Of a stretch of DNA of 64,000 nucleotides, positions 1 through 64,000 are shown in pieces. The notes beneath the pieces were generated by a model that worked only from the letters and a program-made list of their open reading frames with translations, was not told where the DNA came from and did no database searches. Numbering within the stretch: the first letter of the stretch is position 1; every line of letters begins with the position of its first letter. A program made the position numbers and the translations under genes. The DNA comes from Candidatus Kaiserbacteria bacterium. Lineage in GTDB: Bacteria; Patescibacteriota; Minisyncoccia; Phycocordibacterales; UBA2100. The DNA lies in contig CP066682.1 in the NCBI GenBank assembly GCA_016432285.1, positions 288,933-352,932 of the forward strand, given 5' to 3'.

Positions 1-65
1 ACGCATCCATCGCCGAGGGCAAACCGCACTCACTTTCCGGCATTTCAGATTAGTTTGACCACGAT

Positions 66-1028
66 ATGAGGGAATGGACGAGAGTCCTTTTTAGCGCGGG
101 CGCGCTCACGGCGGCCGGCGCGCTGCTTTTGATCGACACCGGGACCAAGGAGTACATGCGGCTCGGCGAGAGCGAGCCGCAAATCATCTCGGTACTTTTC
201 GGAGGGGACCTCATGTTTGATCGCTCGATCCGCGCGGTCGCCGAAAAAAGCGGCGAGGATTTTCTCTTTTCTTGTATCGACCCCACTCTTGCAGAAGCGG
301 ATGTCGTGGTGGCCAATCTCGAAGGCCCGATCACCTCGCTCCTATCAAAGAGTGTCGGATCCACGCCGGGAGATCTGCACAACACCACCTTTACCTTTGC
401 CACGACGACCGCCGCGCTTTTGGCGCGCCACAACATCAGGGTCGTCAATCTCGGCAACAACCACATCATGAATTTCGGCCGCGGGGGTCTTCTCGAGACG
501 AGAGCCTGGCTCGCGGGTGCTGGTGTGCGCTCATTCGGCGATCCGGATCTTCCGGAGGAAGATCGTGTGCTTCGCGCTGATCTTCGGGGCATTCCGTTCT
601 CGTTTGTAAATTGGAGCGACTGGACCCCAGTTGGAAAGCCGTTGGCTTCCAACGGGGCAGGCGAGCCGAATCCGACAGTTGAACAGATCATGAAAGAAAA
701 GGAAGCGGGGAGGGTAGTGGTCGTGTACACGCATTGGGGCGAAGAATATGTGGCGCCGCTTCCACGCGTACGCACGCTTGCGCGCTCGTTCGTGGACGCG
801 GGTGCCGCGATCGTGGTCGGCTCGCATCCGCATATCGTACAGGAGAAGGAAATCTACAAGGGGAAATATATTTACTATTCGCTCGGCAACTTTATCTTTG
901 ATCAGTATTTTTCCGAGGAGGTGCGCAACGGTCTTCTGCTTGCCGCCACGTTCGACCGGGGCGGCCTCCGCTCGCTCATTGAGATTCCGATCCGGCTTGA
1001 GCAGGATCGGCGTACCTGCCTGCGTTAG
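66..1028 (+). CDS. CapA-family metallophosphoesterase (poly-gamma-glutamate synthesis CapA-like)
   Basis: 320-aa ORF with an N-terminal TM. Motifs GNNH, HWGxEY and GSHPH are typical of CapA/calcineurin-like phosphoesterases. Confidence 0.7.
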   Translation: MREWTRVLFSAGALTAAGALLLIDTGTKEYMRLGESEPQIISVLFGGDLMFDRSIRAVAEKSGEDFLFSCIDPTLAEADVVVANLEGPITSLLSKSVGSTPGDLHNTTFTFATTTAALLARHNIRVVNLGNNHIMNFGRGGLLETRAWLAGAGVRSFGDPDLPEEDRVLRADLRGIPFSFVNWSDWTPVGKPLASNGAGEPNPTVEQIMKEKEAGRVVVVYTHWGEEYVAPLPRVRTLARSFVDAGAAIVVGSHPHIVQEKEIYKGKYIYYSLGNFIFDQYFSEEVRNGLLLAATFDRGGLRSLIEIPIRLEQDRRTCLR

Positions 1029-1546
1029 TCGCGCTCCCACTCCTCCGAGGGCGTGATGTGATCACGAAGGAGATCGAGGAAATACTCGCGCTCGTGCGTC
1101 TGGCCTTTCTGCCGCAGGTGGCGCAAGGGGTAGCACTCCGGGGTAAATTCGTAATGCGCGCGTACCTCGCCGTCTTCAAAAATGCGGATGTGGTACTGGT
1201 ACACGAAGTCCTGGAGGAGCCGGAGATTCACGATCTCGCCTTCGTCTTTCCATGCGACCTCTTGCTGCCGGTAGCCGTTTGCCACGAGATGTTCCACGAG
1301 CGCACCGACATGCGAAGAAGGAGCGATGTGCCCGAGGAGGTACCGTTGTCGCTGACCTACGCGATTGGCCTTGATCTTGCGCACGGTCTTCAGGGAATAG
1401 AGCGCGTCGCGGCAGTAGGCGTGGTAGGGCGTATAGACACGCCACACGAGATACTTGAGGCGGTGGGAAAGCGCGGACGGGTAGACCATTTCGGAGGCAG
1501 GGAGGTCTTCCTCAAAGCGATGACGCCCCGTGTTGTCCACAGACAT
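1025..1546 (-). CDS. hypothetical protein
   Basis: 173-aa ORF with balanced W/Y/K-rich composition. The overlapping + ORF 1058..1567 looks like GC-rich antisense. Confidence 0.4.
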   Translation of the reverse strand: MSVDNTGRHRFEEDLPASEMVYPSALSHRLKYLVWRVYTPYHAYCRDALYSLKTVRKIKANRVGQRQRYLLGHIAPSSHVGALVEHLVANGYRQQEVAWKDEGEIVNLRLLQDFVYQYHIRIFEDGEVRAHYEFTPECYPLRHLRQKGQTHEREYFLDLLRDHITPSEEWERD

Positions 1547-1629
1547 AGGTCTTTTTCGTCATGCTAGCAGAGAGGTGTATGCTGTACAAACTCACGGCGC
1601 TTTCATGCTGTGGGCGGATTATTTTCTCT

Positions 1630-2091
1630 ATGCCACGATCATCAAACAGAACTATCTTGATTCTCATCGCTGCCGCTCTCCTCGTGCTCGGCGTGGGAGC
1701 GTACATTGTCTTCGGTATCCCCGCGCAGGAGCGCGGTGCCGCCCAAAACCTCGTCGAGGATTTCGGTGCGCAGCTTCAGAAAGTCTCTCTCCTCGATCCG
1801 AATGCCTCAAGCACCATGGCCGAGGCCTACAGTCCGTACGTGCAGGAGGCGCTCCTCGCACAGTGGCAGCGTGATCCCGAGAGCGCTCCCGGGAGACTCA
1901 CTTCGAGCCCATGGCCTGCCGCGATCGTGGTGGATTCGATGAGCAAACAGGGATCCGGCTATGTAGTAAGCGGGCGCGTGGCGCTCGAAACATCGACCGG
2001 CTCCGCAGGCCAGAGCCCCGTGGTGATTCTCGTCGTGAAAGAAGACGGGCGGTGGAAAATTGCCGCCTATCAGGAGCCCCGCAGCGAATAG
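1630..2091 (+). CDS. membrane-anchored hypothetical protein
   Basis: ORF 1561..2091. Start moved to the Met at 1630, just before a single N-terminal TM helix. Confidence 0.45.
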   Translation: MPRSSNRTILILIAAALLVLGVGAYIVFGIPAQERGAAQNLVEDFGAQLQKVSLLDPNASSTMAEAYSPYVQEALLAQWQRDPESAPGRLTSSPWPAAIVVDSMSKQGSGYVVSGRVALETSTGSAGQSPVVILVVKEDGRWKIAAYQEPRSE

Positions 2092-2109
2092 AGGTGATAG
2101 AATGAGCCG

Positions 2110-2535
2110 ATGAAAAATCGCAGAGTAGCGGCGCTCGCCGTACTTTCGGTGGCAGGCGTTGTGTTCTCCGGCTGCCTGAGCGGGGTGAAATTCTTTTCGG
2201 AGACGTGCGCTTTCAATGAATCGTGTCCTTACTTTTTCGGGTATCCGGCATGCTATTTTGGCTTCGCACTTTTTCTCTCGATGGCGATTATGCTGATCGC
2301 GTATCGTTTCAGTGTGGTCGGACTTGCAGGAGCGCTTCGCGCGCTCGTCGCGGTCTCCGGAGTGGGAGTGCTTTTTGCGGGCTACTTCACGCTCCTCGAA
2401 ACACCTGTGCTTTTCAAAGAGGGAATCTATGCCTACGTGCTCGGACTTCCGACGTGCGCATATGGTCTCCTCGTGTTTGCCGCGATCTTCGTGATCGCGC
2501 TTCTTGCGCTTCGCTCCGCGCCGGCGGCCGAGTAA
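2110..2535 (+). CDS. polytopic membrane protein with loop cysteines (uncharacterised)
   Basis: 141 aa with 4-5 hydrophobic helices. Cys cluster C-x5-C...C in the first loop, but no CxxC. Confidence 0.5.
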   Translation: MKNRRVAALAVLSVAGVVFSGCLSGVKFFSETCAFNESCPYFFGYPACYFGFALFLSMAIMLIAYRFSVVGLAGALRALVAVSGVGVLFAGYFTLLETPVLFKEGIYAYVLGLPTCAYGLLVFAAIFVIALLALRSAPAAE

Positions 2536-2642
2536 GGTCAGTTTTGCAGCCGCTCGGCACTCCAACTAGAAAAACGGGCGCGGCGTGCTAGAATCGCCCC
2601 AACTCGCCCGTAGGTCAGAGACTACAGGCTGCGGCCGGGCAT

Positions 2643-2714
2643 TGCGGGATCGTCTAATGGTAGGACTACTGCCTCTGGAGCAGTGTATCTTGGTTCGAAT
2701 CCAAGTCCCGCAGC
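2643..2714 (+). tRNA. tRNA-Gln (anticodon CUG)
   Basis: Cloverleaf read by hand. Acceptor stem TGCGGGA/TCCCGCA with a U1:A72 pair and G73 discriminator, typical of Gln. Anticodon stem ACTGC/GCAGT with loop CTCTGGA. T-arm CTTGG-TTCGAAT-CCAAG. Confidence 0.8.
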
Positions 2715-2796
2715 ACTTCGACTCGCTTCGCTCGCTCAGTGCAAGCTAACGACTGGGCGGGCGGGACGAAGTGCCCTGAGCTTGTCGAAGGGCTAT

Positions 2797-3045
2797 ATGT
2801 ATTTGGTATACCTTTTGCAATGTAACGACGGATCAATTTACACAGGTATTACCAACGATTTAGAGCGCCGTTTCAATCAGCACAGGACAGGAGCGGGAGG
2901 TCACTACACCAAATCCAAGGGTGTGGTGAGGATTCTATATAGTGAGAAACTCCCAGATCGCAATACTGCACTCAGGCGCGAAGCACAGATCAAAGGCTGG
3001 ACACGAAAGAAAAAGCTAAACCTCATTCAATTCGGAAAGCCGTAA
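2797..3045 (+). CDS. GIY-YIG nuclease superfamily protein (YhbQ-like)
   Basis: YLVYLLQCNDGSIYTGITNDLERRFNQH ... IKGW motif, immediately 3' of the tRNA. Start taken at the internal Met, since the ORF 5' end overlaps the tRNA. Confidence 0.75.
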   Translation: MYLVYLLQCNDGSIYTGITNDLERRFNQHRTGAGGHYTKSKGVVRILYSEKLPDRNTALRREAQIKGWTRKKKLNLIQFGKP

Positions 3046-3146
3046 CCGCATCGACGGCGAGCAAACGAGTCGAGGGGAGACAAGTCCCGCAGCAAGCTTA
3101 GATACTCGGAATTTTTGGAAACGACGGACGGCGGTATACTTACATC

Positions 3147-3941
3147 GTGAGGAAAAAGCTAAGTCCGTGGCTAGAGACGAGTATTGAATACGCTAGTCAG
3201 CGTAGTTATTTGGACGACCTATTCCACGTGTACCCCACTATTCCCGAGGGAATACGCGATATTGACAGTGGCCTCTGGAAAGATGTCGAAAAAGCGTTCG
3301 AGAAACGTGATAATGTCGAGCTGCTTGAAAATCTCCTCAAGCTGGAACTGTTTCCGATAAAGGATTCATACGTCGCCTATCTCAAGCGCGATAAAGGTGC
3401 ATTAAAGCGGAACCCCGCCACGGCCGATCGGCTCGCGGGCCGCTTGTACGAGATGGGCCTCGATGAGATTTTCTCACGTTCATCCGAGCCGAAAGAGACC
3501 AACAGACAGATTGGGCCGTTATTCAAGCGGTGGTTGAGAAATAAGTCTCTGGGCGTCGAGCCTTTACGACTCGAAGCTTTCTTGAGCGCGAAAGGAAACG
3601 CGGTCTTGGACGGTAGCGATGCCGAGATGATGACTTTCGCACGGGAGCATCTCAACTACAAGCACAATAAAGGACTCGACTTCATCGGCCGCTTCAATGG
3701 AAAGTACGTCATCGGCGAAGCAAAGTTTTTAACCGATTTCGGCGGACATCAAAACGCGCAATTCAACGACGCTGTTGCGACGGTAAAGGCGCGCGGAGTG
3801 AAGGCCATTACTGTTGCAATTCTCGACGGGGTTCTCTACATCCGGGGAAAGAATAAAATGTTCAAGGACGTCACCGGTCGTCTGAGAGACGAAAACATCA
3901 TGAGCGCCTTGGTGCTACGAGAGTTTCTTTATCAAATCTAG
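3147..3941 (+). CDS. putative type II restriction endonuclease (PD-(D/E)xK)
   Basis: 264 aa, 4 nt upstream of the methyltransferase. LDF...IGEAKF reads as a D...ExK motif. Lower GC than the flanks. Confidence 0.5.
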   Translation: MRKKLSPWLETSIEYASQRSYLDDLFHVYPTIPEGIRDIDSGLWKDVEKAFEKRDNVELLENLLKLELFPIKDSYVAYLKRDKGALKRNPATADRLAGRLYEMGLDEIFSRSSEPKETNRQIGPLFKRWLRNKSLGVEPLRLEAFLSAKGNAVLDGSDAEMMTFAREHLNYKHNKGLDFIGRFNGKYVIGEAKFLTDFGGHQNAQFNDAVATVKARGVKAITVAILDGVLYIRGKNKMFKDVTGRLRDENIMSALVLREFLYQI

Positions 3942-3945
3942 TGCC

Positions 3946-5112
3946 ATGAAAATCACTTACGACAACAAAAAGTCTGAGCGAGACATCCTCGAAAATGCTC
4001 CGAGAGCAGAATTGTGCGTCGTCGCAGGGGAGGGTGCAGAAAACAAGCTCATTCACTCTGATAACCTCGCCGCACTCAAAGCTCTACTAGACGACTATGC
4101 TGGGAAGGTCGATTTAATTTATATCGACCCCCCGTTTGCCACCAACGGACACTTCAAAATCAGCGACGGCAGGGCAAACACCGTAAGCAGTAGTAATGAC
4201 GATGCTATAGCGTACAGCGACACTATTGTTGGCGAGGAGTTTTTGGAATTTCTTCGCGAACGGTTGATTTTCCTCCGCGAGCTTCTGTCGGAGCGTGGCT
4301 CAATTTACCTTCATATCGATTACAAAATCGGCCACTATGTAAAACTCGTCATGGACGAAGTGTTCGGGCGCGGAATGTTCCGAAACGACATCTCACGAAT
4401 CAAATGCAACCCCAAAAACTTCAATCGCAAGGCATACGGTAACATCAAAGACTTGATACTTTTTTACTCAAAATCCACGGCGCCGACATGGAATGATCCG
4501 CGCGTCTCTTTTTCAGAAGAAGATGAGCGACGTCTGTTTAAAAAATTGGACAGCAGCGGGCGGCGGTACACCACTATTCCGCTCCATGCGCCTGGAGAAA
4601 CCGTAAACGGAAATACGAACAAAGTGTGGAAAGGTATGAAGCCGCCAAAAGGGCGACATTGGAGGACTGACCCTGCGATTCTGGCGGAATGGGACAAACA
4701 GGGATTGATTGAATGGTCGGCAAATGGTGTTCCGCGGAAGAAGATCTTTTTCGACGAAAGAGGTGGGAAGAAGGTGCAGGATATTTGGGAGTTCAAAGAT
4801 CCACAATATCCGAAATATCCTACCGAAAAGAATTTGGATTTGCTGAAGTTCATTATTGAAGCGTCGTCGAATGAAGGGGATCTGGTTCTGGATTGTTTTG
4901 CTGGCTCCGGAACTACGCTTGTTGCGGCGCATTCCCTCGGTCGTCGCTGGATCGGGATTGATAAATCGGAGCCCGCGATAAAGGTCGTCCAAAAGCGACT
5001 CGCGGACATATCGACGGATCTGTTCTCAAAAGTTGAGTACGAGTTCCTCAAAGAAGGGTACGCTGCACCTGCGGCAACAAGTTCGAACAAATCGACACTT
5101 GTTCAAAAATAA
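3946..5112 (+). CDS. DNA methyltransferase, beta-class N4-C/N6-A (N6_N4_Mtase family)
   Basis: Motif IV IYIDPPF precedes motif I FAGSGTT. 388 aa. Confidence 0.85.
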   Translation: MKITYDNKKSERDILENAPRAELCVVAGEGAENKLIHSDNLAALKALLDDYAGKVDLIYIDPPFATNGHFKISDGRANTVSSSNDDAIAYSDTIVGEEFLEFLRERLIFLRELLSERGSIYLHIDYKIGHYVKLVMDEVFGRGMFRNDISRIKCNPKNFNRKAYGNIKDLILFYSKSTAPTWNDPRVSFSEEDERRLFKKLDSSGRRYTTIPLHAPGETVNGNTNKVWKGMKPPKGRHWRTDPAILAEWDKQGLIEWSANGVPRKKIFFDERGGKKVQDIWEFKDPQYPKYPTEKNLDLLKFIIEASSNEGDLVLDCFAGSGTTLVAAHSLGRRWIGIDKSEPAIKVVQKRLADISTDLFSKVEYEFLKEGYAAPAATSSNKSTLVQK

Positions 5113-5117
5113 ATTTG

Positions 5118-5132
5118 GGCAATTGGGGTCTG
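5118..5132. repeat. 15-bp direct repeat GGCAATTGGGGTCTG (copy 1)
   Basis: Exact copy again at 5414..5428. The two bracket a 296-bp segment. Confidence 0.7.
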
Positions 5133-5188
5133 ACCCCACCCCGTGACCTCACCCCGTGACAATAAGAGGAACGGCGCTTTCTAGTCGA

Positions 5189-5392
5189 TTAGTGAGCAGT
5201 GCACGTGCACTTTGTCTCGGCCTCGTTGCATCCTTTGCATTTGGCGACGCAATGATCGCCACCGCACTTGTGTTGCTCGTCGTGTTTTTCTGCTTCCGCA
5301 CCGCACATGTCACATTTGTAGCCAGTCGTCTCATCCCCGCATTTTTTGCATGCCATATCGAAATCTTGATAGTCTGCCGATAATACCCTCAT
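5189..5392 (-). CDS. Cys-rich small protein (14 Cys in 67 aa; zinc-ribbon or metallothionein-like)
   Basis: Contains CKKCG-x8-CDMCG and HKCGGDHCVAKCKGCNEAETKCTC. No clear SD sequence. The + strand ORF here is purely hydrophobic. Confidence 0.35.
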   Translation of the reverse strand: MRVLSADYQDFDMACKKCGDETTGYKCDMCGAEAEKHDEQHKCGGDHCVAKCKGCNEAETKCTCTAH

Positions 5393-5413
5393 TATAGGGA
5401 CTGTATGCGTTGC

Positions 5414-5428
5414 GGCAATTGGGGTCTG
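5414..5428. repeat. 15-bp direct repeat GGCAATTGGGGTCTG (copy 2)
   Basis: Exact match to 5118..5132. Confidence 0.7.
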
Positions 5429-5531
5429 GCCTCCTCACCGGACGAGTTTCGGGTCTCGGAGATTCCGCAAAGAAGTGGCATAGTGCGGACCGGCTAAGCC
5501 GGAACATTCACACAAACCAGAGGAGGTGGCG

Positions 5532-6002
5532 ATGAAAGGCCACGTCATCGTAGAGCGCGAGTCGAAGGAAGGCTGGATTTTCGTGCCCGACGCGCACCTC
5601 CGCTTCAACATTATCGTGTTGCAGAAGGAGGCCGTCATCAGCGCTGTCGCAACATACCCGGATGGCACGAAGGGTATGTGGTCCTCCAACTTGGAGGAAA
5701 AGATTCGGCGGGACTGCAACTTCGTGACCGAATTGGAAGTTCCGCCCGAGATTGTGCGGTGGGCGCAGTACGCCATCGAGCGCAATCGCAGATGGAACGA
5801 CGAAATACGCAAGGCGGGCGACAGGATGCGTGCCGACGGATACAGCGAGGAGTTTCCAAGCTCCGACGTGACGGACAAGTACTTTGGGCAGGTCGCCAAT
5901 GAACCGAAATGCCCGCCCGAGCTTGGGCTCGACGCGGACGCGCGATTCGCCGTCTATCACGAAGTCCAGGGATGGATTCTCGAAGCGGGAGGGCTCGTCT
6001 GA
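5532..6002 (+). CDS. hypothetical protein, paralog A of a tandem pair
   Basis: AGGAGG lies 5 nt before the ATG at 5532. Starts MKGHVIVERESKEGWIFVP and ends QGWILEAGGLV. Confidence 0.6.
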   Translation: MKGHVIVERESKEGWIFVPDAHLRFNIIVLQKEAVISAVATYPDGTKGMWSSNLEEKIRRDCNFVTELEVPPEIVRWAQYAIERNRRWNDEIRKAGDRMRADGYSEEFPSSDVTDKYFGQVANEPKCPPELGLDADARFAVYHEVQGWILEAGGLV

Positions 6003-6520
6003 TGCGCGGATATATCATCGTCGATCGGCGCAATAAAGAAGGGTCGATCTTCGTCCCCGAAGTCGACCTGCAATTCAAGGCGTGTCCTGGCGGCAAGCGC
6101 GGCTGGCTCGATGTGTATTTCACTGACGGAATGCACTACGAACACAAAGGCGCTCTCGCCACGAAACACGCGGGAGAGCCAAAGACCAAGCAGACGGTCG
6201 TGCAGTGGCTCAAAGCGAACTTCGATTTCGCGAAAGAGATCGACGTCCCGCCTCTGATGATCCGCTTTGCGATCGAAGTAGAAGAAAAGAAACGGAAGCA
6301 AGTGGTAGCGTTCGGCGATCTCTTTGAAAGTATGGTCAAAGGGAAGCCGACGTCTCTCGATCGTGGCGGCGAGCAAGGCTTCAAGGCCATGGAGCGCGCC
6401 GTACACCGGGCGAGGGATATCATGGCCTCGAAAGAAGTCGGCGAGCTTTCGGACGCCAAGAAGCACGCCATGGCTCTCCAGATCCAGCGTTGGATCCATG
6501 AAGCAGGTGGCCTCTGCTAG
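6002..6520 (+). CDS. hypothetical protein, paralog B of a tandem pair
   Basis: Start overlaps the upstream stop as TGATG. Starts MRGYIIVDRRNKEGSIFVP, has an EIDVPP block, and ends QRWIHEAGGLC, all paralleling paralog A. Confidence 0.6.
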   Translation: MRGYIIVDRRNKEGSIFVPEVDLQFKACPGGKRGWLDVYFTDGMHYEHKGALATKHAGEPKTKQTVVQWLKANFDFAKEIDVPPLMIRFAIEVEEKKRKQVVAFGDLFESMVKGKPTSLDRGGEQGFKAMERAVHRARDIMASKEVGELSDAKKHAMALQIQRWIHEAGGLC

Positions 6521-6596
6521 CAACAACGGCACGACCTCCCAAGGTCGTGCCCTTTCTTTTTGCGGCGAAGCTTGGGTCTTTTGGTAAAATACAAAA

Positions 6597-6848
6597 ATGG
6601 CCACGAAGTCTGTTGCGACGGGTACTGTGCATAAACTGCCGGACGATTTGCGAAAGGCGGTCGCCTCCGACAAGAAAGTGCTTGCGCTCTGGGAGGACAT
6701 CACGCCCTTGGCGCGCAACGAGTGGATCTGCTGGGTGACATCCGGCAAAAAGGCAGAGACAAGGGGCATCCGCATCGAAAAAGCCCTCTCGAAAATGCGG
6801 GGCGGCATGCGAAGGCCCTGCTGCTGGGCCGGCTGCGTGCATCGCTAG
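6597..6848 (+). CDS. YdeI/OmpD-associated (bacteriocin-protection) family protein
   Basis: LPDDLRKAV...LARNEWICWVTSGKKAETRGIRIEKAL signature. Confidence 0.65.
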   Translation: MATKSVATGTVHKLPDDLRKAVASDKKVLALWEDITPLARNEWICWVTSGKKAETRGIRIEKALSKMRGGMRRPCCWAGCVHR

Positions 6849-6942
6849 GAAGGTGATCTTTATCCATCGTGGATTGAAAGCGGGGGCTTTTCGCCGCAAA
6901 GCGGGGCTATACTTTCGGTATAACAATTGTCCGCGTAAAGAT

Positions 6943-7050
6943 ATGAACAACGCGAAAAAGATCGAGTGGGTGTTGCGATTCGCCGTCTCGATGGAGTTCA
7001 TCGGACACGGTGTCTTCTCCCTCCTAGGCAAAAAGGAGTGGCTCCGGTAG
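6943..7050 (+). pseudogene. possible N-terminal fragment of a DoxX-like membrane protein
   Basis: KIEWVLRFAVSMEFIGHGVFSLLGKKEWL resembles a DoxX N-terminus, but the ORF stops after 35 aa. Confidence 0.25.
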
Positions 7051-7059
7051 CATTCGCTT

Positions 7060-7659
7060 ATGCTTCTCATGCGTGATTCAAGGCGGAAGGTGCTACTGAC
7101 GATCATTTTCGGTGTCGCACTCCTGCTCGGCGGACTCTCTCTTTTCAATTCGTACATCTACAACGAAAAACAGGCAGTCGCCGCAGCGGATTACAAAGAC
7201 GGTGAGTACCTGATCGAAGGACAACGCGTGAAGCTCGAAGACGGGTTTGCGGAAGTGGAGGCGGCGCCCGGTTCGGCGTCCAAAATCACGACTCGCTATT
7301 TCGGCAACGATCTCAAGACTGATCTCGATGGCGACGGCAGGCAAGATGTCGCATTCATTCTCACAGAAGAGAGGGGCGGCTCCGGCACATTCTTTTATGC
7401 CGTCGCCGCGCTTGCCACCGATCGCGGATACCTCGGCTCCGACGGCTACCTGCTTGGCGATCGGATCGCGCCGCAGTCGACCGAGGTCAGCCAAAATCCG
7501 CGGCACAAATATGTCGTAGTCTTCAATTACGCCGACCGCGCTCCGGGCGAGCCAATGACGGCGCAGCCTTCTGTCGGCAAAAGCGCATACCTGAAACTCG
7601 ACCCAGTCAGCAGGCAGTGGGGAATCGTCGTGCCTGATTTTGAGGGAGAGTCTCGCTAG
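7060..7659 (+). CDS. membrane-anchored secreted hypothetical protein
   Basis: 199 aa with an N-terminal TM and an Asp/Gly-rich extracytoplasmic domain. Confidence 0.55.
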   Translation: MLLMRDSRRKVLLTIIFGVALLLGGLSLFNSYIYNEKQAVAAADYKDGEYLIEGQRVKLEDGFAEVEAAPGSASKITTRYFGNDLKTDLDGDGRQDVAFILTEERGGSGTFFYAVAALATDRGYLGSDGYLLGDRIAPQSTEVSQNPRHKYVVVFNYADRAPGEPMTAQPSVGKSAYLKLDPVSRQWGIVVPDFEGESR

Positions 7660-7662
7660 CGC

Positions 7663-8382
7663 ATGGAGATCGTTCTCTTGGCGATCCTCACCTTCGTCGC
7701 CGCGACGATTGGCACGATCACGGGCTTCGGCACGTCGACTCTCATGATCCCGGTACTCGTGGTTTTTCTTCCCGCTGTTGAGGCGATTTTCTTGGTGGCA
7801 ATCATCCACTGGTTTGGCGATCTGTGGAAAGTCACCCTCTTTCGCGCGGGATTCAGTTGGCGACTGCTTCTCCTTTTCGGCGGGGTCGGACTTGCCGCCA
7901 GCTACCTCGGCGCGTTCGTTTCGCTCGGCACAGGCGAGGACCTTTTGATGCGCGTTCTCGGCGCATTTCTCGCCCTCTACGCTCTCTTCTTGATATTCCA
8001 ATCGCAATTCAAAGCGCCTGCGGGCAACGTCGCGGCGCTTTTTGGCGGCGCGCTCTCGGGGTTTTTCGCTGGGATGTTTGGGATCGGCGGCGCGATCCGG
8101 AGCGCCTTTCTTTCGGCATTCGACCTTCCGAAGGCCGTCTACATCGCGACTGCGGGCGCGATCGGCCTTCTCGTCGATTCGACTCGCATCGTTACCTACG
8201 CGTGGGGCGGAGCGACGCTGCCGGAGGATTTATGGTACGGGCTTCTTGTCTTTATTCCCGTCTCGTTTGTCGGAGCGCAGCTCGCAAAGCGAATCGTCGA
8301 CCGCGTCCCGCAACGCTCTTTCAGGGTGGTCGTGGCCGTTTTTCTTTTTCTCATCGGCGGCAAGCTGCTCCTGTGGCCGTAG
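7663..8382 (+). CDS. TauE/SafE family sulfite/anion exporter (DUF81)
   Basis: About 8 TM helices with Gly-rich GFGTSTLMIPVL / FGIGGAIRSAF repeats. Confidence 0.8.
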   Translation: MEIVLLAILTFVAATIGTITGFGTSTLMIPVLVVFLPAVEAIFLVAIIHWFGDLWKVTLFRAGFSWRLLLLFGGVGLAASYLGAFVSLGTGEDLLMRVLGAFLALYALFLIFQSQFKAPAGNVAALFGGALSGFFAGMFGIGGAIRSAFLSAFDLPKAVYIATAGAIGLLVDSTRIVTYAWGGATLPEDLWYGLLVFIPVSFVGAQLAKRIVDRVPQRSFRVVVAVFLFLIGGKLLLWP

Positions 8383-8409
8383 TCTTGCACCGAGGCACGC
8401 CGGTTTCTC

Positions 8410-9129
8410 TTGCTTCCAGACAAGGATGACTTTCGCGCTGCGGCGATGTATACAGTCTCCATGGCGACGCAGTTCAACGACTGGTTCCGCACGCGCACGA
8501 CGCTCTTCTTGTACTGGGCTGTTTTCGCGCTCGTGCTTCTCGCCGCAGCGCTCTTCGCGCTTCGGGGCGATCTCGCCTCTGCCTTCGGGACGCTGCTGAT
8601 CCTCCTTCTCATGCTGGGGCCCACGATCCTGAAGCAGCGATATCGCCTCCATATTCCGTTTGCGCTCGATCTCGGAATCGTCGTCTTTATATTTCTCACG
8701 CTCTTTCTTGGCGGTATCGCCGAGTTTTACGACCGCATTCCGTTCTGGGACAAATTTTTGCACTTCCAGTCGGGGCTCCTTCTCGGCGCCGCGGGATACC
8801 TCCTCGTCTACATTCTCAACGAGCACGAGAAAATTCACCTGAATCTCTCGCCGGGGTTCGTCTCTTTTTTTGCGATCACCTTCTCGCTCGCGATCGGCGC
8901 GGTGTGGGAAATCTTCGAATTTGCGGGCGACCAGCTCTTCGCGATCACCTTCTGGCAAGGAGTCGGCGTGGCGGACACCATGTGGGATCTCATCGCCGAT
9001 GGGGCGGGGGCGCTCATCGTGAGCGTGAGCGGCTACTTCTGGATGTACCGGCACAAACGGCTGCCGTTCACCCCGTGGCTCTTCCGTTTTTTCTCCGAGA
9101 GGCTCAAAGGTGTCAGAGACGAGCGCTGA
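8410..9129 (+). CDS. polytopic membrane protein (uncharacterised)
   Basis: 239-aa ORF, about 6 TM. The start could be one of the downstream Met codons at 8446 or 8461. Confidence 0.55.
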   Translation: MLPDKDDFRAAAMYTVSMATQFNDWFRTRTTLFLYWAVFALVLLAAALFALRGDLASAFGTLLILLLMLGPTILKQRYRLHIPFALDLGIVVFIFLTLFLGGIAEFYDRIPFWDKFLHFQSGLLLGAAGYLLVYILNEHEKIHLNLSPGFVSFFAITFSLAIGAVWEIFEFAGDQLFAITFWQGVGVADTMWDLIADGAGALIVSVSGYFWMYRHKRLPFTPWLFRFFSERLKGVRDER

Positions 9130-9170
9130 TTCTCGGAACGACTTTTCCACAGGCTACGCACCATGCATGC

Positions 9171-9200
9171 TTGACGCCTGATACCCCCCGGGGGTATTAT
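9171..9200 (+). promoter_or_regulatory. promoter (TTGACG-18-TATTAT) overlapped by the 17-bp palindrome ATACCCCCCGGGGGTAT (CsoR-type operator)
   Basis: GC-rich perfect inverted repeat at 9181..9197 between -35 and -10. The csoR ATG at 9209 makes the transcript leaderless or nearly so. Confidence 0.6.
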
Positions 9201-9208
9201 GCGGGCAT

Positions 9209-9478
9209 ATGAGATCACCGATCAAGCAAAAGGCGCTGCGGCGCCTCAAGATTATCGAGGGGCAGGTGCGCGGGCTCCGGAGCATGGTGGAGGAGGAGAA
9301 GTACTGCGTGGACATCATTACCCAGTCCAACGCGGTCAAAGAGGCGCTCTCCGGCGTCGAGGATTTGGTGCTCGAAAATCACCTCTCGACCCACGTGCGG
9401 CACCAGATGAAGAGCGGGAAGGACGCGAAGGCGATCGAGGAGGTCATGAAGATCTACAAGCTCGCGCAGAAGAAATAA
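9209..9478 (+). CDS. csoR: CsoR/RcnR-family metal-sensing transcriptional repressor
   Basis: 89 aa. LRRLKIIEGQVRGLRSMVEEEKYCVDIITQ...HLSTHV matches the DUF156 metalloregulator pattern. Confidence 0.8.
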   Translation: MRSPIKQKALRRLKIIEGQVRGLRSMVEEEKYCVDIITQSNAVKEALSGVEDLVLENHLSTHVRHQMKSGKDAKAIEEVMKIYKLAQKK

Positions 9479-9587
9479 GTCTATGAAGACGCAACGGATT
9501 TTCTCTACGGTGCGTGTGGCGGGAGGGAGGTCGATCCCGGCGCAGTAACCGGATTCGTGAGGATTATCAAGTAACGAACAAAAAGGT

Positions 9588-9935
9588 ATGGATACGAAAT
9601 TGATTACAGGCATCGTCGGCGGACTGATCGTAGGCGCTCTCGCGGGCTTCTACCTCTCTCCCGGCTCGAGCTCGCAGAGCGCGAGCGGCATGACGAGTGA
9701 GATGAACAACGCAGGCATGATGATGCAGCAGGGCGGCTCGTCGATGATGCAGATGGGGCAGATGATGATGTCGGCTGGGCAGATGATGCAGCAGAAAGGC
9801 ACGCAGTACGAAGATTCGGAGATGATGCAGAGCGGCAAGGAGCTTGAGACGAGCGGCAACACCATGATGCAGCAAGGCAAGGAACTCTCGGACGAGAGCG
9901 GACCACTGATGCAGGGCATGCAAATGGGTCAGTAA
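9588..9935 (+). CDS. Met-rich membrane-anchored protein (putative Cu(I)-binding)
   Basis: N-terminal TM, then MMMQQGGSSMMQMGQMMMSAGQMMQQ-type repeats. About 25% Met. Confidence 0.55.
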   Translation: MDTKLITGIVGGLIVGALAGFYLSPGSSSQSASGMTSEMNNAGMMMQQGGSSMMQMGQMMMSAGQMMQQKGTQYEDSEMMQSGKELETSGNTMMQQGKELSDESGPLMQGMQMGQ

Positions 9936-9968
9936 GCGAAGATTACCAACTTCTTATAGAAAGCACGT

Positions 9969-10214
9969 ATGAACAGGACACTGAAAATTGGCGCGGCATG
10001 GACAAGTATCGCGTGGACTGTGTGTTACGTAGGTGTGGGACTCATTCCGCAGCTCCGCGACACGGTCCTCAACAATCTCGTCCACACAAATGTGCCCGTG
10101 GGAGCCAACATCTTTTCGCTCGGCGGTTTCCTCGCGGGCCTCGTTCTGTGGAATGTGATCGTGGCGGCGGGAATCTGGCTCTGGTTCTTCCTCGCGGCGC
10201 GGATCAAAAGCTAG
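9969..10214 (+). CDS. small membrane protein
   Basis: 81 aa with 2-3 TM. Inside the copper island. Confidence 0.4.
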   Translation: MNRTLKIGAAWTSIAWTVCYVGVGLIPQLRDTVLNNLVHTNVPVGANIFSLGGFLAGLVLWNVIVAAGIWLWFFLAARIKS

Positions 10215-10239
10215 CGAATCAGAAACTATCATCGAACGT

Positions 10240-10680
10240 ATGAGCACCACCCCAAAACCAGCACTCTTCGGGCTTCTTGCGAGTACATCGCTTCTTGCGG
10301 TGTACTTCGCGGTGCTCACGCTGGTTTCGGGGTGGAGCTTCGCGCAGAATCAGTTCGCAACCTACTGGTACTTCATCGTGAGCCTTGCGCTCGGTTTTGG
10401 AGTACAGATCGGACTCTACACGTATCTCCGCAGATTGCTTGCCGGCATGCACGGCGAAGGAAGGGTCGTGGGGGTAACGGGCACGACCTCGGCACTCGCG
10501 ATGATCTCGTGCTGCGCTCACTACCTCGCCAACCTGCTTCCGATCCTCGGCGCGGTGGGGCTCGTCACCTTCGTCGCGTCCTACCAGACGCAGCTTTTCT
10601 GGATCGGCCTCCTCTTCAATCTCGGCGGGACCCTCTTCATGGCAAACCGCATCCGCTCGTTCAAGAAAATGCACGTATGA
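10240..10680 (+). CDS. membrane protein with CC motif (uncharacterised)
   Basis: 146 aa, 4 TM, ISCCAHY in a helix. Confidence 0.5.
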   Translation: MSTTPKPALFGLLASTSLLAVYFAVLTLVSGWSFAQNQFATYWYFIVSLALGFGVQIGLYTYLRRLLAGMHGEGRVVGVTGTTSALAMISCCAHYLANLLPILGAVGLVTFVASYQTQLFWIGLLFNLGGTLFMANRIRSFKKMHV

Positions 10681-11138
10681 AAAACGCGTTGCTCTACATA
10701 AGCGTCGCACTCCTCGTCGGGCTCGGGATCTATGCGTTTGCAATACGCGGGCAGGAGAGCGCGGCGCCTGCCAGTGTGCAATCGAATGTGCTGGCGGAAG
10801 GCACGTGGGAGACGAAGACCAATAACGAGGCGTCGGTCACGGTGGCCGTAACGCCGCTCTCGCTGGGTGGGAGCGCTTCCGAGTGGCGGTTCAAGGTGGT
10901 CTTAGACACGCACACGGGCAGCCTCGACCGGGATCTTCTTGAAACGACCACGCTGTCAGACGGCTCAGGCGCGACCTACCGCGCTTCGCGCTGGGAAGGC
11001 GATCCACCCGGCGGGCATCACCGCGAAGGGGAGCTGACCTTCGAGCGAATCGACCCGACTCCTTCACGCATTACCATTCGTATAAACGATCTTGGCGGCG
11101 TCCCGGAAAGGACCTTGAGCTGGGACATCCAAAAATAA
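10677..11138 (+). CDS. secreted hypothetical protein
   Basis: ATGA start/stop overlap with the upstream gene. N-terminal TM or signal, beta-rich domain with GGHH. Confidence 0.55.
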
Positions 11139-11139
11139 T

Positions 11140-11355
11140 ATGAATCACGATTGTTGCGGCGGCCACGAGAAGCACGAACACAAAGCTTCGACCGCAAGCG
11201 CAGAAACGTACACGTGCCCCATGCACCCCGAGGTGCAGAAGGACGAGCCCGGCTCGTGCCCGGATTGCGGCATGTACTTGGTCCCGAAGTCGGCCGAGGC
11301 AACCGGGGGGCACCACAAAAACGAAGGCGCGCACAAAGGCGGGTGTTGCTCGTAA
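11140..11355 (+). CDS. heavy-metal-binding-domain (HMBD, YxCPMHP...CPxCGM) mini-protein
   Basis: YTCPMHPEV...[11 protein letters not shown] core flanked by [11 protein letters not shown] and [16 protein letters not shown]. Confidence 0.7.
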
Positions 11356-11436
11356 ATCACACGGCTTCCACATTGTATGAACACGAAAATTCTATTGATA
11401 AGTACTCTGGGGATCGCGGTCGTCGCAGGCGCGGGC

Positions 11437-11543
11437 AGAAGATCGTCATGGTGACGCACGAGCTGGACGATCGGCAGTATGTCGACCGCACGATCTGGCT
11501 TGAGGACGGGCGTCTGGAAAAAGTCGAGGAGGGCGTGAAGTAG
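11437..11543 (+). pseudogene. C-terminal remnant of an ABC transporter ATP-binding protein
   Basis: Frame encodes ...GQKIVMVTHELDDRQYVDRTIWLEDGRLEKVEEGVK (H-loop/C-terminus) with no Walker A/B upstream. Confidence 0.45.
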
Positions 11544-11547
11544 GTCT

Positions 11548-12408
11548 ATGGATATTCTCACCAACGTATCGATCGTCGCGGCGTTCATCGCCGGAGTTGC
11601 GGCGCTCTTCGCGCCGTGCTGTATCACGGTGCTGCTTCCGTCGTACCTCGGCTCGGTCTTTCAGGAGCGCTACAAGGTCCTGCTCATGACGTTTGTCTTT
11701 TTCCTCGGCATCCTCGCGGTCTTTCTTCCCATCGGCCTCGGGGCCGCCGCGCTCGCGCGCTTTTTCAACACCTACCACAATTTCATCTTCACGCTCGGGG
11801 GACTCATGCTCTCCGGACTTGGTATCGCGCTCATCCTCGGCAAAACGTTCTCGATTCCTTCGCCGGTCTCTGCGCGCTTTGCTGGCACGGGCGCGCTCTC
11901 GATCTTTCTGCTCGGCGTCTTTTCGGCCGTGGCAACGACGTGCTGCGCACCCGTGCTCGCGGGCGTCCTCGCGCTCTCTGCGGCGAGCGGCAGTATCTTC
12001 TGGGGCGGCATCTACACCTTGAGCTACGTGCTCGGCATGGTTGCGCCACTCTTTCTCATCGCCGTCTTCCTCGACAAAGTGGATTTCACGGAGCGGTTCG
12101 CGACGCTGCATAAAACACGCACAGCTAAGATCGGGCGCTTCGAGTGGACGTTCAAACCCGCGGAGCTTGTTGCCGGACTCGTGTTCCTCGGGATGGGGAT
12201 CTACATCATCTACCTCGCGCTTGCGAATCAGCTCACCATGGAAGGGGGCTACCAGCTCGAGATCAATCTCTTCTTTGCCAACCTCGTACACTCCGTACAC
12301 CGCTACACGCAGACTATCCCAGAGATCGCGTGGGCCCTCTTCGTACTGGCTGCGCTTGTTCTCATCGCGTGGTTTTCCATTTATCAGTTTATTCGCATTA
12401 AAAAGTAA
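11548..12408 (+). CDS. CcdA/DsbD-family thiol:disulfide transmembrane electron carrier
   Basis: 286 aa. Cys pairs inside TM helices: FAPCCITVLLP and ATTCCAPVLAG. Confidence 0.7.
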   Translation: MDILTNVSIVAAFIAGVAALFAPCCITVLLPSYLGSVFQERYKVLLMTFVFFLGILAVFLPIGLGAAALARFFNTYHNFIFTLGGLMLSGLGIALILGKTFSIPSPVSARFAGTGALSIFLLGVFSAVATTCCAPVLAGVLALSAASGSIFWGGIYTLSYVLGMVAPLFLIAVFLDKVDFTERFATLHKTRTAKIGRFEWTFKPAELVAGLVFLGMGIYIIYLALANQLTMEGGYQLEINLFFANLVHSVHRYTQTIPEIAWALFVLAALVLIAWFSIYQFIRIKK

Positions 12409-12413
12409 TCGCT

Positions 12414-13001
12414 ATGGAAAATAGCTCAAAAACGTTCGTCGTCGTTGGTCTTATCGTACTTGCGGTCGTCATCGCGCTTGTCGCGCTCTTTAATACCAAT
12501 CCGTCCGGCGCGGCGCGTGAAGCAGGAGGAGTGGGCGCCGATCTCATCGGCGCGCCGCTTCCCTCGGTCACGCTCTACGACAAAGACGGAAAGGCGTACC
12601 CCATGGAAAGCCTCGCGGGCAAAAACGTGGTGCTCTTTTTTAACGAGGGCCTCATGTGCTACCCGGCGTGCTGGGACCAGATGACCGCATTCGGCGCGGA
12701 TCCGCGTTTCAACAGCGACGAGACCGTCGCCCTCTCGGTCGTCGTGGATTCCCCCGCAGACTGGCAGCAGGCTATCGCCAAGATGCCGGAGCTTTCGAAG
12801 GCTGCGACTCTCTTCGACCAGGGCGCCGCCGTTTCCCGGCAGCTCGGTGTTCTCTCGTACGGCTCGTCGATGCATGCTGGGCAGCTTCCGGGACACACCT
12901 ACGTCCTCCTCGACAAAGCGGGGATCGTGCGCGAGGTGTTCGACGATCCGAACATGGGCGTGAACAACGACGCGATCATGCAAAAGATCTCGGCCTTCTA
13001 G
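12414..13001 (+). CDS. Sco1/SenC-like thioredoxin-fold protein (CxxxC copper chaperone-like)
   Basis: N-terminal TM. VVLFFNEGLMCYPAC reads as CxxxC, with a downstream His (SMHAGQLPGHTYVLLDKAG) as in Sco proteins. Confidence 0.6.
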   Translation: MENSSKTFVVVGLIVLAVVIALVALFNTNPSGAAREAGGVGADLIGAPLPSVTLYDKDGKAYPMESLAGKNVVLFFNEGLMCYPACWDQMTAFGADPRFNSDETVALSVVVDSPADWQQAIAKMPELSKAATLFDQGAAVSRQLGVLSYGSSMHAGQLPGHTYVLLDKAGIVREVFDDPNMGVNNDAIMQKISAF

Positions 13002-13004
13002 TCT

Positions 13005-13400
13005 ATGAAAAAACTATTGAGCGTGCCGCCGATGACGCTGATTCGGATCGGCCTCGCGCTCGTGTTCCTCGCGAACTCGATCACGGCGTTCGTCTACCCA
13101 TCGGAATTTATCGAGCTCATCGAAGCGTCATTCGTCGCCGGTATTCTCGGTCTCGTTGGCGTCAGCCCCGCGCTCTTTGTCGTCGGGATAGGCTTCAACG
13201 ATGCGATCGTCGCCGCGCTGCTCTTCCTCAATAGAGGGAGAGTAATTGCTTCGGTGTGGGCTTCGCTCTGGCTCGTCGCAGTGCTTCTAGTGCGCGGCGA
13301 GCCTCTGGAGATCCTAGAGGAATCGGGCTTCCTCCTCATGGCGCTCGCGCTCGCGCAGGAGAGCTGCCGCGTGGTGCTCACCAGTGCTCGGAAACGCTAA
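13005..13400 (+). CDS. DoxX family membrane protein
   Basis: 131 aa, 4 TM. Begins LIRIGLALVFLANSITAF. Confidence 0.65.
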   Translation: MKKLLSVPPMTLIRIGLALVFLANSITAFVYPSEFIELIEASFVAGILGLVGVSPALFVVGIGFNDAIVAALLFLNRGRVIASVWASLWLVAVLLVRGEPLEILEESGFLLMALALAQESCRVVLTSARKR

Positions 13401-13428
13401 CGACGAGATATCCACATCCGCGAAGCGC

Positions 13429-13456
13429 TTGACATCATACCCCCCGGGGGTATCAT
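13429..13456 (+). promoter_or_regulatory. promoter (TTGACA-16-TATCAT) overlapped by a second copy of the palindrome ATACCCCCCGGGGGTAT
   Basis: Identical 17-mer at 13437..13453, 10 nt before the ATPase start codon. Confidence 0.6.
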
Positions 13457-13462
13457 AGCACC

Positions 13463-15700
13463 ATGACCAACAAACACGCACAACACGAAACGCATCAGAA
13501 AGGGAAGTCGAGCGCCGAAGAGAGCGCGATCTACACGTGCCCGATGCATTCGGAGGTGCGGCAGAAAGGTCCTGGCAAGTGCCCGGGCTGCGGCATGGAT
13601 CTGATCCCCGCCAGAACCCCTGCGGTCACCTCCGCGAAAGAGGGGACAAGCGAACATGCGGGCCACGATATGCAGGAGGTGAGTCACATGGATCACGAGG
13701 CCGCGATGACGAACCCGCAGATGGCAAAGCAGATGGAAGCCGACATGCGCCGCCGCTTTGTGATCTCGTTCCTGCTTTCGATCCCGATTTTCCTCTATTC
13801 GCCGGTGATGACGAGCTTTTTTGATATCACGCTCCCATCTCCGATTCCGGTCAACTGGCTGCTCTTTCTACTCACGACCCCGATCGTCTTCTGGACCGGC
13901 TCGATTTTCATCACCGGCACGTACTATTCGCTGAAAGCGCGGACCCTCAACATGGCGGTTCTCATCGCGACCGGCGTCCTCGCCGCCTACCTTTTCAGCG
14001 TGCTCCTTACCGTGGTGCAGCCCGAGGCGGAGACGTTCTACGAGGCGGCCGCGCTCCTCGTCACTTTCGTGCTCTTCGGCCACTGGATGGAAATGAAATC
14101 GCGCCGCGGCACATCTGACGCCTTGCGGGCTCTCTTTGATCTCGTCCCGCCGAAAGCACTCGTTGTTCGTGGTGGCAAAGAGATCAGCATCCCGAGCGCC
14201 GAAATCGTGCACGGCGATATCGTGGTCCTACGACCGGGCGATAAGGTGCCGGTCGACGGGGAGATCGTTGAGGGCGAGTCCTCCATCGACGAATCGCTCG
14301 TGACGGGAGAATCAATCCCTGTCGCGAAGAGCATCGGTGGCAAAGTGGTTGGCGGCTCGGTGAACCAGACGGGCACGCTGAAATTTAAAGCCACCGAGGT
14401 CGGCTCTGAAACCGTGCTCGCGCAGATCATCAAGCTGGTCGAGACCGCGCAAAACTCCAAAGCGCCCGGGCAGCGCATCGCGGATCGGGCGGCGGGCTGG
14501 CTCGTGGTGCTCGCGATCGGCTCCGGCCTCGCTGCCTTTTTCGGGTGGTACTTCGGGGCGAATGCGGGGCTTCTCACGGCGCTCACTTTTGCGATCTCGA
14601 CGGTGGTGATCGCATGTCCCGACGCGCTGGGGCTCGCGACGCCGACGGCTGTCGCCGTCGGCACAGGCATCGGCGCGAAGCACAACATTCTCATCAAGGA
14701 TGCCGCGACTTTGGAAAACACCTCGCGCCTCACCGCGATCGTGCTCGATAAAACGGGGACGCTGACGGAAGGCAAGCCGAAGGTAACGGAGATCGTCGCC
14801 GCTCCCGGCTACCAGAAAGACGATGTGCTTGCGCTCGAAGCGGCGGCGGAAAAGGGATCAAATCATCCGATCAGCGCCGCGATCCTCGAGGAAGCGCAGA
14901 GGCGGGGAGTTGCAACCGCGAGGCGAATCGAGAAGTTTGAGGCCATCGGCGGGCACGGCGTGCGCGCGACGGCAGACGGAAAAGTACTGCTCGCGGGCAC
15001 CGAGCGCCTCATGGAGACCAACAACGTCGATCTCTCTCCGATCAAGAAAGACATCGACCGCCTCCTTCAAAGCGGTAATACGATCAGCATTCTCTCGGTC
15101 GACGGCAAGGCGGCGGGCGCGATTGGCGTTGCTGACACGATCCGGCCTTCCGCTCGAAAAGCCATCGCCGCGATGAAGCGTTTGGGGCTCGAGGTAGCAA
15201 TGATTACCGGCGACCATACGGAAGTCGCGAAGGCCGTCTCGAGCGATCTTGGCATCGATCGCTACTTCGCGCAGGTCTTGCCGGAAGATAAAGCGAAGTA
15301 CGTCAAAAAGCTCCAAGACGAAGGCAAGTTCGTTGCGATGGTGGGCGATGGGATCAACGATGCGCCGGCCCTGGCCCAATCCGACATCGGGATCGCGATC
15401 GGCGCTGGCACAGATGTCGCAATCGAGACGGGCAATATCGTCCTCATGAAATCTGACCCGTACGACATCGTCGCGGCACTGAGGCTCAGTAAAGCGACCG
15501 TCGTCAAAATGAAGCAGAATCTTTTCTGGGCAGCGATCTACAACGTGCTGGCGATTCCCGTCGCGGCCGGCGTCTTCTACACCTGGCTCGGCTGGTCGCT
15601 GCGGCCCGAGATCTCAGCGCTTCTCATGTCGGCTTCTTCAATCATCGTCGCCACCAATGCAGTCTTACTGAAGCGCGTCGAGTCGAAGCTGAAGCTCTAA
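13463..15700 (+). CDS. P1B-type heavy-metal (copper) translocating ATPase, atypical CPD transmembrane motif
   Basis: 745 aa. N-terminal His-rich stretch plus HMBD (YTCPMHSEV...CPGCGMDL). Contains DKTGTLT and GDGINDAP. TM6 reads IACPDALGLATP (CPD, not CPC). TM7 has YN and TM8 has MSASS. Confidence 0.9.
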   Translation: MTNKHAQHETHQKGKSSAEESAIYTCPMHSEVRQKGPGKCPGCGMDLIPARTPAVTSAKEGTSEHAGHDMQEVSHMDHEAAMTNPQMAKQMEADMRRRFVISFLLSIPIFLYSPVMTSFFDITLPSPIPVNWLLFLLTTPIVFWTGSIFITGTYYSLKARTLNMAVLIATGVLAAYLFSVLLTVVQPEAETFYEAAALLVTFVLFGHWMEMKSRRGTSDALRALFDLVPPKALVVRGGKEISIPSAEIVHGDIVVLRPGDKVPVDGEIVEGESSIDESLVTGESIPVAKSIGGKVVGGSVNQTGTLKFKATEVGSETVLAQIIKLVETAQNSKAPGQRIADRAAGWLVVLAIGSGLAAFFGWYFGANAGLLTALTFAISTVVIACPDALGLATPTAVAVGTGIGAKHNILIKDAATLENTSRLTAIVLDKTGTLTEGKPKVTEIVAAPGYQKDDVLALEAAAEKGSNHPISAAILEEAQRRGVATARRIEKFEAIGGHGVRATADGKVLLAGTERLMETNNVDLSPIKKDIDRLLQSGNTISILSVDGKAAGAIGVADTIRPSARKAIAAMKRLGLEVAMITGDHTEVAKAVSSDLGIDRYFAQVLPEDKAKYVKKLQDEGKFVAMVGDGINDAPALAQSDIGIAIGAGTDVAIETGNIVLMKSDPYDIVAALRLSKATVVKMKQNLFWAAIYNVLAIPVAAGVFYTWLGWSLRPEISALLMSASSIIVATNAVLLKRVESKLKL

Positions 15701-15707
15701 CATTCAT

Positions 15708-16202
15708 ATGAACGAGATAGGTACGTTTGTACGGAACCCGCTCGCGCTCGCTGGCTTCCTCGTGCTCCTCGGCGCGTTCGCTTTCATTTTGCTACGCAAG
15801 CCCGCTCCGCCCTTTTCTGCGACGATCGGCTCGTGTCGCGTGGGAGAGGCGTGCCCGGGGGGCGCGCAATTGAGCAGCGTTCCAACCATCGAAAGCAACG
15901 AGCTCGTGGCTGCGCTTGAGGTGAAAGATTTTTTCTTCGTAAACGTTCACACGCCATACCAAGGAGAGATCGGTAAGACTGACGCATTCATTCGGTACGA
16001 CGAAATAGGAGACAATCTCGACAAGCTGCCGCAAGACAAAAGCGTGAAGATCGTTCTCTACTGTCAGAGTGGCCGCATGAGCGAGATTGCCGCAAAAAAG
16101 CTCGCGTCGCTCGGATACACCAACGTCTCCCACCTTAAAGGCGGCATGGTCGAGTGGGAGAAGGAAGGGTACGAACTCATCCGGGAGGGAAGCGCACGGT
16201 AG
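15708..16202 (+). CDS. membrane-anchored rhodanese-domain sulfurtransferase
   Basis: N-terminal TM. Active-site loop IVLYCQSGRMS. Confidence 0.75.
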   Translation: MNEIGTFVRNPLALAGFLVLLGAFAFILLRKPAPPFSATIGSCRVGEACPGGAQLSSVPTIESNELVAALEVKDFFFVNVHTPYQGEIGKTDAFIRYDEIGDNLDKLPQDKSVKIVLYCQSGRMSEIAAKKLASLGYTNVSHLKGGMVEWEKEGYELIREGSAR

Positions 16203-16212
16203 GAGTCAACGT

Positions 16213-16659
16213 ATGAACGTACGCATACACGCAGGACACATCGCGCGCACACCGGCCATACAGGAGCGCATCGGTTGGATCTGCACGCTGCTCGAGCGAG
16301 CGGCGGATCCGCGGGACCTCTTGCGGCTCTCGTGCGACATCACGCTCACGAAGATCTCCCGCGGCGCAGCGCGTGGACGCTTCCGAGCGACCATCTATTT
16401 TGCGGGGGCGGGAGAACCTTTGACCGCAACGGGTGTGGGCGAGACACCTGAGACCGCGCTCGACGGCGCGCATGATACGATCGAACGGCACTTCTCTCTT
16501 GTGCGCAGAGGGGAACTCGGCACCCGGAGGATTACGGATTTTGCGCGCCGCCAGAATATCGCCCGAAGAGCGGTGGAGCGCGCGAAAGAGCTTGCGAGAA
16601 AGAAGGCGCCATCGTGGAGGGTGACGAAGCGCCGCCGTTTCGGCGACGAAGAGCAATAA
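16213..16659 (+). CDS. ribosome hibernation factor (HPF/RaiA/YfiA family)-like
   Basis: AGGAG lies 8 nt upstream of the ATG. MNVRIHAGHIARTPAIQERI...ALDGAHDTIERHF follows the HPF pattern. Basic C-tail. Confidence 0.55.
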   Translation: MNVRIHAGHIARTPAIQERIGWICTLLERAADPRDLLRLSCDITLTKISRGAARGRFRATIYFAGAGEPLTATGVGETPETALDGAHDTIERHFSLVRRGELGTRRITDFARRQNIARRAVERAKELARKKAPSWRVTKRRRFGDEEQ

Positions 16660-16668
16660 TTTAAAAAT

Positions 16669-18186
16669 ATGAGCAAGCAATACTTTTATATCGCGGTCGC
16701 AGTAGCGCTTCTTGGCGGGGGATTTGCCGCGTTTAGTTATCTGCCCTCGCTCTCGACACCTCGCTCCGAAGTTTCGCAAATCGTGGAACTTCAAGACGGC
16801 GATTCGTATGATCTCACGGCGGGATTCGTGCAAAAGGAGATCGACGGCAAGACGTATCGCTTGCTCGCATACAACGGCTCGATCCCGGGGCCCCTTCTCA
16901 AGATCCCGCAGGGCGCAGAGGTAACGATCAATTTCAAAAATGGCACCGACATGAAAACGCTCCTGCACTCGCATGGCGTCCGCATGGAAAATGCCTTCGA
17001 CGGCTCTCAAACCACGCAGGAGGAAATGGAGCCGGGAGAAAGTTTCGCGTACACACTGAAATTCCCCGACGCCGGTTTCTTTTGGTATCACCCACACGTG
17101 CGTGAGGATTATCAGCAGGAGCTGGGGCTCTACGGCGGCTACCTTGTCGTGCCGAGCGAGGAAGGGTACTGGTCGCCGGTGAATCGGGAGATCCCGATCT
17201 TTCTCGACGACATTCTGATCGAGAACGGGAAGATCAATCTCAATAAAGAAGGCGCCGACAAAACGCTCATGGGCCGCTTCGGCAACGTGATGCTCGTCAA
17301 TGGGGAAACGGATTACAGTCTCAACGTGAAAAAGGGAGAGGTGATCCGCTTGTATGTAACCAATTCGGCGAACACCCGCACCTTCAATTTCGCGATCGAG
17401 GGCGCGCGCATGAAACTCGTCGGTGCCGACAGTGGAGCCTACGAGAAGGATACGTGGATCGATTCGGTGATCCTCGGGCCTTCTGAGCGCGGGATCGTGG
17501 AGGTCCAGTTTCAGGGCGCCGGCACGTACGTCGTCCAGAACAAAACGCCGGAGCGCACCTACGCCCTCGGCAGCGTGCGCGTTGCCGAGGAGGCGGTGGA
17601 GGAATCGTACGCGGCCAGTTTCGCAAACCTCGCGACGCACGCGCAAACGATCGCGAGTATCGATCCGTTTCGCGCGTACTTCGACGACCCGCCTCAAAAA
17701 CGCCTCGCGCTCACCGTCGACATGAACATGGGCAGCATGAACATGCAGGGTATGTCGATGATGGATGGTTCGACTTCGCTCACCACAAACGGAATCGAGT
17801 GGGAGGAAGGGGAGAGCGCCATGATGAACGCGATGTCAGGCGGCTCGGTCAGGTGGAACATCGTGGACCAAGAGAGCGGCAAAAAGAACATGGATATCGA
17901 CTGGGCTTTCGCGCGAGGGGAGCCGGTCAAAATCCGTATCTTCAATGACCCGACGCAGGCTCACCCCATGCAGCACCCCATCCACTTCCACGGCCAGCGC
18001 TTTCTTATTGTGAACAAAAACGGACAGCCGAATGACAATCTCGTGTGGAAAGACACCGTTTTAATCCCTGCGGGGCAATACGTTGACATCCTCCTCGATA
18101 CTTCGAATCCGGGCACCTGGATGGCGCACTGCCACATCGCCGAGCACCTCGAGGCTGGTATGATGATGAAGTTCACTGTCGAGTAA
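16669..18186 (+). CDS. multicopper oxidase (CueO/CopA-like)
   Basis: Cu-site motifs HSHG, HPHV, HFHG and HCHIAEHLEAGMM. Met-rich insert MNMGSMNMQGMSMMDG. N-terminal TM. Confidence 0.85.
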   Translation: MSKQYFYIAVAVALLGGGFAAFSYLPSLSTPRSEVSQIVELQDGDSYDLTAGFVQKEIDGKTYRLLAYNGSIPGPLLKIPQGAEVTINFKNGTDMKTLLHSHGVRMENAFDGSQTTQEEMEPGESFAYTLKFPDAGFFWYHPHVREDYQQELGLYGGYLVVPSEEGYWSPVNREIPIFLDDILIENGKINLNKEGADKTLMGRFGNVMLVNGETDYSLNVKKGEVIRLYVTNSANTRTFNFAIEGARMKLVGADSGAYEKDTWIDSVILGPSERGIVEVQFQGAGTYVVQNKTPERTYALGSVRVAEEAVEESYAASFANLATHAQTIASIDPFRAYFDDPPQKRLALTVDMNMGSMNMQGMSMMDGSTSLTTNGIEWEEGESAMMNAMSGGSVRWNIVDQESGKKNMDIDWAFARGEPVKIRIFNDPTQAHPMQHPIHFHGQRFLIVNKNGQPNDNLVWKDTVLIPAGQYVDILLDTSNPGTWMAHCHIAEHLEAGMMMKFTVE

Positions 18187-18227
18187 CGCTCTGTAATATG
18201 TCACTTCCTCGCGCGTCGAAATAGGGT

Positions 18228-18710
18228 ATGTCAAAGACTGTACTCGCTTTGGGAGGAGCACTCGTCGTGCTCGCTGCGCTCTGGTATCTCTATGCGGCCA
18301 CTCCGGGTCCTGAAAATACGAATACATCCGGCACCAGCTCCGGCCTTCTTGCGGAAGAGAACGCGATCGTCATCGGTGAGCAGCGCCCCGGCACGAGCGT
18401 GCGCGGCTCGATTGTCTACCTTGCGGCCCCTGGCTTTTTCGTCATCCATGAGGATCAGAGTGGGCAGGTGGGAGCGATGCTTGGTGCGAGCGCACTTCTT
18501 CCCGCCGGCGAGAATCGCGATGTTGCCGTGAATCTTTCACGCACTTCGCGCGACGGCGAGACGCTGCGCGCCGTGCTCCACTCCGATACCAACGGCAATG
18601 GGCTCTTCGACGAGGCCGATCAGCCCGTGGAGAGCCGCCTCGGCGGCCCGATCAACGGCTGGTTTGAGATCTCCTCCGAGGCGAGCACTGATACGCCCGT
18701 GAGCATCTAA
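18228..18710 (+). CDS. secreted hypothetical protein
   Basis: 160 aa with an N-terminal TM. Confidence 0.5.
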   Translation: MSKTVLALGGALVVLAALWYLYAATPGPENTNTSGTSSGLLAEENAIVIGEQRPGTSVRGSIVYLAAPGFFVIHEDQSGQVGAMLGASALLPAGENRDVAVNLSRTSRDGETLRAVLHSDTNGNGLFDEADQPVESRLGGPINGWFEISSEASTDTPVSI

Positions 18711-18763
18711 ATGCTGCATCGATCGCGCTTGTGAAAAGAGCCGCGTAGTAGTACGATTTTTAT

Positions 18764-19147
18764 ATGAGATACGTCGCGATAGCGATCGTCATCGCCTTCC
18801 TCTCCATCGGCACCTTTGGGTTTGCAATCCTCGAGCACGAGGTGGGAGTCCACGAATCAGGCTGCGTCGCCGCGTCAATCAGCGAGGCACCATGCCCGAG
18901 CGAGCTCTTCGCGTCGGCTCTGTACCACATTTCCACGCTCACCGCCTTTAGCACCGTACCGCTCTCCCTCCCGCTTTTGCTTTTCATCGCCCTCGCGCTT
19001 ATCGCGCTTGTGCACACGAAGGGAATCGAACTCCCGCGTCTCCGCCCGCTTTTTTCAAGACGCACAGTTACTGACGACCAACCGCGACCATCGAGAAGCG
19101 CACTGCGCTCGCTCGCGCTTTTGGAGCACAGCCCTACTTTCGCGTAA
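18764..19147 (+). CDS. small membrane protein
   Basis: 127 aa, 2 TM, Cys pair in the loop. Confidence 0.4.
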   Translation: MRYVAIAIVIAFLSIGTFGFAILEHEVGVHESGCVAASISEAPCPSELFASALYHISTLTAFSTVPLSLPLLLFIALALIALVHTKGIELPRLRPLFSRRTVTDDQPRPSRSALRSLALLEHSPTFA

Positions 19148-19256
19148 GCCGCACGCCCTTTGACTCGGGATGCGGCAGGACGCCCGCGCGAAGCGGAGCG
19201 TTTTTGTGCAGCAGAGAATTACTTCCACTCACTATTCGCATCTACTTCACATCTCT

Positions 19257-19754
19257 ATGGATCTCAAAACTATCGCAATCAGTGCCGCGCTCATCGCAGG
19301 GATAGGCGCGCTCCTCTTTTGGGGTCGCGCAAGCGGCACGTCGGCGGCCCCCCAGGGAGGCGCGCAAAGCCCGCTCACGGCTTCGGAATTACAGTACGAC
19401 TTCGGAACGATCTCGATGAAAGACGGCCTCGTGAGCCGCACGTTCACGATTAGGAACGGGAGCGATGCCGAGGTTGTGCTCTCCGACATCTCCACCTCCT
19501 GCATGTGCACAAACGCGTATCTTCTCGCAGGTGACGGCGTAAAGAAGGGGCCGTTTGGCATGCCGGGGCACGGCGCCCCCTCGTCGAAGGTCGGCGAGCG
19601 CATTCCCTCGGGTGAGAGCCGCAGCCTCGAAGTGGTGTACGACCCCAACGCGCACGGACCCGCGGGCGTTGGATCAATCGACCGCTTTATCTATCTCGCT
19701 GACGAAACGGGCGGGCAGCTCACGCTTGAGATTAAGGCCAACGTAACGCCGTAG
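19257..19754 (+). CDS. DUF1573-domain membrane-anchored protein
   Basis: Start moved to MDLKT. The CMCT motif and beta-sandwich pattern match DUF1573. Confidence 0.55.
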   Translation: MDLKTIAISAALIAGIGALLFWGRASGTSAAPQGGAQSPLTASELQYDFGTISMKDGLVSRTFTIRNGSDAEVVLSDISTSCMCTNAYLLAGDGVKKGPFGMPGHGAPSSKVGERIPSGESRSLEVVYDPNAHGPAGVGSIDRFIYLADETGGQLTLEIKANVTP

Positions 19755-19755
19755 T

Positions 19756-20538
19756 ATGCGGCGACTCTTTATCGGCGGGAGCTCTCTTGTCCTCGCGCTT
19801 GCCGCGATCATCGCCCTGAAGTTCGCACCCGGCACGTCGAACATGCTCTGGGAGATCTCCGGTGGCGGGACATGGCTTTTGCCGCTCGTCGGCGTGTCGG
19901 CGGTACTCGATAGCGTGCACCCGTGCTCGTTCTCGATACTCCTCATCACGATCGCGCTCCTCTTCGGACTTCAGCTGTCACGCGGGAGGATTCTTGCGGT
20001 CGGCGGCGTGTACATCTTCGGTATCTTCCTGGCGTACCTCGCGATCGGCGTCGGCGCGCTCCAGGTGTTCCACCTCTTCAACGTGCCGCACTTCATGGGC
20101 AAGCTCGGCGCGATCGTACTCATCCTCTTCGGTATCGTGAATCTTCTGGGGGCAATCTTCCCGTCGTTTCCGCTGAGGTTGAAGTTGCCATCCGCTTCCC
20201 ACGCGGCGATGAGTACCCTCTTAGAAAAGGCGACGATTCCGGCAGCCTTTGTCTTGGGGCTCCTCGTCGGCGTGTGCCAGCTCCCGTGCCTCGGCGGCCC
20301 GTACCTCATGGTGATCGGGCTCTTGCATGACCAGGTAACCTACCTTCGGGGCCTTCTCTATCTTCTGCTCTACAACGTCATCCTCATTCTGCCGCTTGCG
20401 GCAGTGCTGTGGTTTGCCGCCGACAAGACGATCGTCGACCGGGCGCAGCAGTGGAAAAAGACGAATCTTCGTGCGGTGCGGCTCTGGGCCGGGATTGCAA
20501 TGGTAGCGCTTGGTATTATTGTTCTCGTTAGTCTCTAA
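19756..20538 (+). CDS. CcdA/DsbD_2-like transmembrane protein (second copy)
   Basis: HPCSFSIL in TM1 and CQLPCLGGP later. 6-7 TM. Confidence 0.6.
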   Translation: MRRLFIGGSSLVLALAAIIALKFAPGTSNMLWEISGGGTWLLPLVGVSAVLDSVHPCSFSILLITIALLFGLQLSRGRILAVGGVYIFGIFLAYLAIGVGALQVFHLFNVPHFMGKLGAIVLILFGIVNLLGAIFPSFPLRLKLPSASHAAMSTLLEKATIPAAFVLGLLVGVCQLPCLGGPYLMVIGLLHDQVTYLRGLLYLLLYNVILILPLAAVLWFAADKTIVDRAQQWKKTNLRAVRLWAGIAMVALGIIVLVSL

Positions 20539-20545
20539 CTATCGT

Positions 20546-20710
20546 ATGATCGGGAAACAGTTCAAATGGGGGGATCTGATCGCACGGATTGCGCGCTTCT
20601 TGCGGATTCCGCACTGCGACGAGTGCGAGCGGCGTCGGGTGATTCTCAACGACCTACAGGCGGCGGGCGTGAAAGAAACATTGAGAAAATTAAAAGATTG
20701 TTGCAACTAA
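20546..20710 (+). CDS. small Cys-containing protein (HCDEC...DCCN)
   Basis: 54 aa. Ends 2 nt before the next gene. Confidence 0.3.
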   Translation: MIGKQFKWGDLIARIARFLRIPHCDECERRRVILNDLQAAGVKETLRKLKDCCN

Positions 20711-20711
20711 C

Positions 20712-21593
20712 ATGATTACACAGACACTCGATACGCTTACATCGCGATTCGCCGTGCCTATCCTGATTACCTTTCTCGGCCTTGGTGCGCTCACGCTCCA
20801 AGGGGCGAGCGCCGGTATACAGGCTGCCTCGGTCCAACCGGATTACACGGCGCTCGCGGACGAGGTATCTCCAGCAAACGGCGTGGAACTGCCCGTCGTG
20901 TGGGGCGATCTTGGAAAAAAACTCGTCGAACGGGGCGTGATCGATCGGGAGAAGTGGACCGAGATCTACCGTTCGCTTTCGGCGGAAGAAGCGCGCCTCA
21001 TCGACGGCAATAGTCCGGAGAAGCTGCGGATCACGCGCGAGAATGCAGCGTACCTCCTCAATCTCTTCTGGGCCCTCGGGCTTGGCAACCAAAATCCGAT
21101 CCTCCAGGACGAGGCGGGGATGGAAAATCCGGAGTACGGCGGCGCGGGCTACTTCGCGTCGACGGGCGGCTGGAGCCTCGCCAAGGGCGAAGCCATGGAG
21201 CACTACGGCAAGTACGCGCTCGCGCCTCTCACGGGGGAACAGCAAGCGCTCGTGAAGAAAATCTCAGACGGCATCTATCGCCCATGCTGCGACAATCCGA
21301 CGAGCTTCCCAGACTGCAATCACGGTATGGCGATGCTCGGGCTCTTGGAGCTCCTTGCCTATCAGGGTGCGAACGAGGAGGAGATGTGGGACGCGGCGCT
21401 CGCTGCCAATTCGTACTGGTTCCCCGATACATATCAGATCATCGCACTCTCCATGAAGCAGCGGGGCGTCGCGTGGAGCGATGTCTCGCCGCAGGAGGTG
21501 CTCGGCAAAGAGTACTCAAGCTACACGGGTTTCAGCCGCATCGCGGCCGCTGTCGCGCCGAGCGCTGGGAGCGGTGCTTCCTGCAGCGTCTAG
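20712..21593 (+). CDS. exported hypothetical protein with PCCDN...PDCNHG motif
   Basis: 293 aa with an N-terminal TM or signal. Confidence 0.55.
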   Translation: MITQTLDTLTSRFAVPILITFLGLGALTLQGASAGIQAASVQPDYTALADEVSPANGVELPVVWGDLGKKLVERGVIDREKWTEIYRSLSAEEARLIDGNSPEKLRITRENAAYLLNLFWALGLGNQNPILQDEAGMENPEYGGAGYFASTGGWSLAKGEAMEHYGKYALAPLTGEQQALVKKISDGIYRPCCDNPTSFPDCNHGMAMLGLLELLAYQGANEEEMWDAALAANSYWFPDTYQIIALSMKQRGVAWSDVSPQEVLGKEYSSYTGFSRIAAAVAPSAGSGASCSV

Positions 21594-21629
21594 AAACAGG
21601 TACACTAACAACCAATCAAACATCCATCC

Positions 21630-22058
21630 ATGAAACTATTCTTTGTCGGCGTTCTCGCGTTTATCGCCCTCGCGGTGGCGAGCATCTTCCTCTTGCCGAA
21701 GCCGGACGGAAGCAACCTTTCGCAGGATCCAGATATTCTGGCGACCAACGGTATGCACTGGCATCCGCAGCTTTCGATCTTCGTAAAGGGCGAGCAGATC
21801 GAAATACCGCAAAACATCGGCATCGGCAGCGTGCACCAGACGATGCACACGCACGACGACCTACCGCTGCTGCATCTCGAATTTCCGGCACTCGTACGGC
21901 AGGCCGACGCGACGCTCGGCCGCTTCTTCTCGATCTGGGGCAAGGACATGAGAAGCCTCGGAGCGAACATGCGCATGACCGTGAACGGGCAGGTGAGCAC
22001 CGAGTACGAAAACTACGTGATGCACGACGGCGATAAGATTGAGCTGCATTACGATTAG
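21630..22058 (+). CDS. exported hypothetical protein (His-rich HWHP...HTHDD)
   Basis: 142 aa with a signal/TM. Confidence 0.5.
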   Translation: MKLFFVGVLAFIALAVASIFLLPKPDGSNLSQDPDILATNGMHWHPQLSIFVKGEQIEIPQNIGIGSVHQTMHTHDDLPLLHLEFPALVRQADATLGRFFSIWGKDMRSLGANMRMTVNGQVSTEYENYVMHDGDKIELHYD

Positions 22059-22164
22059 CGCTTGGGGACAAGCCCGCGAAAACATGAGCGAGTGCGCTAC
22101 ACTTATCGGTACATAATTGCGCAATTATGAAATTATCCATGTCCATTCTGTGCCCATCTCCCGT

Positions 22165-23406
22165 ATGAACTGGATTACCGACGTCTGGTCGCTCCTCTAT
22201 TACCTCATCGTGCAGGGCTTCGGGCTCGTGCTTGCGGGCGCGGCTGCGGTGGTCTTTCTCTTCATCGTGTTGCGGCGCCACCATTCCCTCAAAGTCACGC
22301 TCCTCCTCGGCGCCTTCTTCGTAGGATCGATGCTCTTCTTTTGGTTTCCGGTGGGCGTGCCGCAAAACCTCCAGTATCCCTTCGGGCTCACGACCTACGG
22401 CCCCGCGGAGGGCCCCGCGCTTCCCTTAAAGAACATCTTTCGCTTCTTCGCGAACCTCGGCAATTTCGAGCGTGTCGCGGATATTTCGCGCGATCCGCAA
22501 GATGTGCCGAAGGAAATCGTCAGGAACGAAAAAGGAGAAGTAGAAATCAATATCCTCGCCAAAGAAGTACTCTCCGAGATCGCGCCCGGAGTCGTGGTCA
22601 ACTATTGGACCTTCGACGGCACCGTGCCGGGACCTTTCTTGCGAGTGCGGGAAGGGGACACCGTCGTGTTGACGCTGCGGAACGACCCCTCGAGTCTCCA
22701 CATGCACTCGATTGATTTGCATGCGGTGACGGGCCCCGGCGGCGGCGCGGTGGCGACCGACGTGGAGCCAGGTGAGGAGAAGACACTCCGCTTCAAGGCC
22801 TTGAATCCCGGACTCTACGTGTACCACTGCGCGCACCCCAATGTCGCCAACCACATGGCGCACGGCATGTACGGCCTCATTCTCGTGGAGCCAAAAGGAG
22901 GCTTGCCGCCGGTGGATCGAGAGCTCTACGTCATGCAGGGAGAGATGTACACGGCCGCGCCGCGCGGCACGAAGGGCTTGCAAGTGATCGACGCCACCAA
23001 GATGCTTTCGGGCAATCCCGAGTACATCTTCTTCAACGGCCGCGTCGGCGCGATCTCGAAGGACGAGCTCTCGGTGCAGCAAGGGGAGAAGGTGCGCATG
23101 TACGTCGGCAACGGCGGCGTAAATCTCATCTCGAGCTTCCACCTCATCGGCGAGATATTCGACACCGTCTATCCGGAGGCGCAGATGGGTGGCGCCACCT
23201 TCAAGAACGTACAGACGACACTCGTACCCGCAGGCGGAGCGGCGATCACCGAGTTTACCGCCGACGTGCCGGGAGGTTACGTCCTTGTCGATCACGCGCT
23301 TGCGCGGATCGATAAGGGTGCGTGGGGCACGCTGAAAGTGGAAGGCGAAGCGCGACCGGATCTCTTCGACGGCGACCTTTCGGGGGCCGAGCACAGCGGC
23401 CACTAA
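22165..23406 (+). CDS. copper-containing nitrite reductase-like (NirK family), membrane-anchored
   Basis: HMHSIDLHAVTGPGGGA and YVYHCAHPNVANHMAHGMYGLILVEP match type 1 / type 2 Cu ligands. N-terminal TM helices. The ORF could begin at 22117. Confidence 0.7.
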   Translation: MNWITDVWSLLYYLIVQGFGLVLAGAAAVVFLFIVLRRHHSLKVTLLLGAFFVGSMLFFWFPVGVPQNLQYPFGLTTYGPAEGPALPLKNIFRFFANLGNFERVADISRDPQDVPKEIVRNEKGEVEINILAKEVLSEIAPGVVVNYWTFDGTVPGPFLRVREGDTVVLTLRNDPSSLHMHSIDLHAVTGPGGGAVATDVEPGEEKTLRFKALNPGLYVYHCAHPNVANHMAHGMYGLILVEPKGGLPPVDRELYVMQGEMYTAAPRGTKGLQVIDATKMLSGNPEYIFFNGRVGAISKDELSVQQGEKVRMYVGNGGVNLISSFHLIGEIFDTVYPEAQMGGATFKNVQTTLVPAGGAAITEFTADVPGGYVLVDHALARIDKGAWGTLKVEGEARPDLFDGDLSGAEHSGH

Positions 23407-23411
23407 AGAAT

Positions 23412-23436
23412 CAAAAAGCGGCGCGCCGCTTTCTCG
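23412..23436 (+). terminator. rho-independent terminator
   Basis: AAAAAGCGGCGCGCCGCTTTCTC hairpin followed by a T-run, directly after the NirK stop. Confidence 0.6.
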
Positions 23437-23528
23437 ATTGGAAACGCTGAGCTGATGGATCGCGGTCCGAGGTATCATCGGCGATCTCGACTAATGAAAT
23501 TTAAAAAGATCCTGCTATACTTCTCCAA

Positions 23529-25082
23529 ATGCCATCGCCAGCCTCCATCATCGCAACGATCCGACAGCGGCCTTTTTTTTATGGGGCGATAGCCGTGGCA
23601 GTACTTGCCGTGGCCTTCTTTCTCTCGGGCGGCAAAAAAGAAGATCCGGAGGTGCTCACCGCCACGCGCGGGAACTTCGTGCAGGAAGTGAGCGTCTCGG
23701 GCACCGTGATAGCCGCTGAAGACGTCGAGCTCGGCTTTACGCAGGGTGGTCGCGTCGCGGCCGTGCGCGCAAAGGTGGGCGATCAAGTAGGGGCGGGTGC
23801 CACCCTCGCATACCTTGAAAACGGCGACCTTGCTGCCGCCGTCGCGCAGCGGAATGCGGCACTCGAAAAGGAGCGCGCCAAGCTCGCGCAGCTCCAGTCC
23901 GGCACGCGACCCGAAGAGGTCGCGATCAAACAGGCGGCAGTCACCGAGGCGCGCGTCTCGCTCGATCGGGCCAACGAGGCGCTGATCGACTCGATCCTCG
24001 ACGCGTACACGACCGCGGACGACGCCGTGAGCAACACGGTCGACCAGTTCATCAACAATCCGCGCTCCAACCCGCAGCTCGAGTTTTCCGTAGCCGACAC
24101 GAAGTGGGAGAGCGCGCTCGAAACAAAGCGACCCTCCGTCGAGACCATGCTGGTAAGCTGGCAGAGCGAAGTGAACGCGCTGAGCCCGACTGCCGATCTC
24201 ACCGCGGCCGTCTCGAAGGCGCGCGCCAATCTCTCGACCATTTCAGATTTCCTTATTGAAGCCAACGGAGCTTTGAATTCCGGCATCACAACGCTCACCT
24301 TTACCGAAAGCGTGCGCGACGGCTACATCGCCGACGTCGGCGGAGCGCGCTCCAGCGTCAACGCCGCATCTTCGGCGCTCACCTCTGCCGTGACCGTGCA
24401 GAAAAACGCCCAGGCGTCGCTCGATACTGCCAACAGGAACCTCACGCTCTCGGAGGCCGGTTCCGAAAACGCTGACATACAAGCACAAGCAGCCGTCGTG
24501 AAGGCAGCCGAGGCCGACGTGCAGAGCGCACAGGCCCAGCTGCAAAAAACGATCATTGTCGCTCCTTTTAGCGGCATCGTAACGCGCGTCGACATCAAGC
24601 GCGGCGAGATCGCGTCGGCAAACGCCTCTCCCATCGCCATGATCGGCAACGGCGCGTACCAGATCGAGAGCTTCATCCCCGAGGTCAATATCGCGCGCAT
24701 CGAACTACGGGATTCGGCGATGGTAACGCTCGACGCATACGGCGATGAGGAGGAGTTTGTCGCTACGGTAGTGTCGATCGATCCGGCGGAAACGGTACGC
24801 GACGGCGTCTCTACCTACCGCGCGCTCCTCCAGTTCGATGCGACCGACACGCGCATCCGCACCGGCATGACCGCCAACGTGCGAATCACGACCGAAGAGA
24901 AGAGCGATGTCGTGAGCGTTCCGCAGGGAGTCGTGATCGCTCGGGAAGGCAAAAAATACGTCAAAGTACAATCGGGCAAGGATGTCGTCGAACGGGAAGT
25001 GACGACCGGCTCCACCGCGAGCTCCGGCAACATCGAAATACTGACGGGCCTTCAGGGAGGAGAGATCCTCGTGCTTCCGTAG
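23529..25082 (+). CDS. periplasmic adaptor (HlyD/MacA-like membrane fusion protein)
   Basis: N-terminal TM, long coiled-coil, C-terminal beta domains. Directly upstream of the FtsX/ABC pair. Confidence 0.75.
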   Translation: MPSPASIIATIRQRPFFYGAIAVAVLAVAFFLSGGKKEDPEVLTATRGNFVQEVSVSGTVIAAEDVELGFTQGGRVAAVRAKVGDQVGAGATLAYLENGDLAAAVAQRNAALEKERAKLAQLQSGTRPEEVAIKQAAVTEARVSLDRANEALIDSILDAYTTADDAVSNTVDQFINNPRSNPQLEFSVADTKWESALETKRPSVETMLVSWQSEVNALSPTADLTAAVSKARANLSTISDFLIEANGALNSGITTLTFTESVRDGYIADVGGARSSVNAASSALTSAVTVQKNAQASLDTANRNLTLSEAGSENADIQAQAAVVKAAEADVQSAQAQLQKTIIVAPFSGIVTRVDIKRGEIASANASPIAMIGNGAYQIESFIPEVNIARIELRDSAMVTLDAYGDEEEFVATVVSIDPAETVRDGVSTYRALLQFDATDTRIRTGMTANVRITTEEKSDVVSVPQGVVIAREGKKYVKVQSGKDVVEREVTTGSTASSGNIEILTGLQGGEILVLP

Positions 25083-25085
25083 GGC

Positions 25086-26339
25086 ATGTTTTCACCCCTC
25101 AATATCCGGATCGGCTTCTACCTCGCCTTGCGGGCGCTGCGGCGTGCCTCGCTCTGGACCACCGGTCTCATTGTCTTCGTGATGGTGCTCACGTTTTTGA
25201 ACCTCGTGGTGATCTCCGGCATTCTCGTGGGCCTTTTGCAGGGAGCCGTCGATGCCGTGCGCACGCGCTACACGAGCGACGTGATCATCTCCACGCTGAG
25301 CGATAAGAAATATATCGAAAACAGCCCCAACCTCATCGAGCTCGCCCGCAACCTCGAGGGCGTCGAGGCGCTGACCCCGCGTTATCGCGAGTCGGCCTCG
25401 CTCGAAGCCAACTACCGCACTCGCAAAGAATCCGACAAGGCCAACATCGCGCCGGCGCAGATCATCGGTATCGATCCCGCAAGTGAAGACGAAGTCACGG
25501 GGCTCTCGGAAGATCTGATCGAGGGGGAATTTCTCGTGCCGGGTGATTACGACAAGATCGTGCTCGGCAACTACCTCCTCAAGCAGTACATGGTGATCGA
25601 AACCCCCGGCCTCGCGACTCTGGAGAACGTCGGGATCGGCACGAAGATCCGCATCCACGTGGGGGACGTCACGCGCGAGGTGGAGGTGAAAGGGATTCTC
25701 AAGAGCAAGGTCGACGAGATCGCGCTCCGTGCCTTCATGGTGGACTCGCAGTTCCGGAGCATGATCGGTCGCAACGACGGCAACGTCGACGAAATCTCGA
25801 TCAAGGTGGAGGAAGATGTTGACCCGGCAGAAGTGCGCGACGCGCTTTTGCTGCGGGGAGCCGGCAACGACGCGCGCGTCCAGACGTACGAGGATGCGCA
25901 GCCGCAGGCGTTCAAGGACATCATCGCGACCTTCAGTATGCTCGGGACTATGTTCTCGTCGATCGGCCTCGTGGTCGCCTCGGTTACGATCTTCATCGTG
26001 ATTTTCATCAACGCGATCACGCGGCGCAAGTACATCGGCATCTTGAAAGGCATCGGCATTCACGGAAAGGTGATCGAGCTCTCGTACGTCTTCCAGTCGA
26101 TCTTCTATGCGGTGCTCGGCTCAGCGGTCGGGCTTGCGCTCGTGTACGGCTTCCTCGTTCCGTATTTCGCCAATAATCCGATCGACTTTCCCTTCAGCGA
26201 CGGCATCCTTGTGGCGCCCATCAACCAGACTTTCTTCCGGGTAGGCCTTCTCATCGTCTCCACGGTCATCGCCGGTTACATTCCCGCGTGGATGATCGTG
26301 CGGCGCAACACGCTCGACTCGATACTCGGTCGCAACTAG
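25086..26339 (+). CDS. ABC transporter permease, FtsX/MacB-like
   Basis: 417 aa with N-terminal TM, a large extracytoplasmic domain and 3 C-terminal TM. Confidence 0.8.
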   Translation: MFSPLNIRIGFYLALRALRRASLWTTGLIVFVMVLTFLNLVVISGILVGLLQGAVDAVRTRYTSDVIISTLSDKKYIENSPNLIELARNLEGVEALTPRYRESASLEANYRTRKESDKANIAPAQIIGIDPASEDEVTGLSEDLIEGEFLVPGDYDKIVLGNYLLKQYMVIETPGLATLENVGIGTKIRIHVGDVTREVEVKGILKSKVDEIALRAFMVDSQFRSMIGRNDGNVDEISIKVEEDVDPAEVRDALLLRGAGNDARVQTYEDAQPQAFKDIIATFSMLGTMFSSIGLVVASVTIFIVIFINAITRRKYIGILKGIGIHGKVIELSYVFQSIFYAVLGSAVGLALVYGFLVPYFANNPIDFPFSDGILVAPINQTFFRVGLLIVSTVIAGYIPAWMIVRRNTLDSILGRN

Positions 26340-26341
26340 CT

Positions 26342-27022
26342 ATGATCAGGACAAAAAATCTCACGAAGACATTTAAGAACGGCGACGTGGAAACGCGCGT
26401 CTTGAAGGGCATTGATTTTGCCGCCGGGCAGGGAGAGTTTATCGCGATCATGGGCAGAAGCGGCGCCGGGAAGAGCACCTTTTTGTATCAGATTAGCCTC
26501 CTCGACGATCCGACGGGCGGCGAGATCGTGATCGACGGGCATGACACGCACACGATGAGCGCCGAGGAGAAGATGCTCTTCCGGCTCTCGCGCTTCGGAT
26601 TCGTCTTTCAGGACTACGCGCTCCTTCCGGAGCTCACGGCGCTCGAAAACGTAGCGGTGCCGCTTTTGATGCAAGGCAAGACGAAGAAAGACGCGTATGC
26701 TTCCTCCTCGGCAGCGCTCGATCGCGCTGGCCTGGGGCATCGCCTCAACAATCTCCCGAGTCAGCTCTCCGGGGGAGAACAACAGCGCGTGTCGATCGTG
26801 CGCGCCGTCGCGCACAATCCGAAAATCTTGTACGCCGACGAGCCGACCGCCAACCTCGACAACGATTCCTCCGCGAAGATCATGGAGATCTTTAAGGAGC
26901 TGCACGCCAAAGGTCAGACCATCATCATGGTGACGCACGAGGAGCAGTACGCGAAAATGGCGCAGCGCATCGTGCGTCTCGACGACGGAAAAATCGTCTC
27001 CGAGACGAAGGCACTTTCATGA
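26342..27022 (+). CDS. ABC transporter ATP-binding protein (MacB/LolD type)
   Basis: Walker A GRSGAGKST, signature LSGGEQQR, H-loop. Confidence 0.85.
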   Translation: MIRTKNLTKTFKNGDVETRVLKGIDFAAGQGEFIAIMGRSGAGKSTFLYQISLLDDPTGGEIVIDGHDTHTMSAEEKMLFRLSRFGFVFQDYALLPELTALENVAVPLLMQGKTKKDAYASSSAALDRAGLGHRLNNLPSQLSGGEQQRVSIVRAVAHNPKILYADEPTANLDNDSSAKIMEIFKELHAKGQTIIMVTHEEQYAKMAQRIVRLDDGKIVSETKALS

Positions 27023-28308
27023 CGATGGAGGTAGTGCGGCAGTTCGCGGGGGAGACTTTCAGCTCGCTCGCGATTCGCAACTATCGCCTTTACTTTATCG
27101 GCCGCGGCTTCTCGCACGTCGGCGACTGGATGCAGGTGGTGGGCGTGGGGTGGCTCGTACTGGATTTGACCGGCTCCGGCGTGAAGCTCGGAACCGTGCT
27201 CGCTATCTTTTTCCTCCCGCTCCTTCTTGGCGGCCCCTTTCTCGGGATCATCCCGGATCGGTTCGACAAGCGGCGGGTGATGTTTCTCACGCAGTCGATC
27301 ATGGCGGCGCTCGCGCTCCTGCTCTCGGTGCTGGTGTTTTTTGAGCTTGTCCAACTATGGATGCTTTATGCGTTCGCCCTCCTCTACGGGACCGTCAATG
27401 CGATCGACACGCCGACGCGGCAGACCTTTTTACATGAGATGGTGGGGAAGGATCACCTTCGCAATGCCGTCACGCTCATGTCGACCGAAGCGAATCTCGC
27501 GCGCGCCCTCGGCCCGCTCTTCGCGGGTGCCCTCATTGCGGGCTTCGGGATCGCGTTTTGCTTTTTCGTCAACGCGCTCTCGTTTGTGGCGGTGCTCGTC
27601 ATCCTTTCGATGATGCGCGAGGAGGAGATGCATCGCGAGACGCCCTCGAGCGAGCCCATAGACCTGCTTTCCGGTTTTCGGTATGTTCGCTCGGTCCCGC
27701 TCATCCGAGGCGTACTCATTTCCATGGCGGTGATCGGCACGCTCTCGTACGAATTCCAGGTGAGTCTGCCGCTCTTGGCAAAGGGAACGTTCGGCGGGGG
27801 TGCGGCGGATTACGCGGCGCTGCTTTCCGCCATGGGCGCCGGATCGGTGGCAGGCGGACTCTTTGCGGCGAGCCGCCAGCGAGTCGCGCTCCACGAGTTT
27901 TTCCTCTCGATGCTTCTCTTTGGCATCTCGATTCTCGTGACGGCCGTGATGCCGAGCGTGAGCTTGGCAACCGTCGGGATGATTTTCGTGGGTTTCTTTT
28001 CGATCAATCTCACGAGCGTGGGCAACACCATGATCCAGCTCGAAGCGGATAGTTCCCTGCGTGGGCGCGTCATGGCGCTCTGGTCGATGGCGATCTTCGG
28101 CTCCACGCTGATCGGCGCTCCGATCATCGGATTCCTGGGAGAATTTGCGAATCCCCGCATCGCGCTTGCCGTAAGTGGCGCGGCTGCCCTCTTGACCGCG
28201 CTCTTTGGCGGCTGGAGGCTTTTGAAACTCGACCGGCTGCTTCCCATTCCCGCTTTCATAAAGATTCGCCGCGAGGAAGAGGAGGCGATCGCGCAAACGA
28301 AGGTGTAG
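27019..28308 (+). CDS. MFS transporter
   Basis: 429 aa, 12 TM. Confidence 0.8.
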   Translation: MTMEVVRQFAGETFSSLAIRNYRLYFIGRGFSHVGDWMQVVGVGWLVLDLTGSGVKLGTVLAIFFLPLLLGGPFLGIIPDRFDKRRVMFLTQSIMAALALLLSVLVFFELVQLWMLYAFALLYGTVNAIDTPTRQTFLHEMVGKDHLRNAVTLMSTEANLARALGPLFAGALIAGFGIAFCFFVNALSFVAVLVILSMMREEEMHRETPSSEPIDLLSGFRYVRSVPLIRGVLISMAVIGTLSYEFQVSLPLLAKGTFGGGAADYAALLSAMGAGSVAGGLFAASRQRVALHEFFLSMLLFGISILVTAVMPSVSLATVGMIFVGFFSINLTSVGNTMIQLEADSSLRGRVMALWSMAIFGSTLIGAPIIGFLGEFANPRIALAVSGAAALLTALFGGWRLLKLDRLLPIPAFIKIRREEEEAIAQTKV

Positions 28309-28363
28309 CGGCGCATTTCGCAGAGGGGGCGACTGTAGTATGGTAGAGAAGCCCCGATTTCTC

Positions 28364-28388
28364 GTAACAAAATCCTTCTCGTAGCGTC
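28364..28388 (+). promoter_or_regulatory. ECF-type promoter GTAAC-N16-CGTC
   Basis: The -10 CGTC ends 5 nt before the sigma-factor ATG, which implies a leaderless, autoregulated transcript. Confidence 0.4.
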
Positions 28389-28392
28389 ATCT

Positions 28393-28917
28393 ATGGCAGA
28401 CCTCACAGAGACATTTCGTGAAGCCTTTGAGCGGCATGCGGACGAGCTTTTCAGGCACGCCAGCTTGCGGCTCTCCGATCGCGACCGGGCGCTCGAGCTC
28501 ACGCAGGAATGCTTCCTGCGCGCGTGGCAGTACGCCGGTCGGGGAGAGGAGATTCGCGAGATGCGGCCGTTTCTCTTTCGTACGCTGCGGCACCTCATCA
28601 TCGACGAGTACCGCAAGTCGAAGTCCTTCTCGCTCGATTCGATGATGGAGGATGACGACGGCGGTCAGATCGAGCGTATGCTCCCGCGCGACGACACGAA
28701 CACGCTCGAAGCGGCCATGGACCGGTTCGACGGCAAACACGCGATTGCGGCGATACAGGAGCTCCCAGATCTGTATCGCGAAGCGCTCACGATGCGATAC
28801 GTCGACAACCTCTCTCTGAAGGAGATTGCGGAGATCGTGCGCGAGAGCGAGAATGTCGTCTCCGTGAGGCTCCACCGAGGCCTGAAGAAGCTGCACGCTC
28901 TCTTGGAGGCCGAATAA
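28393..28917 (+). CDS. RNA polymerase ECF sigma factor (sigma-70 family)
   Basis: Region 2 (FLRAWQY) and region 4 (LSLKEIAEIV) motifs. Confidence 0.8.
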   Translation: MADLTETFREAFERHADELFRHASLRLSDRDRALELTQECFLRAWQYAGRGEEIREMRPFLFRTLRHLIIDEYRKSKSFSLDSMMEDDDGGQIERMLPRDDTNTLEAAMDRFDGKHAIAAIQELPDLYREALTMRYVDNLSLKEIAEIVRESENVVSVRLHRGLKKLHALLEAE

Positions 28918-28918
28918 T

Positions 28919-30010
28919 ATGAATACCTTTTTCCCACAACTAAAAAACGAAGCCAATAAAATCCGCCTTTCGGAGGGTGAGAAGAATTTTATGCGCTTCA
29001 AACTCGAAGAGGCGATGCGCGCTCCCGTACCGAGTCCGTACTTCTCGTTTGCCGCGCCGCGGACGCTCGTGCCCGCGCTCGTACTCGTACTCGTCGTGAT
29101 CGGCGGCGGCATGACCTATGCGGCCGAAGGTGCGCTCCCGGGGGATCTCCTCTACCCGGTAAAGATCGGTTTCAACGAATCGGTCCGCAGCGCTCTTGCC
29201 TTCTCGGACGAATCCAAGGTAGCGGTGCATAGCGTGTTTGCGGAGCGACGACTTGAGGAGGCGACCGCGCTGGCGGTTTCCGGCCGGCTCTCGGGGGCAG
29301 CCCAGAAGGCGCTTGAGGCGAATTTCGACGCGCACGCCGAGGTGATAACGACGATCGTCGCCGAAGTGGAAGCCACCGACCCCATCGCGGCTGCTGACCT
29401 CTCTGCGCGCTTCGACTCGAAGATCGCAGCCAAGGGCGCGGTCATCGCCTCGATCGGCGCTGGAAGCAAAGATACGACGACGAAAGAAACCTCCGGCGCG
29501 ATCGCCGCCAATATCTCACGGTTCACGGGCAGGATCGCCCGCGCTGATGCGCCGATCACGATGCAGATGAGCGCCGAAGGTGCGGCAGATTCCGCAGAAG
29601 TCTCGGCTCGCTCGTTTGCGAAAGCGACGCTCGCGCCGCTTCCCGTTGAAACGGATACGGACACCGCAATTGCCGCGAAGATCGGCGAAAACGTCCTCGA
29701 TCTCTTGGCAGAAGTCGACGTGCGCCTCAATGCGCTCTCGGAATCCCTCGGCGCGACGACGACCGCGCGCATACAAAAGCAAATCTTCTTCATCCGCGAA
29801 TTTATCGAGCGGACGCAAGAGCACGAAGGGGACTCGGCGACGGCGCGCCGCAATATCGAACAGGCGCTCCGCGACGTGGCGAAGCTCGAGGCTTTCCTCG
29901 AGGCGCAGGAGAAATTCCACACCAAGATCCTCCCGACCTCGCTCGAAACAGACGTGGAGGGGGCCGTTCTCATTGAAGGAGGCGCAGACACTCGCACTCT
30001 GCCGCTCTAA
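28919..30010 (+). CDS. putative anti-sigma factor / membrane-anchored Ala-rich protein
   Basis: 2-nt gap after the sigma gene. N-terminal cytoplasmic segment, TM, then an Ala-rich extracytoplasmic domain. Confidence 0.5.
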   Translation: MNTFFPQLKNEANKIRLSEGEKNFMRFKLEEAMRAPVPSPYFSFAAPRTLVPALVLVLVVIGGGMTYAAEGALPGDLLYPVKIGFNESVRSALAFSDESKVAVHSVFAERRLEEATALAVSGRLSGAAQKALEANFDAHAEVITTIVAEVEATDPIAAADLSARFDSKIAAKGAVIASIGAGSKDTTTKETSGAIAANISRFTGRIARADAPITMQMSAEGAADSAEVSARSFAKATLAPLPVETDTDTAIAAKIGENVLDLLAEVDVRLNALSESLGATTTARIQKQIFFIREFIERTQEHEGDSATARRNIEQALRDVAKLEAFLEAQEKFHTKILPTSLETDVEGAVLIEGGADTRTLPL

Positions 30011-30187
30011 AACCCGCACTTCCAGCAGGGCGAATGCTGTCCCAAGACGGCAAATTGGCGTCTTTTCGACGGGGAAGAATACTTGACAGAACCCCCCGCA
30101 ATAATGCATATTGCGGGCATTATTGATAGAAAAAAGGCGCAAAATACGGCTAAAATCCTTGTTTTGCGCCCCAAAATATCCATTACT

Positions 30188-31885
30188 ATGAAGAAAATCG
30201 CCTCCGCCTTGGCCCTCTCCGCACTCTTCGTCGCGGGTGCCGTCAGTGCACAGACCTACACCTATTCGTATCCCGCAGGCAGCTGCACAACGCTCTCATC
30301 CGACCTCTCGGACGGGTCGCGCGGCACCGAGGTGCGCTCGCTTCAGAGCTTCCTCGTCACACAGAATTATCCGGGCGGCGGTAGTTGGATGATGACGGGC
30401 TATTTCGGGCAGGCGACCGCGGCCGCGCTCCGGCTCTTCCAGCAGTCGGCGGGGTTGCCGCAAAGCGGCATGCTCGATGCGGCAACGCGTGCGTCTATCC
30501 AATCGCGTTCGTGCGGTTATGCTCCGACGAACACGAACACGAATTTTAATTTCAACTCCTACACCTACCCGAACACCTACACCGCACCCTCCTCGAACTA
30601 CAATTACAACTACACGTATCCCTACTCGACGCCGTACGCATACAACGTCGTCAATCTCACGTCGCTCTCTCAAAACACCGGCACTCCCGGATCCTCCGTC
30701 ACGATCTACGGCACCGGCTTCGACAGCGTGAGCAACACCGTGTATCTCGGATCGAGTGTGATCGGGAGCGTTGGTTCCAGCAACGGCACCTCGCTCACTG
30801 TTTCAATCCCGCCGTACTTCGGCCTCGGCTCGACGTACCTCAAGGTCTCAAACGCGCGCGGCACCTCGAATACGCTCAGCTTCTCGATCGTCGCTTCTCC
30901 GTACGCGTGCAATTCGATCTACGGCTACGGATCTTCCGGCTGCAACGCATCGTGCCCGATCGGCGTCGTGTGCGACGGCCACGCCGGCGCTCCCTACATC
31001 GCGTCGATGGTGCCGACTTCAGGCTCGACCAACAGCACGGTAACGCTCATGGGCTCGGGCTTCACGGCGAATGGCAACACCGTGCACTTTGGGAACGGTA
31101 TCATCACCAATCTCAACTCCGTCGACGGTCGCGGCCTCTCGTTCACGATTCCGACGACGCTCACCGGATACGGTTCGCAGCAGGTCAACCTCGGAAGCTA
31201 CCCGGTCTACGTAACCAACAGCCGCGGAGAAAACAGCAACACGGTTACCTACTCGATCACCTCCACGGCAGGCTCGACCGGCACGCCGATCCTCGGATCG
31301 GTACAGGGTCCTTCGACGCTCGGCCTCGGCGCGCAGGGCACGTGGACGCTCTCGGTGAATGCGCCGACCGGCTCCTTCCTCACAACGACGATCCGGTGGG
31401 GCGATGAGGGCACCTACGGCACGCAGGCGCAGCCGCAGACAATCGCGCTCTCCGGCGCACAGACGCTCTCGTTCTCGCACACCTACTACACGGCGGGCAC
31501 GTACACGATCACCTTCACCTTCAGCGGCGCGGGCGGCACCAACGCGACAACGGCGACGGTCACGGTGGGGAGCGGCACCAACGTCCTGACGCTCACTTCG
31601 CTCACGCCTTCTTCCGGCCCGGTCGGCACACCGGTTACTCTCACCGGCACCGGCTTTACCGGCGACAACACGATTCACTTCGGCACCGGCGGCGTGCAGC
31701 ACGTCACCTCGGCGAGCAACACGTACCTTTCGCTCACGATTCCGGCGTACATCTCGCCATGCGATCTTCTCAATCCGGGTTACGCGTGCGGGGCGCCGCT
31801 TCAGAGTGTGGTTCCGGGCACGTATCCGGTCTACGTGACGAACAGCAACGGAGCGACCAACATTCTCTACTTCAACGTCCAATAA
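30188..31885 (+). CDS. secreted protein with peptidoglycan-binding domain, Tyr/Asn-rich linker and repeated IPT/TIG-like domains
   Basis: Signal peptide, PG_binding_1-like region, low-complexity NYNYNYTYPY stretch, then at least 4 repeats of LTSL..G.PG..VT..G.GF. Confidence 0.65.
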   Translation: MKKIASALALSALFVAGAVSAQTYTYSYPAGSCTTLSSDLSDGSRGTEVRSLQSFLVTQNYPGGGSWMMTGYFGQATAAALRLFQQSAGLPQSGMLDAATRASIQSRSCGYAPTNTNTNFNFNSYTYPNTYTAPSSNYNYNYTYPYSTPYAYNVVNLTSLSQNTGTPGSSVTIYGTGFDSVSNTVYLGSSVIGSVGSSNGTSLTVSIPPYFGLGSTYLKVSNARGTSNTLSFSIVASPYACNSIYGYGSSGCNASCPIGVVCDGHAGAPYIASMVPTSGSTNSTVTLMGSGFTANGNTVHFGNGIITNLNSVDGRGLSFTIPTTLTGYGSQQVNLGSYPVYVTNSRGENSNTVTYSITSTAGSTGTPILGSVQGPSTLGLGAQGTWTLSVNAPTGSFLTTTIRWGDEGTYGTQAQPQTIALSGAQTLSFSHTYYTAGTYTITFTFSGAGGTNATTATVTVGSGTNVLTLTSLTPSSGPVGTPVTLTGTGFTGDNTIHFGTGGVQHVTSASNTYLSLTIPAYISPCDLLNPGYACGAPLQSVVPGTYPVYVTNSNGATNILYFNVQ

Positions 31886-31906
31886 AAACCGGACGTGGAA
31901 AGCACC

Positions 31907-31933
31907 AAAAGCGCCCGAAAGGGCGCTTTTGTC
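31907..31933 (+). terminator. bidirectional rho-independent terminator
   Basis: AAAAGCGCCC-GAAA-GGGCGCTTTTGTC. Confidence 0.7.
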
Positions 31934-32007
31934 TTGACGCGGGGCAACGCGCGGAAGCCACAGCCACGGTGAGCGTGTACTAAGGCACTCTTTGGTACTA
32001 TGCCGGG

Positions 32008-32646
32008 ATGCCAAGCCCCCGGTACGTTCTCTTTGATTTCGACGGTGTGATCGCCGATTCGTACGACGTTGCGCTCTCCACCGCGCGTATGATGTGTGAG
32101 CGCATCACGGATTCGCAGTACCGCTCAGCCTTCGAGGGCAACGTGTATGAGCGGATGATCGACGTCTTCGCCGACTCCCACGGACCGGAGTGCAAACACG
32201 ATCTCGATTGGTTTAGCGTTTTTGTGCCGGCCTTCGAGGAGAAGGCAACGCTCTTTTCCGGCATGCGGGAGGTGATCGAGGCGCTCCACACAGACTACCG
32301 TTTGATTATCGTCTCATCGACGCTCACGAGCCCGATCCAGGGATTCATGGAAAAACACGGGCTCGGACGATATTTCTCGGAAATGCTCGGCGCAGACGTG
32401 CACACGAGCAAGCACAAAAAGATCGAAATGGTTTTTGAAAAATACAAAACGACGGCGGACCGGTGCGTCTTCGTCACCGACACGCTCGGAGATATGAAAG
32501 AGGCGAAGCTCGCCGGAGTCGGTTCCGTCGGAGTCTCTTGGGGCTTCCACTCGAAAGAAACGCTCGAAAAGGGCAAGCCTTTTCGGATTGTCGAGGCGCC
32601 AGCCGAGATACCGACCGCGATCGGCGATTTTTATGCCCGTGCTTGA
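32008..32646 (+). CDS. HAD-superfamily hydrolase
   Basis: Motif I FDFDGV, motif IV near GDMKEAKLAG. Confidence 0.7.
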   Translation: MPSPRYVLFDFDGVIADSYDVALSTARMMCERITDSQYRSAFEGNVYERMIDVFADSHGPECKHDLDWFSVFVPAFEEKATLFSGMREVIEALHTDYRLIIVSSTLTSPIQGFMEKHGLGRYFSEMLGADVHTSKHKKIEMVFEKYKTTADRCVFVTDTLGDMKEAKLAGVGSVGVSWGFHSKETLEKGKPFRIVEAPAEIPTAIGDFYARA

Positions 32647-33370
32647 AATACGCAATTTGCGAAAAGCCTACCGCGACACGATTGCGGTCGATGATATTTC
32701 ATTCACCGTACAAAAAGGGGAGATCGTCGGCCTCCTTGGCCCCAACGGCGCCGGGAAGACGACCACCATCAACATGGTGCTCGGCGTTTTGGAGCCAAGC
32801 GGCGGGAGCGTCAAAATCGACGGGATCGACATCGCGGAAAGTCGGAGCGCGGCGATCACGCGGACCAACTTCTCGGCCGTGTATGCGCACCTCCCCGGTA
32901 ATCTCACCGTGCTCCAGAATCTCCGGATCTTTTCGCTTCTCTACGATGTGCCGCATCCGCAGGATCGGATTGAGGAGGTGATCGAAGAATACGATCTCGA
33001 AAAATTTCGGCACACGAAAGCAGGACTCCTCTCCTCCGGAGAGCAGACACGCCTCGGCCTCGCCAAGGCGATGCTCAACAATCCTGCGCTTTTGCTCCTC
33101 GACGAGCCCACCGCATCGCTCGATCCGTCGACCGCGCGGATCGTGCGCGAGCGCATACAAGCGCTTTCGGCAAAAAAAGAGAGCGGCGTCTTGTGGACCT
33201 CGCACAACATGCAGGAGGTCGAAGCTGTGTGCGACCGCGTACTCTTCCTCTCGCACGGCAAGATCCTGCTTTCGGGAGATCCGCGCGTGCTGCCGCAGCA
33301 GCACGGGAAGGCAAATCTCGAAGAGCTCTTCATCACCGTGGCGCGCGAGCCGCTCTCACTCGAACTATGA
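32633..33370 (+). CDS. ABC transporter ATP-binding protein (ABC-2 type)
   Basis: Walker A GPNGAGKTT, signature LSSGEQTR. Confidence 0.85.
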   Translation: MPVLEIRNLRKAYRDTIAVDDISFTVQKGEIVGLLGPNGAGKTTTINMVLGVLEPSGGSVKIDGIDIAESRSAAITRTNFSAVYAHLPGNLTVLQNLRIFSLLYDVPHPQDRIEEVIEEYDLEKFRHTKAGLLSSGEQTRLGLAKAMLNNPALLLLDEPTASLDPSTARIVRERIQALSAKKESGVLWTSHNMQEVEAVCDRVLFLSHGKILLSGDPRVLPQQHGKANLEELFITVAREPLSLEL

Positions 33371-34167
33371 ACCTTCGCCACTCATACGCCGTTTTCTTGC
33401 GGTACATGACGCTGCTCTTCGGGAGCCCGCAGCGGCTCTTCCAGATATTTATTTGGGGTGCGCTCGACGTCGTGCTTTGGGGCTTCCTCACGAAGTACCT
33501 CACCGAAATCGGCGGAGCGGGCTTCGGGATCGTGCCGACGCTCCTCGGCGCCGTGATTCTCCTTGATTTTGCCGCGCGTGCGCACCAGGGTACCTCCACG
33601 CCGGCCTTGGAAGACATCTGGTCCAACAACCTGCTCAACTACTTCGCCTCGCCGCTTTCGGTGGGCGAGTACGTGGTGGGGCTCGTCGGCTCCTCAATCG
33701 TTACGTCGACGTTCTCTGCCATCGTCATGGTGGCGATCGCGTATCTTGTATTCGGCTTTTCGTTCGCCGCTGTCGGTCCAAGCCTCCTCCTCTTCCTCAT
33801 CACGCTCTTCTTTTTCGGCATATCGCTCGGCGTCTTCGGCGCGTCGATCGTGCTTCGCTTTGGCCCGTCGGGAGAGTGGTGGGTGTGGCCCATGACGGCG
33901 CTCCTTTCGCCGCTCATGGGTGTGTTCTATCCGATCTCCGTGCTGCCGCAGTGGATGCAATTCTTCTCGGCTCTGCTGCCGCCCACGTACGTCTTCGAAG
34001 GATTGCGCGCGATCCTGCTCCAAGGTTCCACGGATTCGCGGGGACTCATCATCGGTCTTATCCTGAGTGTCGTGTACATCCTGGTGGCGCAGTTCGTCTT
34101 CGTGCGTGTCTACCGGGCGGTGGTTCGCAACGGCCTTTTGGCCCGCTACAGCGCGGAAAGTCTCTGA
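33367..34167 (+). CDS. ABC-2 family transporter permease
   Basis: ATGA overlap with the ATPase gene. 6 TM. Confidence 0.7.
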   Translation: MNLRHSYAVFLRYMTLLFGSPQRLFQIFIWGALDVVLWGFLTKYLTEIGGAGFGIVPTLLGAVILLDFAARAHQGTSTPALEDIWSNNLLNYFASPLSVGEYVVGLVGSSIVTSTFSAIVMVAIAYLVFGFSFAAVGPSLLLFLITLFFFGISLGVFGASIVLRFGPSGEWWVWPMTALLSPLMGVFYPISVLPQWMQFFSALLPPTYVFEGLRAILLQGSTDSRGLIIGLILSVVYILVAQFVFVRVYRAVVRNGLLARYSAESL

Positions 34168-34236
34168 TCCGTGTTCCTTCTTCATAGAATCTTTGCCGCG
34201 CGGAAAGAATTGTTATAGTGAAGCGTCTCAGTATCT

Positions 34237-35730
34237 ATGAAGCGACTGCCTTTTTTTGTAGTGGCGATTTTTTTGTGTATCCCTTTGGCGGCCTCTGCTG
34301 CGACACTTTCGAGGCCTTTTGAAGTTTCCGGATGGATTCCGTACTGGCGAACCGCGACGGGCACTGCGGACGTGCTCCCGCGCCTCAATCTCCTCACCGA
34401 GGTCAACCCCTTCGTCTATACGCTCAAATCCGACGGCACGCTGCTCGACAACGGCTCACTCGATCAAGAGCCATGGCTCACCCTGCGAGCGCAGGCAAAG
34501 GCGCAGGGCGTCCGGTTCGTTCCGACGGTCATGACAGGCAACGGCGACCTGCTCCATGATCTTTTGAGCAACCAGGCGAAGCGTATCGCGCTCGAAGACC
34601 GAATCGCGGCGCTTGTGAAAGAGCAGGGCTTCGACGGCATCGATATCGATTTCGAAGGAAAGAAGGCGGCCGACAAAGATTACTTCTCGACCTTCCTCAA
34701 GGGCCTCTACCAGCGGATGGGCGATAAGTGGGTGATGTGCACGATCGAGTCCCGCACGCCGCAGGCCGACCGGTACTACGGCACCACGCCGCCGGCGGAC
34801 GCGGGCCTCTTCGCCAACGACCTCCGGGAGGTCAATAAATACTGCGACCGCGTGCGCATCATGGCCTACGACCAGCAGGGGATCGATCTGAAACTCCTTG
34901 CCGACGCAGAAGCGAAGGGGCAGCTCTATGCGCCGGTGGGGGATCCGGCCTGGGTGGAGAAGGTGGTCAATCTCATGGCGCAGGACATCGCGCGCAACAA
35001 GATCATGATCGGCGTGCCGACGTACGGCTACGAGTACGACGTAACCGCGTACGCGAACAACGAGTACGTCTATGACATCCTCTGGACCTTCAATCCCGGC
35101 TACGCGGGGCCGATTGCGGCGCAGTACGGCATTACGCCCGAGCGTGCTTCGTGGGGCGAGATGTACTTTACGTACCTCAATGCGGCGACCTCGACGCCAC
35201 CCGTTTCGAGCATCGGTGCCTCGCAGGTGGCAGCCGCCGCAAGCGCGTTTTCGACCTCTGGCAACACAAATTCGCGCTTCCGCTTAATGGTCTGGCCCGA
35301 CGCGCAGTCTGTCGCCGATCGGATCGCGCTCGCGAAAAAGCTCGGCGTGCGCGGCGTTTCCGTTTTCAAGTTCGACGGCGGGCAAGACCCGAACATCTGG
35401 AACACTATCGCATCGAGCGCGCAGTCCGCGCCGCCGGCGAGCGCGGGAGCGCCAAGCGGTGCCGCACTTTCGCGCACCCTGACGCTCGGCTCCGTGGGGA
35501 GCGACGTGCGTACGCTCCAGCGCATACTCAATTCGGATTCGAGCACGCAAATCGTCGCGAGCGGCCCGGGCGCTCCCGGCAGCGAAACGGATCGCTTCGG
35601 CGCGATGACGCTGCGGGCCGTGCAGAAATTCCAAGTGAAGTACGGTATCGCGCGAGCGGGGAGCACCGGTTACGGTGTGGTGGGGCCCGCCACGCGCGCG
35701 AAACTCAATTCGCTGCTCGCATCCCTCTGA
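34237..35730 (+). CDS. glycoside hydrolase family 18 protein with C-terminal peptidoglycan-binding domain
   Basis: Signal peptide. DGIDIDFEG matches the DxxDxDxE catalytic motif. C-terminal PG_binding_1 (LQRILN...GPATRAKL). Confidence 0.75.
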   Translation: MKRLPFFVVAIFLCIPLAASAATLSRPFEVSGWIPYWRTATGTADVLPRLNLLTEVNPFVYTLKSDGTLLDNGSLDQEPWLTLRAQAKAQGVRFVPTVMTGNGDLLHDLLSNQAKRIALEDRIAALVKEQGFDGIDIDFEGKKAADKDYFSTFLKGLYQRMGDKWVMCTIESRTPQADRYYGTTPPADAGLFANDLREVNKYCDRVRIMAYDQQGIDLKLLADAEAKGQLYAPVGDPAWVEKVVNLMAQDIARNKIMIGVPTYGYEYDVTAYANNEYVYDILWTFNPGYAGPIAAQYGITPERASWGEMYFTYLNAATSTPPVSSIGASQVAAAASAFSTSGNTNSRFRLMVWPDAQSVADRIALAKKLGVRGVSVFKFDGGQDPNIWNTIASSAQSAPPASAGAPSGAALSRTLTLGSVGSDVRTLQRILNSDSSTQIVASGPGAPGSETDRFGAMTLRAVQKFQVKYGIARAGSTGYGVVGPATRAKLNSLLASL

Positions 35731-35761
35731 CGACCCTCGATATTCTTTTTTCATTTTCTCG

Positions 35762-35799
35762 TGATACTTAATTGGTCCGGTCGGACCAATTAAGTATCA
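35762..35799. promoter_or_regulatory. 17-bp perfect inverted repeat TGATACTTAATTGGTCC-ggtc-GGACCAATTAAGTATCA
   Basis: Lies between GH18 and typA. It is not followed by a T-run, so it looks like an operator rather than a terminator. Confidence 0.45.
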
Positions 35800-35871
35800 G
35801 TGGGGAGATGAGTGGCAAAAGCCCCGAAAGAAGGCTATAGTGCGCGGACAGCCTGCGGGCTTTTTTCATTT

Positions 35872-37656
35872 ATGGAGATACGAAACATAGCGATAATTGC
35901 ACACGTTGATCATGGCAAGACCACGCTCACCGACGCGATTTTGCGGCAGACCGGCGCGGCAGAAGAGGGCGTTTCTATGGACTCCAATGCCCTGGAGCGC
36001 GAGCGCGGCATCACGATCTACTCGAAGAACGCGTCGGTCAACTATAAGGGCACCAAGATCAACATCGTCGACACTCCGGGACACGCGGATTTCGGATCCG
36101 AAGTGGAGCGCGTACTTCGCTCGATTGACTCCGTCTTGCTCGTCGTCGACGCGCAGGAAGGCCCGATGCCGCAGACGCGCTTCGTGCTGAAAAAGTCGCT
36201 CGAGCTCGGCTTGAAGCCCATCGTCGTAATCAATAAGATCGACAAACCGGCCGCGAATCCCGCGAAAGCGGAGGAAGATGTGCTCGAACTCTTCCTGGAG
36301 CTCGGCGCCTCAAACGAGCAGGCGGATTTCCCGGTCGTGTATGCGATCGGCAAGCAGGGAATCGCGAAGCTCCAGCTTGCCGACGAATCGAGCGATCTGT
36401 CGCCGCTCCTCGACACCGTGCTCGCGAAGGTGCCGCCTGCGTCAGACAGCGCGGCGCTCGAGCGTCCCGCCAAACTCCAGCCCTTCAACCTCGCCTACGA
36501 CAGCTTCGTGGGGCGCCTTGCCATCTGTCGCGTCTACGAGGGAGTGCTCAAAATAGCCGATGCGGTGGTCGTGAAAACGCCGCAAAATCAGGCTCGAATC
36601 GGCAAAATTACAAAAATGTACACCTTCCGCGGCTTGCAACGCGTCGAGACGGAGACGGCGGAAGCGGGCGACATCGTGATCGTGGCCGGCTTGCCGGACA
36701 TCTACATCGGGGAGACGATCACGACCGATAAGGATGCCGAGCCGCTTCCCGCGATCGCCATCGACGAACCCACCATCACCCTCAACTTTCTCGTCAACAA
36801 CTCTCCCTTCGCTGGGCGCGAGGGGAAATTTGTCACTTCGCGCCAGATCCGCGAGCGCCTGGAGCGCGAGCTCGAAGTCAACGTGGGGCTCAAAGTGGAT
36901 TTCGAAAGCGACGTATTTAAAGTATCGGGCCGCGGCGAGCTGCATATCGCGATTCTGCTCGAAAACATGCGGCGCGAAGGCTACGAGATGCAGGTCTCGC
37001 AGCCGCAGGTAATCTTTCACGAAGAAGGAGGACACAAGCACGAGCCGTTTGAGGAGGTGATCGTCGACACGCCGCAGGAATACCAGGGTGCGATCATCGA
37101 GCGCCTCGGGACGAGGAAATTTGTGATGAAGGATCTGAAGGTTCACGAGAACCAGGTGCGCCTCATCTTTGAAGGACCCACGAGAGGGCTCCTCGGCTAT
37201 CGCAACCAGTTCGTGCTCGATACGAGAGGAGAAGGGATCCTTTCTTCGCGCGTCGTCGGTTTCCGCCCCTTTGCCGGAGAGATCAAAAAGCGTGCGGTCG
37301 GCTCCATGATTTCGATGGCGAGCGGCAAGGCGCTCGGCTTCTCGCTCTGGAATCTCCAGGAGCGCGGCGCCATCTACATCAATCCGGCCGTCGAGGTCTA
37401 CGAAGGGCAGGTGATCGGCAACACCTCGAAGGGCGAGGAGATGACCGTGAACCCGACGAAGGGCAAGCAGCTCACCAACGTGCGTGCCTCCGCTTCCGAC
37501 GAAGCGATCCAGCTCATTCCGCCGTACGAACTCACGATCGAACGCGGTCTCGAAGTGATGGCAGAAGACGAGTATCTTGAGATCACGCCGCAGTCGGTGC
37601 GCCTGCGGAAGCAGCAGCTTACCGAGGTGGATCGCTCCCGTGCGCGCCGCTCGTAG
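35872..37656 (+). CDS. typA: translational GTPase TypA/BipA
   Basis: [26 protein letters not shown] and C-terminal BipA domains. Confidence 0.9.
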
Positions 37657-37748
37657 CTCACGAGATCTTCACTTTTTCTCTCTAGGCTCTAGACTGGCTC
37701 GTACAGACGCGCTCGGGCAAGAAGCAAGAAGAAGACATGAGCGCGTCG

Positions 37749-37797
37749 GGCGCGCGGAGGCTCGCCACCACTCCACCTCCGCGCGCCTTTTTCTTTT
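37749..37797 (+). terminator. rho-independent terminator
   Basis: GGCGCGCGGAGG...CCTCCGCGCGCC stem followed by TTTTTCTTTT. Confidence 0.6.
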
Positions 37798-37811
37798 GCT
37801 ACACTACCCGT

Positions 37812-38207
37812 ATGAGTAAACGCCCGATGCCGACAAACGAAGATGAATGGAAGCAGGCGCTCTCGCCCGACGAGTATCGCGTGCTCCGGGAGAAGGGGAC
37901 CGAGATGGCCTTCACGGGGCAGTACGTGCACGAAAAAGCGGACGGCACGTACGAGTGTCGCGCATGCGGCAACCCACTCTTCGATTCGACAGCGAAGTTC
38001 GATTCCGGCACCGGCTGGCCCTCATTCGATTCGGCGCTTCCAGGAGCGGTGGAAACGCACAGCGACACTTCGCATGGAATGCAGCGCACCGAGATTACGT
38101 GCGCCCGCTGCGGCTCGCACCTGGGGCATGTCTTTGACGACGGCCCCACGAAAACCGGCAAGCGGTACTGTATCAACAGCGTCTGCCTCGACCTTGAGGA
38201 GAAGTGA
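37812..38207 (+). CDS. msrB: peptide-methionine (R)-S-oxide reductase MsrB
   Basis: CxxC...CxxC zinc site and catalytic RYCINS. Confidence 0.85.
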
Positions 38208-38267
38208 TTGCTCCGCCTCGAAAGTACGTCATACTGTTTCGCATACTAGATAGCAGGATTTTTCGAT

Positions 38268-38729
38268 ATGAATAAAGTGTTGGTCGCAGTCTTTGCGCTC
38301 CTCCTTGTGGGCGGGGCGTATTGGTTTTACACAGATTCGCAGCGGGAAGGTGCGGCACAGGTCCCCTCGCAGGAGAGCGCAAAGAGTACCGATGCAAATC
38401 AGTTTCAATCCTCGATGATGACGGGCACGTGGAGAAGTGACGAGGATGCGAAGTTTACCCGCACGTTTGAGGCGCAGGGCACCGTGACGGATCGCTACGA
38501 GGGCGACGCGTCGGCCACAGCCACCGGCTCGTGGAGCGTCGTCGACGCCGCAGCCGAAGCGCAATTTATCGACGTACCGCTTGCAAACCTTGAGGGACTC
38601 ACCGTCGTCAAAATCGCCTTCGAGGAAGGCAACTACTACTTCACGATCAATACGATCACGGAAACGCAGCTCGTCATGACCTACCTCGGCGGCCGCGGCG
38701 CAGTGCTCGCGTTCACCAAAGTGAAATAG
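38268..38729 (+). CDS. secreted hypothetical protein
   Basis: 153 aa with an N-terminal TM. Confidence 0.5.
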   Translation: MNKVLVAVFALLLVGGAYWFYTDSQREGAAQVPSQESAKSTDANQFQSSMMTGTWRSDEDAKFTRTFEAQGTVTDRYEGDASATATGSWSVVDAAAEAQFIDVPLANLEGLTVVKIAFEEGNYYFTINTITETQLVMTYLGGRGAVLAFTKVK

Positions 38730-38730
38730 T

Positions 38731-38913
38731 ATGCGGAAAATCATTGTCGTCGCGCTCGCACTTCTCGCGCTCCCCGTATTTCTCTTCGTCTACCAGCCGT
38801 CGTGGCAGCTCGGTGGTTTCGGACTCTTCTTGGGGCTGCTCGGGATCACCATCTCTCCCCTCATCGTGATCGGATTTATTCTCTACGTTGTCGTGCAGGA
38901 ATTGAGGAAGTAA
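38731..38913 (+). CDS. small membrane protein
   Basis: 60 aa, 2 TM. Confidence 0.4.
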   Translation: MRKIIVVALALLALPVFLFVYQPSWQLGGFGLFLGLLGITISPLIVIGFILYVVVQELRK

Positions 38914-38974
38914 ATTTACAGTCTATTCATCGTTCTCCTCGGGGCGTGTGAAAGTCTCACCGCTGAAACAAAAG

Positions 38975-39010
38975 AGAAAGCCCTCGCGCGCACGCGAGGG
39001 CTTTCGGTTT
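38975..39010. terminator. bidirectional rho-independent terminator
   Basis: AAAGCCCTCGCG-cgca-CGCGAGGGCTTT with an A-run before and a T-run after. Lies between convergent genes. Confidence 0.7.
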
Positions 39011-39032
39011 GAAGCGGGATCGAAGCGCATTG

Positions 39033-39686
39033 CTAGATCCCGCGTGCCGTTTCCCGCGGACCGCCCTTGCTCGACGGCTCTTCGGGGAGGTTCAGCGTTA
39101 CGTTCGGGCTTTCCCTTCCGTTTCCGAAAGTGAAGGTGAATCGGCCTCCGTACGACCCGTCCCCCTCAAAGGAGAAGAGCCTAAAGAGATCTTTCCGATA
39201 GACCTCCAGAACGCGTTCGAGTCGCTGACCCGACTCGCCGCTGCGAGAAATCCGACAGAGATGCGGGGCTGTTCCCCACAACTCACGAGATTCCACGAGC
39301 ATGAGAAGCCAACTGTCGCCGAAGGGGTTCGTCATGTCCTTCGGCTGCCCGACGGGGAACGAAAGAAGGGTGAACGGAATCGTCCCCTCGCCGTACTTAT
39401 CGCACCGGTCGTCAGGCTGGCCGTGGATGGCGAATCTGCCGACATCCACGATCATTAAGACAGCCGGGATCAAGAGAGCGACAACCGCCACGTCGCGCGT
39501 ACGAACGCTCTGACGCGCGTAGAGACTGGCGCTCAGGAAGAGCACGAAGATCACGCCGGCAGAGAGGAGCATGCGTCCCGTCTCCGGAGAGACGTAGGTC
39601 GTGTGTTCGACATACCGTGTGATCTCCGCGAAGACCCGAAAGATCGCGTCCACGATGGGCGCGAGCTCATCCAAGATGACTTTCAT
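39033..39686 (-). CDS. ExbD/TolR-like single-pass membrane protein with extended extracytoplasmic domain (second of two)
   Basis: Start overlaps the upstream stop. TM helix VLMIVDVG carries an Asp. Large C-terminal outside domain. Confidence 0.4.
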   Translation of the reverse strand: MKVILDELAPIVDAIFRVFAEITRYVEHTTYVSPETGRMLLSAGVIFVLFLSASLYARQSVRTRDVAVVALLIPAVLMIVDVGRFAIHGQPDDRCDKYGEGTIPFTLLSFPVGQPKDMTNPFGDSWLLMLVESRELWGTAPHLCRISRSGESGQRLERVLEVYRKDLFRLFSFEGDGSYGGRFTFTFGNGRESPNVTLNLPEEPSSKGGPRETARGI

Positions 39687-40396
39687 GATGCACACCCTTT
39701 CGTCGGTGTACACGTGGGCGGATTGTCGGCCGCCCCTACCGTCGCGATACGCTGCGTCGGCAGATTCGGATACGTCTCGACCGAGTCGAACAACACGTCG
39801 CTCTTCTCGTCCCAGACGATTTGCGCAAGCGAACACTCCTCGCCGACCTGGCCGATCGTAAACTCAAGGTTTACGATCGTCTTCTGGCGGGGAGAGTCTT
39901 TGTTGGCGATCGCGAGCACGGTGCCTTTCACGGGGAGAGGCCCCCCGTGCCTGCTCCAGATGTGCGTGTTGATGAGGCACACCGTATTTTTTGGCACTGT
40001 GCGCACGCTCGAGTTGACCCGCGCCTCCTCCACGTTCCGTTGTGAACGAGGATAGCCGGTAGCATCATGCAGCAGATTGAGCCACCGACTGCTCTTGCGG
40101 TTGTAGAACACGACCGTGGGGTCGGTCCGCTGCATGTTCACAAGCGAGTAGCAGGTGATGTAGAGATCGAGGTCGTGCGGCAATTGGTCCGCCCAACGCA
40201 TTTCGATGTAGAAAGGCGTTGGCTCGGTCGTTTGCCGCTTCTCAATCCCGTCGCGCGGAGGTGGATTCACCTGCGGGATCGCGATGGCGCCCGCAAAGAG
40301 AAACACCACCACAACCAGGATCATGTTCTCGACAAAGCCCATGATCGCCGACGGATCGCTGAAGCCGAACCGCCGCCTGTGAGTACGAGTTCTCAT
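39683..40396 (-). CDS. ExbD/TolR-like single-pass membrane protein with extended extracytoplasmic domain (first of two)
   Basis: AGGAGA lies 5 nt before the ATG. Basic N-terminus, then TM IMGFVENMILVVVVFLF with an acidic Glu, then a periplasm-like domain of about 180 aa. Confidence 0.45.
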   Translation of the reverse strand: MRTRTHRRRFGFSDPSAIMGFVENMILVVVVFLFAGAIAIPQVNPPPRDGIEKRQTTEPTPFYIEMRWADQLPHDLDLYITCYSLVNMQRTDPTVVFYNRKSSRWLNLLHDATGYPRSQRNVEEARVNSSVRTVPKNTVCLINTHIWSRHGGPLPVKGTVLAIANKDSPRQKTIVNLEFTIGQVGEECSLAQIVWDEKSDVLFDSVETYPNLPTQRIATVGAADNPPTCTPTKGCAS

Positions 40397-40404
40397 CTGA
40401 TCTC

Positions 40405-41199
40405 CTATGACGGTTCGGGTTGTGCCTTGAAGAAGGCGTCGCTTTGGATGACCGGCATGATGAACGACGCGGTCAACTTCCAAAAGTCGGCGCTCACTTC
40501 GTCAGCCTGACGTTGAAGGACCGCCTCGAAGAGGAAGAGCCAGATGGCCCCGCCCCACCCGAGAACGGCACTGATGTAGACGACGCCCATGCCGTGATAG
40601 AGGAGGAAGAGATACTGCTTCGTCTCCTCCGGTGTCACGGGCATGTCTCTTTGCGCCGTCATGGCCATGACGATGCCGACGATCGTGCCGAAGAGTCCGA
40701 GCGAGACAAGGAGCGTGCGCGCCCACGCGAGGCGGGCAAACAGCGCTTCGAGTCGCGTCCCGAATTCTTCGACGACTTCGGTCGTGCCGAGCAGTGGGCG
40801 CATGCCAAGTGTCTGGCATGTTTCCACGTGCTCTTTCAGCGCCAGGATGACTGACCCGGCGCGACTGTGATGCTCGCGCACCGCACGGCTGCCGAAGAGG
40901 TGTCGTACGAAGACGACCGGTTCCGCACCAGCACGCATCCGCTCAAAGCCGTCGATCACCGCGCGTTCCTCCGAGAGCAATCCTGCCGCCGGGAACGCGA
41001 GGAAAAAGACGACTCCGAGAATCACCCCCGTGAGGGCGCCCGCCGTCGCAAACGTCATACGATCGGGGAAGCTCGCGAGGAACCAGTCGAGAAACTGGTT
41101 CTCGTACGCAAGGATGACCGCCACGACGAGCGCGGCAATCGTCAGGTAACAGAATGAGAGTGATCCGAGCCGCAGGGCCCGCGTTGCTGTCGCTGCCAT
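40405..41199 (-). CDS. MotA/TolQ/ExbB-family proton-channel protein
   Basis: Signature LGLFGTIVGIVMAM followed by a helix with polar residues. 3-4 TM. Confidence 0.6.
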   Translation of the reverse strand: MAATATRALRLGSLSFCYLTIAALVVAVILAYENQFLDWFLASFPDRMTFATAGALTGVILGVVFFLAFPAAGLLSEERAVIDGFERMRAGAEPVVFVRHLFGSRAVREHHSRAGSVILALKEHVETCQTLGMRPLLGTTEVVEEFGTRLEALFARLAWARTLLVSLGLFGTIVGIVMAMTAQRDMPVTPEETKQYLFLLYHGMGVVYISAVLGWGGAIWLFLFEAVLQRQADEVSADFWKLTASFIMPVIQSDAFFKAQPEPS

Positions 41200-41304
41200 G
41201 AGCGCATCTCCATTGCTTGAAGTTTCATACACTATGGATTGCCTCAAAGGACAATCCGCTTTGACTGTACTGCGCCGCTTAGCTGGCCGCAAGGAAGCGC
41301 ACGA

Positions 41305-42966
41305 TCAGTACACGCCCGGCACGAATTTCCACGGCACGGCCTTCTGGTAGGGCGCGTAGTCGGGATTGGAGTACTGCATGAAGTTATCTTCGCGCTCGGA
41401 GCGGATCCAATAGAGGAAGAAGAACATGAGGATCGCAAGCCAGTGGACGCCGGCGCTAAGGCCCACGAGCTCCGTGACGAAAAACATGCCCGCTTCGAGC
41501 GCGTAGTTGGGATGCCGCACCGTGCGGTAGAAAAAAGAGCTCCGCACGCCTTTGTCTGTCATCAGGTCAAACATCGTCCAGAGATTCAGGATCGAAAGTG
41601 TGTAGAGCAGGTTGAAAAAAAGTCCGAGCACGAGCACGAGCCACAGCAAGGGCCCCGCCGTTACGATCGGATCGGCACCGGTGAACGAGGGCGTCATCTG
41701 CCAGATCACGACACCGAAGAGTGGGTAGTTGAAGCCATTGGTGAGCCAGCCCGTCACCGTAAAATCGAGGCTGCGGATGTAGCGTCCCCAGAGAATACTC
41801 ACCACCGAAAAGCCGTAGCCGATGAGACAGCCCGCCACCGTGATTGCCCAGAGCGCGTACTTCGCCTGCTCGAAAAAAGCCTCCAGCGAGGGCGGCGGCC
41901 ACCCGAACGAGCGCACCGCCGCGATGTCGCCCGCCAAGAATCCCACGAGCGTGAGCGCGAAAAAATAGACGATGACGAGGTGGAGCGCCCAGTTGGTAAA
42001 GCCGCGCGCGAATCCCACCTTCTTGATCACGCCCGTGCCTTTGTACGAGAGAAACTGCCAGAAGGCGAGTATGGGAGAGCGCCGCTTCCAGAAGAGGAAG
42101 GCGTAATATCCGATGCCAACAGCGGCGATCGAAAACGGCACGAGAGAATCGATCTGCGGCCGAAGCGAGATCACGTTGCTAAAGAGTAGGCGCGAGATTT
42201 CGACCGTGAGATATGAGAAAAGAAATACCGGCATCGTTCCGAGGAACCACGAAAAAGGAATGCCGCCCGCGATATTGACGACCCAAAGAATCGTTTTTTT
42301 GGGAACGCGGAGGGTGCGGATGTACTCTCCACAAGCGATGAGGGGAGAGCGTCGCCGCATGGCGCGGTAGCCGAAGTAGCCCACCGCGAGCGCCCCGATC
42401 ACGACCGCTTCCACGGTGGACAGCAGCGAATCGTCGTACTTCGCAACCTGTGTCGCCGTGCCGAATTCGCTCACGTGGAGATCCTCGAGCGGGCCGATGT
42501 CACGCGGCAAATCAATGCGTGATCGATTCGCTTCCACCTCGACGACGTGCGCCTGTCCCACGACGGATGTGCCGCGAAAGATGGTGAGGTACTGATCAGG
42601 AGAGACGCCGAAATCCGCGCCGAGCGAGGTGAAAAAATCCTCGCCGTCCTGCACAATCTTTCCGTGCATGCCGAGCGAGAAACGGCTCGGCTGTAGCGCG
42701 ACAATCGCGCGATCGTCCTCGACGCGCTCGACGACGATGGTGCCGATCGGTGTCTTCGTCGAGTAGTTGAAACGGTAGAGTGGCAACCGCTCTCCCGCCT
42801 GGAGACCGTTCGATTTTGCGAGGACGCCTCGCGATTCGTCGATCGTCTGCACGATCGGAAGGTGCGCGGTGGAGGCGGCGTGAAAGGGAGCGAAGACGAT
42901 GACAGTAAGGAGCAGCAAAAAGGCCAGCTCGTATGCCATTTTTACTGCGCCTGTGAGGAGCTGCAT
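41305..42966 (-). CDS. large polytopic membrane protein with C-terminal isoprenylcysteine carboxyl methyltransferase (ICMT/PEMT)-like domain
   Basis: C-terminal RTVRHPNYALEAG...EDNFMQYSNPDYAPYQKAVPWKFVP matches the ICMT signature. N-terminal extracytoplasmic domain plus about 9 TM. Confidence 0.6.
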   Translation of the reverse strand: MQLLTGAVKMAYELAFLLLLTVIVFAPFHAASTAHLPIVQTIDESRGVLAKSNGLQAGERLPLYRFNYSTKTPIGTIVVERVEDDRAIVALQPSRFSLGMHGKIVQDGEDFFTSLGADFGVSPDQYLTIFRGTSVVGQAHVVEVEANRSRIDLPRDIGPLEDLHVSEFGTATQVAKYDDSLLSTVEAVVIGALAVGYFGYRAMRRRSPLIACGEYIRTLRVPKKTILWVVNIAGGIPFSWFLGTMPVFLFSYLTVEISRLLFSNVISLRPQIDSLVPFSIAAVGIGYYAFLFWKRRSPILAFWQFLSYKGTGVIKKVGFARGFTNWALHLVIVYFFALTLVGFLAGDIAAVRSFGWPPPSLEAFFEQAKYALWAITVAGCLIGYGFSVVSILWGRYIRSLDFTVTGWLTNGFNYPLFGVVIWQMTPSFTGADPIVTAGPLLWLVLVLGLFFNLLYTLSILNLWTMFDLMTDKGVRSSFFYRTVRHPNYALEAGMFFVTELVGLSAGVHWLAILMFFFLYWIRSEREDNFMQYSNPDYAPYQKAVPWKFVPGVY

Positions 42967-43042
42967 CGCACCATTCTTGCCTCGAATGTGGCGTAATGCA
43001 AAGTGATGTTGACTGCGCCGCCTTCGGGGGTAACCTGTCGTT

Positions 43043-44362
43043 ATGAATCGGACGTACGTCCTCGGCGGTGCCGTCGCCCTCGTTCTCGTAATACTCTTTT
43101 TGTGGACACAGGCCGCGGGCGATTTCGTCGGGCAAGACGTCCGGCTCGCGCTCTTTAACACCGGTGAAACAAAGAAGGGACTTCTCTACATCCCGACGCG
43201 CCGCGACGCAGAGGGTGCAGCTGTGGAGTTTTTTGTCGATGTGAATGCGGATGGCACTTTCGCTCCCGAAGAAAAAGTGGGGGGCAGCGCAAGCATGCGC
43301 GGGCTGAAGGGCAAGAGTGTGGGCGTTCCCGTTTCGTTTACGTCAGCGCCCGAAGCGGGGAGCAGAGTGAAGATCGCTTTTGAGAACGATTCATACATTC
43401 GAACGATCGCGGAAGTGGCGGTCGAATCCGAAGATCTTCTCGAGCTTGAGAAAGTTACTGATCCCGAGAATGCGATGAAAGGTCTTTTCTACGGTGTCGC
43501 TTTCGCCAAAGAGCCGGCGACGGAAGCCGGCCGCATAACTCCGGATATTGGTCAGCGTATCGCAGAGTGCGCGCCCACTGCGGCAGCCAACAGCATCATT
43601 TCGCTTGCGGAGGATCACGGACAAAGCGACAAGCTCCCCGCCGATGCCGACCTCATCGATCAGCTGAAGGGCGACATGGACTGGACACCGGAGAACGGCG
43701 TTTTGCCGGATGATTTCGTGGAGGGAAAGAATCGCTGGGCGGCGACACACGGGCTGCCGATACAAACCACAAAAGTGGGCGACCAACACGGCCGTACCAC
43801 GATCGAGGCGCTGCTCGATGGTCTTGCCGAGGGAGGCGCGGCCGAAATGCGCATCAAATTTGCCGATGCCAGGGGCAAAGCGACCGGCGGACACATGGTG
43901 ACGGTAACCGGCGTGCGCGTCGTCGGCGACCAGACCTTCGTAGAAGTGGCAGACCCGCGTACGCCGGAGGGGTACGACACGTACGAAGTCGAGGGCAACA
44001 CGCTCAAGGACTACCCGTACGAGGGAATTGCCGTCATAAGCTGGGGCTTCGTGCAGCGCTGGGTGGAGCCTACCGGCACGCAGCTCGACCCGATGACCGA
44101 CGCGGAGGTGGAAGGCATTCGCGCTGCGGTCGGCGTGAAGGAGAAGATCAAGGTGATCGTCGTGCTCGGGAGGAAAATTCCACTCTCGCAGGTACACGTG
44201 GGTAAGGGATCCGACTGCACAGAAGGAGGCAAGGAGATGCCGCACTACCACGCCAACGACGGCTCCGCGACCGCACTTGATGGTACCGTTGTGCAGGATA
44301 ACGATGGCTGCGGCTATGGAATGGTCAAGAATATTCCGGTCGAGGACGCTGAAATTCCGTGA
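43043..44362 (+). CDS. secreted hypothetical protein
   Basis: 439 aa with an N-terminal TM. Transcribed divergently from the minus-strand operon. Confidence 0.6.
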   Translation: MNRTYVLGGAVALVLVILFLWTQAAGDFVGQDVRLALFNTGETKKGLLYIPTRRDAEGAAVEFFVDVNADGTFAPEEKVGGSASMRGLKGKSVGVPVSFTSAPEAGSRVKIAFENDSYIRTIAEVAVESEDLLELEKVTDPENAMKGLFYGVAFAKEPATEAGRITPDIGQRIAECAPTAAANSIISLAEDHGQSDKLPADADLIDQLKGDMDWTPENGVLPDDFVEGKNRWAATHGLPIQTTKVGDQHGRTTIEALLDGLAEGGAAEMRIKFADARGKATGGHMVTVTGVRVVGDQTFVEVADPRTPEGYDTYEVEGNTLKDYPYEGIAVISWGFVQRWVEPTGTQLDPMTDAEVEGIRAAVGVKEKIKVIVVLGRKIPLSQVHVGKGSDCTEGGKEMPHYHANDGSATALDGTVVQDNDGCGYGMVKNIPVEDAEIP

Positions 44363-44390
44363 TTTTATAATTCATGAGATAGTGAGAGTC

Positions 44391-45020
44391 ATGGATACAC
44401 AAAGCAACATAGGCAAATACATTATCTGGCTTCTCGTTGCCGTGATCGCTGCGGTGGGCGGCTACTACGCGTGGCAACTTCTCGGGCAAGCCGCCAGTCA
44501 GGCTCCGCAGAATGAGGAGCCGCTCGAGGTGGTGCCGCAGTTCTCCACGTATGCCACCTCCACCTTTTCGATCACGTATCCGCAAGGCTACACGGTCGAC
44601 GACGCGTACGCATACGAAGGCGTGCCCAAGAAACCGATCGCGGGCGTGAAGTTTACGATTCCGGGTGCGATGGCCACCGGCACGAATCTCTCGACCGACT
44701 CCGGCGTCTCGGTGGAATGGCTCCCGCGCGCCCAAAAGTGCGCCGGCGACATCTTTCTTTTTGACAACGTCCGCTCGCAGGAGCTGACCGTCGGATCGAC
44801 CACATGGTCGGTAGCCACCACCTCCGGCGCGGGCGCGGGCAATTTGTACGAAGAAATGGTGTATGCGGTCGTCGGCAGCAAGCCCTGCACCGCGGTGCGC
44901 TATCTTTTGCACTCGACCAATATCGGCAACTACGACCCGGGCGCGGTGCGCGAGTTCGACCGCCTCAAGCTGATCGCCGATTTCAACGCGATCCGCGACT
45001 CGCTCACGCTCAGTCAGTAG
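44391..45020 (+). CDS. membrane-anchored hypothetical protein
   Basis: Start at MDTQSNIGKYIIWLLVAV. Confidence 0.55.
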   Translation: MDTQSNIGKYIIWLLVAVIAAVGGYYAWQLLGQAASQAPQNEEPLEVVPQFSTYATSTFSITYPQGYTVDDAYAYEGVPKKPIAGVKFTIPGAMATGTNLSTDSGVSVEWLPRAQKCAGDIFLFDNVRSQELTVGSTTWSVATTSGAGAGNLYEEMVYAVVGSKPCTAVRYLLHSTNIGNYDPGAVREFDRLKLIADFNAIRDSLTLSQ

Positions 45021-45021
45021 T

Positions 45022-45315
45022 GTGATAGAGCGTATCCCACAGCGGGAGGAACCGAGTCCCTTTAAAAAAGGCGGGTATGCGGCGATACGCGAAGATATGC
45101 ACGAGGATTTTTTTGTCGGCGCGCGCTACTTTACGCCCGGCGGCGTGTACCGTGTCTTCCATGTCGACAAAAACGGTGTGTGGATCGGGCCCAAAAACGC
45201 GCCCGACCTCGACATCGAGGAATTCACCCCGGAAAAAGGACAAGAGGTCAACCGCGAGAAACGATACCGGACCGTGCTGTGGGTTGATCGAGACGTACTG
45301 GAGCCGCTGCACTAG
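45022..45315 (+). CDS. hypothetical protein
   Basis: 97 aa, balanced composition. Confidence 0.45.
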   Translation: MIERIPQREEPSPFKKGGYAAIREDMHEDFFVGARYFTPGGVYRVFHVDKNGVWIGPKNAPDLDIEEFTPEKGQEVNREKRYRTVLWVDRDVLEPLH

Positions 45316-45348
45316 CGGCGCCTGCGACGCATGGTCCTTTGGCAATAG

Positions 45349-45606
45349 TTACGGCCTGTTGTGGCGCATCGTGTCGATGGCCCACGTGTACTCGATGATG
45401 AGGAAGGGGATCCAGTGCCACTCTCCGATGTACGCGAGGTACATTCCCCCGAACACGACGGCGAGTGTGTTGATCACGAAAAATGCGATGTCCCACTGCG
45501 GTTCGTGCCGCGACTCGGGCTCGTTGTTGGTGATGTAGAGCAACAGATTCTTGAGTCCCACGGAGGAATTGTACCCGATGACTCGCCGAGGCACGGCACT
45601 CGACAA
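45349..45606 (-). CDS. small membrane protein
   Basis: 85 aa, 2 TM. Confidence 0.4.
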   Translation of the reverse strand: MSSAVPRRVIGYNSSVGLKNLLLYITNNEPESRHEPQWDIAFFVINTLAVVFGGMYLAYIGEWHWIPFLIIEYTWAIDTMRHNRP

Positions 45607-45662
45607 CTGTAGAAAATTTGATATAATGCGGTCTCATTTCGGCTCTCGCCTCTATTTCCACC

Positions 45663-46919
45663 ATGAATTCCAGCTTGGCGCCTGAAGGCGCTCCCACGTT
45701 TTATCACCTCGGCATCGCGCCGAACGTCTTGGCGGTACTCGAGCGTCTCCGGTTCACCACGCCGACGCCGATCCAGCACCAGGCGATCCCGCTCGCGATC
45801 GAAGGCAAGGACATCGTCGGCATCGCACAAACGGGCACCGGAAAAACGCTGGCCTTCGGCGTGCCGACCATCCAGCATATTCTCGCCACCGGCGGTACCG
45901 GCCTCGTGCTCCTGCCTACGCGTGAGCTCGCGCTCCAGGTAGAGGAGACCTTCCACAAGGTGGGGCAGCCACTCGGGATCAAGACTGCGCTCTTGATCGG
46001 CGGAGCCTCGATGGGCCCGCAGCTCGCTGCCTTGAAGCGCAATCCGGATGTCGTGATCGCCACACCCGGCCGTCTCATCGATCACCTGGATAGCGGCACG
46101 ATCCGGCTTGGAGGCGTCTCGATCCTGATTCTCGACGAGGCTGACCGCATGCTCGACATGGGCTTTCTGCCGCAAATCCGGCGCATCCTCGCGGCGCTGA
46201 CGCCAGAGCGGCAGACCATGCTCTTTTCGGCGACGCTCTCGCCGGAGATCATGACGATCGCCACGAAAACGATGCGCCTGCCGCTTCGCATCGAGGTGGC
46301 TCCCTCCGGTACCACCGCAGAGCGCGTTACGCAGGAATTTTTTATGGTGCGAAAAGACGAGAAGCCGCGGCTCCTTGAAAAGATCTTGAGCGAGTATCGC
46401 GGCTCGACACTCGTTTTTACCCGCACGAAGCATGGCGCCAAAAAGATCACGCGGGTCGTCCGCTCCCTGGGGCACGAGGCGGCGGAGATCCACGGCAACC
46501 GCTCGCTGAATCAGCGCAGGGAAGCCCTCGAAGGATTTAAAACAGGGAAGTATCGCGTGCTCGTAGCCACCGACATCGCCGCGCGCGGCATCGACGTGCG
46601 CGGGATTGAGCTCGTGATCAACTACGACCTTCCCATGCAGGCAGCCGATTACGTGCACCGCATCGGCCGCACCGGACGAGCGGGCGCCGAAGGGCATGCG
46701 ATCTCCTTTGCGCTGCCGGACGAGCGACGCGATATACGCGACATCGAAAGGCTGGTCCGCAAGAGCGTCCCGATCTCACACCTTCCGGAGCTACCGCCCG
46801 CACGACAGGTCGTGCAGGAGCGGGAGCACGCTCCCCGGCAGTTGGGCCGCCGAGGACCCTCGCGCCCTCGGCGCTCTTTCGGCCGCTCGCGCCCTTCCGG
46901 TCGGCGCCCGCAATGGTAG
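45663..46919 (+). CDS. DEAD-box ATP-dependent RNA helicase
   Basis: Q-motif, AQTGTGKT, DEAD, SAT, HRIGRTGR and an RG-rich C-tail. Confidence 0.9.
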   Translation: MNSSLAPEGAPTFYHLGIAPNVLAVLERLRFTTPTPIQHQAIPLAIEGKDIVGIAQTGTGKTLAFGVPTIQHILATGGTGLVLLPTRELALQVEETFHKVGQPLGIKTALLIGGASMGPQLAALKRNPDVVIATPGRLIDHLDSGTIRLGGVSILILDEADRMLDMGFLPQIRRILAALTPERQTMLFSATLSPEIMTIATKTMRLPLRIEVAPSGTTAERVTQEFFMVRKDEKPRLLEKILSEYRGSTLVFTRTKHGAKKITRVVRSLGHEAAEIHGNRSLNQRREALEGFKTGKYRVLVATDIAARGIDVRGIELVINYDLPMQAADYVHRIGRTGRAGAEGHAISFALPDERRDIRDIERLVRKSVPISHLPELPPARQVVQEREHAPRQLGRRGPSRPRRSFGRSRPSGRRPQW

Positions 46920-46928
46920 AATCCTCCT

Positions 46929-47039
46929 ATGGCAAAACGACAAGCGGATATTCAGCGTAATAAGTCGCGTTCCCGGAAGACCAAGAAGCGCCTCGAAGCG
47001 AAGCGCATCATGCTCGAGAAGAAGGGTTACAAGTGGTAG
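46929..47039 (+). CDS. possible small basic protein (36 aa, MAKRQADIQRNKSRSRKTKKRLEAKRIMLEKKGYKW)
   Basis: Below the ORF-track cutoff. Fills the gap between the helicase and DUF1905. No obvious SD. Confidence 0.2.
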   Translation: MAKRQADIQRNKSRSRKTKKRLEAKRIMLEKKGYKW

Positions 47040-47042
47040 CCT

Positions 47043-47339
47043 GTGGCGAAGACTTTCAGGGTGAAATCCAGAGTGTGGCTCTATCCGGGCGAAGCAGCCT
47101 GGTATTTCGTCAACGTCGATAAGAAACAGTCTGAGAGAATCCGCGAGATGCAGGCCGGAAAAATGCGGAGGGGATTCGGCTCCGTGCATGTGAAGGCAAC
47201 GATCGGCAAGACGACCTGGAGCACATCGATTTTTCCCGACAAACAATCCGGCACCTACCTCCTGCCGCTGAAGGCGGCAGTCCGCCGTGCCGAGGGCCTC
47301 GACACCGGCGACCCGATCGCCTTCATTCTTGAGATTTAG
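47043..47339 (+). CDS. DUF1905 domain protein
   Basis: GSVHVKATIGKTTWSTSIFPDKQSGTYLLPLKAAVR pattern. Confidence 0.7.
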   Translation: MAKTFRVKSRVWLYPGEAAWYFVNVDKKQSERIREMQAGKMRRGFGSVHVKATIGKTTWSTSIFPDKQSGTYLLPLKAAVRRAEGLDTGDPIAFILEI

Positions 47340-47378
47340 CCAACTCGAAAATCGAGTGTAGTATTTCTCTTGCAAAAT

Positions 47379-47420
47379 AAGCGAGACGGAGACTAAATCT
47401 CGCTTGGCATTTCTTTATTT
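47379..47420. terminator. bidirectional rho-independent terminator
   Basis: AAGCGAGA-loop-TCTCGCTT followed by TTTCTTTATTT. The reverse complement is also U-rich. Confidence 0.65.
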
Positions 47421-47479
47421 CGGGCGCTGACAATCGTGTATCGGAATTTCCGTACCTATGTCGCGGAGTAGTTGTTACT

Positions 47480-47764
47480 TCACCGGTTTGAATTGATCCA
47501 TTCCCATGTAGAAGCTTGCAGGTATCCGTAGTAATCGCCGCCCGACATTTTCATAACCATCAGCGAATCATTTGAATCCATGGCCTCTTTAATAAACTTG
47601 GCCAGTTGCTCTGAGGATTGGCTGCTTGAAATAAATCTGACGGAATCTAAACCAGGATCTTTTGTATTCGGGAACTGATCAATTTTCTTTAAAAGCCGAT
47701 CTCGCGCCGCGATGTAACCAGTCTTTTCCTTATTTAGGTCCCACGTCACGAAATACACGGCCAT
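47480..47764 (-). CDS. hypothetical protein (low-GC islet)
   Basis: 94 aa. Local GC about 45-50% against about 60% in the flanks. Confidence 0.5.
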   Translation of the reverse strand: MAVYFVTWDLNKEKTGYIAARDRLLKKIDQFPNTKDPGLDSVRFISSSQSSEQLAKFIKEAMDSNDSLMVMKMSGGDYYGYLQASTWEWINSNR

Positions 47765-47770
47765 AAGTAT

Positions 47771-48118
47771 CTAGATTATTTTGAAGAAGGCTTGGATTAA
47801 TATACCAATACCCGCAGTCACAATTAAACCCGCTATCCAAAAAATTGTCTTGACTCGCGAGCGATCTACGTACTCCCGAACTTCTTTGCCCGCAAGAGAT
47901 TTTACTTTCTCTATAAAGGACTCCTGACTCAGCAGATCTGCAAAGACCTCTTTTACGTCTTTCGCAAATTCCTTACTGTTGTGATGTTCGCTGCAAATTT
48001 CGAGCACTCTTTTTCGAAAATCCTCGTGTTTCCAAGCCTCTTTAGAAATGCTGTCGAATTTATCAAGATATTTGCTAGGTATGTCATCTTCTAGGCGTTT
48101 TTGATGCTCATCAGCCAT
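47771..48118 (-). CDS. tail-anchored hypothetical protein (low-GC islet)
   Basis: 115 aa, charged, with a single C-terminal TM. Confidence 0.5.
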   Translation of the reverse strand: MADEHQKRLEDDIPSKYLDKFDSISKEAWKHEDFRKRVLEICSEHHNSKEFAKDVKEVFADLLSQESFIEKVKSLAGKEVREYVDRSRVKTIFWIAGLIVTAGIGILIQAFFKII

Positions 48119-48129
48119 AGAGCCGAATG

Positions 48130-48360
48130 CTATTTTTGTTGGATTTTCGAAGGTCCAGGCTCATGTGCCTCGCCTTGTTTTTCCTTTGCTCTTTGTACAA
48201 ATGCAATTCCAACTTTTACTACTTCGAGTGGATCGTCGCTCCCAATAAATTTTTTCAACGATTCCAATTGTTCAAGTGCTCCATTTGTGAAAGAAACTGT
48301 GAGTGCATCTTTCTTCGCGCCTCCCTCAACGACCTCTTCTTTTTTACTTGTTATCGCCAT
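48130..48360 (-). CDS. small hypothetical protein (low-GC islet)
   Basis: Start moved to MAITSKK, giving 76 aa. Confidence 0.4.
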   Translation of the reverse strand: MAITSKKEEVVEGGAKKDALTVSFTNGALEQLESLKKFIGSDDPLEVVKVGIAFVQRAKEKQGEAHEPGPSKIQQK

Positions 48361-48496
48361 AGCAGTGCATCGTTGATGAATAATACTACAAAACTTGAAT
48401 ACAACTAGATCAAAGTAGAGCCACGACGGCATGAAGGGACCCTTAAGACGGCGGGACACGTCATGCATTATTTTCTGATCGCCAATCCGTCCTTGT

Positions 48497-48652
48497 TTAC
48501 TGCTCCGAAGCGCCGGTGAGGTTGATTTGGAGGCCGTTCTGTTCTTCCTTCGGAGCTCCCGGCCCGTAGGTGGTGTACCAGTACGCACCGGCTGCCACGA
48601 TGACGAGGAGGATAACGACGAGTAGGATCGTATTAACGCCGCTGTTGTTCAT
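48497..48652 (-). CDS. small membrane protein
   Basis: 51 aa from MNNSGVNTILLVVILLVIVAAGAYWY. Confidence 0.35.
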   Translation of the reverse strand: MNNSGVNTILLVVILLVIVAAGAYWYTTYGPGAPKEEQNGLQINLTGASEQ

Positions 48653-48795
48653 AGAAAAAAGCTTATTGCTATCGTTCAAGCATAGCATTCGTTCATTCCC
48701 TGCTTATCGGAAAGGGGGACAGTAAAGCGCTCGGCATCTCTCGCACCTAAGGCGTAGTTCGTCGGCCGAGTTTCGGAGACTGCTATGATGGGACG

Positions 48796-49284
48796 ATGAG
48801 ACTCGTTCCGGCGCACCTGCGGAATTTTGTGTTCGGCGTGGAAGATAGTCTCGTCTCCACCGTAGGACTCCTCTCGGGAATCGCGATCGCGGGCGTGGAG
48901 CGCGAGACGATTTTCCTCACTGGTGTCGTCCTCGTTTTCGTAGAAGCGGTCTCCATGGCGGCCGGCAGCTTCCTCTCCGAAGTGTCGGCGGAAGAGTACG
49001 AGGGCGGGAGGGGCGTCGGCCAGCGACAATCTCTTTTTTCCGGCCTCATCATGTTTGGTTCGTACCTGATCGCAGGCTTCATTCCCATTTTCCCGTACAC
49101 CTTCCTCGAAGGTACTCGCGCCTTCGCTTCCTCGATCATGCTGTCGGTTGCCGCACTTTTCGTACTCGGCGCTTGGAGCGGCGTGCTCTCCCGAAGCGGG
49201 TTGATACGCGGCGCGCTGCGCATGGCGGTCGTGGGCGGAGTCGCAATCGCGGTCGGCGTTGGAGTCGGCACTTTCATAAGCTGA
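48796..49284 (+). CDS. VIT1/CCC1-family (DUF125) membrane protein
   Basis: VSTVGLLSGIAIAG...GGVAIAVGVGVGTFIS pattern. Lacks the usual cytosolic N-domain. Confidence 0.6.
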   Translation: MRLVPAHLRNFVFGVEDSLVSTVGLLSGIAIAGVERETIFLTGVVLVFVEAVSMAAGSFLSEVSAEEYEGGRGVGQRQSLFSGLIMFGSYLIAGFIPIFPYTFLEGTRAFASSIMLSVAALFVLGAWSGVLSRSGLIRGALRMAVVGGVAIAVGVGVGTFIS

Positions 49285-49838
49285 TGACGAGACGAACCCT
49301 TCTTTTCGTCGGAATACCTCTTGCCGTACAGGCGGCCGTACTCTTTTCTTTGGGGCAGCCATGGATATGCGAATGCGGATTCGTGAGGGTGTGGGAGGGG
49401 GCAGTTCTCGGCGCCGGCAACTCGCAGCACCTCACTGATTGGTACACCTTCAGCCACATCATCCACGGTTTCGTTTTCTACAGCATTCTCTGGTATTTCT
49501 TCCCGCGCCTTTCCGTGCGGCAGCGGCTTCTCATCGCGACGGCGGTCGAAGCGAGTTGGGAGATCCTCGAAAATACGCCTGCGGTGATCGAGTACTATCG
49601 GCAACAAGCGCTCGCGCAGGGCTACGTGGGCGACAGCATCCTGAATTCCATCACGGACACACTTGCCATGATCGCCGGTTTCCTTGCAGCGTGGCGACTC
49701 CCTGTATGGAGTGTCGTCGCGCTTTCGCTCGCAATGGAAATATTTGTCGGCTGGTCGATACGAGACAATCTCACACTCAATATTCTCGGCTTTTTCTGGC
49801 AGCCGGAATTCATCAGCACGTGGCAGTCGGGAGGGTGA
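49284..49838 (+). CDS. DUF2585-like membrane protein
   Basis: 1-nt overlap with the upstream gene. CxCG motif and about 5 TM. Confidence 0.5.
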   Translation: MTRRTLLFVGIPLAVQAAVLFSLGQPWICECGFVRVWEGAVLGAGNSQHLTDWYTFSHIIHGFVFYSILWYFFPRLSVRQRLLIATAVEASWEILENTPAVIEYYRQQALAQGYVGDSILNSITDTLAMIAGFLAAWRLPVWSVVALSLAMEIFVGWSIRDNLTLNILGFFWQPEFISTWQSGG

Positions 49839-49889
49839 GAGCTGTGCATAACTGGCTCGCCGCCTCTTTTTAGTGCGTACACTATTTGT

Positions 49890-50060
49890 ATGGCAAAGAA
49901 TGGTCGGAAGGGGCGCGGAAGGAAGGGCACGGTAAAAAGCCGTTCGCAGGTCTTGAGTTCCCGCAACAAACGCTGGACCAAGGTGAGCGGCAAGACCGGA
50001 CGCTTTATCGATCAGATGGCGCGCAAGGGCAAGGCCTTCAAGGGCGTCCGCATGAAGTAG
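49890..50060 (+). CDS. possible small basic protein (56 aa, MAKNGRKGRGRKGTVKSRSQVLSSRNKRWTKVSGKTGRFIDQMARKGKAFKGVRMK)
   Basis: Not in the ORF track. Sits in an otherwise empty 260-nt gap. Confidence 0.25.
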   Translation: MAKNGRKGRGRKGTVKSRSQVLSSRNKRWTKVSGKTGRFIDQMARKGKAFKGVRMK

Positions 50061-50102
50061 GCTTCACGCCTCCTTCAAGCGGCGCACTATCACAATAACT
50101 GT

Positions 50103-50678
50103 ATGTCGACCGAGAAGCTTTTCGCCGCTCTTTTCGCGGTCGTCGTTGTTGTCGGCGCGATCTATTTTCTCTCTCCCGCTTCGCAAGACGGCAGCGGCGT
50201 GAGCGCGACCAGTACGCCGCGGATGGTGAACTACACGTCGGAGGCAATGGGCGTTTCTTTCAGCTACCCGGATACCTATATCGTCGACGAAAAAGACGTC
50301 AGCACGCCGGAGCGTTCTCGGCATTCGATTGTGTTGATCCGCACAGACGACTTGCCGCTTCCGCAAAACGGCGAGGGACCGACGGCGATCACGATCGACG
50401 CGTTCCAGAACGACCTTGAGAGCTTGGACTCACGCACCTGGATCACGGGTACCAACGACTCGAATTACAAACTCTCTCCCGATGGAACGATTTCGACCGG
50501 TACACTCGCGGGGCTCTCTGCTCTCAGTTTCCGCTGGTCGGGGCTCTACGAGGGGCGCACGACGGTGGTGGCAGAGCCAGCTTTTGTGTACGCACTCAGC
50601 GTTACGTACCTCACACCGGAAGATGAGATACTCGACGACTTCGACGCGCTCCTTAAAACCGTCCGTTTTACGCAGTAG
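50103..50678 (+). CDS. membrane-anchored secreted hypothetical protein
   Basis: 191 aa with an N-terminal TM. Architecture similar to 52668..53204. Confidence 0.55.
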   Translation: MSTEKLFAALFAVVVVVGAIYFLSPASQDGSGVSATSTPRMVNYTSEAMGVSFSYPDTYIVDEKDVSTPERSRHSIVLIRTDDLPLPQNGEGPTAITIDAFQNDLESLDSRTWITGTNDSNYKLSPDGTISTGTLAGLSALSFRWSGLYEGRTTVVAEPAFVYALSVTYLTPEDEILDDFDALLKTVRFTQ

Positions 50679-50701
50679 CAAATTCGCGCTACGCTGGGGC
50701 T

Positions 50702-50935
50702 ATGGACGACTTCCTCAAGATGGACATCTTTTTTGTGGTGACGACGCTCGTCGTGCTCGCCTTTGGAGTCGTGTTTGGATTCATACTGGTGCGCATCTAC
50801 CGGATTCTTGGGTATCTCGAAGAGATCTCGAAGGAGCTCTCGGCAGAAGCAAAAGATATTCGCTCCGACGTGCAGGAAGTGCGCGCTTCGGTGCGCACGT
50901 TTCTTCAGCGTATATTCAGACGGCGCGCCAAATAA
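50702..50935 (+). CDS. small membrane protein (DUF948-like)
   Basis: N-terminal TM followed by an amphipathic helix. Confidence 0.45.
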   Translation: MDDFLKMDIFFVVTTLVVLAFGVVFGFILVRIYRILGYLEEISKELSAEAKDIRSDVQEVRASVRTFLQRIFRRRAK

Positions 50936-51031
50936 TCCGCGTATGGCAGATCGGCGAAAGATTGCACTCGGCGTGGGGGCGGGCGTACTGGCGGCCGCTG
51001 GCGCGGCCGCGGGCCACTATTAAAGAGCTCT

Positions 51032-51964
51032 ATGTTCCGGATCGCTCGCGCCCTCGTCCTTTTGATACTTCTTGCCGGTGGCGCATTCTACTTCCGCGCG
51101 GAGCTCACCACGGTGGCTGCCCAGCTCGCTGCAAGGTACGCTCCTTGCGCGAGTCCGATTCGCTACTCTATCGAAACGTTTGACGAGCGCTTCGATATTT
51201 CACGCGAGGATTTCGAGGCGGCGATCGCCGATGCGGAAGCGATTTGGGAGAAAAGCTCCGGCCGGGACCTTTTTGCCAACGATCCCTCGGGTACCCTGAA
51301 GATCAATCTTTTGTACGATTCGCGGCAGGCCACCACCGAGCGCCTCCAGGATCTGGGCCTCGAAGTGGACGACACGCGCTCCTCGTACGACCAGCTGAAG
51401 GATCGATACGACACGCTCCGAGCCGGGTACGAGGCGAGAGTGCGTGCCTTCGAAAGCGCGTATGCGCAGTTTCAGAAAGACCAGGCCGCATACAACAGGG
51501 AGGTGGCGTACTGGAACGGCCGCGGCGGCGCGCCGGAAAGCGAATATCAAAAATTGCAGAAGGAAAAACTGGAGCTGGCCAACCGCTCTGCCGCGCTCCA
51601 AACACAGCAAGCCTTGGTGAGTGCCGATGTCGATGACATCAACGCGCTTGCGGACGCACTCAATCATGCCGCGCGGGCACTGAATCTCGACATTGCAGAG
51701 TACAACTCGGTGAGCCGGACCACGGGCGACGAGTTTGAGGAAGCGGTGTACATAAGTTCGCCCGGCTCGCACCGGATCGACGTATACGAGTTTGGCAGCT
51801 ACTCAAAGCTCGTGCGTGTTTTGGCGCACGAGCTCGGGCACGCGCTCGGGCTTGACCACATCGACGACGAGAGCGCGATCATGTACCGCGTGAATCAGAG
51901 TACCAACGAGCGTGCCACTGCCGCCGACCTTGCCGAGCTGGATCGCGTGTGCGTCGCGAAGTAA
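51032..51964 (+). CDS. membrane-anchored zinc metalloprotease (metzincin/matrixin-like)
   Basis: HELGHALGLDH matches HExxHxxGxxH. Coiled-coil spacer. Confidence 0.7.
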   Translation: MFRIARALVLLILLAGGAFYFRAELTTVAAQLAARYAPCASPIRYSIETFDERFDISREDFEAAIADAEAIWEKSSGRDLFANDPSGTLKINLLYDSRQATTERLQDLGLEVDDTRSSYDQLKDRYDTLRAGYEARVRAFESAYAQFQKDQAAYNREVAYWNGRGGAPESEYQKLQKEKLELANRSAALQTQQALVSADVDDINALADALNHAARALNLDIAEYNSVSRTTGDEFEEAVYISSPGSHRIDVYEFGSYSKLVRVLAHELGHALGLDHIDDESAIMYRVNQSTNERATAADLAELDRVCVAK

Positions 51965-52058
51965 TTTGACTTCCACGCTCCGGAGGCGCTTACTGTATCG
52001 GGATCTGCACACTGGTACGTGCAGGGTACCGCACACACATTTCGTGGAGGATACGAAG

Positions 52059-52301
52059 ATGACAGGCAAGTGCGAGGCGCAACGCGAAACGGGAGTGATC
52101 GTTCGCTCGAACGGTCGCGCCTACGTGAAGAACGACGCCGGGACGTTCCCAGTCGACGACGGCGACCAACGCTTCAAGGATTTGAATCCGGGTGACGGCG
52201 AGAATGTTTCGTTCTTGTTCAACCGCTTCCGCGAGGCGTGGGACATCCGCGCGATGCACGCGGCACCGCTCGCAAGTTCAAGGTTGACCGCGCATTCGTG
52301 A
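52059..52301 (+). CDS. hypothetical protein
   Basis: GGAGGA lies 8 nt before the ATG. 80 aa. Confidence 0.4.
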   Translation: MTGKCEAQRETGVIVRSNGRAYVKNDAGTFPVDDGDQRFKDLNPGDGENVSFLFNRFREAWDIRAMHAAPLASSRLTAHS

Positions 52302-52667
52302 ACAGTTTCTTCGGCCGCAACTGATCACAGGCGTGAGGCGCACTGCGCGCGGGTCGTACGTACGACCTGCGCGTTTCTATTTTCAGAAATTCTTCACCAA
52401 GGAGGCGCGACAATGGCCCGACAGGTCGAGTTTTAATCGACTTATTTTTTTATCGCACTATGAACAAGGATCACGATCACGACAAATCGCAGCAGCAGCG
52501 CGACGCAGAAGAGATGCAGAGCGATATGCGAGGCGAGCAGCGACAGGAGGACACGAGCGCCCGCAAAGAGGAAGACGACCAAAAGGAGGGCATGTAGTAA
52601 GATGCGGGAACGATACGCAGGAGCGTATCGTTCCCGCTGCGGCGGGTCTTTACGCAAACTTTTGTAT

Positions 52668-53204
52668 ATGAACCTGACCCAACGAATTGTTGCCGGAGTC
52701 GCCGTCCTTGCGGTTGTGGCGGCAGTGGCCTATCTGGCCTTCTTCCGCAACGGCACCTCGCACGAGACGGCGCGATACACCAACGATACCTACGGATACA
52801 CGTTCGAACACCCGGTGGAAGACGAGGTACGAGCCGAGAGTCCCGAGCACCTCATCGTGAGCGAGCCGGGCGATGGGAGCGAGACGTATGTCCATGTCGC
52901 CGAAGGATCCGATTCCGATTTTGAAAGCTTCGCTGGGCAAGCGGCCCGCGGTACGTGCGGTGAGTGTGGAGAGGTGGCGGCGCTTCAGCCGTTTACCTCC
53001 ACGAGAGGACTCGGAGGAGTCATCTTTTATCTCTTGATTACGGGGAGCGACGGCGAGTATCGCGGCCCGTTTTTTGCGTACGACATTTCTTCGCCCGGTA
53101 CCACTCGCGCACTGCTCGTGTACGGCACCAGCGGCTCGGAAGAGGATCCGCTTTCGGTCGGGCTCATCGCTGATTCGATCGAAATTCAGGAAGCGGAAGG
53201 TTGA
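52668..53204 (+). CDS. membrane-anchored secreted hypothetical protein
   Basis: Start at MNLTQRIVAG, N-terminal TM. Confidence 0.55.
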   Translation: MNLTQRIVAGVAVLAVVAAVAYLAFFRNGTSHETARYTNDTYGYTFEHPVEDEVRAESPEHLIVSEPGDGSETYVHVAEGSDSDFESFAGQAARGTCGECGEVAALQPFTSTRGLGGVIFYLLITGSDGEYRGPFFAYDISSPGTTRALLVYGTSGSEEDPLSVGLIADSIEIQEAEG

Positions 53205-53321
53205 AATAGCGGGCCGGCGCATCCGTCATCACGCGTAAGCGGCGATTCACTCCCGCTTCACTCCGGCGGCGTTTAAATTGCTACGGTCGGTGATTAGACG
53301 CTAATCATCCAGTAAACCGTT

Positions 53322-53534
53322 ATGACACCACGAAAGTTGATAAGCGCTGCGGCGCTTTCGCTTCTTTTTGCGGCAGGTGCGGTGAGCGCGCAGACCACGA
53401 GTACGACCACGCCCGGTACTCCAAATACCGGCCTTGGCGGTGACTTCGCTCAAAATGCAATCGTGCTTGCGACGACAGGAGCCGTCGCGATCGCAGGCAT
53501 CGCGTACCTCGCACGCCGGACAAGAAGCGTATAG
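53322..53534 (+). CDS. minimal sortase substrate (signal peptide + about 25-aa mature part + LATTG sorting signal)
   Basis: C-terminal LATTG, then a hydrophobic stretch, then RRTRSV, which is a classic tripartite cell-wall sorting signal. The sortase gene is 49 nt downstream. Confidence 0.55.
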   Translation: MTPRKLISAAALSLLFAAGAVSAQTTSTTTPGTPNTGLGGDFAQNAIVLATTGAVAIAGIAYLARRTRSV

Positions 53535-53582
53535 GATTTCAGGCAGCGAGCCCTGTGGGCTCGCTGCCTCCTCCGCATTCGT

Positions 53583-54185
53583 ATGCAGCAATCACGCACA
53601 ACTACCGTCGTCATCGGCATTATCACGATAGCGGCTATCGTTACCTTCGGCGCGACGCTCGCGAGGGCGCTTTGGTATTCGCCCGATACCGAAGTGGACA
53701 TTCCCTCCACCGGACAGGCGATCACGCCCGCATCTCCCGAAGCATATCCCGCGCGGCTTGAAATTCCGTCGCTTGATATTGATGCGGCGGTGCAGTACGT
53801 GGGTATCAACGCAAAGGGCAACATGGCCAACCCATCGAATTTCACCGACGTCGGCTGGTACAAGGGCGGGACGGTGCCCGGCAGCGTGGGGAGCGCTGTC
53901 ATGGCGGGGCATCTCGACAACGCACTCGCGCTCGATGGCGTATTCAAACGTCTCAAGGAACTCAAGGCGGGCGATTCCATGTATGTAACGACCGTCGGCG
54001 GGGAGAAGCTCCGTTTCGTGGTGCAGGAAGCGAGCGTCTACAACTACCTCCAGGCTCCGGTCGAGCGCATTTTCAAACGGGCCGACCGGGCGCGCCTCAA
54101 CCTCATTACGTGCGAGGGGGAGTGGATCAAAAGTGACAAAACGTACGACGAGCGGCGAGTCGTGTATGCGGTACTCGCATCGTAG
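53583..54185 (+). CDS. sortase (class E/F-like)
   Basis: N-terminal TM, catalytic AGHLDN ... LNLITCEG ... R. Confidence 0.8.
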   Translation: MQQSRTTTVVIGIITIAAIVTFGATLARALWYSPDTEVDIPSTGQAITPASPEAYPARLEIPSLDIDAAVQYVGINAKGNMANPSNFTDVGWYKGGTVPGSVGSAVMAGHLDNALALDGVFKRLKELKAGDSMYVTTVGGEKLRFVVQEASVYNYLQAPVERIFKRADRARLNLITCEGEWIKSDKTYDERRVVYAVLAS

Positions 54186-54188
54186 CCC

Positions 54189-54809
54189 GTGCCGGCCAAA
54201 ACGGCTATACTGCCCGCAATGGCGAAGGGCCGCGACATCGAATTTCTCTACGAGATTGGCTCCCTGCGCAACATCCCGCGCGCGTGGATCCAGCACCTTG
54301 CGACCGACTGCGCCTCGACGCTGGAGCACACGATCCGCGTCGTTTTCCTTGCGCTCCTCATCGCCCGCAAAGAAGGGGTGAAGAGTGAGGAGAAGATCAT
54401 CAAAATGGCGCTGCTCCACGATCTCGCGGAGACGCGCACCGCCGATCTCGCATACGTGCACAAGGTCTACACAAAAGCTGACGACGCGCGCGCCGCGCGC
54501 GATCTCTTGGCAGGCACTTCACTCGATGATTTTGAGGCCATCGTCGTAGAGTACGAGAAACGCTCCTCGATCGAGGCGAAAATTGTGAAAGATGCCGACA
54601 ACCTCGACATCGATCTGGAGCTCCGCGAGCTCGAAGAGCGGGGAAATAGGGTGGCGGCCAAAAAGCAGCCGCTGCGGAAATTTGTGCGCGACAAAAAGCT
54701 CTACACGAAAACGGCGAAGAGCATGTGGGATGAGATCCAAAAGTCCGATCCCTCAAGCTGGCACCTTGCGACCAACAAGTGGCTGAAGATTCCCAGCGCA
54801 GGAAAATAG
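54189..54809 (+). CDS. HD-domain phosphohydrolase (YfbR-like)
   Basis: H...HDLAE...D motif. Confidence 0.75.
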   Translation: MPAKTAILPAMAKGRDIEFLYEIGSLRNIPRAWIQHLATDCASTLEHTIRVVFLALLIARKEGVKSEEKIIKMALLHDLAETRTADLAYVHKVYTKADDARAARDLLAGTSLDDFEAIVVEYEKRSSIEAKIVKDADNLDIDLELRELEERGNRVAAKKQPLRKFVRDKKLYTKTAKSMWDEIQKSDPSSWHLATNKWLKIPSAGK

Positions 54810-54886
54810 GCGGCAGTGCGGTATTTTTCAGCGAGCACCTGTTTGAGCGCAGCGAGTTGCGGAGCGAAAAATACCGCGCTGCCGCC
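54809..54886 (+). promoter_or_regulatory. long inverted repeat (21-nt arms, 1 mismatch, 36-nt loop)
   Basis: GGCGGCAGTGCGGTATTTTTC ... GAAAAATACCGCGCTGCCGCC, lying between the HD and PyrD-like genes. Confidence 0.4.
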
Positions 54887-54962
54887 GCAGACACGGCTCC
54901 GGCATGTCCTCGCTCGAATATGTGCCGCTATTTCAAGGAGACTCAAGTGGTATAGTGGGCGC

Positions 54963-56039
54963 ATGATTCGCGTGCCGTTCTACGACCCCACCAAAAGCTA
55001 CGACGAAAATTATGCATCCGGCCCCTTCGGCGCTTTTGCCGACGGCAAAGTGTACGAGCAAAAGGGGGAGCCGCAGCACGAATTCTTGGGCCACAAGGTT
55101 TACCTGCCGCTCGGGATTCCTGCTGGACCTTTGCTCAACAGCAACTTTTGCAAGGCAGCCTTTGAGAAAGGATTCGATATCTGCGTGTACAAGACGGTCC
55201 GCAGCGATGTGTTTCCCTGCCACCCGTTCCCCAACGTGCTCGCGATCCATCCCGACGGCGATCTCACGCTCGAAAAATTAAAAAAGCCGCTCGTCGCCGA
55301 CGCCTCATACACCGACCCGCTTTCGATCACCAATTCCTTCGGCGTGCCCTCGAAGGCCCCGGCCGTGTGGCAGGAAGATGTAAAAAGAGCGATTGCCTCC
55401 GCAGGGAAAGGGCAGGTGCTCGTGTTGAGCTTCATGGGCACGGTGCGCCCGAATCAAACGCAGCAGGAGTTCGTCGACGATTACGTGCTCGCGGGGAAGC
55501 TCGCGGCCGAGACGGGCGCGAAGGTTCTTGAAGCGAATCTCTCGTGCCCCAACATCGGCAATGAGGGGCTCGTGTGTTACAACCTCGACGTTACTGAAAG
55601 GGTCGCGAGAGGCATTCGTGGGGTCATCGGCACGACGCCGCTGATTCTGAAAGTCGGGTACTACCAAAGCGATGAGGATATGGAGCGTCTTGCCGAAATT
55701 GCCGAAGAATACGCGGATAGCGTTTCCGGCATCAACACGCTCCAGGCGGAAGTGCGCGATCAGGCAGGCAACCAAGCACTTCCCGGCCCTCCCTCGCGCC
55801 TCCGCTCCGGAGTGTGCGGCGCGGGCATCAAGTGGGCGGGATTGGATTTCGTGCGCCGCCTCACGGCCATACGAAAGAAGCGCGGCTTCACGTTTTCGAT
55901 CGAAGGCGTCGGCGGCGTGCTGCATGCGGCAGATTATGCTGAGTACCTCGATGCAGGAGCGAATGCGGTGATGAGCGCGACGGGTGCCATGTGGAATCCC
56001 TATCTCGCGCAGGAGATAAAGGCAGTTCGCAATGCCTGA
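54963..56039 (+). CDS. dihydroorotate dehydrogenase family protein (PyrD-like TIM barrel)
   Basis: ANLSCPN and GGV...AGA motifs. Confidence 0.65.
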   Translation: MIRVPFYDPTKSYDENYASGPFGAFADGKVYEQKGEPQHEFLGHKVYLPLGIPAGPLLNSNFCKAAFEKGFDICVYKTVRSDVFPCHPFPNVLAIHPDGDLTLEKLKKPLVADASYTDPLSITNSFGVPSKAPAVWQEDVKRAIASAGKGQVLVLSFMGTVRPNQTQQEFVDDYVLAGKLAAETGAKVLEANLSCPNIGNEGLVCYNLDVTERVARGIRGVIGTTPLILKVGYYQSDEDMERLAEIAEEYADSVSGINTLQAEVRDQAGNQALPGPPSRLRSGVCGAGIKWAGLDFVRRLTAIRKKRGFTFSIEGVGGVLHAADYAEYLDAGANAVMSATGAMWNPYLAQEIKAVRNA

Positions 56040-57000
56040 AGGAATTGCGGATCGGGTAGCGCGTGCCATCGAGAGCCACGTCTTTCCCGGCTGCGTGATC
56101 GGCGTTGTTCGTGGAGGTGAGCGTAGCGTCACTCCCTTCGGCACTATCAGATATGATCGTGCCGAACGCGTGCGCGAGAATACGATCTACGATCTCGCGT
56201 CCGTCACGAAATCCATTCCACTGGCATCGCTTGCCAGCATACTGGTGGGCGAAGGGAAATTTTCGCTCTCCGATGGAGTGAAAAAATATCTACCGGAACT
56301 TCACAACGATTACGATGCGACGGTCGAAGATCTCTTGCGCTATCGCGTGCACGGCACGCGGCTTTCGTCCCTGCTCTTCGAGACGTCGGGGGAGTTGCAA
56401 GCAGCGATTTTTGAGAGGGGATTTTCCGCGCCGCCCGGGGAGCCACGCTACAGCAACCTGCCTGCATACCTCTTGGGGCTGATCGTCGAGCGGGCGACAG
56501 CAACGACTCTTCCGGCACTTGCGCAAACGTACTTCTTCGATCCGCTCGAGATGCGAGACACAACTTTCTTTCCAGGAGAGTCGTCCCGTGTCGCGCCCAC
56601 GGAAGTTGTCGGTGGTGAGGAAATTCGCGGCGTCGTTCACGACGAGAGCGCCCGCGTGTTCGCGAAAGAAAAACGCGCAGTCGGACACGCCGGGCTCTTT
56701 TCGACCGCACCCGACGTGTTGAGATTTCTCGCCGCGCTTTTACATGGGAACGATCCGCAGGTCGTCTCGGCGGCGGAGAGCAGTCTCGGATGGCAGGTAA
56801 GCGATCCGCATTTTATGGGTCGGTTTGTAGGCCCGAAGACGTTTGGCAAAACCGGATTTACGGGCACGAGTGTTGTAGTAGATACCAAGCGTAGCATCGG
56901 CTTCGTGATCCTCTCAAATCGCACCTACCCGAAGCGTCCGCAGGGGGATTCGATGATATTCGAATTTCGGCGCGACATCGCTGATATACTGCTCGAATGA
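56032..57000 (+). CDS. serine hydrolase, beta-lactamase/PBP fold
   Basis: ASVTK (SxxK), YSN-like and KTG-like elements. Confidence 0.75.
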   Translation: MPEGIADRVARAIESHVFPGCVIGVVRGGERSVTPFGTIRYDRAERVRENTIYDLASVTKSIPLASLASILVGEGKFSLSDGVKKYLPELHNDYDATVEDLLRYRVHGTRLSSLLFETSGELQAAIFERGFSAPPGEPRYSNLPAYLLGLIVERATATTLPALAQTYFFDPLEMRDTTFFPGESSRVAPTEVVGGEEIRGVVHDESARVFAKEKRAVGHAGLFSTAPDVLRFLAALLHGNDPQVVSAAESSLGWQVSDPHFMGRFVGPKTFGKTGFTGTSVVVDTKRSIGFVILSNRTYPKRPQGDSMIFEFRRDIADILLE

Positions 57001-57680
57001 AAATTCTGGTGCTCCAGCATGTGGCGCACGAGCATCCGGGCTACATCGCGGAGTATGCGAAGGAGCGGGGACACGACCTTGATGTCGTACGGTTGTGGGA
57101 GCGGCACGCCGTGGGCGTGCTCGAAAACTATGGCGCAGTGATCGTGCTCGGCGGCCCCATGGGCGTCTACGACGAATTTGCGTGGAAAGCGGAGGAGGTC
57201 AGCATGATCCGCGACGTGCTCGGCAGAAAGCCCTTGCTCGGCATTTGCCTCGGGAGTCAGCTCATCGCCTCCGTGCTTGGCGCGAAGGTGTACCCAAACC
57301 CTGCGGGTAAAGAGGTCGGGTACTACGAAATCGAACTCACCGACGAGGGAAAGAGTACCTCTATTTTGCAAGGATTCTCAAGTCCGCTCACTGCTCTCCA
57401 GTGGCACGGGGACGCGTTCGACCTCCCGAGGGGAGCGACGCTCCTCGCGCGCACGGCCGCTTGCGAAAATCAGGCGTTCTCCTTCGGTACCAGCACCTAC
57501 GGATTTCTCTTCCACCTTGAATTTACGACGCAGATGGTGCTCGACGAAATCGAGATCGATCGAGAATGGACATGCAAAAACTTTGCTCTCGATGAAGATC
57601 GACTGCGGACCGAGGCGCAGCAACTTGCGCCTTCGATGCGGGAGCAGTGCTTCCGGCTCCTCGATAATTTCCTGCGCTGA
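56997..57680 (+). CDS. class I glutamine amidotransferase-like protein
   Basis: GICLGSQL places the catalytic Cys in the GATase1 context. Confidence 0.7.
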   Translation: MKILVLQHVAHEHPGYIAEYAKERGHDLDVVRLWERHAVGVLENYGAVIVLGGPMGVYDEFAWKAEEVSMIRDVLGRKPLLGICLGSQLIASVLGAKVYPNPAGKEVGYYEIELTDEGKSTSILQGFSSPLTALQWHGDAFDLPRGATLLARTAACENQAFSFGTSTYGFLFHLEFTTQMVLDEIEIDREWTCKNFALDEDRLRTEAQQLAPSMREQCFRLLDNFLR

Positions 57681-57716
57681 TTTTTGTGCCCCATATGCTA
57701 CACTTGCATCTCTCTT

Positions 57717-59540
57717 ATGTGCGGCATATTCGCATATACCGGCAGCAAGGGTTCGGAGGCGCCCGACATACTCCTCAAGGGGCTCATCAGCCTCGAGTAT
57801 CGCGGATATGACTCGGCGGGCATCTTCACACCCGAGAGCGGTGCGGTAAAGACGCCGGGCGCGGTCGCCGAACTCAAGAAGAAAATTCCGAAAGGGTTTG
57901 GAGGCAAAAGCGGCATCGCGCACTTGCGGTGGGCTACTCATGGGGAACCGACCGAGGTCAACGCGCATCCGCACTCCGATTCGACGGGCGAGATTTGGGT
58001 CGTGCACAACGGTATCATCGAAAATTTTAAGGAGCTCAAGAAAAAGCTTGAGGCCAGCGGACACCGGTTTGTCTCGGACACGGATACCGAGATCCTCGCG
58101 CATCTCGTCGAGGAGCATTTGAAAGCGGAGCAAAATTTTGAAAAAGCCGCCATCGCTGCGCTGAATGACGTGCGCGGCACGTACGGGATTGCGCTCCAAT
58201 ACAAGGGCGAACCAGACAAACTGATCGCCGCGCGCATGGGCTCCCCGATCGTGATCGGGCTTGGGGACGGCGAGCATTTCATCGCATCGGACCCGTCGCC
58301 GATTTTGCCGCACACCAAAAGCGTCGTCTTTCTCGAGGACGGCGACGTAGCCGTGCTCACGCCCGAAAAGCACACCATCTACAAGCTCGACGCCACAAAG
58401 GTGAAGCGCGATCCGACCGAGATCGACTGGAGCGCCGAAGAAGCCCAAAAGAGCGGATACGAGCACTTCATGCTGAAGGAGATTATGGAGGGGCCGGAGG
58501 TCGTGGAAAATACGCTGCGCGGCCGGCTCCGAGCCGACGGTGGCGCGAAACTGGGCGGTCTTGAGTTTGTCGCTAAGGAGCTGGGGCAGATCGAGCGGAT
58601 TCTGATTACCGCCTGCGGCACCGCATACTACGGCGGGCTCGTAGGCGAATACATGCTCGAGGAGTTTGCAGGGATCCCGGTGGAGGTGGAGCTCGCGAGC
58701 GAGTTTCGCTACCGGTCGCCGGTGTTGAACCAGAAGACGGCGCTCATCGCCATCTCGCAATCGGGGGAGACCGCCGACACGCTGGAGGCGATCCGCGAAG
58801 GCAAGCGTAAGGGCGCGCTCACGCTCGGCATCGTCAATGCCGTCGGCTCCACGATCGCGCGAGAAACGGATGCGGGCGTCTACAATCATGCCGGGCCCGA
58901 AGTGAGCGTGGCTTCCACCAAGGCGCTGGTTTCGCAGCTGACGGCACTCGCACTCTTCACGCTCTTTCTCGGGCGGCAGCGTGCGCTTTCGCCGCAGAAG
59001 GCCGCAGAAATCGCGGCGGAGCTGCGGGCGCTGCCTGCCAAAATCCAGAAAGTGCTGGACGATCGCGAAAAAATCGCCGTGGTCGCGAAGAAATACGCGC
59101 AGGCGCGCGATTTCCTCTTTATCGGACGCAAATACAATTTCCCGATCGCGCTCGAAGGGGCGCTGAAACTCAAAGAGGTCTCCTACATCCACGCCGAAGG
59201 GTACGGAGCGGGCGAAATGAAGCACGGCCCCATTGCCATGATTGATGAGAACTTTCCATCGGTAGCCATCGCCACCAAAAACAGCGTGTATGACAAAATG
59301 CTCTCAAATATCGAGCAGCTGAAGGCACGGAAGGGCCCGGTAATAGCGATTGCGACGGAAGGAGATGCGGAGATCGCCAAGACGGCCGACGACTGCATCT
59401 ATGTGCCGCCGACGATCGAGATGCTCGAGCCGATCCTCAATGTCGTGCCGCTCCAGCTTTTTGCCTACTACTTCGCGAAGGAAAAGGGATACAACGTGGA
59501 TCGTCCGCGCAATCTCGCGAAGTCGGTAACAGTGGAGTAG
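57717..59540 (+). CDS. glmS: glutamine--fructose-6-phosphate aminotransferase
   Basis: N-terminal MCGIFAY catalytic Cys and two SIS domains. Confidence 0.9.
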   Translation: MCGIFAYTGSKGSEAPDILLKGLISLEYRGYDSAGIFTPESGAVKTPGAVAELKKKIPKGFGGKSGIAHLRWATHGEPTEVNAHPHSDSTGEIWVVHNGIIENFKELKKKLEASGHRFVSDTDTEILAHLVEEHLKAEQNFEKAAIAALNDVRGTYGIALQYKGEPDKLIAARMGSPIVIGLGDGEHFIASDPSPILPHTKSVVFLEDGDVAVLTPEKHTIYKLDATKVKRDPTEIDWSAEEAQKSGYEHFMLKEIMEGPEVVENTLRGRLRADGGAKLGGLEFVAKELGQIERILITACGTAYYGGLVGEYMLEEFAGIPVEVELASEFRYRSPVLNQKTALIAISQSGETADTLEAIREGKRKGALTLGIVNAVGSTIARETDAGVYNHAGPEVSVASTKALVSQLTALALFTLFLGRQRALSPQKAAEIAAELRALPAKIQKVLDDREKIAVVAKKYAQARDFLFIGRKYNFPIALEGALKLKEVSYIHAEGYGAGEMKHGPIAMIDENFPSVAIATKNSVYDKMLSNIEQLKARKGPVIAIATEGDAEIAKTADDCIYVPPTIEMLEPILNVVPLQLFAYYFAKEKGYNVDRPRNLAKSVTVE

Positions 59541-59575
59541 CCGCGCTCCGCCAGCCGGCGGACATGCGAAATCCG

Positions 59576-60223
59576 TTACGGTCGAGTGGCGACTATTCTT
59601 CCCACCTCCTCCATGGTGTCGGCGTACTCGTCGGCGCCCGTCTGCTCGTACCCGTCGACGAGATTTCCCCGGTAGCCGATCGTAAAAGCGCCCGCAGCTT
59701 TCGCGGCCATGATTCCGAAATTGGAATCTTCGAGCACGATCGAGCGCTCGGCGCTTGCTCCGAGCAGCCGCAATGCCTCCTGATAGCCATCGGGCGCCGG
59801 TTTCTCACGCAGGTCTTTCCTGTCGTTGAGCGAAATTATGGCCTCAAGAGATTCCTTGAAGGGAAGGCGCGGCACCACCTGATCGATCCACGTTTGCGGA
59901 GACTGCGTGACGAGACCCAGCTTGAAACCGAGTGAAAGCAATTTCTGCGCCAGTGCTTCGACTCCCGAGGTAATGGGTGATTGTGCGTAGACATCAACGG
60001 CGGTATCTTCGTACCCTTGTATGAGCGCATCCTTGTCAAAGTTCGGGTCGTACTGCGCGGCGCGTTTGATGACGCCGATGAGTCCGATGCCAATCGTGTT
60101 GCCGAATTTCTCCGCAATCTCTGCGCCGAGCACGCGCCTCAGCATGGGCTCCTCGAGCGTAGTCCACGCGTGTTCGCTGTTGACGAGCACGCCGTCCATG
60201 TCGAAAATGAATGCTCTATTCAT
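59576..60223 (-). CDS. HAD-family hydrolase (beta-phosphoglucomutase-like)
   Basis: FDMDGVL, TQSP and EDS..G motifs. Confidence 0.75.
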   Translation of the reverse strand: MNRAFIFDMDGVLVNSEHAWTTLEEPMLRRVLGAEIAEKFGNTIGIGLIGVIKRAAQYDPNFDKDALIQGYEDTAVDVYAQSPITSGVEALAQKLLSLGFKLGLVTQSPQTWIDQVVPRLPFKESLEAIISLNDRKDLREKPAPDGYQEALRLLGASAERSIVLEDSNFGIMAAKAAGAFTIGYRGNLVDGYEQTGADEYADTMEEVGRIVATRP

Positions 60224-60268
60224 GCGTTGTTTCCCCGATTTTCTGGTACGAGGTCGAACCTTGTAAAG

Positions 60269-61324
60269 CTACTGGAGCTTCACGATTTCCTCCCAGGGGC
60301 GTCCCTCCACGCCGAAGTGTCCGTAGGCGGCCGTCTCGCGATAGATCGGACGATTGAGGCCGAGGCGCTCGATGATCGCGCGCGGCCGGAAATCGAAATT
60401 TTTCGAGACGACATCGGTGAGGTTTTTACCTTCCTCGTTGAAAGCCTCGACCATGACGGGCTCAGCGCGGCCGATCGCGTAGGCGACCGTCACGAGCGTC
60501 TTCTTGCCGTAACCGCCCGCCACAAGGCTTTTCGCGACGAAGCGGCACATGTACGCCGCCGATCGATCGACCTTGGTCGCGTCTTTACCGGAGAATGCGC
60601 CGCCGCCGTGGGGCGCGATGCCGCCGTACGTGTCAACTTGGATTTTGCGTCCGGTGAGACCCGCGTCGGCCGCAAAGCCACCGAGGACGAACTTTCCCGT
60701 CGGGTTGACGAGTATTTCAATGCCCTCGATGGATTTGAGCACTGGCGTGAAGAGGTGTTCGATCAGACTGGCCCTGATTTCCTCCTGCGACGTTTCCTCG
60801 GCATGCTGCGTCGATGTGAGCGCAGTCAAAATATCGCCGTTCGAGATCGTTATCTGAGTCTTGCCGTCGGGCCGCAGCCACGAAAGCGTGCCGTCGCGGC
60901 GTAGTTTTTCGAGGCGACGCGCGAGCGCATGCGCGAGCACGACTCCTCGCGGAAGCATTTCGGGCGTCTCGTCGGTCGCGTAGCCGTACATGATGCCCTG
61001 GTCTCCCGCGCCTCCCGTATCGACGCCCTGCGCGATGTCGGGCGATTGGCGCGCGATCGTTACGAGCACCTTGAGGTCATCGGCGTACCCGATATCGGTG
61101 TACACCTGCCGTGCGATTTTCTCGGCATCAATATCCGCGGACGTCTTCACCTCTCCGCCGATCATGAGCGTGCCGTGGCTGCCGAAGGTTTCCACCGCGA
61201 CGCGTGCCGTCGGGTCCTGCCGCAAGCACTCGTCGAGAATTGCATCCGATATCTGGTCGCACACCTTATCCGGGTGGCCGGAGGTAACGCTCTCTGTCGT
61301 ATAACGTTGTAAAAGATGGAACAT
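60269..61324 (-). CDS. metK: S-adenosylmethionine synthetase
   Basis: TSESVTSGHPDKVCDQISD and GGGAFSGKD motifs. Start at MFHLLQ. Confidence 0.9.
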   Translation of the reverse strand: MFHLLQRYTTESVTSGHPDKVCDQISDAILDECLRQDPTARVAVETFGSHGTLMIGGEVKTSADIDAEKIARQVYTDIGYADDLKVLVTIARQSPDIAQGVDTGGAGDQGIMYGYATDETPEMLPRGVVLAHALARRLEKLRRDGTLSWLRPDGKTQITISNGDILTALTSTQHAEETSQEEIRASLIEHLFTPVLKSIEGIEILVNPTGKFVLGGFAADAGLTGRKIQVDTYGGIAPHGGGAFSGKDATKVDRSAAYMCRFVAKSLVAGGYGKKTLVTVAYAIGRAEPVMVEAFNEEGKNLTDVVSKNFDFRPRAIIERLGLNRPIYRETAAYGHFGVEGRPWEEIVKLQ

Positions 61325-61325
61325 G

Positions 61326-61490
61326 TCTAAAACCGAATAATCTCCCCTGCGGGAGATTATTGATAAAGGTATCTTCCCGTAGGGCCGGATGGAGCACCTT
61401 GTCGAGATCTCGATAGGTTGCTGGCGGGTCGGCAAGCCGGAACTTTCACCGCACTCTCGATACGATATTCAGTTGTGCTGGCATTATATG
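61326..61490 (-). ncRNA. probable SAM-I (S-box) riboswitch with terminator-type expression platform
   Basis: Leader read 5'->3' on the minus strand: UAUCGAGAG...GCAACC...GGUGCUCCAUCCGGC...GAAGAUA, then the hairpin AAUAAUCUCCC-gcag-GGGAGAUUAUU plus CGGUUUU immediately before the metK ATG. Candidate -10 TATAAT on the minus strand (+ strand ATTATA at 61494..61499). Confidence 0.5.
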
Positions 61491-61692
61491 CGGTGTGAAC
61501 CCGTACACAAAGCAGTTTTTTCGCGACAGGGCACGGATTGCCAGCCACTGTCAATACTGAGTTATGCACAGTTTGACAATAAACCTTGTTCATGGCGCCT
61601 GGGGTAGGCATATCATGCCCCCTGTAAGGTGGCGTACTGCCACGGTCGTGTTTCCTTATTATTAGTTCTTTATTTCTAAACGTATCAAATGT

Positions 61693-62292
61693 ATGGGCAA
61701 AATTTTCCGGAAAGACAGTGTCATCTCTGTAACAGCAGCAGTTGTCGTGGCCGTTTTTCTCGTTGTAGCGACGGTACAAGCGGCGACGACGATTTCCACG
61801 AGCATCTCGACGGACGGTAATCTCACGGTGAGTGGCACGGCTTCGACCACGCTCTTCTCCTCGAATGGGACGGCGTACTTTGGCGCCACTGCTACCACTA
61901 CCATTAGCAGCGCGGGCGTCATTGCCGCAGTGGGCGACGTCACCGTCGGTGATGACCTTACGGTTACCGGCACGGCAAGCTCGACTGATCTGATTGTCGG
62001 TAACGACCAGGTGAGCACGATATCGGGAATGATCTTCGGGGCATGCAATATTGCAAGCGTGGCGGTGACCGCGTCCTCGACCGCGTACGTAAACTGCACA
62101 GGGGCCACGGGAGTCACTTCGTCATATAAGGTATTCGTTCAGGCAACCAGTTCCTTCCCGACTCAGCTGACGATTCGGGCCGCCTCTTCGACGGCCACAA
62201 CCGGAACGATCAATCTTCTCTTGGTCAACGATGGGATCACCGGTGGTAACTCGAGTGGCGCGGCGTCGATCAACTTCTGGGCAGTTCGCTAA
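61693..62292 (+). CDS. secreted Thr/Ser/Ala-rich surface protein
   Basis: Signal/TM followed by a beta-rich T/S/G repeat composition. Confidence 0.55.
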   Translation: MGKIFRKDSVISVTAAVVVAVFLVVATVQAATTISTSISTDGNLTVSGTASTTLFSSNGTAYFGATATTTISSAGVIAAVGDVTVGDDLTVTGTASSTDLIVGNDQVSTISGMIFGACNIASVAVTASSTAYVNCTGATGVTSSYKVFVQATSSFPTQLTIRAASSTATTGTINLLLVNDGITGGNSSGAASINFWAVR

Positions 62293-62326
62293 GGCGAGCC
62301 GATTATCAGCCTCATAGCGAATACCC

Positions 62327-63205
62327 ATGAAGAAACTTCTTGTTTCAGGGTCAGTGGCGATCGCGCTCCTGCCGATGCTCGCGTTGGCGGCGTATGACGA
62401 CGTTACGCTCACAACTGACGTCTCGATACCGCTCACCAACGCCACACTGACAATCAATAGTACGAGCGCGGTGATTCAGTCCATCACGGTGATCGCGGGC
62501 AGTATGACATTCGATCTACAGCCGGGCTCTTCTGTCGACGTCATCAACTCCGTTGGTAAGGCACTCATCATCGATCAGGGTGGTGAATACCTGGTCGCCG
62601 ACAGCTGTTCCGGTGGATCGCGCCTGAAGTTCGTGAACAATTCAGCTTCCGCGTCTGTAAGTATTACCATTACGCCATCTTCCAGCGCGTGTTCCGGCGA
62701 AAGCGCGCGCAGCGCGGCGTCGAGCGGCGGTGGCAGCAGTGGCGGCGGAGGTGGCCCGCCCTCGATCATCGGTGGAGGCGGTGGCGGAGGAGGGGGTGGA
62801 TCGGTTACACCTGCCACGACTCCCGCAACGACTCCCGCATCTACACCTGCTACGGCAGAAAACGCAGCGGTGATCGCGCAACTTCAAGTGCAGATTCAGC
62901 AGCTGATCGCACAGCTGAACGCGCTCCTTGCGGCAAAAGGTCTTCCGCTCTACGCATCGTCTTCGTTCACACGCGACTTGGAGGTGGGATTGACAGGTGC
63001 AGACGTCAAAGCTCTGCAAGTGTATCTCAATACCAAGGGGTATGTCGTCGCCGCAAGCGGCCCCGGCTCTCCGGGCAACGAGACGACTCGCTTCGGCAAC
63101 GCGACAAAGGCTGCTCTCATCAAACTACAGAAAGCGGCCGGGATCTCGCCTGCTTCTGGCTTCTTCGGTCCGAAGACGCGTGCGTACGTCAACGCCAATC
63201 CGTAG
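62327..63205 (+). CDS. secreted protein with poly-Gly/TPA linker and C-terminal peptidoglycan-binding domain
   Basis: Signal peptide. Linker GGGGPPSIIGGGGGGGGGG and TPATTPATTPASTPAT. C-terminal PG_binding_1. Confidence 0.6.
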   Translation: MKKLLVSGSVAIALLPMLALAAYDDVTLTTDVSIPLTNATLTINSTSAVIQSITVIAGSMTFDLQPGSSVDVINSVGKALIIDQGGEYLVADSCSGGSRLKFVNNSASASVSITITPSSSACSGESARSAASSGGGSSGGGGGPPSIIGGGGGGGGGGSVTPATTPATTPASTPATAENAAVIAQLQVQIQQLIAQLNALLAAKGLPLYASSSFTRDLEVGLTGADVKALQVYLNTKGYVVAASGPGSPGNETTRFGNATKAALIKLQKAAGISPASGFFGPKTRAYVNANP

Positions 63206-63308
63206 TTAGTCCGTATCGCAGCAACACGGCCGCCCTGCGGGGCGGCCGTGTTTGTTGCAAGAGCATGCGATTGCCAACGTCATAGGGTCAATATAGAGTT
63301 ATTCGATT

Positions 63309-64000
63309 ATGAAGCGAGTCGTAACCATCGGAGGCGGGACGGGAAGCTACGTCGTACTGCGCGGCCTCAAGGAGTATCCGCTTGCGATCACGGCGGTCAT
63401 CTCGATGTTCGATTCGGGCGGATCCTCTGGAGTGCTCCGCGACGAGTTCGGCATTTTGCCGCCGGGCGATATCAGGCGGGCACTCGTGGCCCTCTCCGAG
63501 GGGAAGCGCGCCGAGATTTTACGCGAGCTCTTCAACTACCGCTTCGAGAACGGCGGCACGCTGAAGGGCCACAACTTCGGCAACCTCTTCCTCGCGGCGC
63601 TCTCCTCGATTTACGGCAGCGACATCGAGGCGATCCGCAAAGCCTCGCAGCTTCTCGACATCAAGGGTCGGGCACTCCCGGTCTCACTCGACAACGCGAA
63701 CCTCCATGCGATTCTCGAAGACGGCACGGAGATCGTGGGAGAGACCAACATCGACATCCCGAAGCACGACGGCAACAAATCCATCAAAAAGGTTTTCCTC
63801 GATCCTGCCGCGACGCTCTTTGCCGAGACTGAAAGCGCGATCCGCGAAGCCAATACGATCGTGATCGGACCGGGTGATCCGTACACCTCCGTGATTCCGA
63901 ATCTTCTCGTGAAAGGCATGCGGGAGGCGCTTGCGGCGAGTCCAGCCAAAAAGGTTTTCGTGTGCAATCTCCTCACGAAGTGGGGAGAGACCAACGACTG
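63309..64000 (+). CDS. YvcK/CofD-family protein (gluconeogenesis factor-like), 3' end truncated by the window edge
   Basis: VTIGGGTGSYVVLRGL...SMFDSGGSSGVLR motif. The ORF runs off the window end. Confidence 0.75.
   Translation, partial: MKRVVTIGGGTGSYVVLRGLKEYPLAITAVISMFDSGGSSGVLRDEFGILPPGDIRRALVALSEGKRAEILRELFNYRFENGGTLKGHNFGNLFLAALSSIYGSDIEAIRKASQLLDIKGRALPVSLDNANLHAILEDGTEIVGETNIDIPKHDGNKSIKKVFLDPAATLFAETESAIREANTIVIGPGDPYTSVIPNLLVKGMREALAASPAKKVFVCNLLTKWGETND

Follow-up and report, generated by a model that had tools for sequence, protein, structure and literature searches.

Three adjacent genes of a Candidatus Kaiserbacteria (CPR) genome, here termed B, C and D, probably form a self-contained cassette encoding a new subtype of the ion-driven '5:2' membrane motors of the MotA/ExbB/TolQ/ZorA superfamily. 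They belong to a run of four co-directional minus-strand ORFs at 39033-42966 of the window, by which we mean the whole stretch of 64,000 nucleotides analysed (Table 1), and an independent assembly yields the same four gene calls (553, 264, 237 and 217 aa). The preliminary description had read this run as a four-gene operon: the four ORFs stand, but the functional unit comprises B, C and D only. Its argument for co-translation from gene overlaps and ribosome-binding sites holds within the cassette, where C shares 4 nt (ATGA) with D and lies 8 nt from B, with an AGGAGA across the stop codon of B; C is translationally coupled to B. Gene A adjoins B upstream at a distance of 105 nt.

A strong terminator-like hairpin lies 28 nt past the D stop codon, the window neighbours of the cassette are housekeeping genes and the GC content is unremarkable. 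As had been claimed, a recognisable client is absent from the cassette neighbourhood, and TonB and flagellar genes are lacking among the about 10 neighbouring proteins to which this check was confined. By contrast, the sortase with an LAXTG substrate reported earlier did not turn up in a simple pattern search; of the PG-binding proteins, one of GH18+PG_binding_1 type is present.

Table 1. Features of the cassette and its surroundings (window positions).
Feature	Position	Strand	Remarks
GH18+PG_binding_1 protein	34237-35730		one present in window
Intrinsic-terminator-like hairpin	38976..39005	-	13 pairs, 9 G-C, T-rich tail (terminator scan; inverted repeat I11)
Gene D, 217 aa, third cassette subunit	39033..39686	-	
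Gene C, 237 aa, single-pass axle-type subunit	39683..40396	-	
Glu23 codon GAG of C, putative ion-accepting carboxylate	40328..40330	-	inside TM helix, FVENMIL
Gene B, 264 aa, four-TM MotA/ExbB/TolQ/ZorA-type subunit	40405..41199	-	ORF + gene call
LGLFGTIVG codons, L167-G175, TM3 of B	40675..40701	-	G-L-x-G-T motif
Gene A, 553 aa, multi-TM, C-terminal PEMT/ICMT-like domain	41305..42966	-	outside conserved cassette

Sequence features of the three subunits

Its sequence makes B a four-TM protein of the MotA/ExbB/TolQ/ZorA superfamily, though a divergent one. Hydropathy predicts four TM helices (~13-31, 56-74, 162-180 and 203-227), with a cytoplasmic loop of ~85 aa between TM2 and TM3 and a C-terminus of ~37 residues beyond TM4. 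Residues 167-180 read LGLFGTIVGIVMAM, and the G-L-x-G-T motif is common to ExbB, TolQ and ZorA; a 24-sequence B alignment shows almost no variation at L167, G171 and G175, and the motif region is aligned with the GIIGTFYG region of ZorA. Against Pfam MotA_ExbB the window B scores 19.3 bits (E 1e-3), below the gathering threshold of 22.9, and against PADLOC ZorA2 it reaches E 1.8e-5. Searched against PDB, a 7-sequence B profile matched ZorA (1.5e-3), and one built from 24 cassette B sequences, headed by the window B, matched ZorA (3.7e-8), MotA (8.3e-8), TolQ (1.1e-5), ExbB (3.5e-5) and PomA (2e-4). The MotA/ExbB assignment made earlier is thereby upheld at the level of the family profile, although the single sequence stays under the Pfam threshold. 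PF01618 is recorded on syntenic B proteins of Proteobacteria and Planctomycetes (L003, L010, L011), and the NCBI name for B is MotA/TolQ/ExbB proton channel family protein.

In C, a cytoplasmic tail at the N-terminus leads into a TM helix (~15-43); a linker of only ~16 residues, in which an NPPP motif is found, joins this helix to an external beta-sandwich of TerD-like fold (residues 60-195). Its earlier description as a single-pass protein with an acidic TM residue is borne out by hydropathy, which places Glu23 of FVENMIL within the helix, and by conservation of the carboxylate: of 88 homologues at least 90% have Asp at this position, and the nearest CPR relatives have Glu. In hhalign comparisons Glu23 falls opposite Asp25 (ExbD) and Asp23 (TolR), and it also aligned with the TM Asp of ZorB, not significantly (E 1.3). 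As judged from these alignments, the near-invariant Asp/Glu of C sits where the proton-accepting Asp of ExbD/TolR does. The ExbD/TolR alignment is confined to the TM helix, and comparison of C with ExbD, MotB and ZorB profiles gave nothing significant beyond this stretch of ~25 residues; the label 'ExbD-like' suits the helix but not the outer domain. In the sandwich, an acidic/polar set is invariant (D75, D77, D111, E123 and N143), and D112, N121 and H145 are near-invariant. The TerD family (TerD/TerE/TerZ, tellurite-resistance; PDB 2qz7, 2kxt, 3ibz) shares 11-17% identity with C; its members differ in being soluble, without a TM fusion and not paired with MotA-like genes. Pfam TerD matched neither C (E <= 1) nor 36 C homologues (E <= 0.1), one of the homologues gave a weak DUF2135 match (E 0.006), and the C family is a small one, with 37 of 1.84e9 representative clusters and 1068 proteins in a profile search.

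D, the obligatory third gene, represents an orphan two-TM family and lies invariably 3' of C where present, overlapping it or nearly so. It had been presented as a second ExbD-like partner, single-pass and with an acidic TM residue, and this is not supported: hydropathy predicts two TM helices (39-57 and 65-83) with a basic loop between them, homologues do not retain Asp81 (MIVDVG), and D shows no similarity to C or ExbD. The C-terminal domain of ~130 aa carries a conserved PDDRC...HLCR...FTF..PNVT pattern and a K..GPPE.P-type tail. Searches of Pfam, NCBIfam, PHROG and PDB returned no relatives, and in the alignment of D homologues no polar TM residue is conserved that would correspond to the TonB/TolA His. 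Structure prediction for D reached a pLDDT of 45, too low for a model, so that any role assigned to it is speculative.

Distribution in bacteria and phages

Synteny of B, C and D recurs in other CPR contigs and beyond (L001, L003, L005, L007-L012). Species-representative genomes contain at least 593 B-C-D loci, in which Alphaproteobacteria predominate, with a lesser share in some Gammaproteobacteria, Nitrospiraceae and Phycisphaeraceae; among 80 of these loci there was no further conserved neighbour. Most bacterial cassettes are flanked by ordinary genes, and that of L007 comes last in a series of defence-type genes (GmrSD, HEPN, MutH/Dcm/Vsr and AbiEi). The invariant residues are kept from CPR to Proteobacteria and phages, where sequence identity is 20-30%. 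Rather than being a monoderm peculiarity, the cassette is far commoner in diderm Alphaproteobacteria and is found in bona fide phages too.

At least 80 IMG/VR viral contigs carry the cassette (B, C and D in 43 of 80 loci, B and C in 30), as do 29 records of cultured Rhizobium/Sinorhizobium phages. The carriers, both lytic and temperate, include Rhizobium phages P10VF and RHph_N3_13 and temperate phage 16-3, and the viral copies are annotated as hypothetical throughout. Their B proteins are only 141-154 aa long, almost without a cytoplasmic domain. Phages carry the cassette in early or immunity-proximal regions. In 18 of the 80 viral loci the gene directly 3' of D encodes a protease, and many phage copies have a co-operonic, secreted, trypsin-like protease.

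A proposed membrane motor and competing readings

The best reading is, in short, a motor or channel acting on the outer side of the cytoplasmic membrane. A pentamer of B would surround a dimer of C, and ion flow at the B/C interface via Glu23 would lead to rotation or gating. The short C linker and the near absence of a cytoplasmic domain from phage B suggest that the work takes place on this outer side. The sandwich of C, probably Ca2+-binding, would perform this work jointly with D, whose gene position would be equivalent to that of TolA in tolQ-tolR-tolA. In line with an earlier claim, we found no matching described system, curated family or paper.

The cassette resembles Tol/Ton systems in gene order (a multi-TM MotA/ExbB-type gene, a single-pass protein with a TM Asp and a third membrane-anchored protein), in the TM3 motif and the TolQ and ExbB profile matches of B, and in the C helix with its Asp in register. 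However, the outer domain of ExbD/TolR is alpha/beta rather than a TerD-like beta-sandwich, D has two TM helices and lacks a conserved His/SHLS-type motif and a TonB_C or TolA_C domain, TonB-dependent transporters and Pal/TolB partners are not adjacent, and the cassette also occurs in phages and in organisms without an outer membrane. With MotA-MotB/PomA-PomB it shares the four-TM topology and large TM2-TM3 loop of B, the MotA profile match and a partner with a conserved TM carboxylate, whereas C lacks an OmpA-like domain and a long plug/linker, and the torque-generating cytoplasmic domain is wholly absent from phage B. The host here is a CPR bacterium, and this group is generally described as lacking flagella.

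B and C could alternatively form a gated channel, a proton or cation leak closed by the C sandwich and D, whose triggered opening would depolarise the membrane, leading to abortive infection in bacteria, and which in phages would control lysis timing or block injection. Unplugged MotAB leaks protons and arrests growth, phage B is almost purely membrane-embedded without a cytoplasmic output domain, the short C linker sets the sandwich right over the channel mouth, in the position of the MotB plug, and phages carry the cassette. Nevertheless, every characterised superfamily member performs mechanical work, and the conservation of D and of the external motifs suggests more than a plug; we regard a non-rotary channel as unlikely.

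Less probable still, the cassette could be a Zorya-like anti-phage system of a new kind, in which a ZorAB-type sensor motor would be coupled to a different effector. In PDB and PADLOC alike B matches ZorA best, the ZorB TM helix is the sole motor-related PDB match for C, L007 has its cassette beside defence-type genes, and ZorA-ZorB and the cassette are both non-flagellar, accessory, patchily distributed motors tied to phage biology. Yet B lacks the long C-terminal tail of ZorA, C lacks the peptidoglycan-binding domain of ZorB, no ZorC, ZorD or ZorE-like gene or enzymatic effector is adjacent, C and D are unmatched in PADLOC, and the cassette is encoded by phages themselves, including lytic ones, where host defence systems are not usually found.

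The four-gene operon, in which a stator-like module with two ExbD-like partners would work with an ICMT/PEMT methyltransferase in the manner of AglRQS, is largely refuted and very improbable. All four genes are co-directional, a terminator scan found no terminator-like site between A and B, and the PEMT score of A narrowly exceeds the curated cut-off (26.7 bits against 25, residues 446-531), although ICMT stays below threshold. The AglR/AglQ/AglS motor, in which two small membrane-protein genes come after a single MotA/TolQ-type gene, sets a precedent for two TolR-like partners. However, AglQ and AglS are both TolR-like and have the TM Asp, whereas in the cassette only C has such a residue, D coming from an unrelated two-TM family without a conserved carboxylate. 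AglR/AglQ/AglS is named among such motors (PMC12204202). A has homologues (36-53% identity) on five metagenome contigs, and none of these five is accompanied by B, C or D; those at 51-53% lack them in the available flanks (downstream of A, 3.3 kb in L095 and 1.9 kb in L096), yet the window neighbour at 44277-45020 is retained beside two of the five. Conversely, no A-like gene stands beside other cassettes in ~170 loci examined (L003-L012 included), and a conserved fourth gene is absent from nine loci of CPR, Proteobacteria and Planctomycetes and 160 others. The coupling to a methyltransferase is not conserved: A is a lineage-specific, unrelated neighbour, not a cassette member.

That B, C and D are what remains, without function, of Ton/Tol machinery or a flagellar stator once present in this monoderm lineage, as the sub-threshold Pfam score of the window B and the incomplete, probably non-functional Ton systems reported in monoderms (PMC12204202) might suggest, is hardly credible and essentially refuted by conservation of the invariant residues across CPR, Proteobacteria and phages, the ORFs also being intact and translationally coupled, the outer fold of C differing from ExbD, TolR and MotB, and the cassette having a third gene of its own.

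Possible role of the cassette

Apart from weak ZorA matches to B, no PADLOC model matches the cassette. Counting against a role in conflict, the support for it is distributional. Tentatively, the B-C-D motor may serve in envelope-level phage-host or phage-phage conflict, for example superinfection exclusion or defence, given its phage carriage in early or immunity-proximal regions, the co-operonic protease of many phage copies, its patchy distribution and ZorA as its closest sequence similarity. At least seven MAGs harbour two cassette copies, with which a housekeeping envelope function agrees equally well.

Genes B, C and D

Within the MotA/ExbB/TolQ/ZorA superfamily, genes B, C and D of the Kaiserbacteria window form a three-gene variant that is widespread, shared with phages, unannotated and unstudied. 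The window derives from a metagenome-assembled genome of this CPR lineage. The four minus-strand gene calls A to D are the same in an independent Logan assembly; B and C are separated by 8 nt, with an AGGAGA overlapping the B stop codon, C and D overlap in an ATGA, and GC content is flat through the region. In NCBI, the B protein is 100% identical to 'MAG: MotA/TolQ/ExbB proton channel family protein' and the C protein to 'hypothetical protein HYS26_01940'.

B is predicted from hydropathy to have four transmembrane (TM) helices (13-31, 56-74, 162-180 and ~203-227) with a TM2-TM3 loop of ~85 residues, which is a MotA-like topology. On its own it scores 19.3 bits against Pfam PF01618 (MotA_ExbB; E 1e-3, residues 180-268 of the long ORF), below the gathering score of 22.9, and it matches PADLOC ZorA2 at E 1.8e-5. 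Profiles of cassette B proteins reach further into the PDB: a seven-sequence profile retrieved ZorA (1.5e-3) and TolQ (0.023), and a 24-sequence profile, with the window B as its first row, retrieved ZorA (3.7e-8), MotA (8.3e-8), TolQ (1.1e-5), ExbB (3.5e-5) and PomA (2e-4). PF01618 is also recorded on the syntenic B proteins of a Geminicoccaceae (L003), a Phycisphaeraceae (L010) and a gammaproteobacterial (L011) locus. The best-conserved stretch of the family is LGLFGTIVG in TM3, with L167, G171 and G175 nearly invariant, and the overall arrangement is that of the superfamily: the C-terminal TM hairpin contains the G-x-x-G-T channel motif, and next to B lies the gene for a single-pass protein that has a carboxylate in its TM helix. 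The orthologue profile matches, the PF01618 records on syntenic proteins and the TM3 motif together show that B belongs to the MotA/ExbB/TolQ/ZorA superfamily, as a true though strongly diverged member. The family assignment in the preliminary description is thus upheld by the orthologues, although B's own Pfam score falls under the curated threshold. A holin identity was rejected, the Phage_holin_4_2 match (E 0.61) being noise.

Like ExbD and TolR, C has a single TM helix at its N-terminus (15-43), in which an Asp is conserved towards the cytoplasmic side. The putative ion-accepting residue is Glu23 in the window protein; of 88 aligned homologues at least 90% have Asp there, and the carboxylate is also kept in phage copies. 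When C was aligned by hhalign with E. coli ExbD and TolR, only the TM helix aligned (P 1e-3 and 5e-3), with Glu23 in register with ExbD Asp25 and TolR Asp23. Among PDB sequences the C profile had a single motor-related match, to the TM helix of ZorB, which was not significant (E 1.3). No match to C at E <= 1 was found in Pfam or NCBIfam, and none in PADLOC or PHROG; the ExbD profile hit 0 of 36 homologues at E <= 0.1, one of the 36 weakly matched MotB_plug (E 0.0076), and no OmpA or MotB match was obtained, the OmpA-like peptidoglycan-binding domain of the MotB/PomB/ZorB type being absent from C. Word-indexed protein searches queried with either B or C singly returned only the query itself and one 52% homologue. 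When 1.84 billion cluster representatives were searched exhaustively with HMMER for C, 37 relatives were found (13 at E <= 1e-10), and a profile search of 90% clusters gave 1068 proteins, all 'hypothetical' and free of Pfam domains. The architecture is common to all relatives: a short N-terminal tail is followed by one TM helix, by a conserved (I/V)NPP motif and by a domain of ~150 residues.

An AlphaFold model of C on the 88-sequence alignment (pLDDT 88) consists of helix 15-43, a linker of ~16 residues and an all-beta sandwich at 60-195. The predicted sandwich has the TerD fold, with a TerD also as the top PDB match in Foldseek; the matches in a BFVD fold search were all weak, and either TerD-like or unnamed. 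By sequence profile the domain falls outside TerD, as neither C nor 36 homologues matched Pfam TerD. The alpha/beta periplasmic domain of the ExbD/TolR type is absent. C is therefore ExbD/MotB-like in its TM helix only, with an outer fold unlike that of ExbD, TolR, MotB or ZorB; of the ExbD/TolR-like partner proposed earlier, the helix with its conserved carboxylate stands, whereas the profile relationship and the outer fold do not. Six residues are invariant in the C family (W68, D75, D77, D111, E123 and N143) and five nearly so (D112, G114, N121, H145 and E187), a pattern that suggests a metal site; the D75/D77/D111/D112/E123 cluster probably binds Ca2+. Cys82 and Cys140 are invariant within the CPR (Patescibacteria) subgroup, which is compatible with a disulfide bond and, through it, with an external position of the domain. 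The Cys-containing C-terminal tail of C (window 39683-39720), PPTCTPTKGCAS, is kept in the 52% homologue as APTCTPTRGGAS and partly in the C homologue P0004, and is missing from the remaining C family.

D had been described as a second single-pass ExbD-like subunit with an acidic TM residue, a description that we reject: hydropathy places two TM helices at 39-57 and 65-83, with a basic loop (RQSVRTRD) between them, and the residue in question (Asp81, in MIVDVG) is A, L, F or Y in homologues. Across 119 D sequences there is no conserved polar TM residue comparable to the His of TonB/TolA. The family has no relative in Pfam, NCBIfam, PHROG or PDB and matches neither the TonB_C nor the TolA C-terminal domain, and it can be traced from CPR to Proteobacteria and phages by its motifs (PKP/PDD after TM2, EPR.Y.LPW / HLCR, FTF / PFE and a PQP..P.K / K..GPPE.P tail). 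A PADLOC match to BrxB (E 9e-4) was regarded as noise, and the single-sequence structure model of D (pLDDT 45) was unusable.

Coordinates of the cassette genes, neighbouring features and compared loci
Feature	Sequence	Position	Strand	Description
A	window	41305-42966	minus	553 aa; PEMT/ICMT-superfamily domain
B	window	40405-41199	minus	264 aa; divergent MotA/ExbB/TolQ/ZorA-superfamily protein
C	window	39683-40396	minus	237 aa; single TM helix and predicted TerD-like outer domain
D	window	39033-39686	minus	217 aa; two predicted TM helices, orphan family
Terminator-like hairpin	window	38976-39005		13-bp stem, 3' of D
GH18+PG_binding_1 protein	window	34237-35730
Defence-type gene run	L007, CPR-type contig	491-7112		same strand as cassette
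Cassette	L007, CPR-type contig	7358-9318
PilZ-domain gene	L010, Phycisphaeraceae locus	4537-4881
PilZ-domain gene	L011, gammaproteobacterial locus	10896-11249
D-like gene	L158, viral locus	6612-7205
Protease gene	L158, viral locus	7202-8242
Cassette	L178, Rhizobium phage P10VF (T4-like)	3558-5062		P10VF_191/192/193, between topoisomerase II and late sigma factor
Cassette	L179, phage RHph_N3_13 (68 kb)	3434-4941		EVB79_063/064/065
Protease gene	L179, phage RHph_N3_13 (68 kb)	6483-7175
Cassette	L180, temperate phage 16-3	~4211-6072		p040 region, few kb from immX
Protease gene	L180, temperate phage 16-3	3184-4083		p036

Gene A and the chromosomal surroundings

The preliminary description had coupled the module to an isoprenylcysteine-methyltransferase (ICMT) fusion encoded by A. 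A scores 26.7 bits against PEMT, marginally over the cut-off of 25, and falls under the thresholds for ICMT (18 against 24) and NF040696 (15.3 against 160), so it can be assigned to the PEMT/ICMT superfamily and no further. A lies 105 nt upstream of B with no terminator between them, and the two may thus be co-transcribed in this organism. Full-length homologues of A (36-53% identity) occur on five metagenome contigs, all without B, C and D, and no A-like gene was present at the cassette loci examined. On two of the five (L095 and L096) the A homologue keeps beside it the counterpart of the window gene at 44277-45020 (247-aa ORF), and neither B-C-D nor the 439-aa gene at 43043-44362 was found at these two loci, which suggests that B-C-D and the 43043-44362 gene are insertions in the Kaiserbacteria lineage of the window. 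A superfamily fusion is accordingly a fair description of A, but its linkage to B-C-D is not conserved, and the proposed coupling reflects chance adjacency of the genes in this lineage.

The examined neighbours of A-D are ordinary chromosomal genes (TypA/BipA-like, SelR (MsrB), HAD hydrolase, ABC ATPase, GH18+PG_binding_1 and DEAD-box helicase), and a prophage origin of the region was rejected on the strength of these housekeeping neighbours and the flat GC. No att-like flanking repeats were found around the four-gene block. A 15-nt direct repeat (14/15 identical; 38958-38972 and 43159-43173) brackets the whole block; each copy is located within a minus-strand, T-rich tail of terminator-like character, and the repeat is thus probably a chance or convergent terminator sequence. 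Elsewhere in the window, GC content drops to 0.52-0.55, against ~0.59, at 2001-6000 and 46001-50000, and the first of these stretches holds the sole tRNA of the window (tRNA-Gln, 2643-2714). The sortase and LAXTG substrate from which a monoderm context had been drawn did not reappear in whole-window simple pattern searches, which gave nothing convincing (no LAxTG/LPxTG with a hydrophobic tail, no TLxTC).

Distribution in bacteria and phages

At the compared loci the order B-C-D is constant, successive genes either overlapping or lying no more than 17 nt apart. The cassette occurs on L001, which carries the closest homologue (C 52% identical), on four further CPR-type contigs (L005, L007, L008 of Paceibacterota, and L009) and, outside CPR, in the Geminicoccaceae, Phycisphaeraceae and gammaproteobacterial loci L003, L010 and L011; it is also present on contig L012. 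Scanning a single genome of each species for the pattern recovered at least 593 loci, mostly from Geminicoccaceae and other Alphaproteobacteria. Among the loci listed are those of the cultured Azospirillum oleiclasticum and Benzoatithermus flavus, as well as Gammaproteobacteria, Nitrospiraceae and Phycisphaeraceae; a search of species-representative genomes with alignment A1 gave no loci. ORF clustering of 80 of the at least 593 loci placed C in all 80, B in two clusters (76 and 34 loci) and D in two (60 and 23), and no other gene family was present in more than 15 of the 80, leaving no conserved fourth gene. The cassette is a self-contained unit of three genes, with D as an obligatory member and A excluded from it. 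In CPR it was probably acquired horizontally.

Many alphaproteobacterial genomes have two paralogous cassettes. Two copies were counted in at least seven metagenome-assembled genomes (MAGs); locus pairs from the same MAG are L013/L048, L019/L054, L022/L090, L020/L052, L047/L055, L072/L086 and L067/L074, and on contig CAVSVZ010000002.1 two cassettes (L026 and L029) lie ~7.4 kb apart. On L007 the cassette directly follows a same-strand run of defence-type genes (GmrSD_N, HEPN_RiboL-PSP, RadC, MutH, DNA methylase, Vsr and a weak AbiEi_4). PilZ-domain genes, whose products bind flagellar stators, lie 0.4-5 kb from the cassette on L010 and L011, possibly by coincidence.

Viral genomes carry the cassette as well. 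An IMG/VR scan yielded at least 80 viral contigs of 30-71% GC and up to 242 kb, with phage genes such as those for a tail sheath stabiliser and proteases among the neighbours. HMMs built from the cassette proteins detected B, C and D together on 43 of the 80 listed contigs and B and C on 30. Among cultured phages in INPHARED the cassette is found in 29 records, all of Rhizobium or Sinorhizobium phages. In P10VF, RHph_N3_13 and 16-3 it is a miniature version with a B-like protein of 141-147 aa; its products there are all annotated as hypothetical, and its surroundings are early or DNA-metabolism genes or the vicinity of immX. The phage B proteins are very short (141-154 aa), retaining four TM helices and a GLGLIG(T/A) motif with almost no cytoplasmic loop, and no PHROGs family exists for B, C, D or the phage copies. 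In 18 of the 80 listed viral loci (L154-L171 and others) the end of the D-like gene coincides with the start of a gene for a secreted trypsin-like serine protease, and a protease gene lies within 2 kb of the cassette in phages 16-3 and RHph_N3_13; such a gene was beside the cassette in none of the 80 bacterial loci listed. The secreted protease may be a fourth, phage-specific component.

Relation to known motors and possible role

To our knowledge, each characterised family of 5:2 motors (MotAB, ExbBD, TolQR, GldLM, AglRQS, ZorAB and SiiAB) powers a distinct envelope process. The cassette keeps the conserved ion-pathway features of these motors and departs from them in its other parts. The outer domains of ExbD, TolR, MotB and ZorB differ in fold from the predicted TerD-like sandwich of C. 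By gene order D holds the place of TonB or TolA, yet it fails the defining features of both: TonB and TolA have a single N-terminal TM helix with a docking His (SHLS-type), whereas D has two TM helices and no such residue. In Zorya, ZorA has a long C-terminal tail and the effectors ZorC, ZorD and ZorE are adjacent, whereas cassette B stops ~37 residues after TM4, no fourth gene is conserved, and PADLOC reports a weak ZorA for B and nothing for C or A. The earlier statement that no described system matches the module held up, with no cassette family in Pfam, NCBIfam, PHROG or PADLOC and no description of B-C-D found by full-text literature search. In a 2025 phylogeny of MotAB relatives, many uncharacterised homologues that have additional domains are recognised as 'generic ion transporter' proteins (PMC12505986). 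A survey of force transducers, likewise from 2025, enumerates the known 5:2 motors and remarks that monoderms occasionally have Ton remnants, presumed to be non-functional (PMC12204202). Neither paper brings up CPR, carriage by phages or a partner of the TerD type.

By analogy with the structures of MotAB, ExbBD, TolQR and ZorAB, a B pentamer would surround a C dimer (5:2), and protonation and deprotonation of the Glu23 carboxylate would drive relative rotation of B and C. The short C linker and the phage B proteins devoid of a cytoplasmic domain make an output as cytoplasmic torque, or one reaching a distant wall layer, unlikely; output would more likely pass through the C sandwich and D at the membrane surface. 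As to the process served, the early or immunity-proximal position of the cassette in lytic and temperate phages, the protease partner, the defence genes of L007 and ZorA as nearest relative all point to envelope-level conflict, a role that we put forward tentatively. Also possible are a gated leak channel and a housekeeping envelope function, the latter in keeping with the two cassette copies per genome in many Geminicoccaceae. The conflict role forms part of a broader 'TerD-axle' reading that is rather doubtful as a whole, under which B-C-D, here from a CPR bacterium, would be the founding member of an unrecognised class of 5:2 ion-driven motors with an orphan two-TM third subunit. Bacteria and phages, the latter both lytic and temperate, would employ such motors on the surface of the cytoplasmic membrane in phage-host or phage-phage conflict (for instance superinfection exclusion, injection blocking or counter-defence), with many phages adding a secreted serine protease; the phage versions have a very compact A (MotA-like) subunit of ~145 aa.

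In the cassette the outer domain of the axle subunit is swapped for a TerD-like, probably Ca2+-binding sandwich, and an unrelated, obligatory third subunit is added. The phage-borne copies, including that of the genetically tractable temperate phage 16-3, make its role experimentally approachable, and the very small MotA-like proteins of phages could be of use for modelling the motor core in minimal form. In the context of CPR biology, it represents an envelope machine, presumably driven by the proton-motive force, in an organism taken to be without flagella or an outer membrane.

Follow-up and report, generated by a model that had tools for sequence, protein, structure and literature searches.

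A predicted minimal sortase substrate and its class-F-like sortase form a gene pair typical of Paceibacteria

In the LPXTG–sortase paradigm, which includes the class F system of Cutibacterium acnes, a substrate carries a signal peptide, a motif ending in TG, a hydrophobic helix and a basic tail, with a Pro/Thr-rich stretch ahead of the motif as in wall-spanning regions, and it is processed by a membrane-anchored Cys transpeptidase with a His-Cys-Arg triad. The single characterised class F enzyme accepts LPXTG (PMC8225981, PMC13251363). The physiological role of class F was still reported as unknown in 2026, and quadruple deletion of the class F genes in Actinoplanes gave no phenotype (PMC13251363). 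For class E the published motif is LAXTG (PMC8225981). The Streptomyces enzymes SrtE1/E2 act through LAXTG on the long chaplins ChpA-C, small sortase-anchored surface proteins in a high-G+C context, whose chaplin domain is hydrophobic and amyloid-forming.

Several described systems involve small or unusual partners of sortases. GspA of Actinomyces oris, which works with SrtA and LcpA, is a sortase-anchored glycoprotein (PMC6381275) and a precedent for a stalk-only, glycosylated substrate that carries a glycan to the wall. SafA is a 52-aa protein with a transmembrane helix, and its short ORF is conserved beside actinobacterial housekeeping sortase genes; it binds to SrtA, which is thereby protected from cleavage by signal peptidase (PMC9282373). 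Among the small or variant substrates represented in NCBIfam are EF2685/EF0750 (about 105 aa), the Ruminococcus NPXTG proteins and the GVDTG domain (NF058571), all of them short precursors or proteins with non-LPXTG motifs. More than half of CPR genomes carry sortases (PMC6744442). The CPR literature that we searched notes sortases as common and does not describe their substrates, and an earlier description of the gene pair reported here was not found in the papers searched on CPR sortases, PNTG and class F.

The window analysed here is a 64-kb (64,000-nt) stretch of a Candidatus Kaiserbacteria (CPR) MAG, on an 859-kb contig. It contains a 70-aa ORF, whose product is named hypothetical protein HYS26_02050 by NCBI, and a 200-aa sortase ORF that starts after a gap of 48 nt on the same strand. 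A preliminary description of this DNA had singled out the two ORFs as direct neighbours, and both are present as described. The features of the locus are compiled in Table 1; the signal peptide was called by sequence pattern (basic N-terminus, hydrophobic core, A-x-A). An Rfam scan of positions 53000-54400 gave no match, and a sigma-70 promoter scan detected none upstream of the substrate gene or the sortase gene. The small ORF is the only one in the window that ends in a sorting signal, and the sortase may serve other, larger substrates encoded outside it.

Table 1. Features of the substrate–sortase locus (window coordinates)
Feature	Position	Strand	Details
70-aa minimal sortase substrate gene (pre-pro-peptide)	53322..53534	+	ORF, dN/dS and profile relatives
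Sec signal peptide, aa 1-23	53322..53390	+	Predicted cleavage between AVSA and QT
Thr-rich segment QTTSTTTPGTPNT, aa 24-36	53391..53429	+	Predicted remainder after both cleavages
Predicted sorting motif T33-P34-N35-T36-G37	53418..53432	+	Conservation; predicted cut T36/G37
Rest of sorting signal	53433..53531	+	Spacer LGGDFAQNA aa 38-46, helix aa 47-64, tail aa 65-70
LATTG string, aa 49-53	53466..53480	+	Within membrane helix, unconserved
Perfect 13-bp G+C-rich stem-loop	53541..53569	+	Between substrate and sortase genes; terminator-/attenuator-like, no U-tract
Class-F-like sortase, 200 aa	53583..54185	+	Membrane helix aa 2-31, catalytic domain aa 56-198
Catalytic triad codons	53910..54155	+	His110 53910-53912, Cys177 54111-54113, Arg191 54153-54155

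Judged by domain score, modelled fold and catalytic triad, the 200-aa protein is a sortase. It scores 75.8 bits on the Pfam Sortase family (PF04203, peptidase C60; cutoff 26.6, E 3e-21), and His110, Cys177 (within LITC) and Arg191 are invariant across an 18-sequence sortase alignment. An AlphaFold2 model (pLDDT 82) places a beta-barrel behind the N-terminal membrane helix. In Foldseek this model matches many solved sortases with probability 1.00, including members of classes A, C, D and E (E 1e-9 to 1e-11, 14-22% identity), with no class clearly favoured. A PDB sequence search with the sortase profile yielded only distant class C and D matches (best E 2e-5), and no solved class F structure was among the PDB or Foldseek matches.

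Family models place the enzyme near class F. The NCBIfam class F model (NF033748) gives 127.7 bits and is the best model by about 94 bits, ahead of the general sortase (34.1), class E (33.7), class D (29.5) and class C (26.3) models. Because this best score lies under the curated cutoff of 166, we call the enzyme class-F-like; the NCBI record annotates it and its relatives as class F sortase. The class E model (NF033747) has a cutoff of 160, so that the class E assignment proposed in the preliminary description had to be abandoned in favour of a class-F-like enzyme.

Nine homologues of the small protein (71-98 aa, 40-73% identical) were aligned with it. Across these ten sequences Q24, T25, T29, P31, G32, P34, T36, G37, G39 and G40 are invariant, A23 is invariant or nearly so, N35 is nearly invariant, and N45, L49, G59, L63 and R65 are conserved. 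An extended signal of the form TPG-x-PNTG-x-GG-[DN]-x3-N, with a helix and then a basic tail behind it, is conserved in the nine homologues as well as in 60 substrates encoded next to related sortases (55 loci retrieved through the sortase, see below, plus the window and L001-L004). Counted from the P of PNTG in the 60 substrates, the upstream positions are T in 41 (−4), P in 48 (−3) and G in 54 (−2), and position −1 is T (20), V (15), A (11), L (7) or I (3). The core is P in 59 (position 0), N in 43 (+1), T in 57 (+2) and G in all 60 (+3), followed by A in 36 (+4), G in 58 (+5), G in 55 (+6), N or D at +7 and N in 48 (+11). We propose that the recognition motif is [T/V/A/L]PNTG-x-GG, represented in the window protein by TPNTG at aa 33-37. 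With its N-terminal signal peptide, TPNTG, a 9-aa spacer, a helix of 18 hydrophobic residues and the basic tail RRTRSV, this protein has the tripartite layout of a sorting signal, although its first motif position is T and not L, which counts against a sorting-signal reading.

The motif had been placed differently in the preliminary description, which took LATTG as the sorting signal. The string is present and is followed by hydrophobic residues and RRTRSV, as stated there, and it fits LAXTG. Its role as the motif is ruled out by conservation and position. The aligned columns read LATTG, LTASG, LGASG, LATTG, LGVLS, LGASA, LLTSG, LAGAA, LGASA and IILSI, so that LA.TG occurs in just two of the ten sequences, and the string lies inside the membrane helix, where a cut would leave just 11 hydrophobic residues ahead of the RR tail, not enough to cross the membrane. 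The mature peptide would accordingly shrink from the approximately 25 residues first suggested to 13 with TPNTG as the site. The stretch cut by the sortase would be TTPGTPNTGLGGD if PNTG is the motif and IVLATTGAVA if LATTG is. The view that a class E sortase cleaves at LATTG and leaves a wall peptide of ∼25 residues or a chaplin-like element thus has the conserved columns, the helix and the family scores against it. No chaplin family was among the Pfam matches of the window proteins and family members (E up to 0.1). With its hydrophilic sequence rich in Thr (41% Thr among minimal homologues), the exported part also contrasts with the chaplin domain. The chaplin-like element was therefore rejected, and we regard the class E view as a whole as extremely improbable.

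Curated models agree on the site without reaching their thresholds. The NPXTG, Gram_pos_anchor, TIGR01167 and GVDTG_CTERM models align exactly at the PNTG site, all sub-threshold; NPXTG, the NCBIfam sorting-signal model, covers aa 34-67 of the window protein. The window protein itself has no match to Gram_pos_anchor (cutoff 20 bits) or TIGR01167 at E up to 0.1. Gram_pos_anchor weakly matches four of the ten family members (best E 0.0028; related sequences score 14.6-17.2 bits), and TIGR01167 two (best E 0.05). One 74-aa family member carries the IMG label ‘LPXTG-motif cell wall-anchored protein’. The best family matches, EF2685/EF0750, NPXTG and GVDTG, all stay sub-threshold, and we matched no existing NCBIfam or Pfam model that describes the PG-x-PNTG-x-GG signal or the 60-140-aa family.

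From its sequence features, the pair appears to work like the LPXTG–sortase paradigm, closest to class F. It differs from that paradigm in having T, V, A or L at motif position 1 and a strong preference for N at position 3, in a signal that extends to PG upstream and to x-GG-[DN]-x3-N downstream, in a minimal substrate that lacks a passenger domain, in its CPR host, and in scores below those of the curated anchor models.

Conservation analysis indicated that the small ORF is a real gene under purifying selection. Compared with its closest orthologue (L001), dN/dS is 0.21, and constraint is strongest at aa 24-45, with nine synonymous differences and one non-synonymous difference; the signal peptide and the helix plus tail diverge much faster (pN 0.32-0.35). 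A profile built from the ten small proteins was run against 1.84 billion representatives and matched 501 clusters (E up to 1e-3), of which the best 150 are nearly all 60-138 aa long.

The pairing of the two genes recurs in other genomes. In all seven contigs found through the small protein, the small gene lies directly upstream of the sortase gene, within several different sets of flanking genes. Searching with the sortase alone retrieved 80 loci, all from Paceibacteria-type MAGs, with sortases 43-61% identical to the window enzyme. A PNTG-type substrate is encoded directly upstream on the same strand in 55 of these and within 3 kb in five more; about one quarter of the sortase loci have no substrate nearby, and several of those end at a contig edge. 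The pairing of a minimal substrate with a sortase, as first proposed, was right in outline, since it recurs in independently retrieved loci. The gene pair thus represents a widespread, unnamed cassette typical of Paceibacteria (Parcubacteria).

Substrates of this cassette come in two sizes. Among the 55 upstream substrates, 37 are minimal (<120 aa; anchored peptide 10-49 aa); of all 60 adjacent substrates, 42 are shorter than 120 aa, and the other 18 are longer (138-857 aa) and have real passenger regions, to which Pfam and NCBIfam assigned no family. Minimal and long substrates end in the same PNTG-type signal. When the sortases were placed in a rough neighbour-joining tree, minimal substrates accounted for a single large clade, the window among its members, and long substrates belonged to other clades. 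Since related sortases of those other clades have long substrates (160-870 aa) with the same signal, the small gene could be what is left, through decay, of a longer surface protein after loss of its passenger and of any function of its own. However, the minimal form fills a large clade whose sortases are only 45-60% identical to each other, it is represented by 501 clusters, and its signal peptide, motif and frame are intact throughout, under the purifying selection described above. We consider decay very unlikely.

One subclade of sortases is associated with a diverged motif, P[SA][TA]G[EQA]GG, and here the two genes lie about 0-1 nt apart (−2 to +1). The sortases of this same subclade carry the changes G140S and T187E/D, and residue 187 is near the catalytic Arg. 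This is modest evidence that sortase and motif may co-evolve across lineages. Recognition of PG-x-PNTG-x-GG by the adjacent sortase is thus a prediction supported by conservation, gene linkage and lineage co-variation.

The predicted anchored peptide was characterised in 40 minimal homologues. It comprises 10-49 aa (median 17.5), with 41% Thr, 11% Gly, 11% Pro and 8% Ser; its mature N-terminus is QT in 39 of the 40, and Lys occurs in one. By its composition it resembles wall-spanning or mucin-like stalks, and three of the ten family members show weak compositional matches to a Thr-rich glue-protein family.

The near-constant QT terminus could fit a sortase that joins the peptides head to tail into a polymer or ring, or one that releases a diffusible signal by hydrolysis. 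Some TrbC/VirB2-type pilins are cyclised head to tail, and two of the ten members weakly match this pilin family (PF04956). The match was rejected as a pilin assignment: at 17.8 bits it stays under the cutoff of 27.9, two hydrophobic segments explain the score, and no pilin fold is present. The scarcity of Lys, which would supply the nucleophile, argues against class-C-style pilus polymerisation. N-terminal Gln tends to form pyroglutamate, which would block the amine needed for head-to-tail joining, and unrelated secreted proteins of the lineage commonly have Q at +1 as well. For a released signal, a peptide of such low complexity and variable length is a poor fit to a specific ligand. We give polymerisation or release only a slight chance.

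A different role would make the small protein a partner or regulator of the sortase, as a SafA-like protein or pseudo-substrate, or would make the leftover membrane peptide GLGG...RRTRSV the actual product, which a sensor might read as a signal. Besides the SafA precedent, this would fit the unusual conservation of residues past the cut site (G-x-G-G-[DN]-x3-N), an A-x-A-like site (A27-R28-A29) that is conserved behind the membrane helix of the sortase, and the recurrence of two-component system genes as neighbours. SafA, however, is encoded on the downstream side of class E sortases, has PGP and FPW as its defining motifs and possesses no cleavable signal peptide or sorting motif, whereas the cassette gene lies upstream and its family sequences lack both PGP and FPW, so that a SafA-like partner was rejected. 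Moreover, long proteins with real passenger domains end in the same signal, which fits a sorting signal, and the strongest purifying selection falls on the exported part and the motif, with the helix and tail evolving fast. The partner or leftover-peptide role is, in our view, distinctly unlikely.

We consider it probable that the cassette consists of a dedicated class-F-like sortase and its client, a short and possibly glycosylated Thr-rich peptide that the enzyme links to peptidoglycan; where the cut falls, what the acceptor is, whether the peptide is glycosylated and what the stub is for are points that we infer here. According to this anchoring model, the 70-aa precursor would be exported by Sec and cut by signal peptidase after AVSA, and the C-terminal helix and RRTRSV tail would keep it in the membrane. 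Conservation and gene linkage suggest that the adjacent membrane-anchored sortase would then recognise TPG-T-PNTG-L-GG and cut between T36 and G37. By analogy with other sortases, it would transfer the 13-residue segment QTTSTTTPGTPNT to a cell-wall amine, with lipid II or a peptidoglycan stem peptide as the probable acceptor. The product would be a very short hydrophilic stub, covalently fixed to the wall and free of any passenger domain. GlmS and three PG_binding_1 domain proteins are encoded in the window, indicating that peptidoglycan is present.

The stem-loop between the two genes has a folding energy of −33.8 kcal/mol (z −5.2). The window holds only ten perfect hairpins of at least 10 bp, this one included, and the majority lie where a gene ends (3′). 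In 38 of the 60 loci the same intergenic position is taken by a hairpin whose stem measures at least 8; the sequences are unrelated, and T-runs follow some of them. We read the stem-loop as a putative terminator or attenuator through which more substrate than enzyme could be made; just as well, substrate and sortase genes could be transcribed as separate units. Given the terminator-like hairpin behind its gene, the substrate is probably made in large excess over the sortase.

The signal peptide of the small protein closely resembles that of an unlinked PG-binding/TIG protein (30188..31885). As the preliminary description had pointed out, the two are nearly identical: 13 of 15 residues agree when the sequences are anchored at the cleavage site, more than in any of 5,830 cross-family, cross-genome pairs (maximum 11) and more than either protein shares with its own orthologues over 15 residues (maximum 11 for the small protein, 12 for the TIG protein). 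The paralogous leader family suggested on this basis is not borne out at the DNA level, since codons are shared at only three of the 13 identical residues (nucleotide identity 30/45), and both families have their own orthologous signal peptides in other genomes. The four differences between the small protein and its closest orthologue (I to F, T to A, A to V and G to S) all go toward the TIG sequence, and each is one non-synonymous change. Recent duplication or gene conversion of the signal peptide was rejected on codon usage and is unlikely given the few shared codons and the non-synonymous nature of each change. Our best guess is convergence within the genome. As the small-protein and TIG genes both end in terminator-like hairpins, the two may have converged on a leader that is optimal for exported proteins made at high levels. 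The TIG protein lacks a C-terminal sorting signal and is not a sortase substrate. It shows a weak match to PamR. A link to the Pam pilus was rejected because that pilus is assembled by donor-strand exchange and not by sortase, and is found mainly in Saccharimonadia and Microgenomatia.

As a hypothesis, the most likely role of the stub would be that of a mucin-like, possibly O-glycosylated surface decoration. We surveyed 150 ORFs flanking the cassette in related loci. Recurrent families are DHO_dh-like proteins (17) and M10 metalloproteases (11), and 11 of the 150 are Und-PP phosphatases from the unrelated families PAP2 (7) and BacA (4). Glycosyltransferases and LCP enzymes are not enriched among these immediate neighbours, and no glycosylation genes were found among the window proteins scanned. 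The comparison with GspA is limited accordingly: its glycosylation is demonstrated and needs an adjacent LCP enzyme, whereas the cassette has no linked LCP enzyme or glycosyltransferase and glycosylation of the stub is hypothetical.

In this cassette a class-F-like enzyme stands beside an evident cognate substrate that bears a well-defined extended motif, which makes specificity directly testable with peptides. If the stub is an ordinary minor decoration, only the annotation is fixed, with PNTG as the motif in place of LATTG and a class-F-like enzyme in place of class E. A bolder proposal, which we hold to be rather unlikely, is that the main job of this sortase in much of Paceibacteria is to cover peptidoglycan with large numbers of gene-encoded Thr-rich peptides, 10-49 aa long and without a passenger, as an O-glycosylated ‘mini-mucin’ brush that would serve as a protein-templated stand-in for teichoic acid-type glycopolymers in ultra-small, biosynthetically poor cells. 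If this were true, the cassette would match a class-F-like sortase to a natural substrate and motif ([T/V/A/L]PNTG-x-GG) for the first time. A substrate reduced to a leader, a 10-50-residue stub rich in Thr and a sorting signal is kept across hundreds of lineages, and this persistence suggests that the stub, or a cargo hung on it, may be a structural part of the poorly understood CPR envelope.

The conserved C-terminal PNTG sorting signal of the 70-aa substrate is also carried by long substrates in related cassette loci (L039, L044, L047, L053, L061, L070, L081, L082; L054, L062, L073, L078, L084; L063; L064), none of which matched a Pfam or NCBIfam family. One family of these long substrates comprises proteins of about 230 aa, and a 495-aa substrate consists of repeats of this 230-aa module. 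Another family has Cys-rich repeats of the form GCxSxxGYSxxxGxPC, and a further long substrate is a protein of 857 aa.

A subclade of six related loci (L016, L022, L036, L041, L057, L069), in which the substrate and sortase genes abut or overlap, carries the diverged sorting motif P[SA][TA]G[EQA]GG. The sortases of the same loci share the clade-specific changes G140S and T187E/D, the latter adjoining the catalytic Arg. The joint occurrence of the diverged motif and these changes in one subclade may reflect co-variation of enzyme and motif. Of the 60 loci of the window and L001–L084 set, 38 have the strong hairpin at the same place between the substrate and sortase genes, although its sequence is not conserved; the subclade with abutting genes (gaps of about 0–1 nt, −2 to +1) lacks it. 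The membrane helix of the sortase is directly followed by a conserved small-x-small site, after which comes LWYxPD, likewise conserved. This A-R-A site is reminiscent of the signal-peptidase site in Actinomyces SrtA, which is protected by SafA.

Features of the window and their positions
Feature	Position	Remark
745-aa ORF, P-type ATPase-like in appearance	13463-15700	candidate
Three-domain multicopper oxidase	16669-18186	
Second Cu-oxidase protein	22117-23406	
HlyD, MacB/FtsX and MFS efflux set	23529-28308	
11-bp terminator-like hairpin, 3′ of the TIG protein gene	31906-31931	
Membrane-anchored protein with coiled-coil region and C-terminal matrixin-type HExxH domain	51032-51964	
G+C-rich strong hairpin, substrate-sortase intergenic	53541-53569	
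Small-x-small site A-R-A, sortase aa 27-29	53661-53669	A29 invariant

The protein encoded at 30188-31885 has PG_binding_1 and TIG/PKD repeats (hereafter the TIG protein); it is a member of a family conserved in Kaiserbacteria and lacks a C-terminal anchor. Against the PGGG repeat model “choice-of-anchor Z” of NCBIfam it scored 42.3 bits, above the cutoff of 30, and its match to PamR, a CPR pilus protein, was weak (21.8 bits, cutoff 300). Its signal peptide (30188-30256) and that of the small substrate (53322-53399) are alike at 13 of 15 residues, a closer match than either shows to its own orthologues, even though the two proteins of this genome are unrelated. The codons of the matching segments differ, and all four signal-peptide substitutions relative to the small protein's nearest orthologue are toward the TIG protein sequence. 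This likeness looks like within-genome convergence.

Elsewhere in the window, a metal-handling cluster (13463-26339), which includes the three-domain multicopper oxidase and the second Cu-oxidase protein, is out of the ordinary for a small CPR genome. Upstream of the cassette, a perfect 15-bp hairpin (52604-52637) overlaps the opening codons of an ORF listed as 200 aa long (52602-53204). This hairpin is probably the end of the preceding transcription unit, and the true start of the ORF is probably a later Met near 52662 (MYMNLTQRIV...).

The membrane-anchored coiled-coil/matrixin-type HExxH protein recurs upstream of the cassette in L001, L002 and other related loci, and 11 of 150 scanned neighbour ORFs matched Pfam Peptidase_M10. 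Also recurrent just upstream of the cassette in related loci are undecaprenyl-pyrophosphate phosphatases of two unrelated families, PAP2 (7) and BacA (4), e.g., at 952-1422 in L004 and on the P0006 and P0009 contigs. In some cases a GT2 glycosyltransferase lies one gene farther out. These recurrent PAP2/BacA neighbours hint at a link of the cassette to the lipid-carrier cycle.
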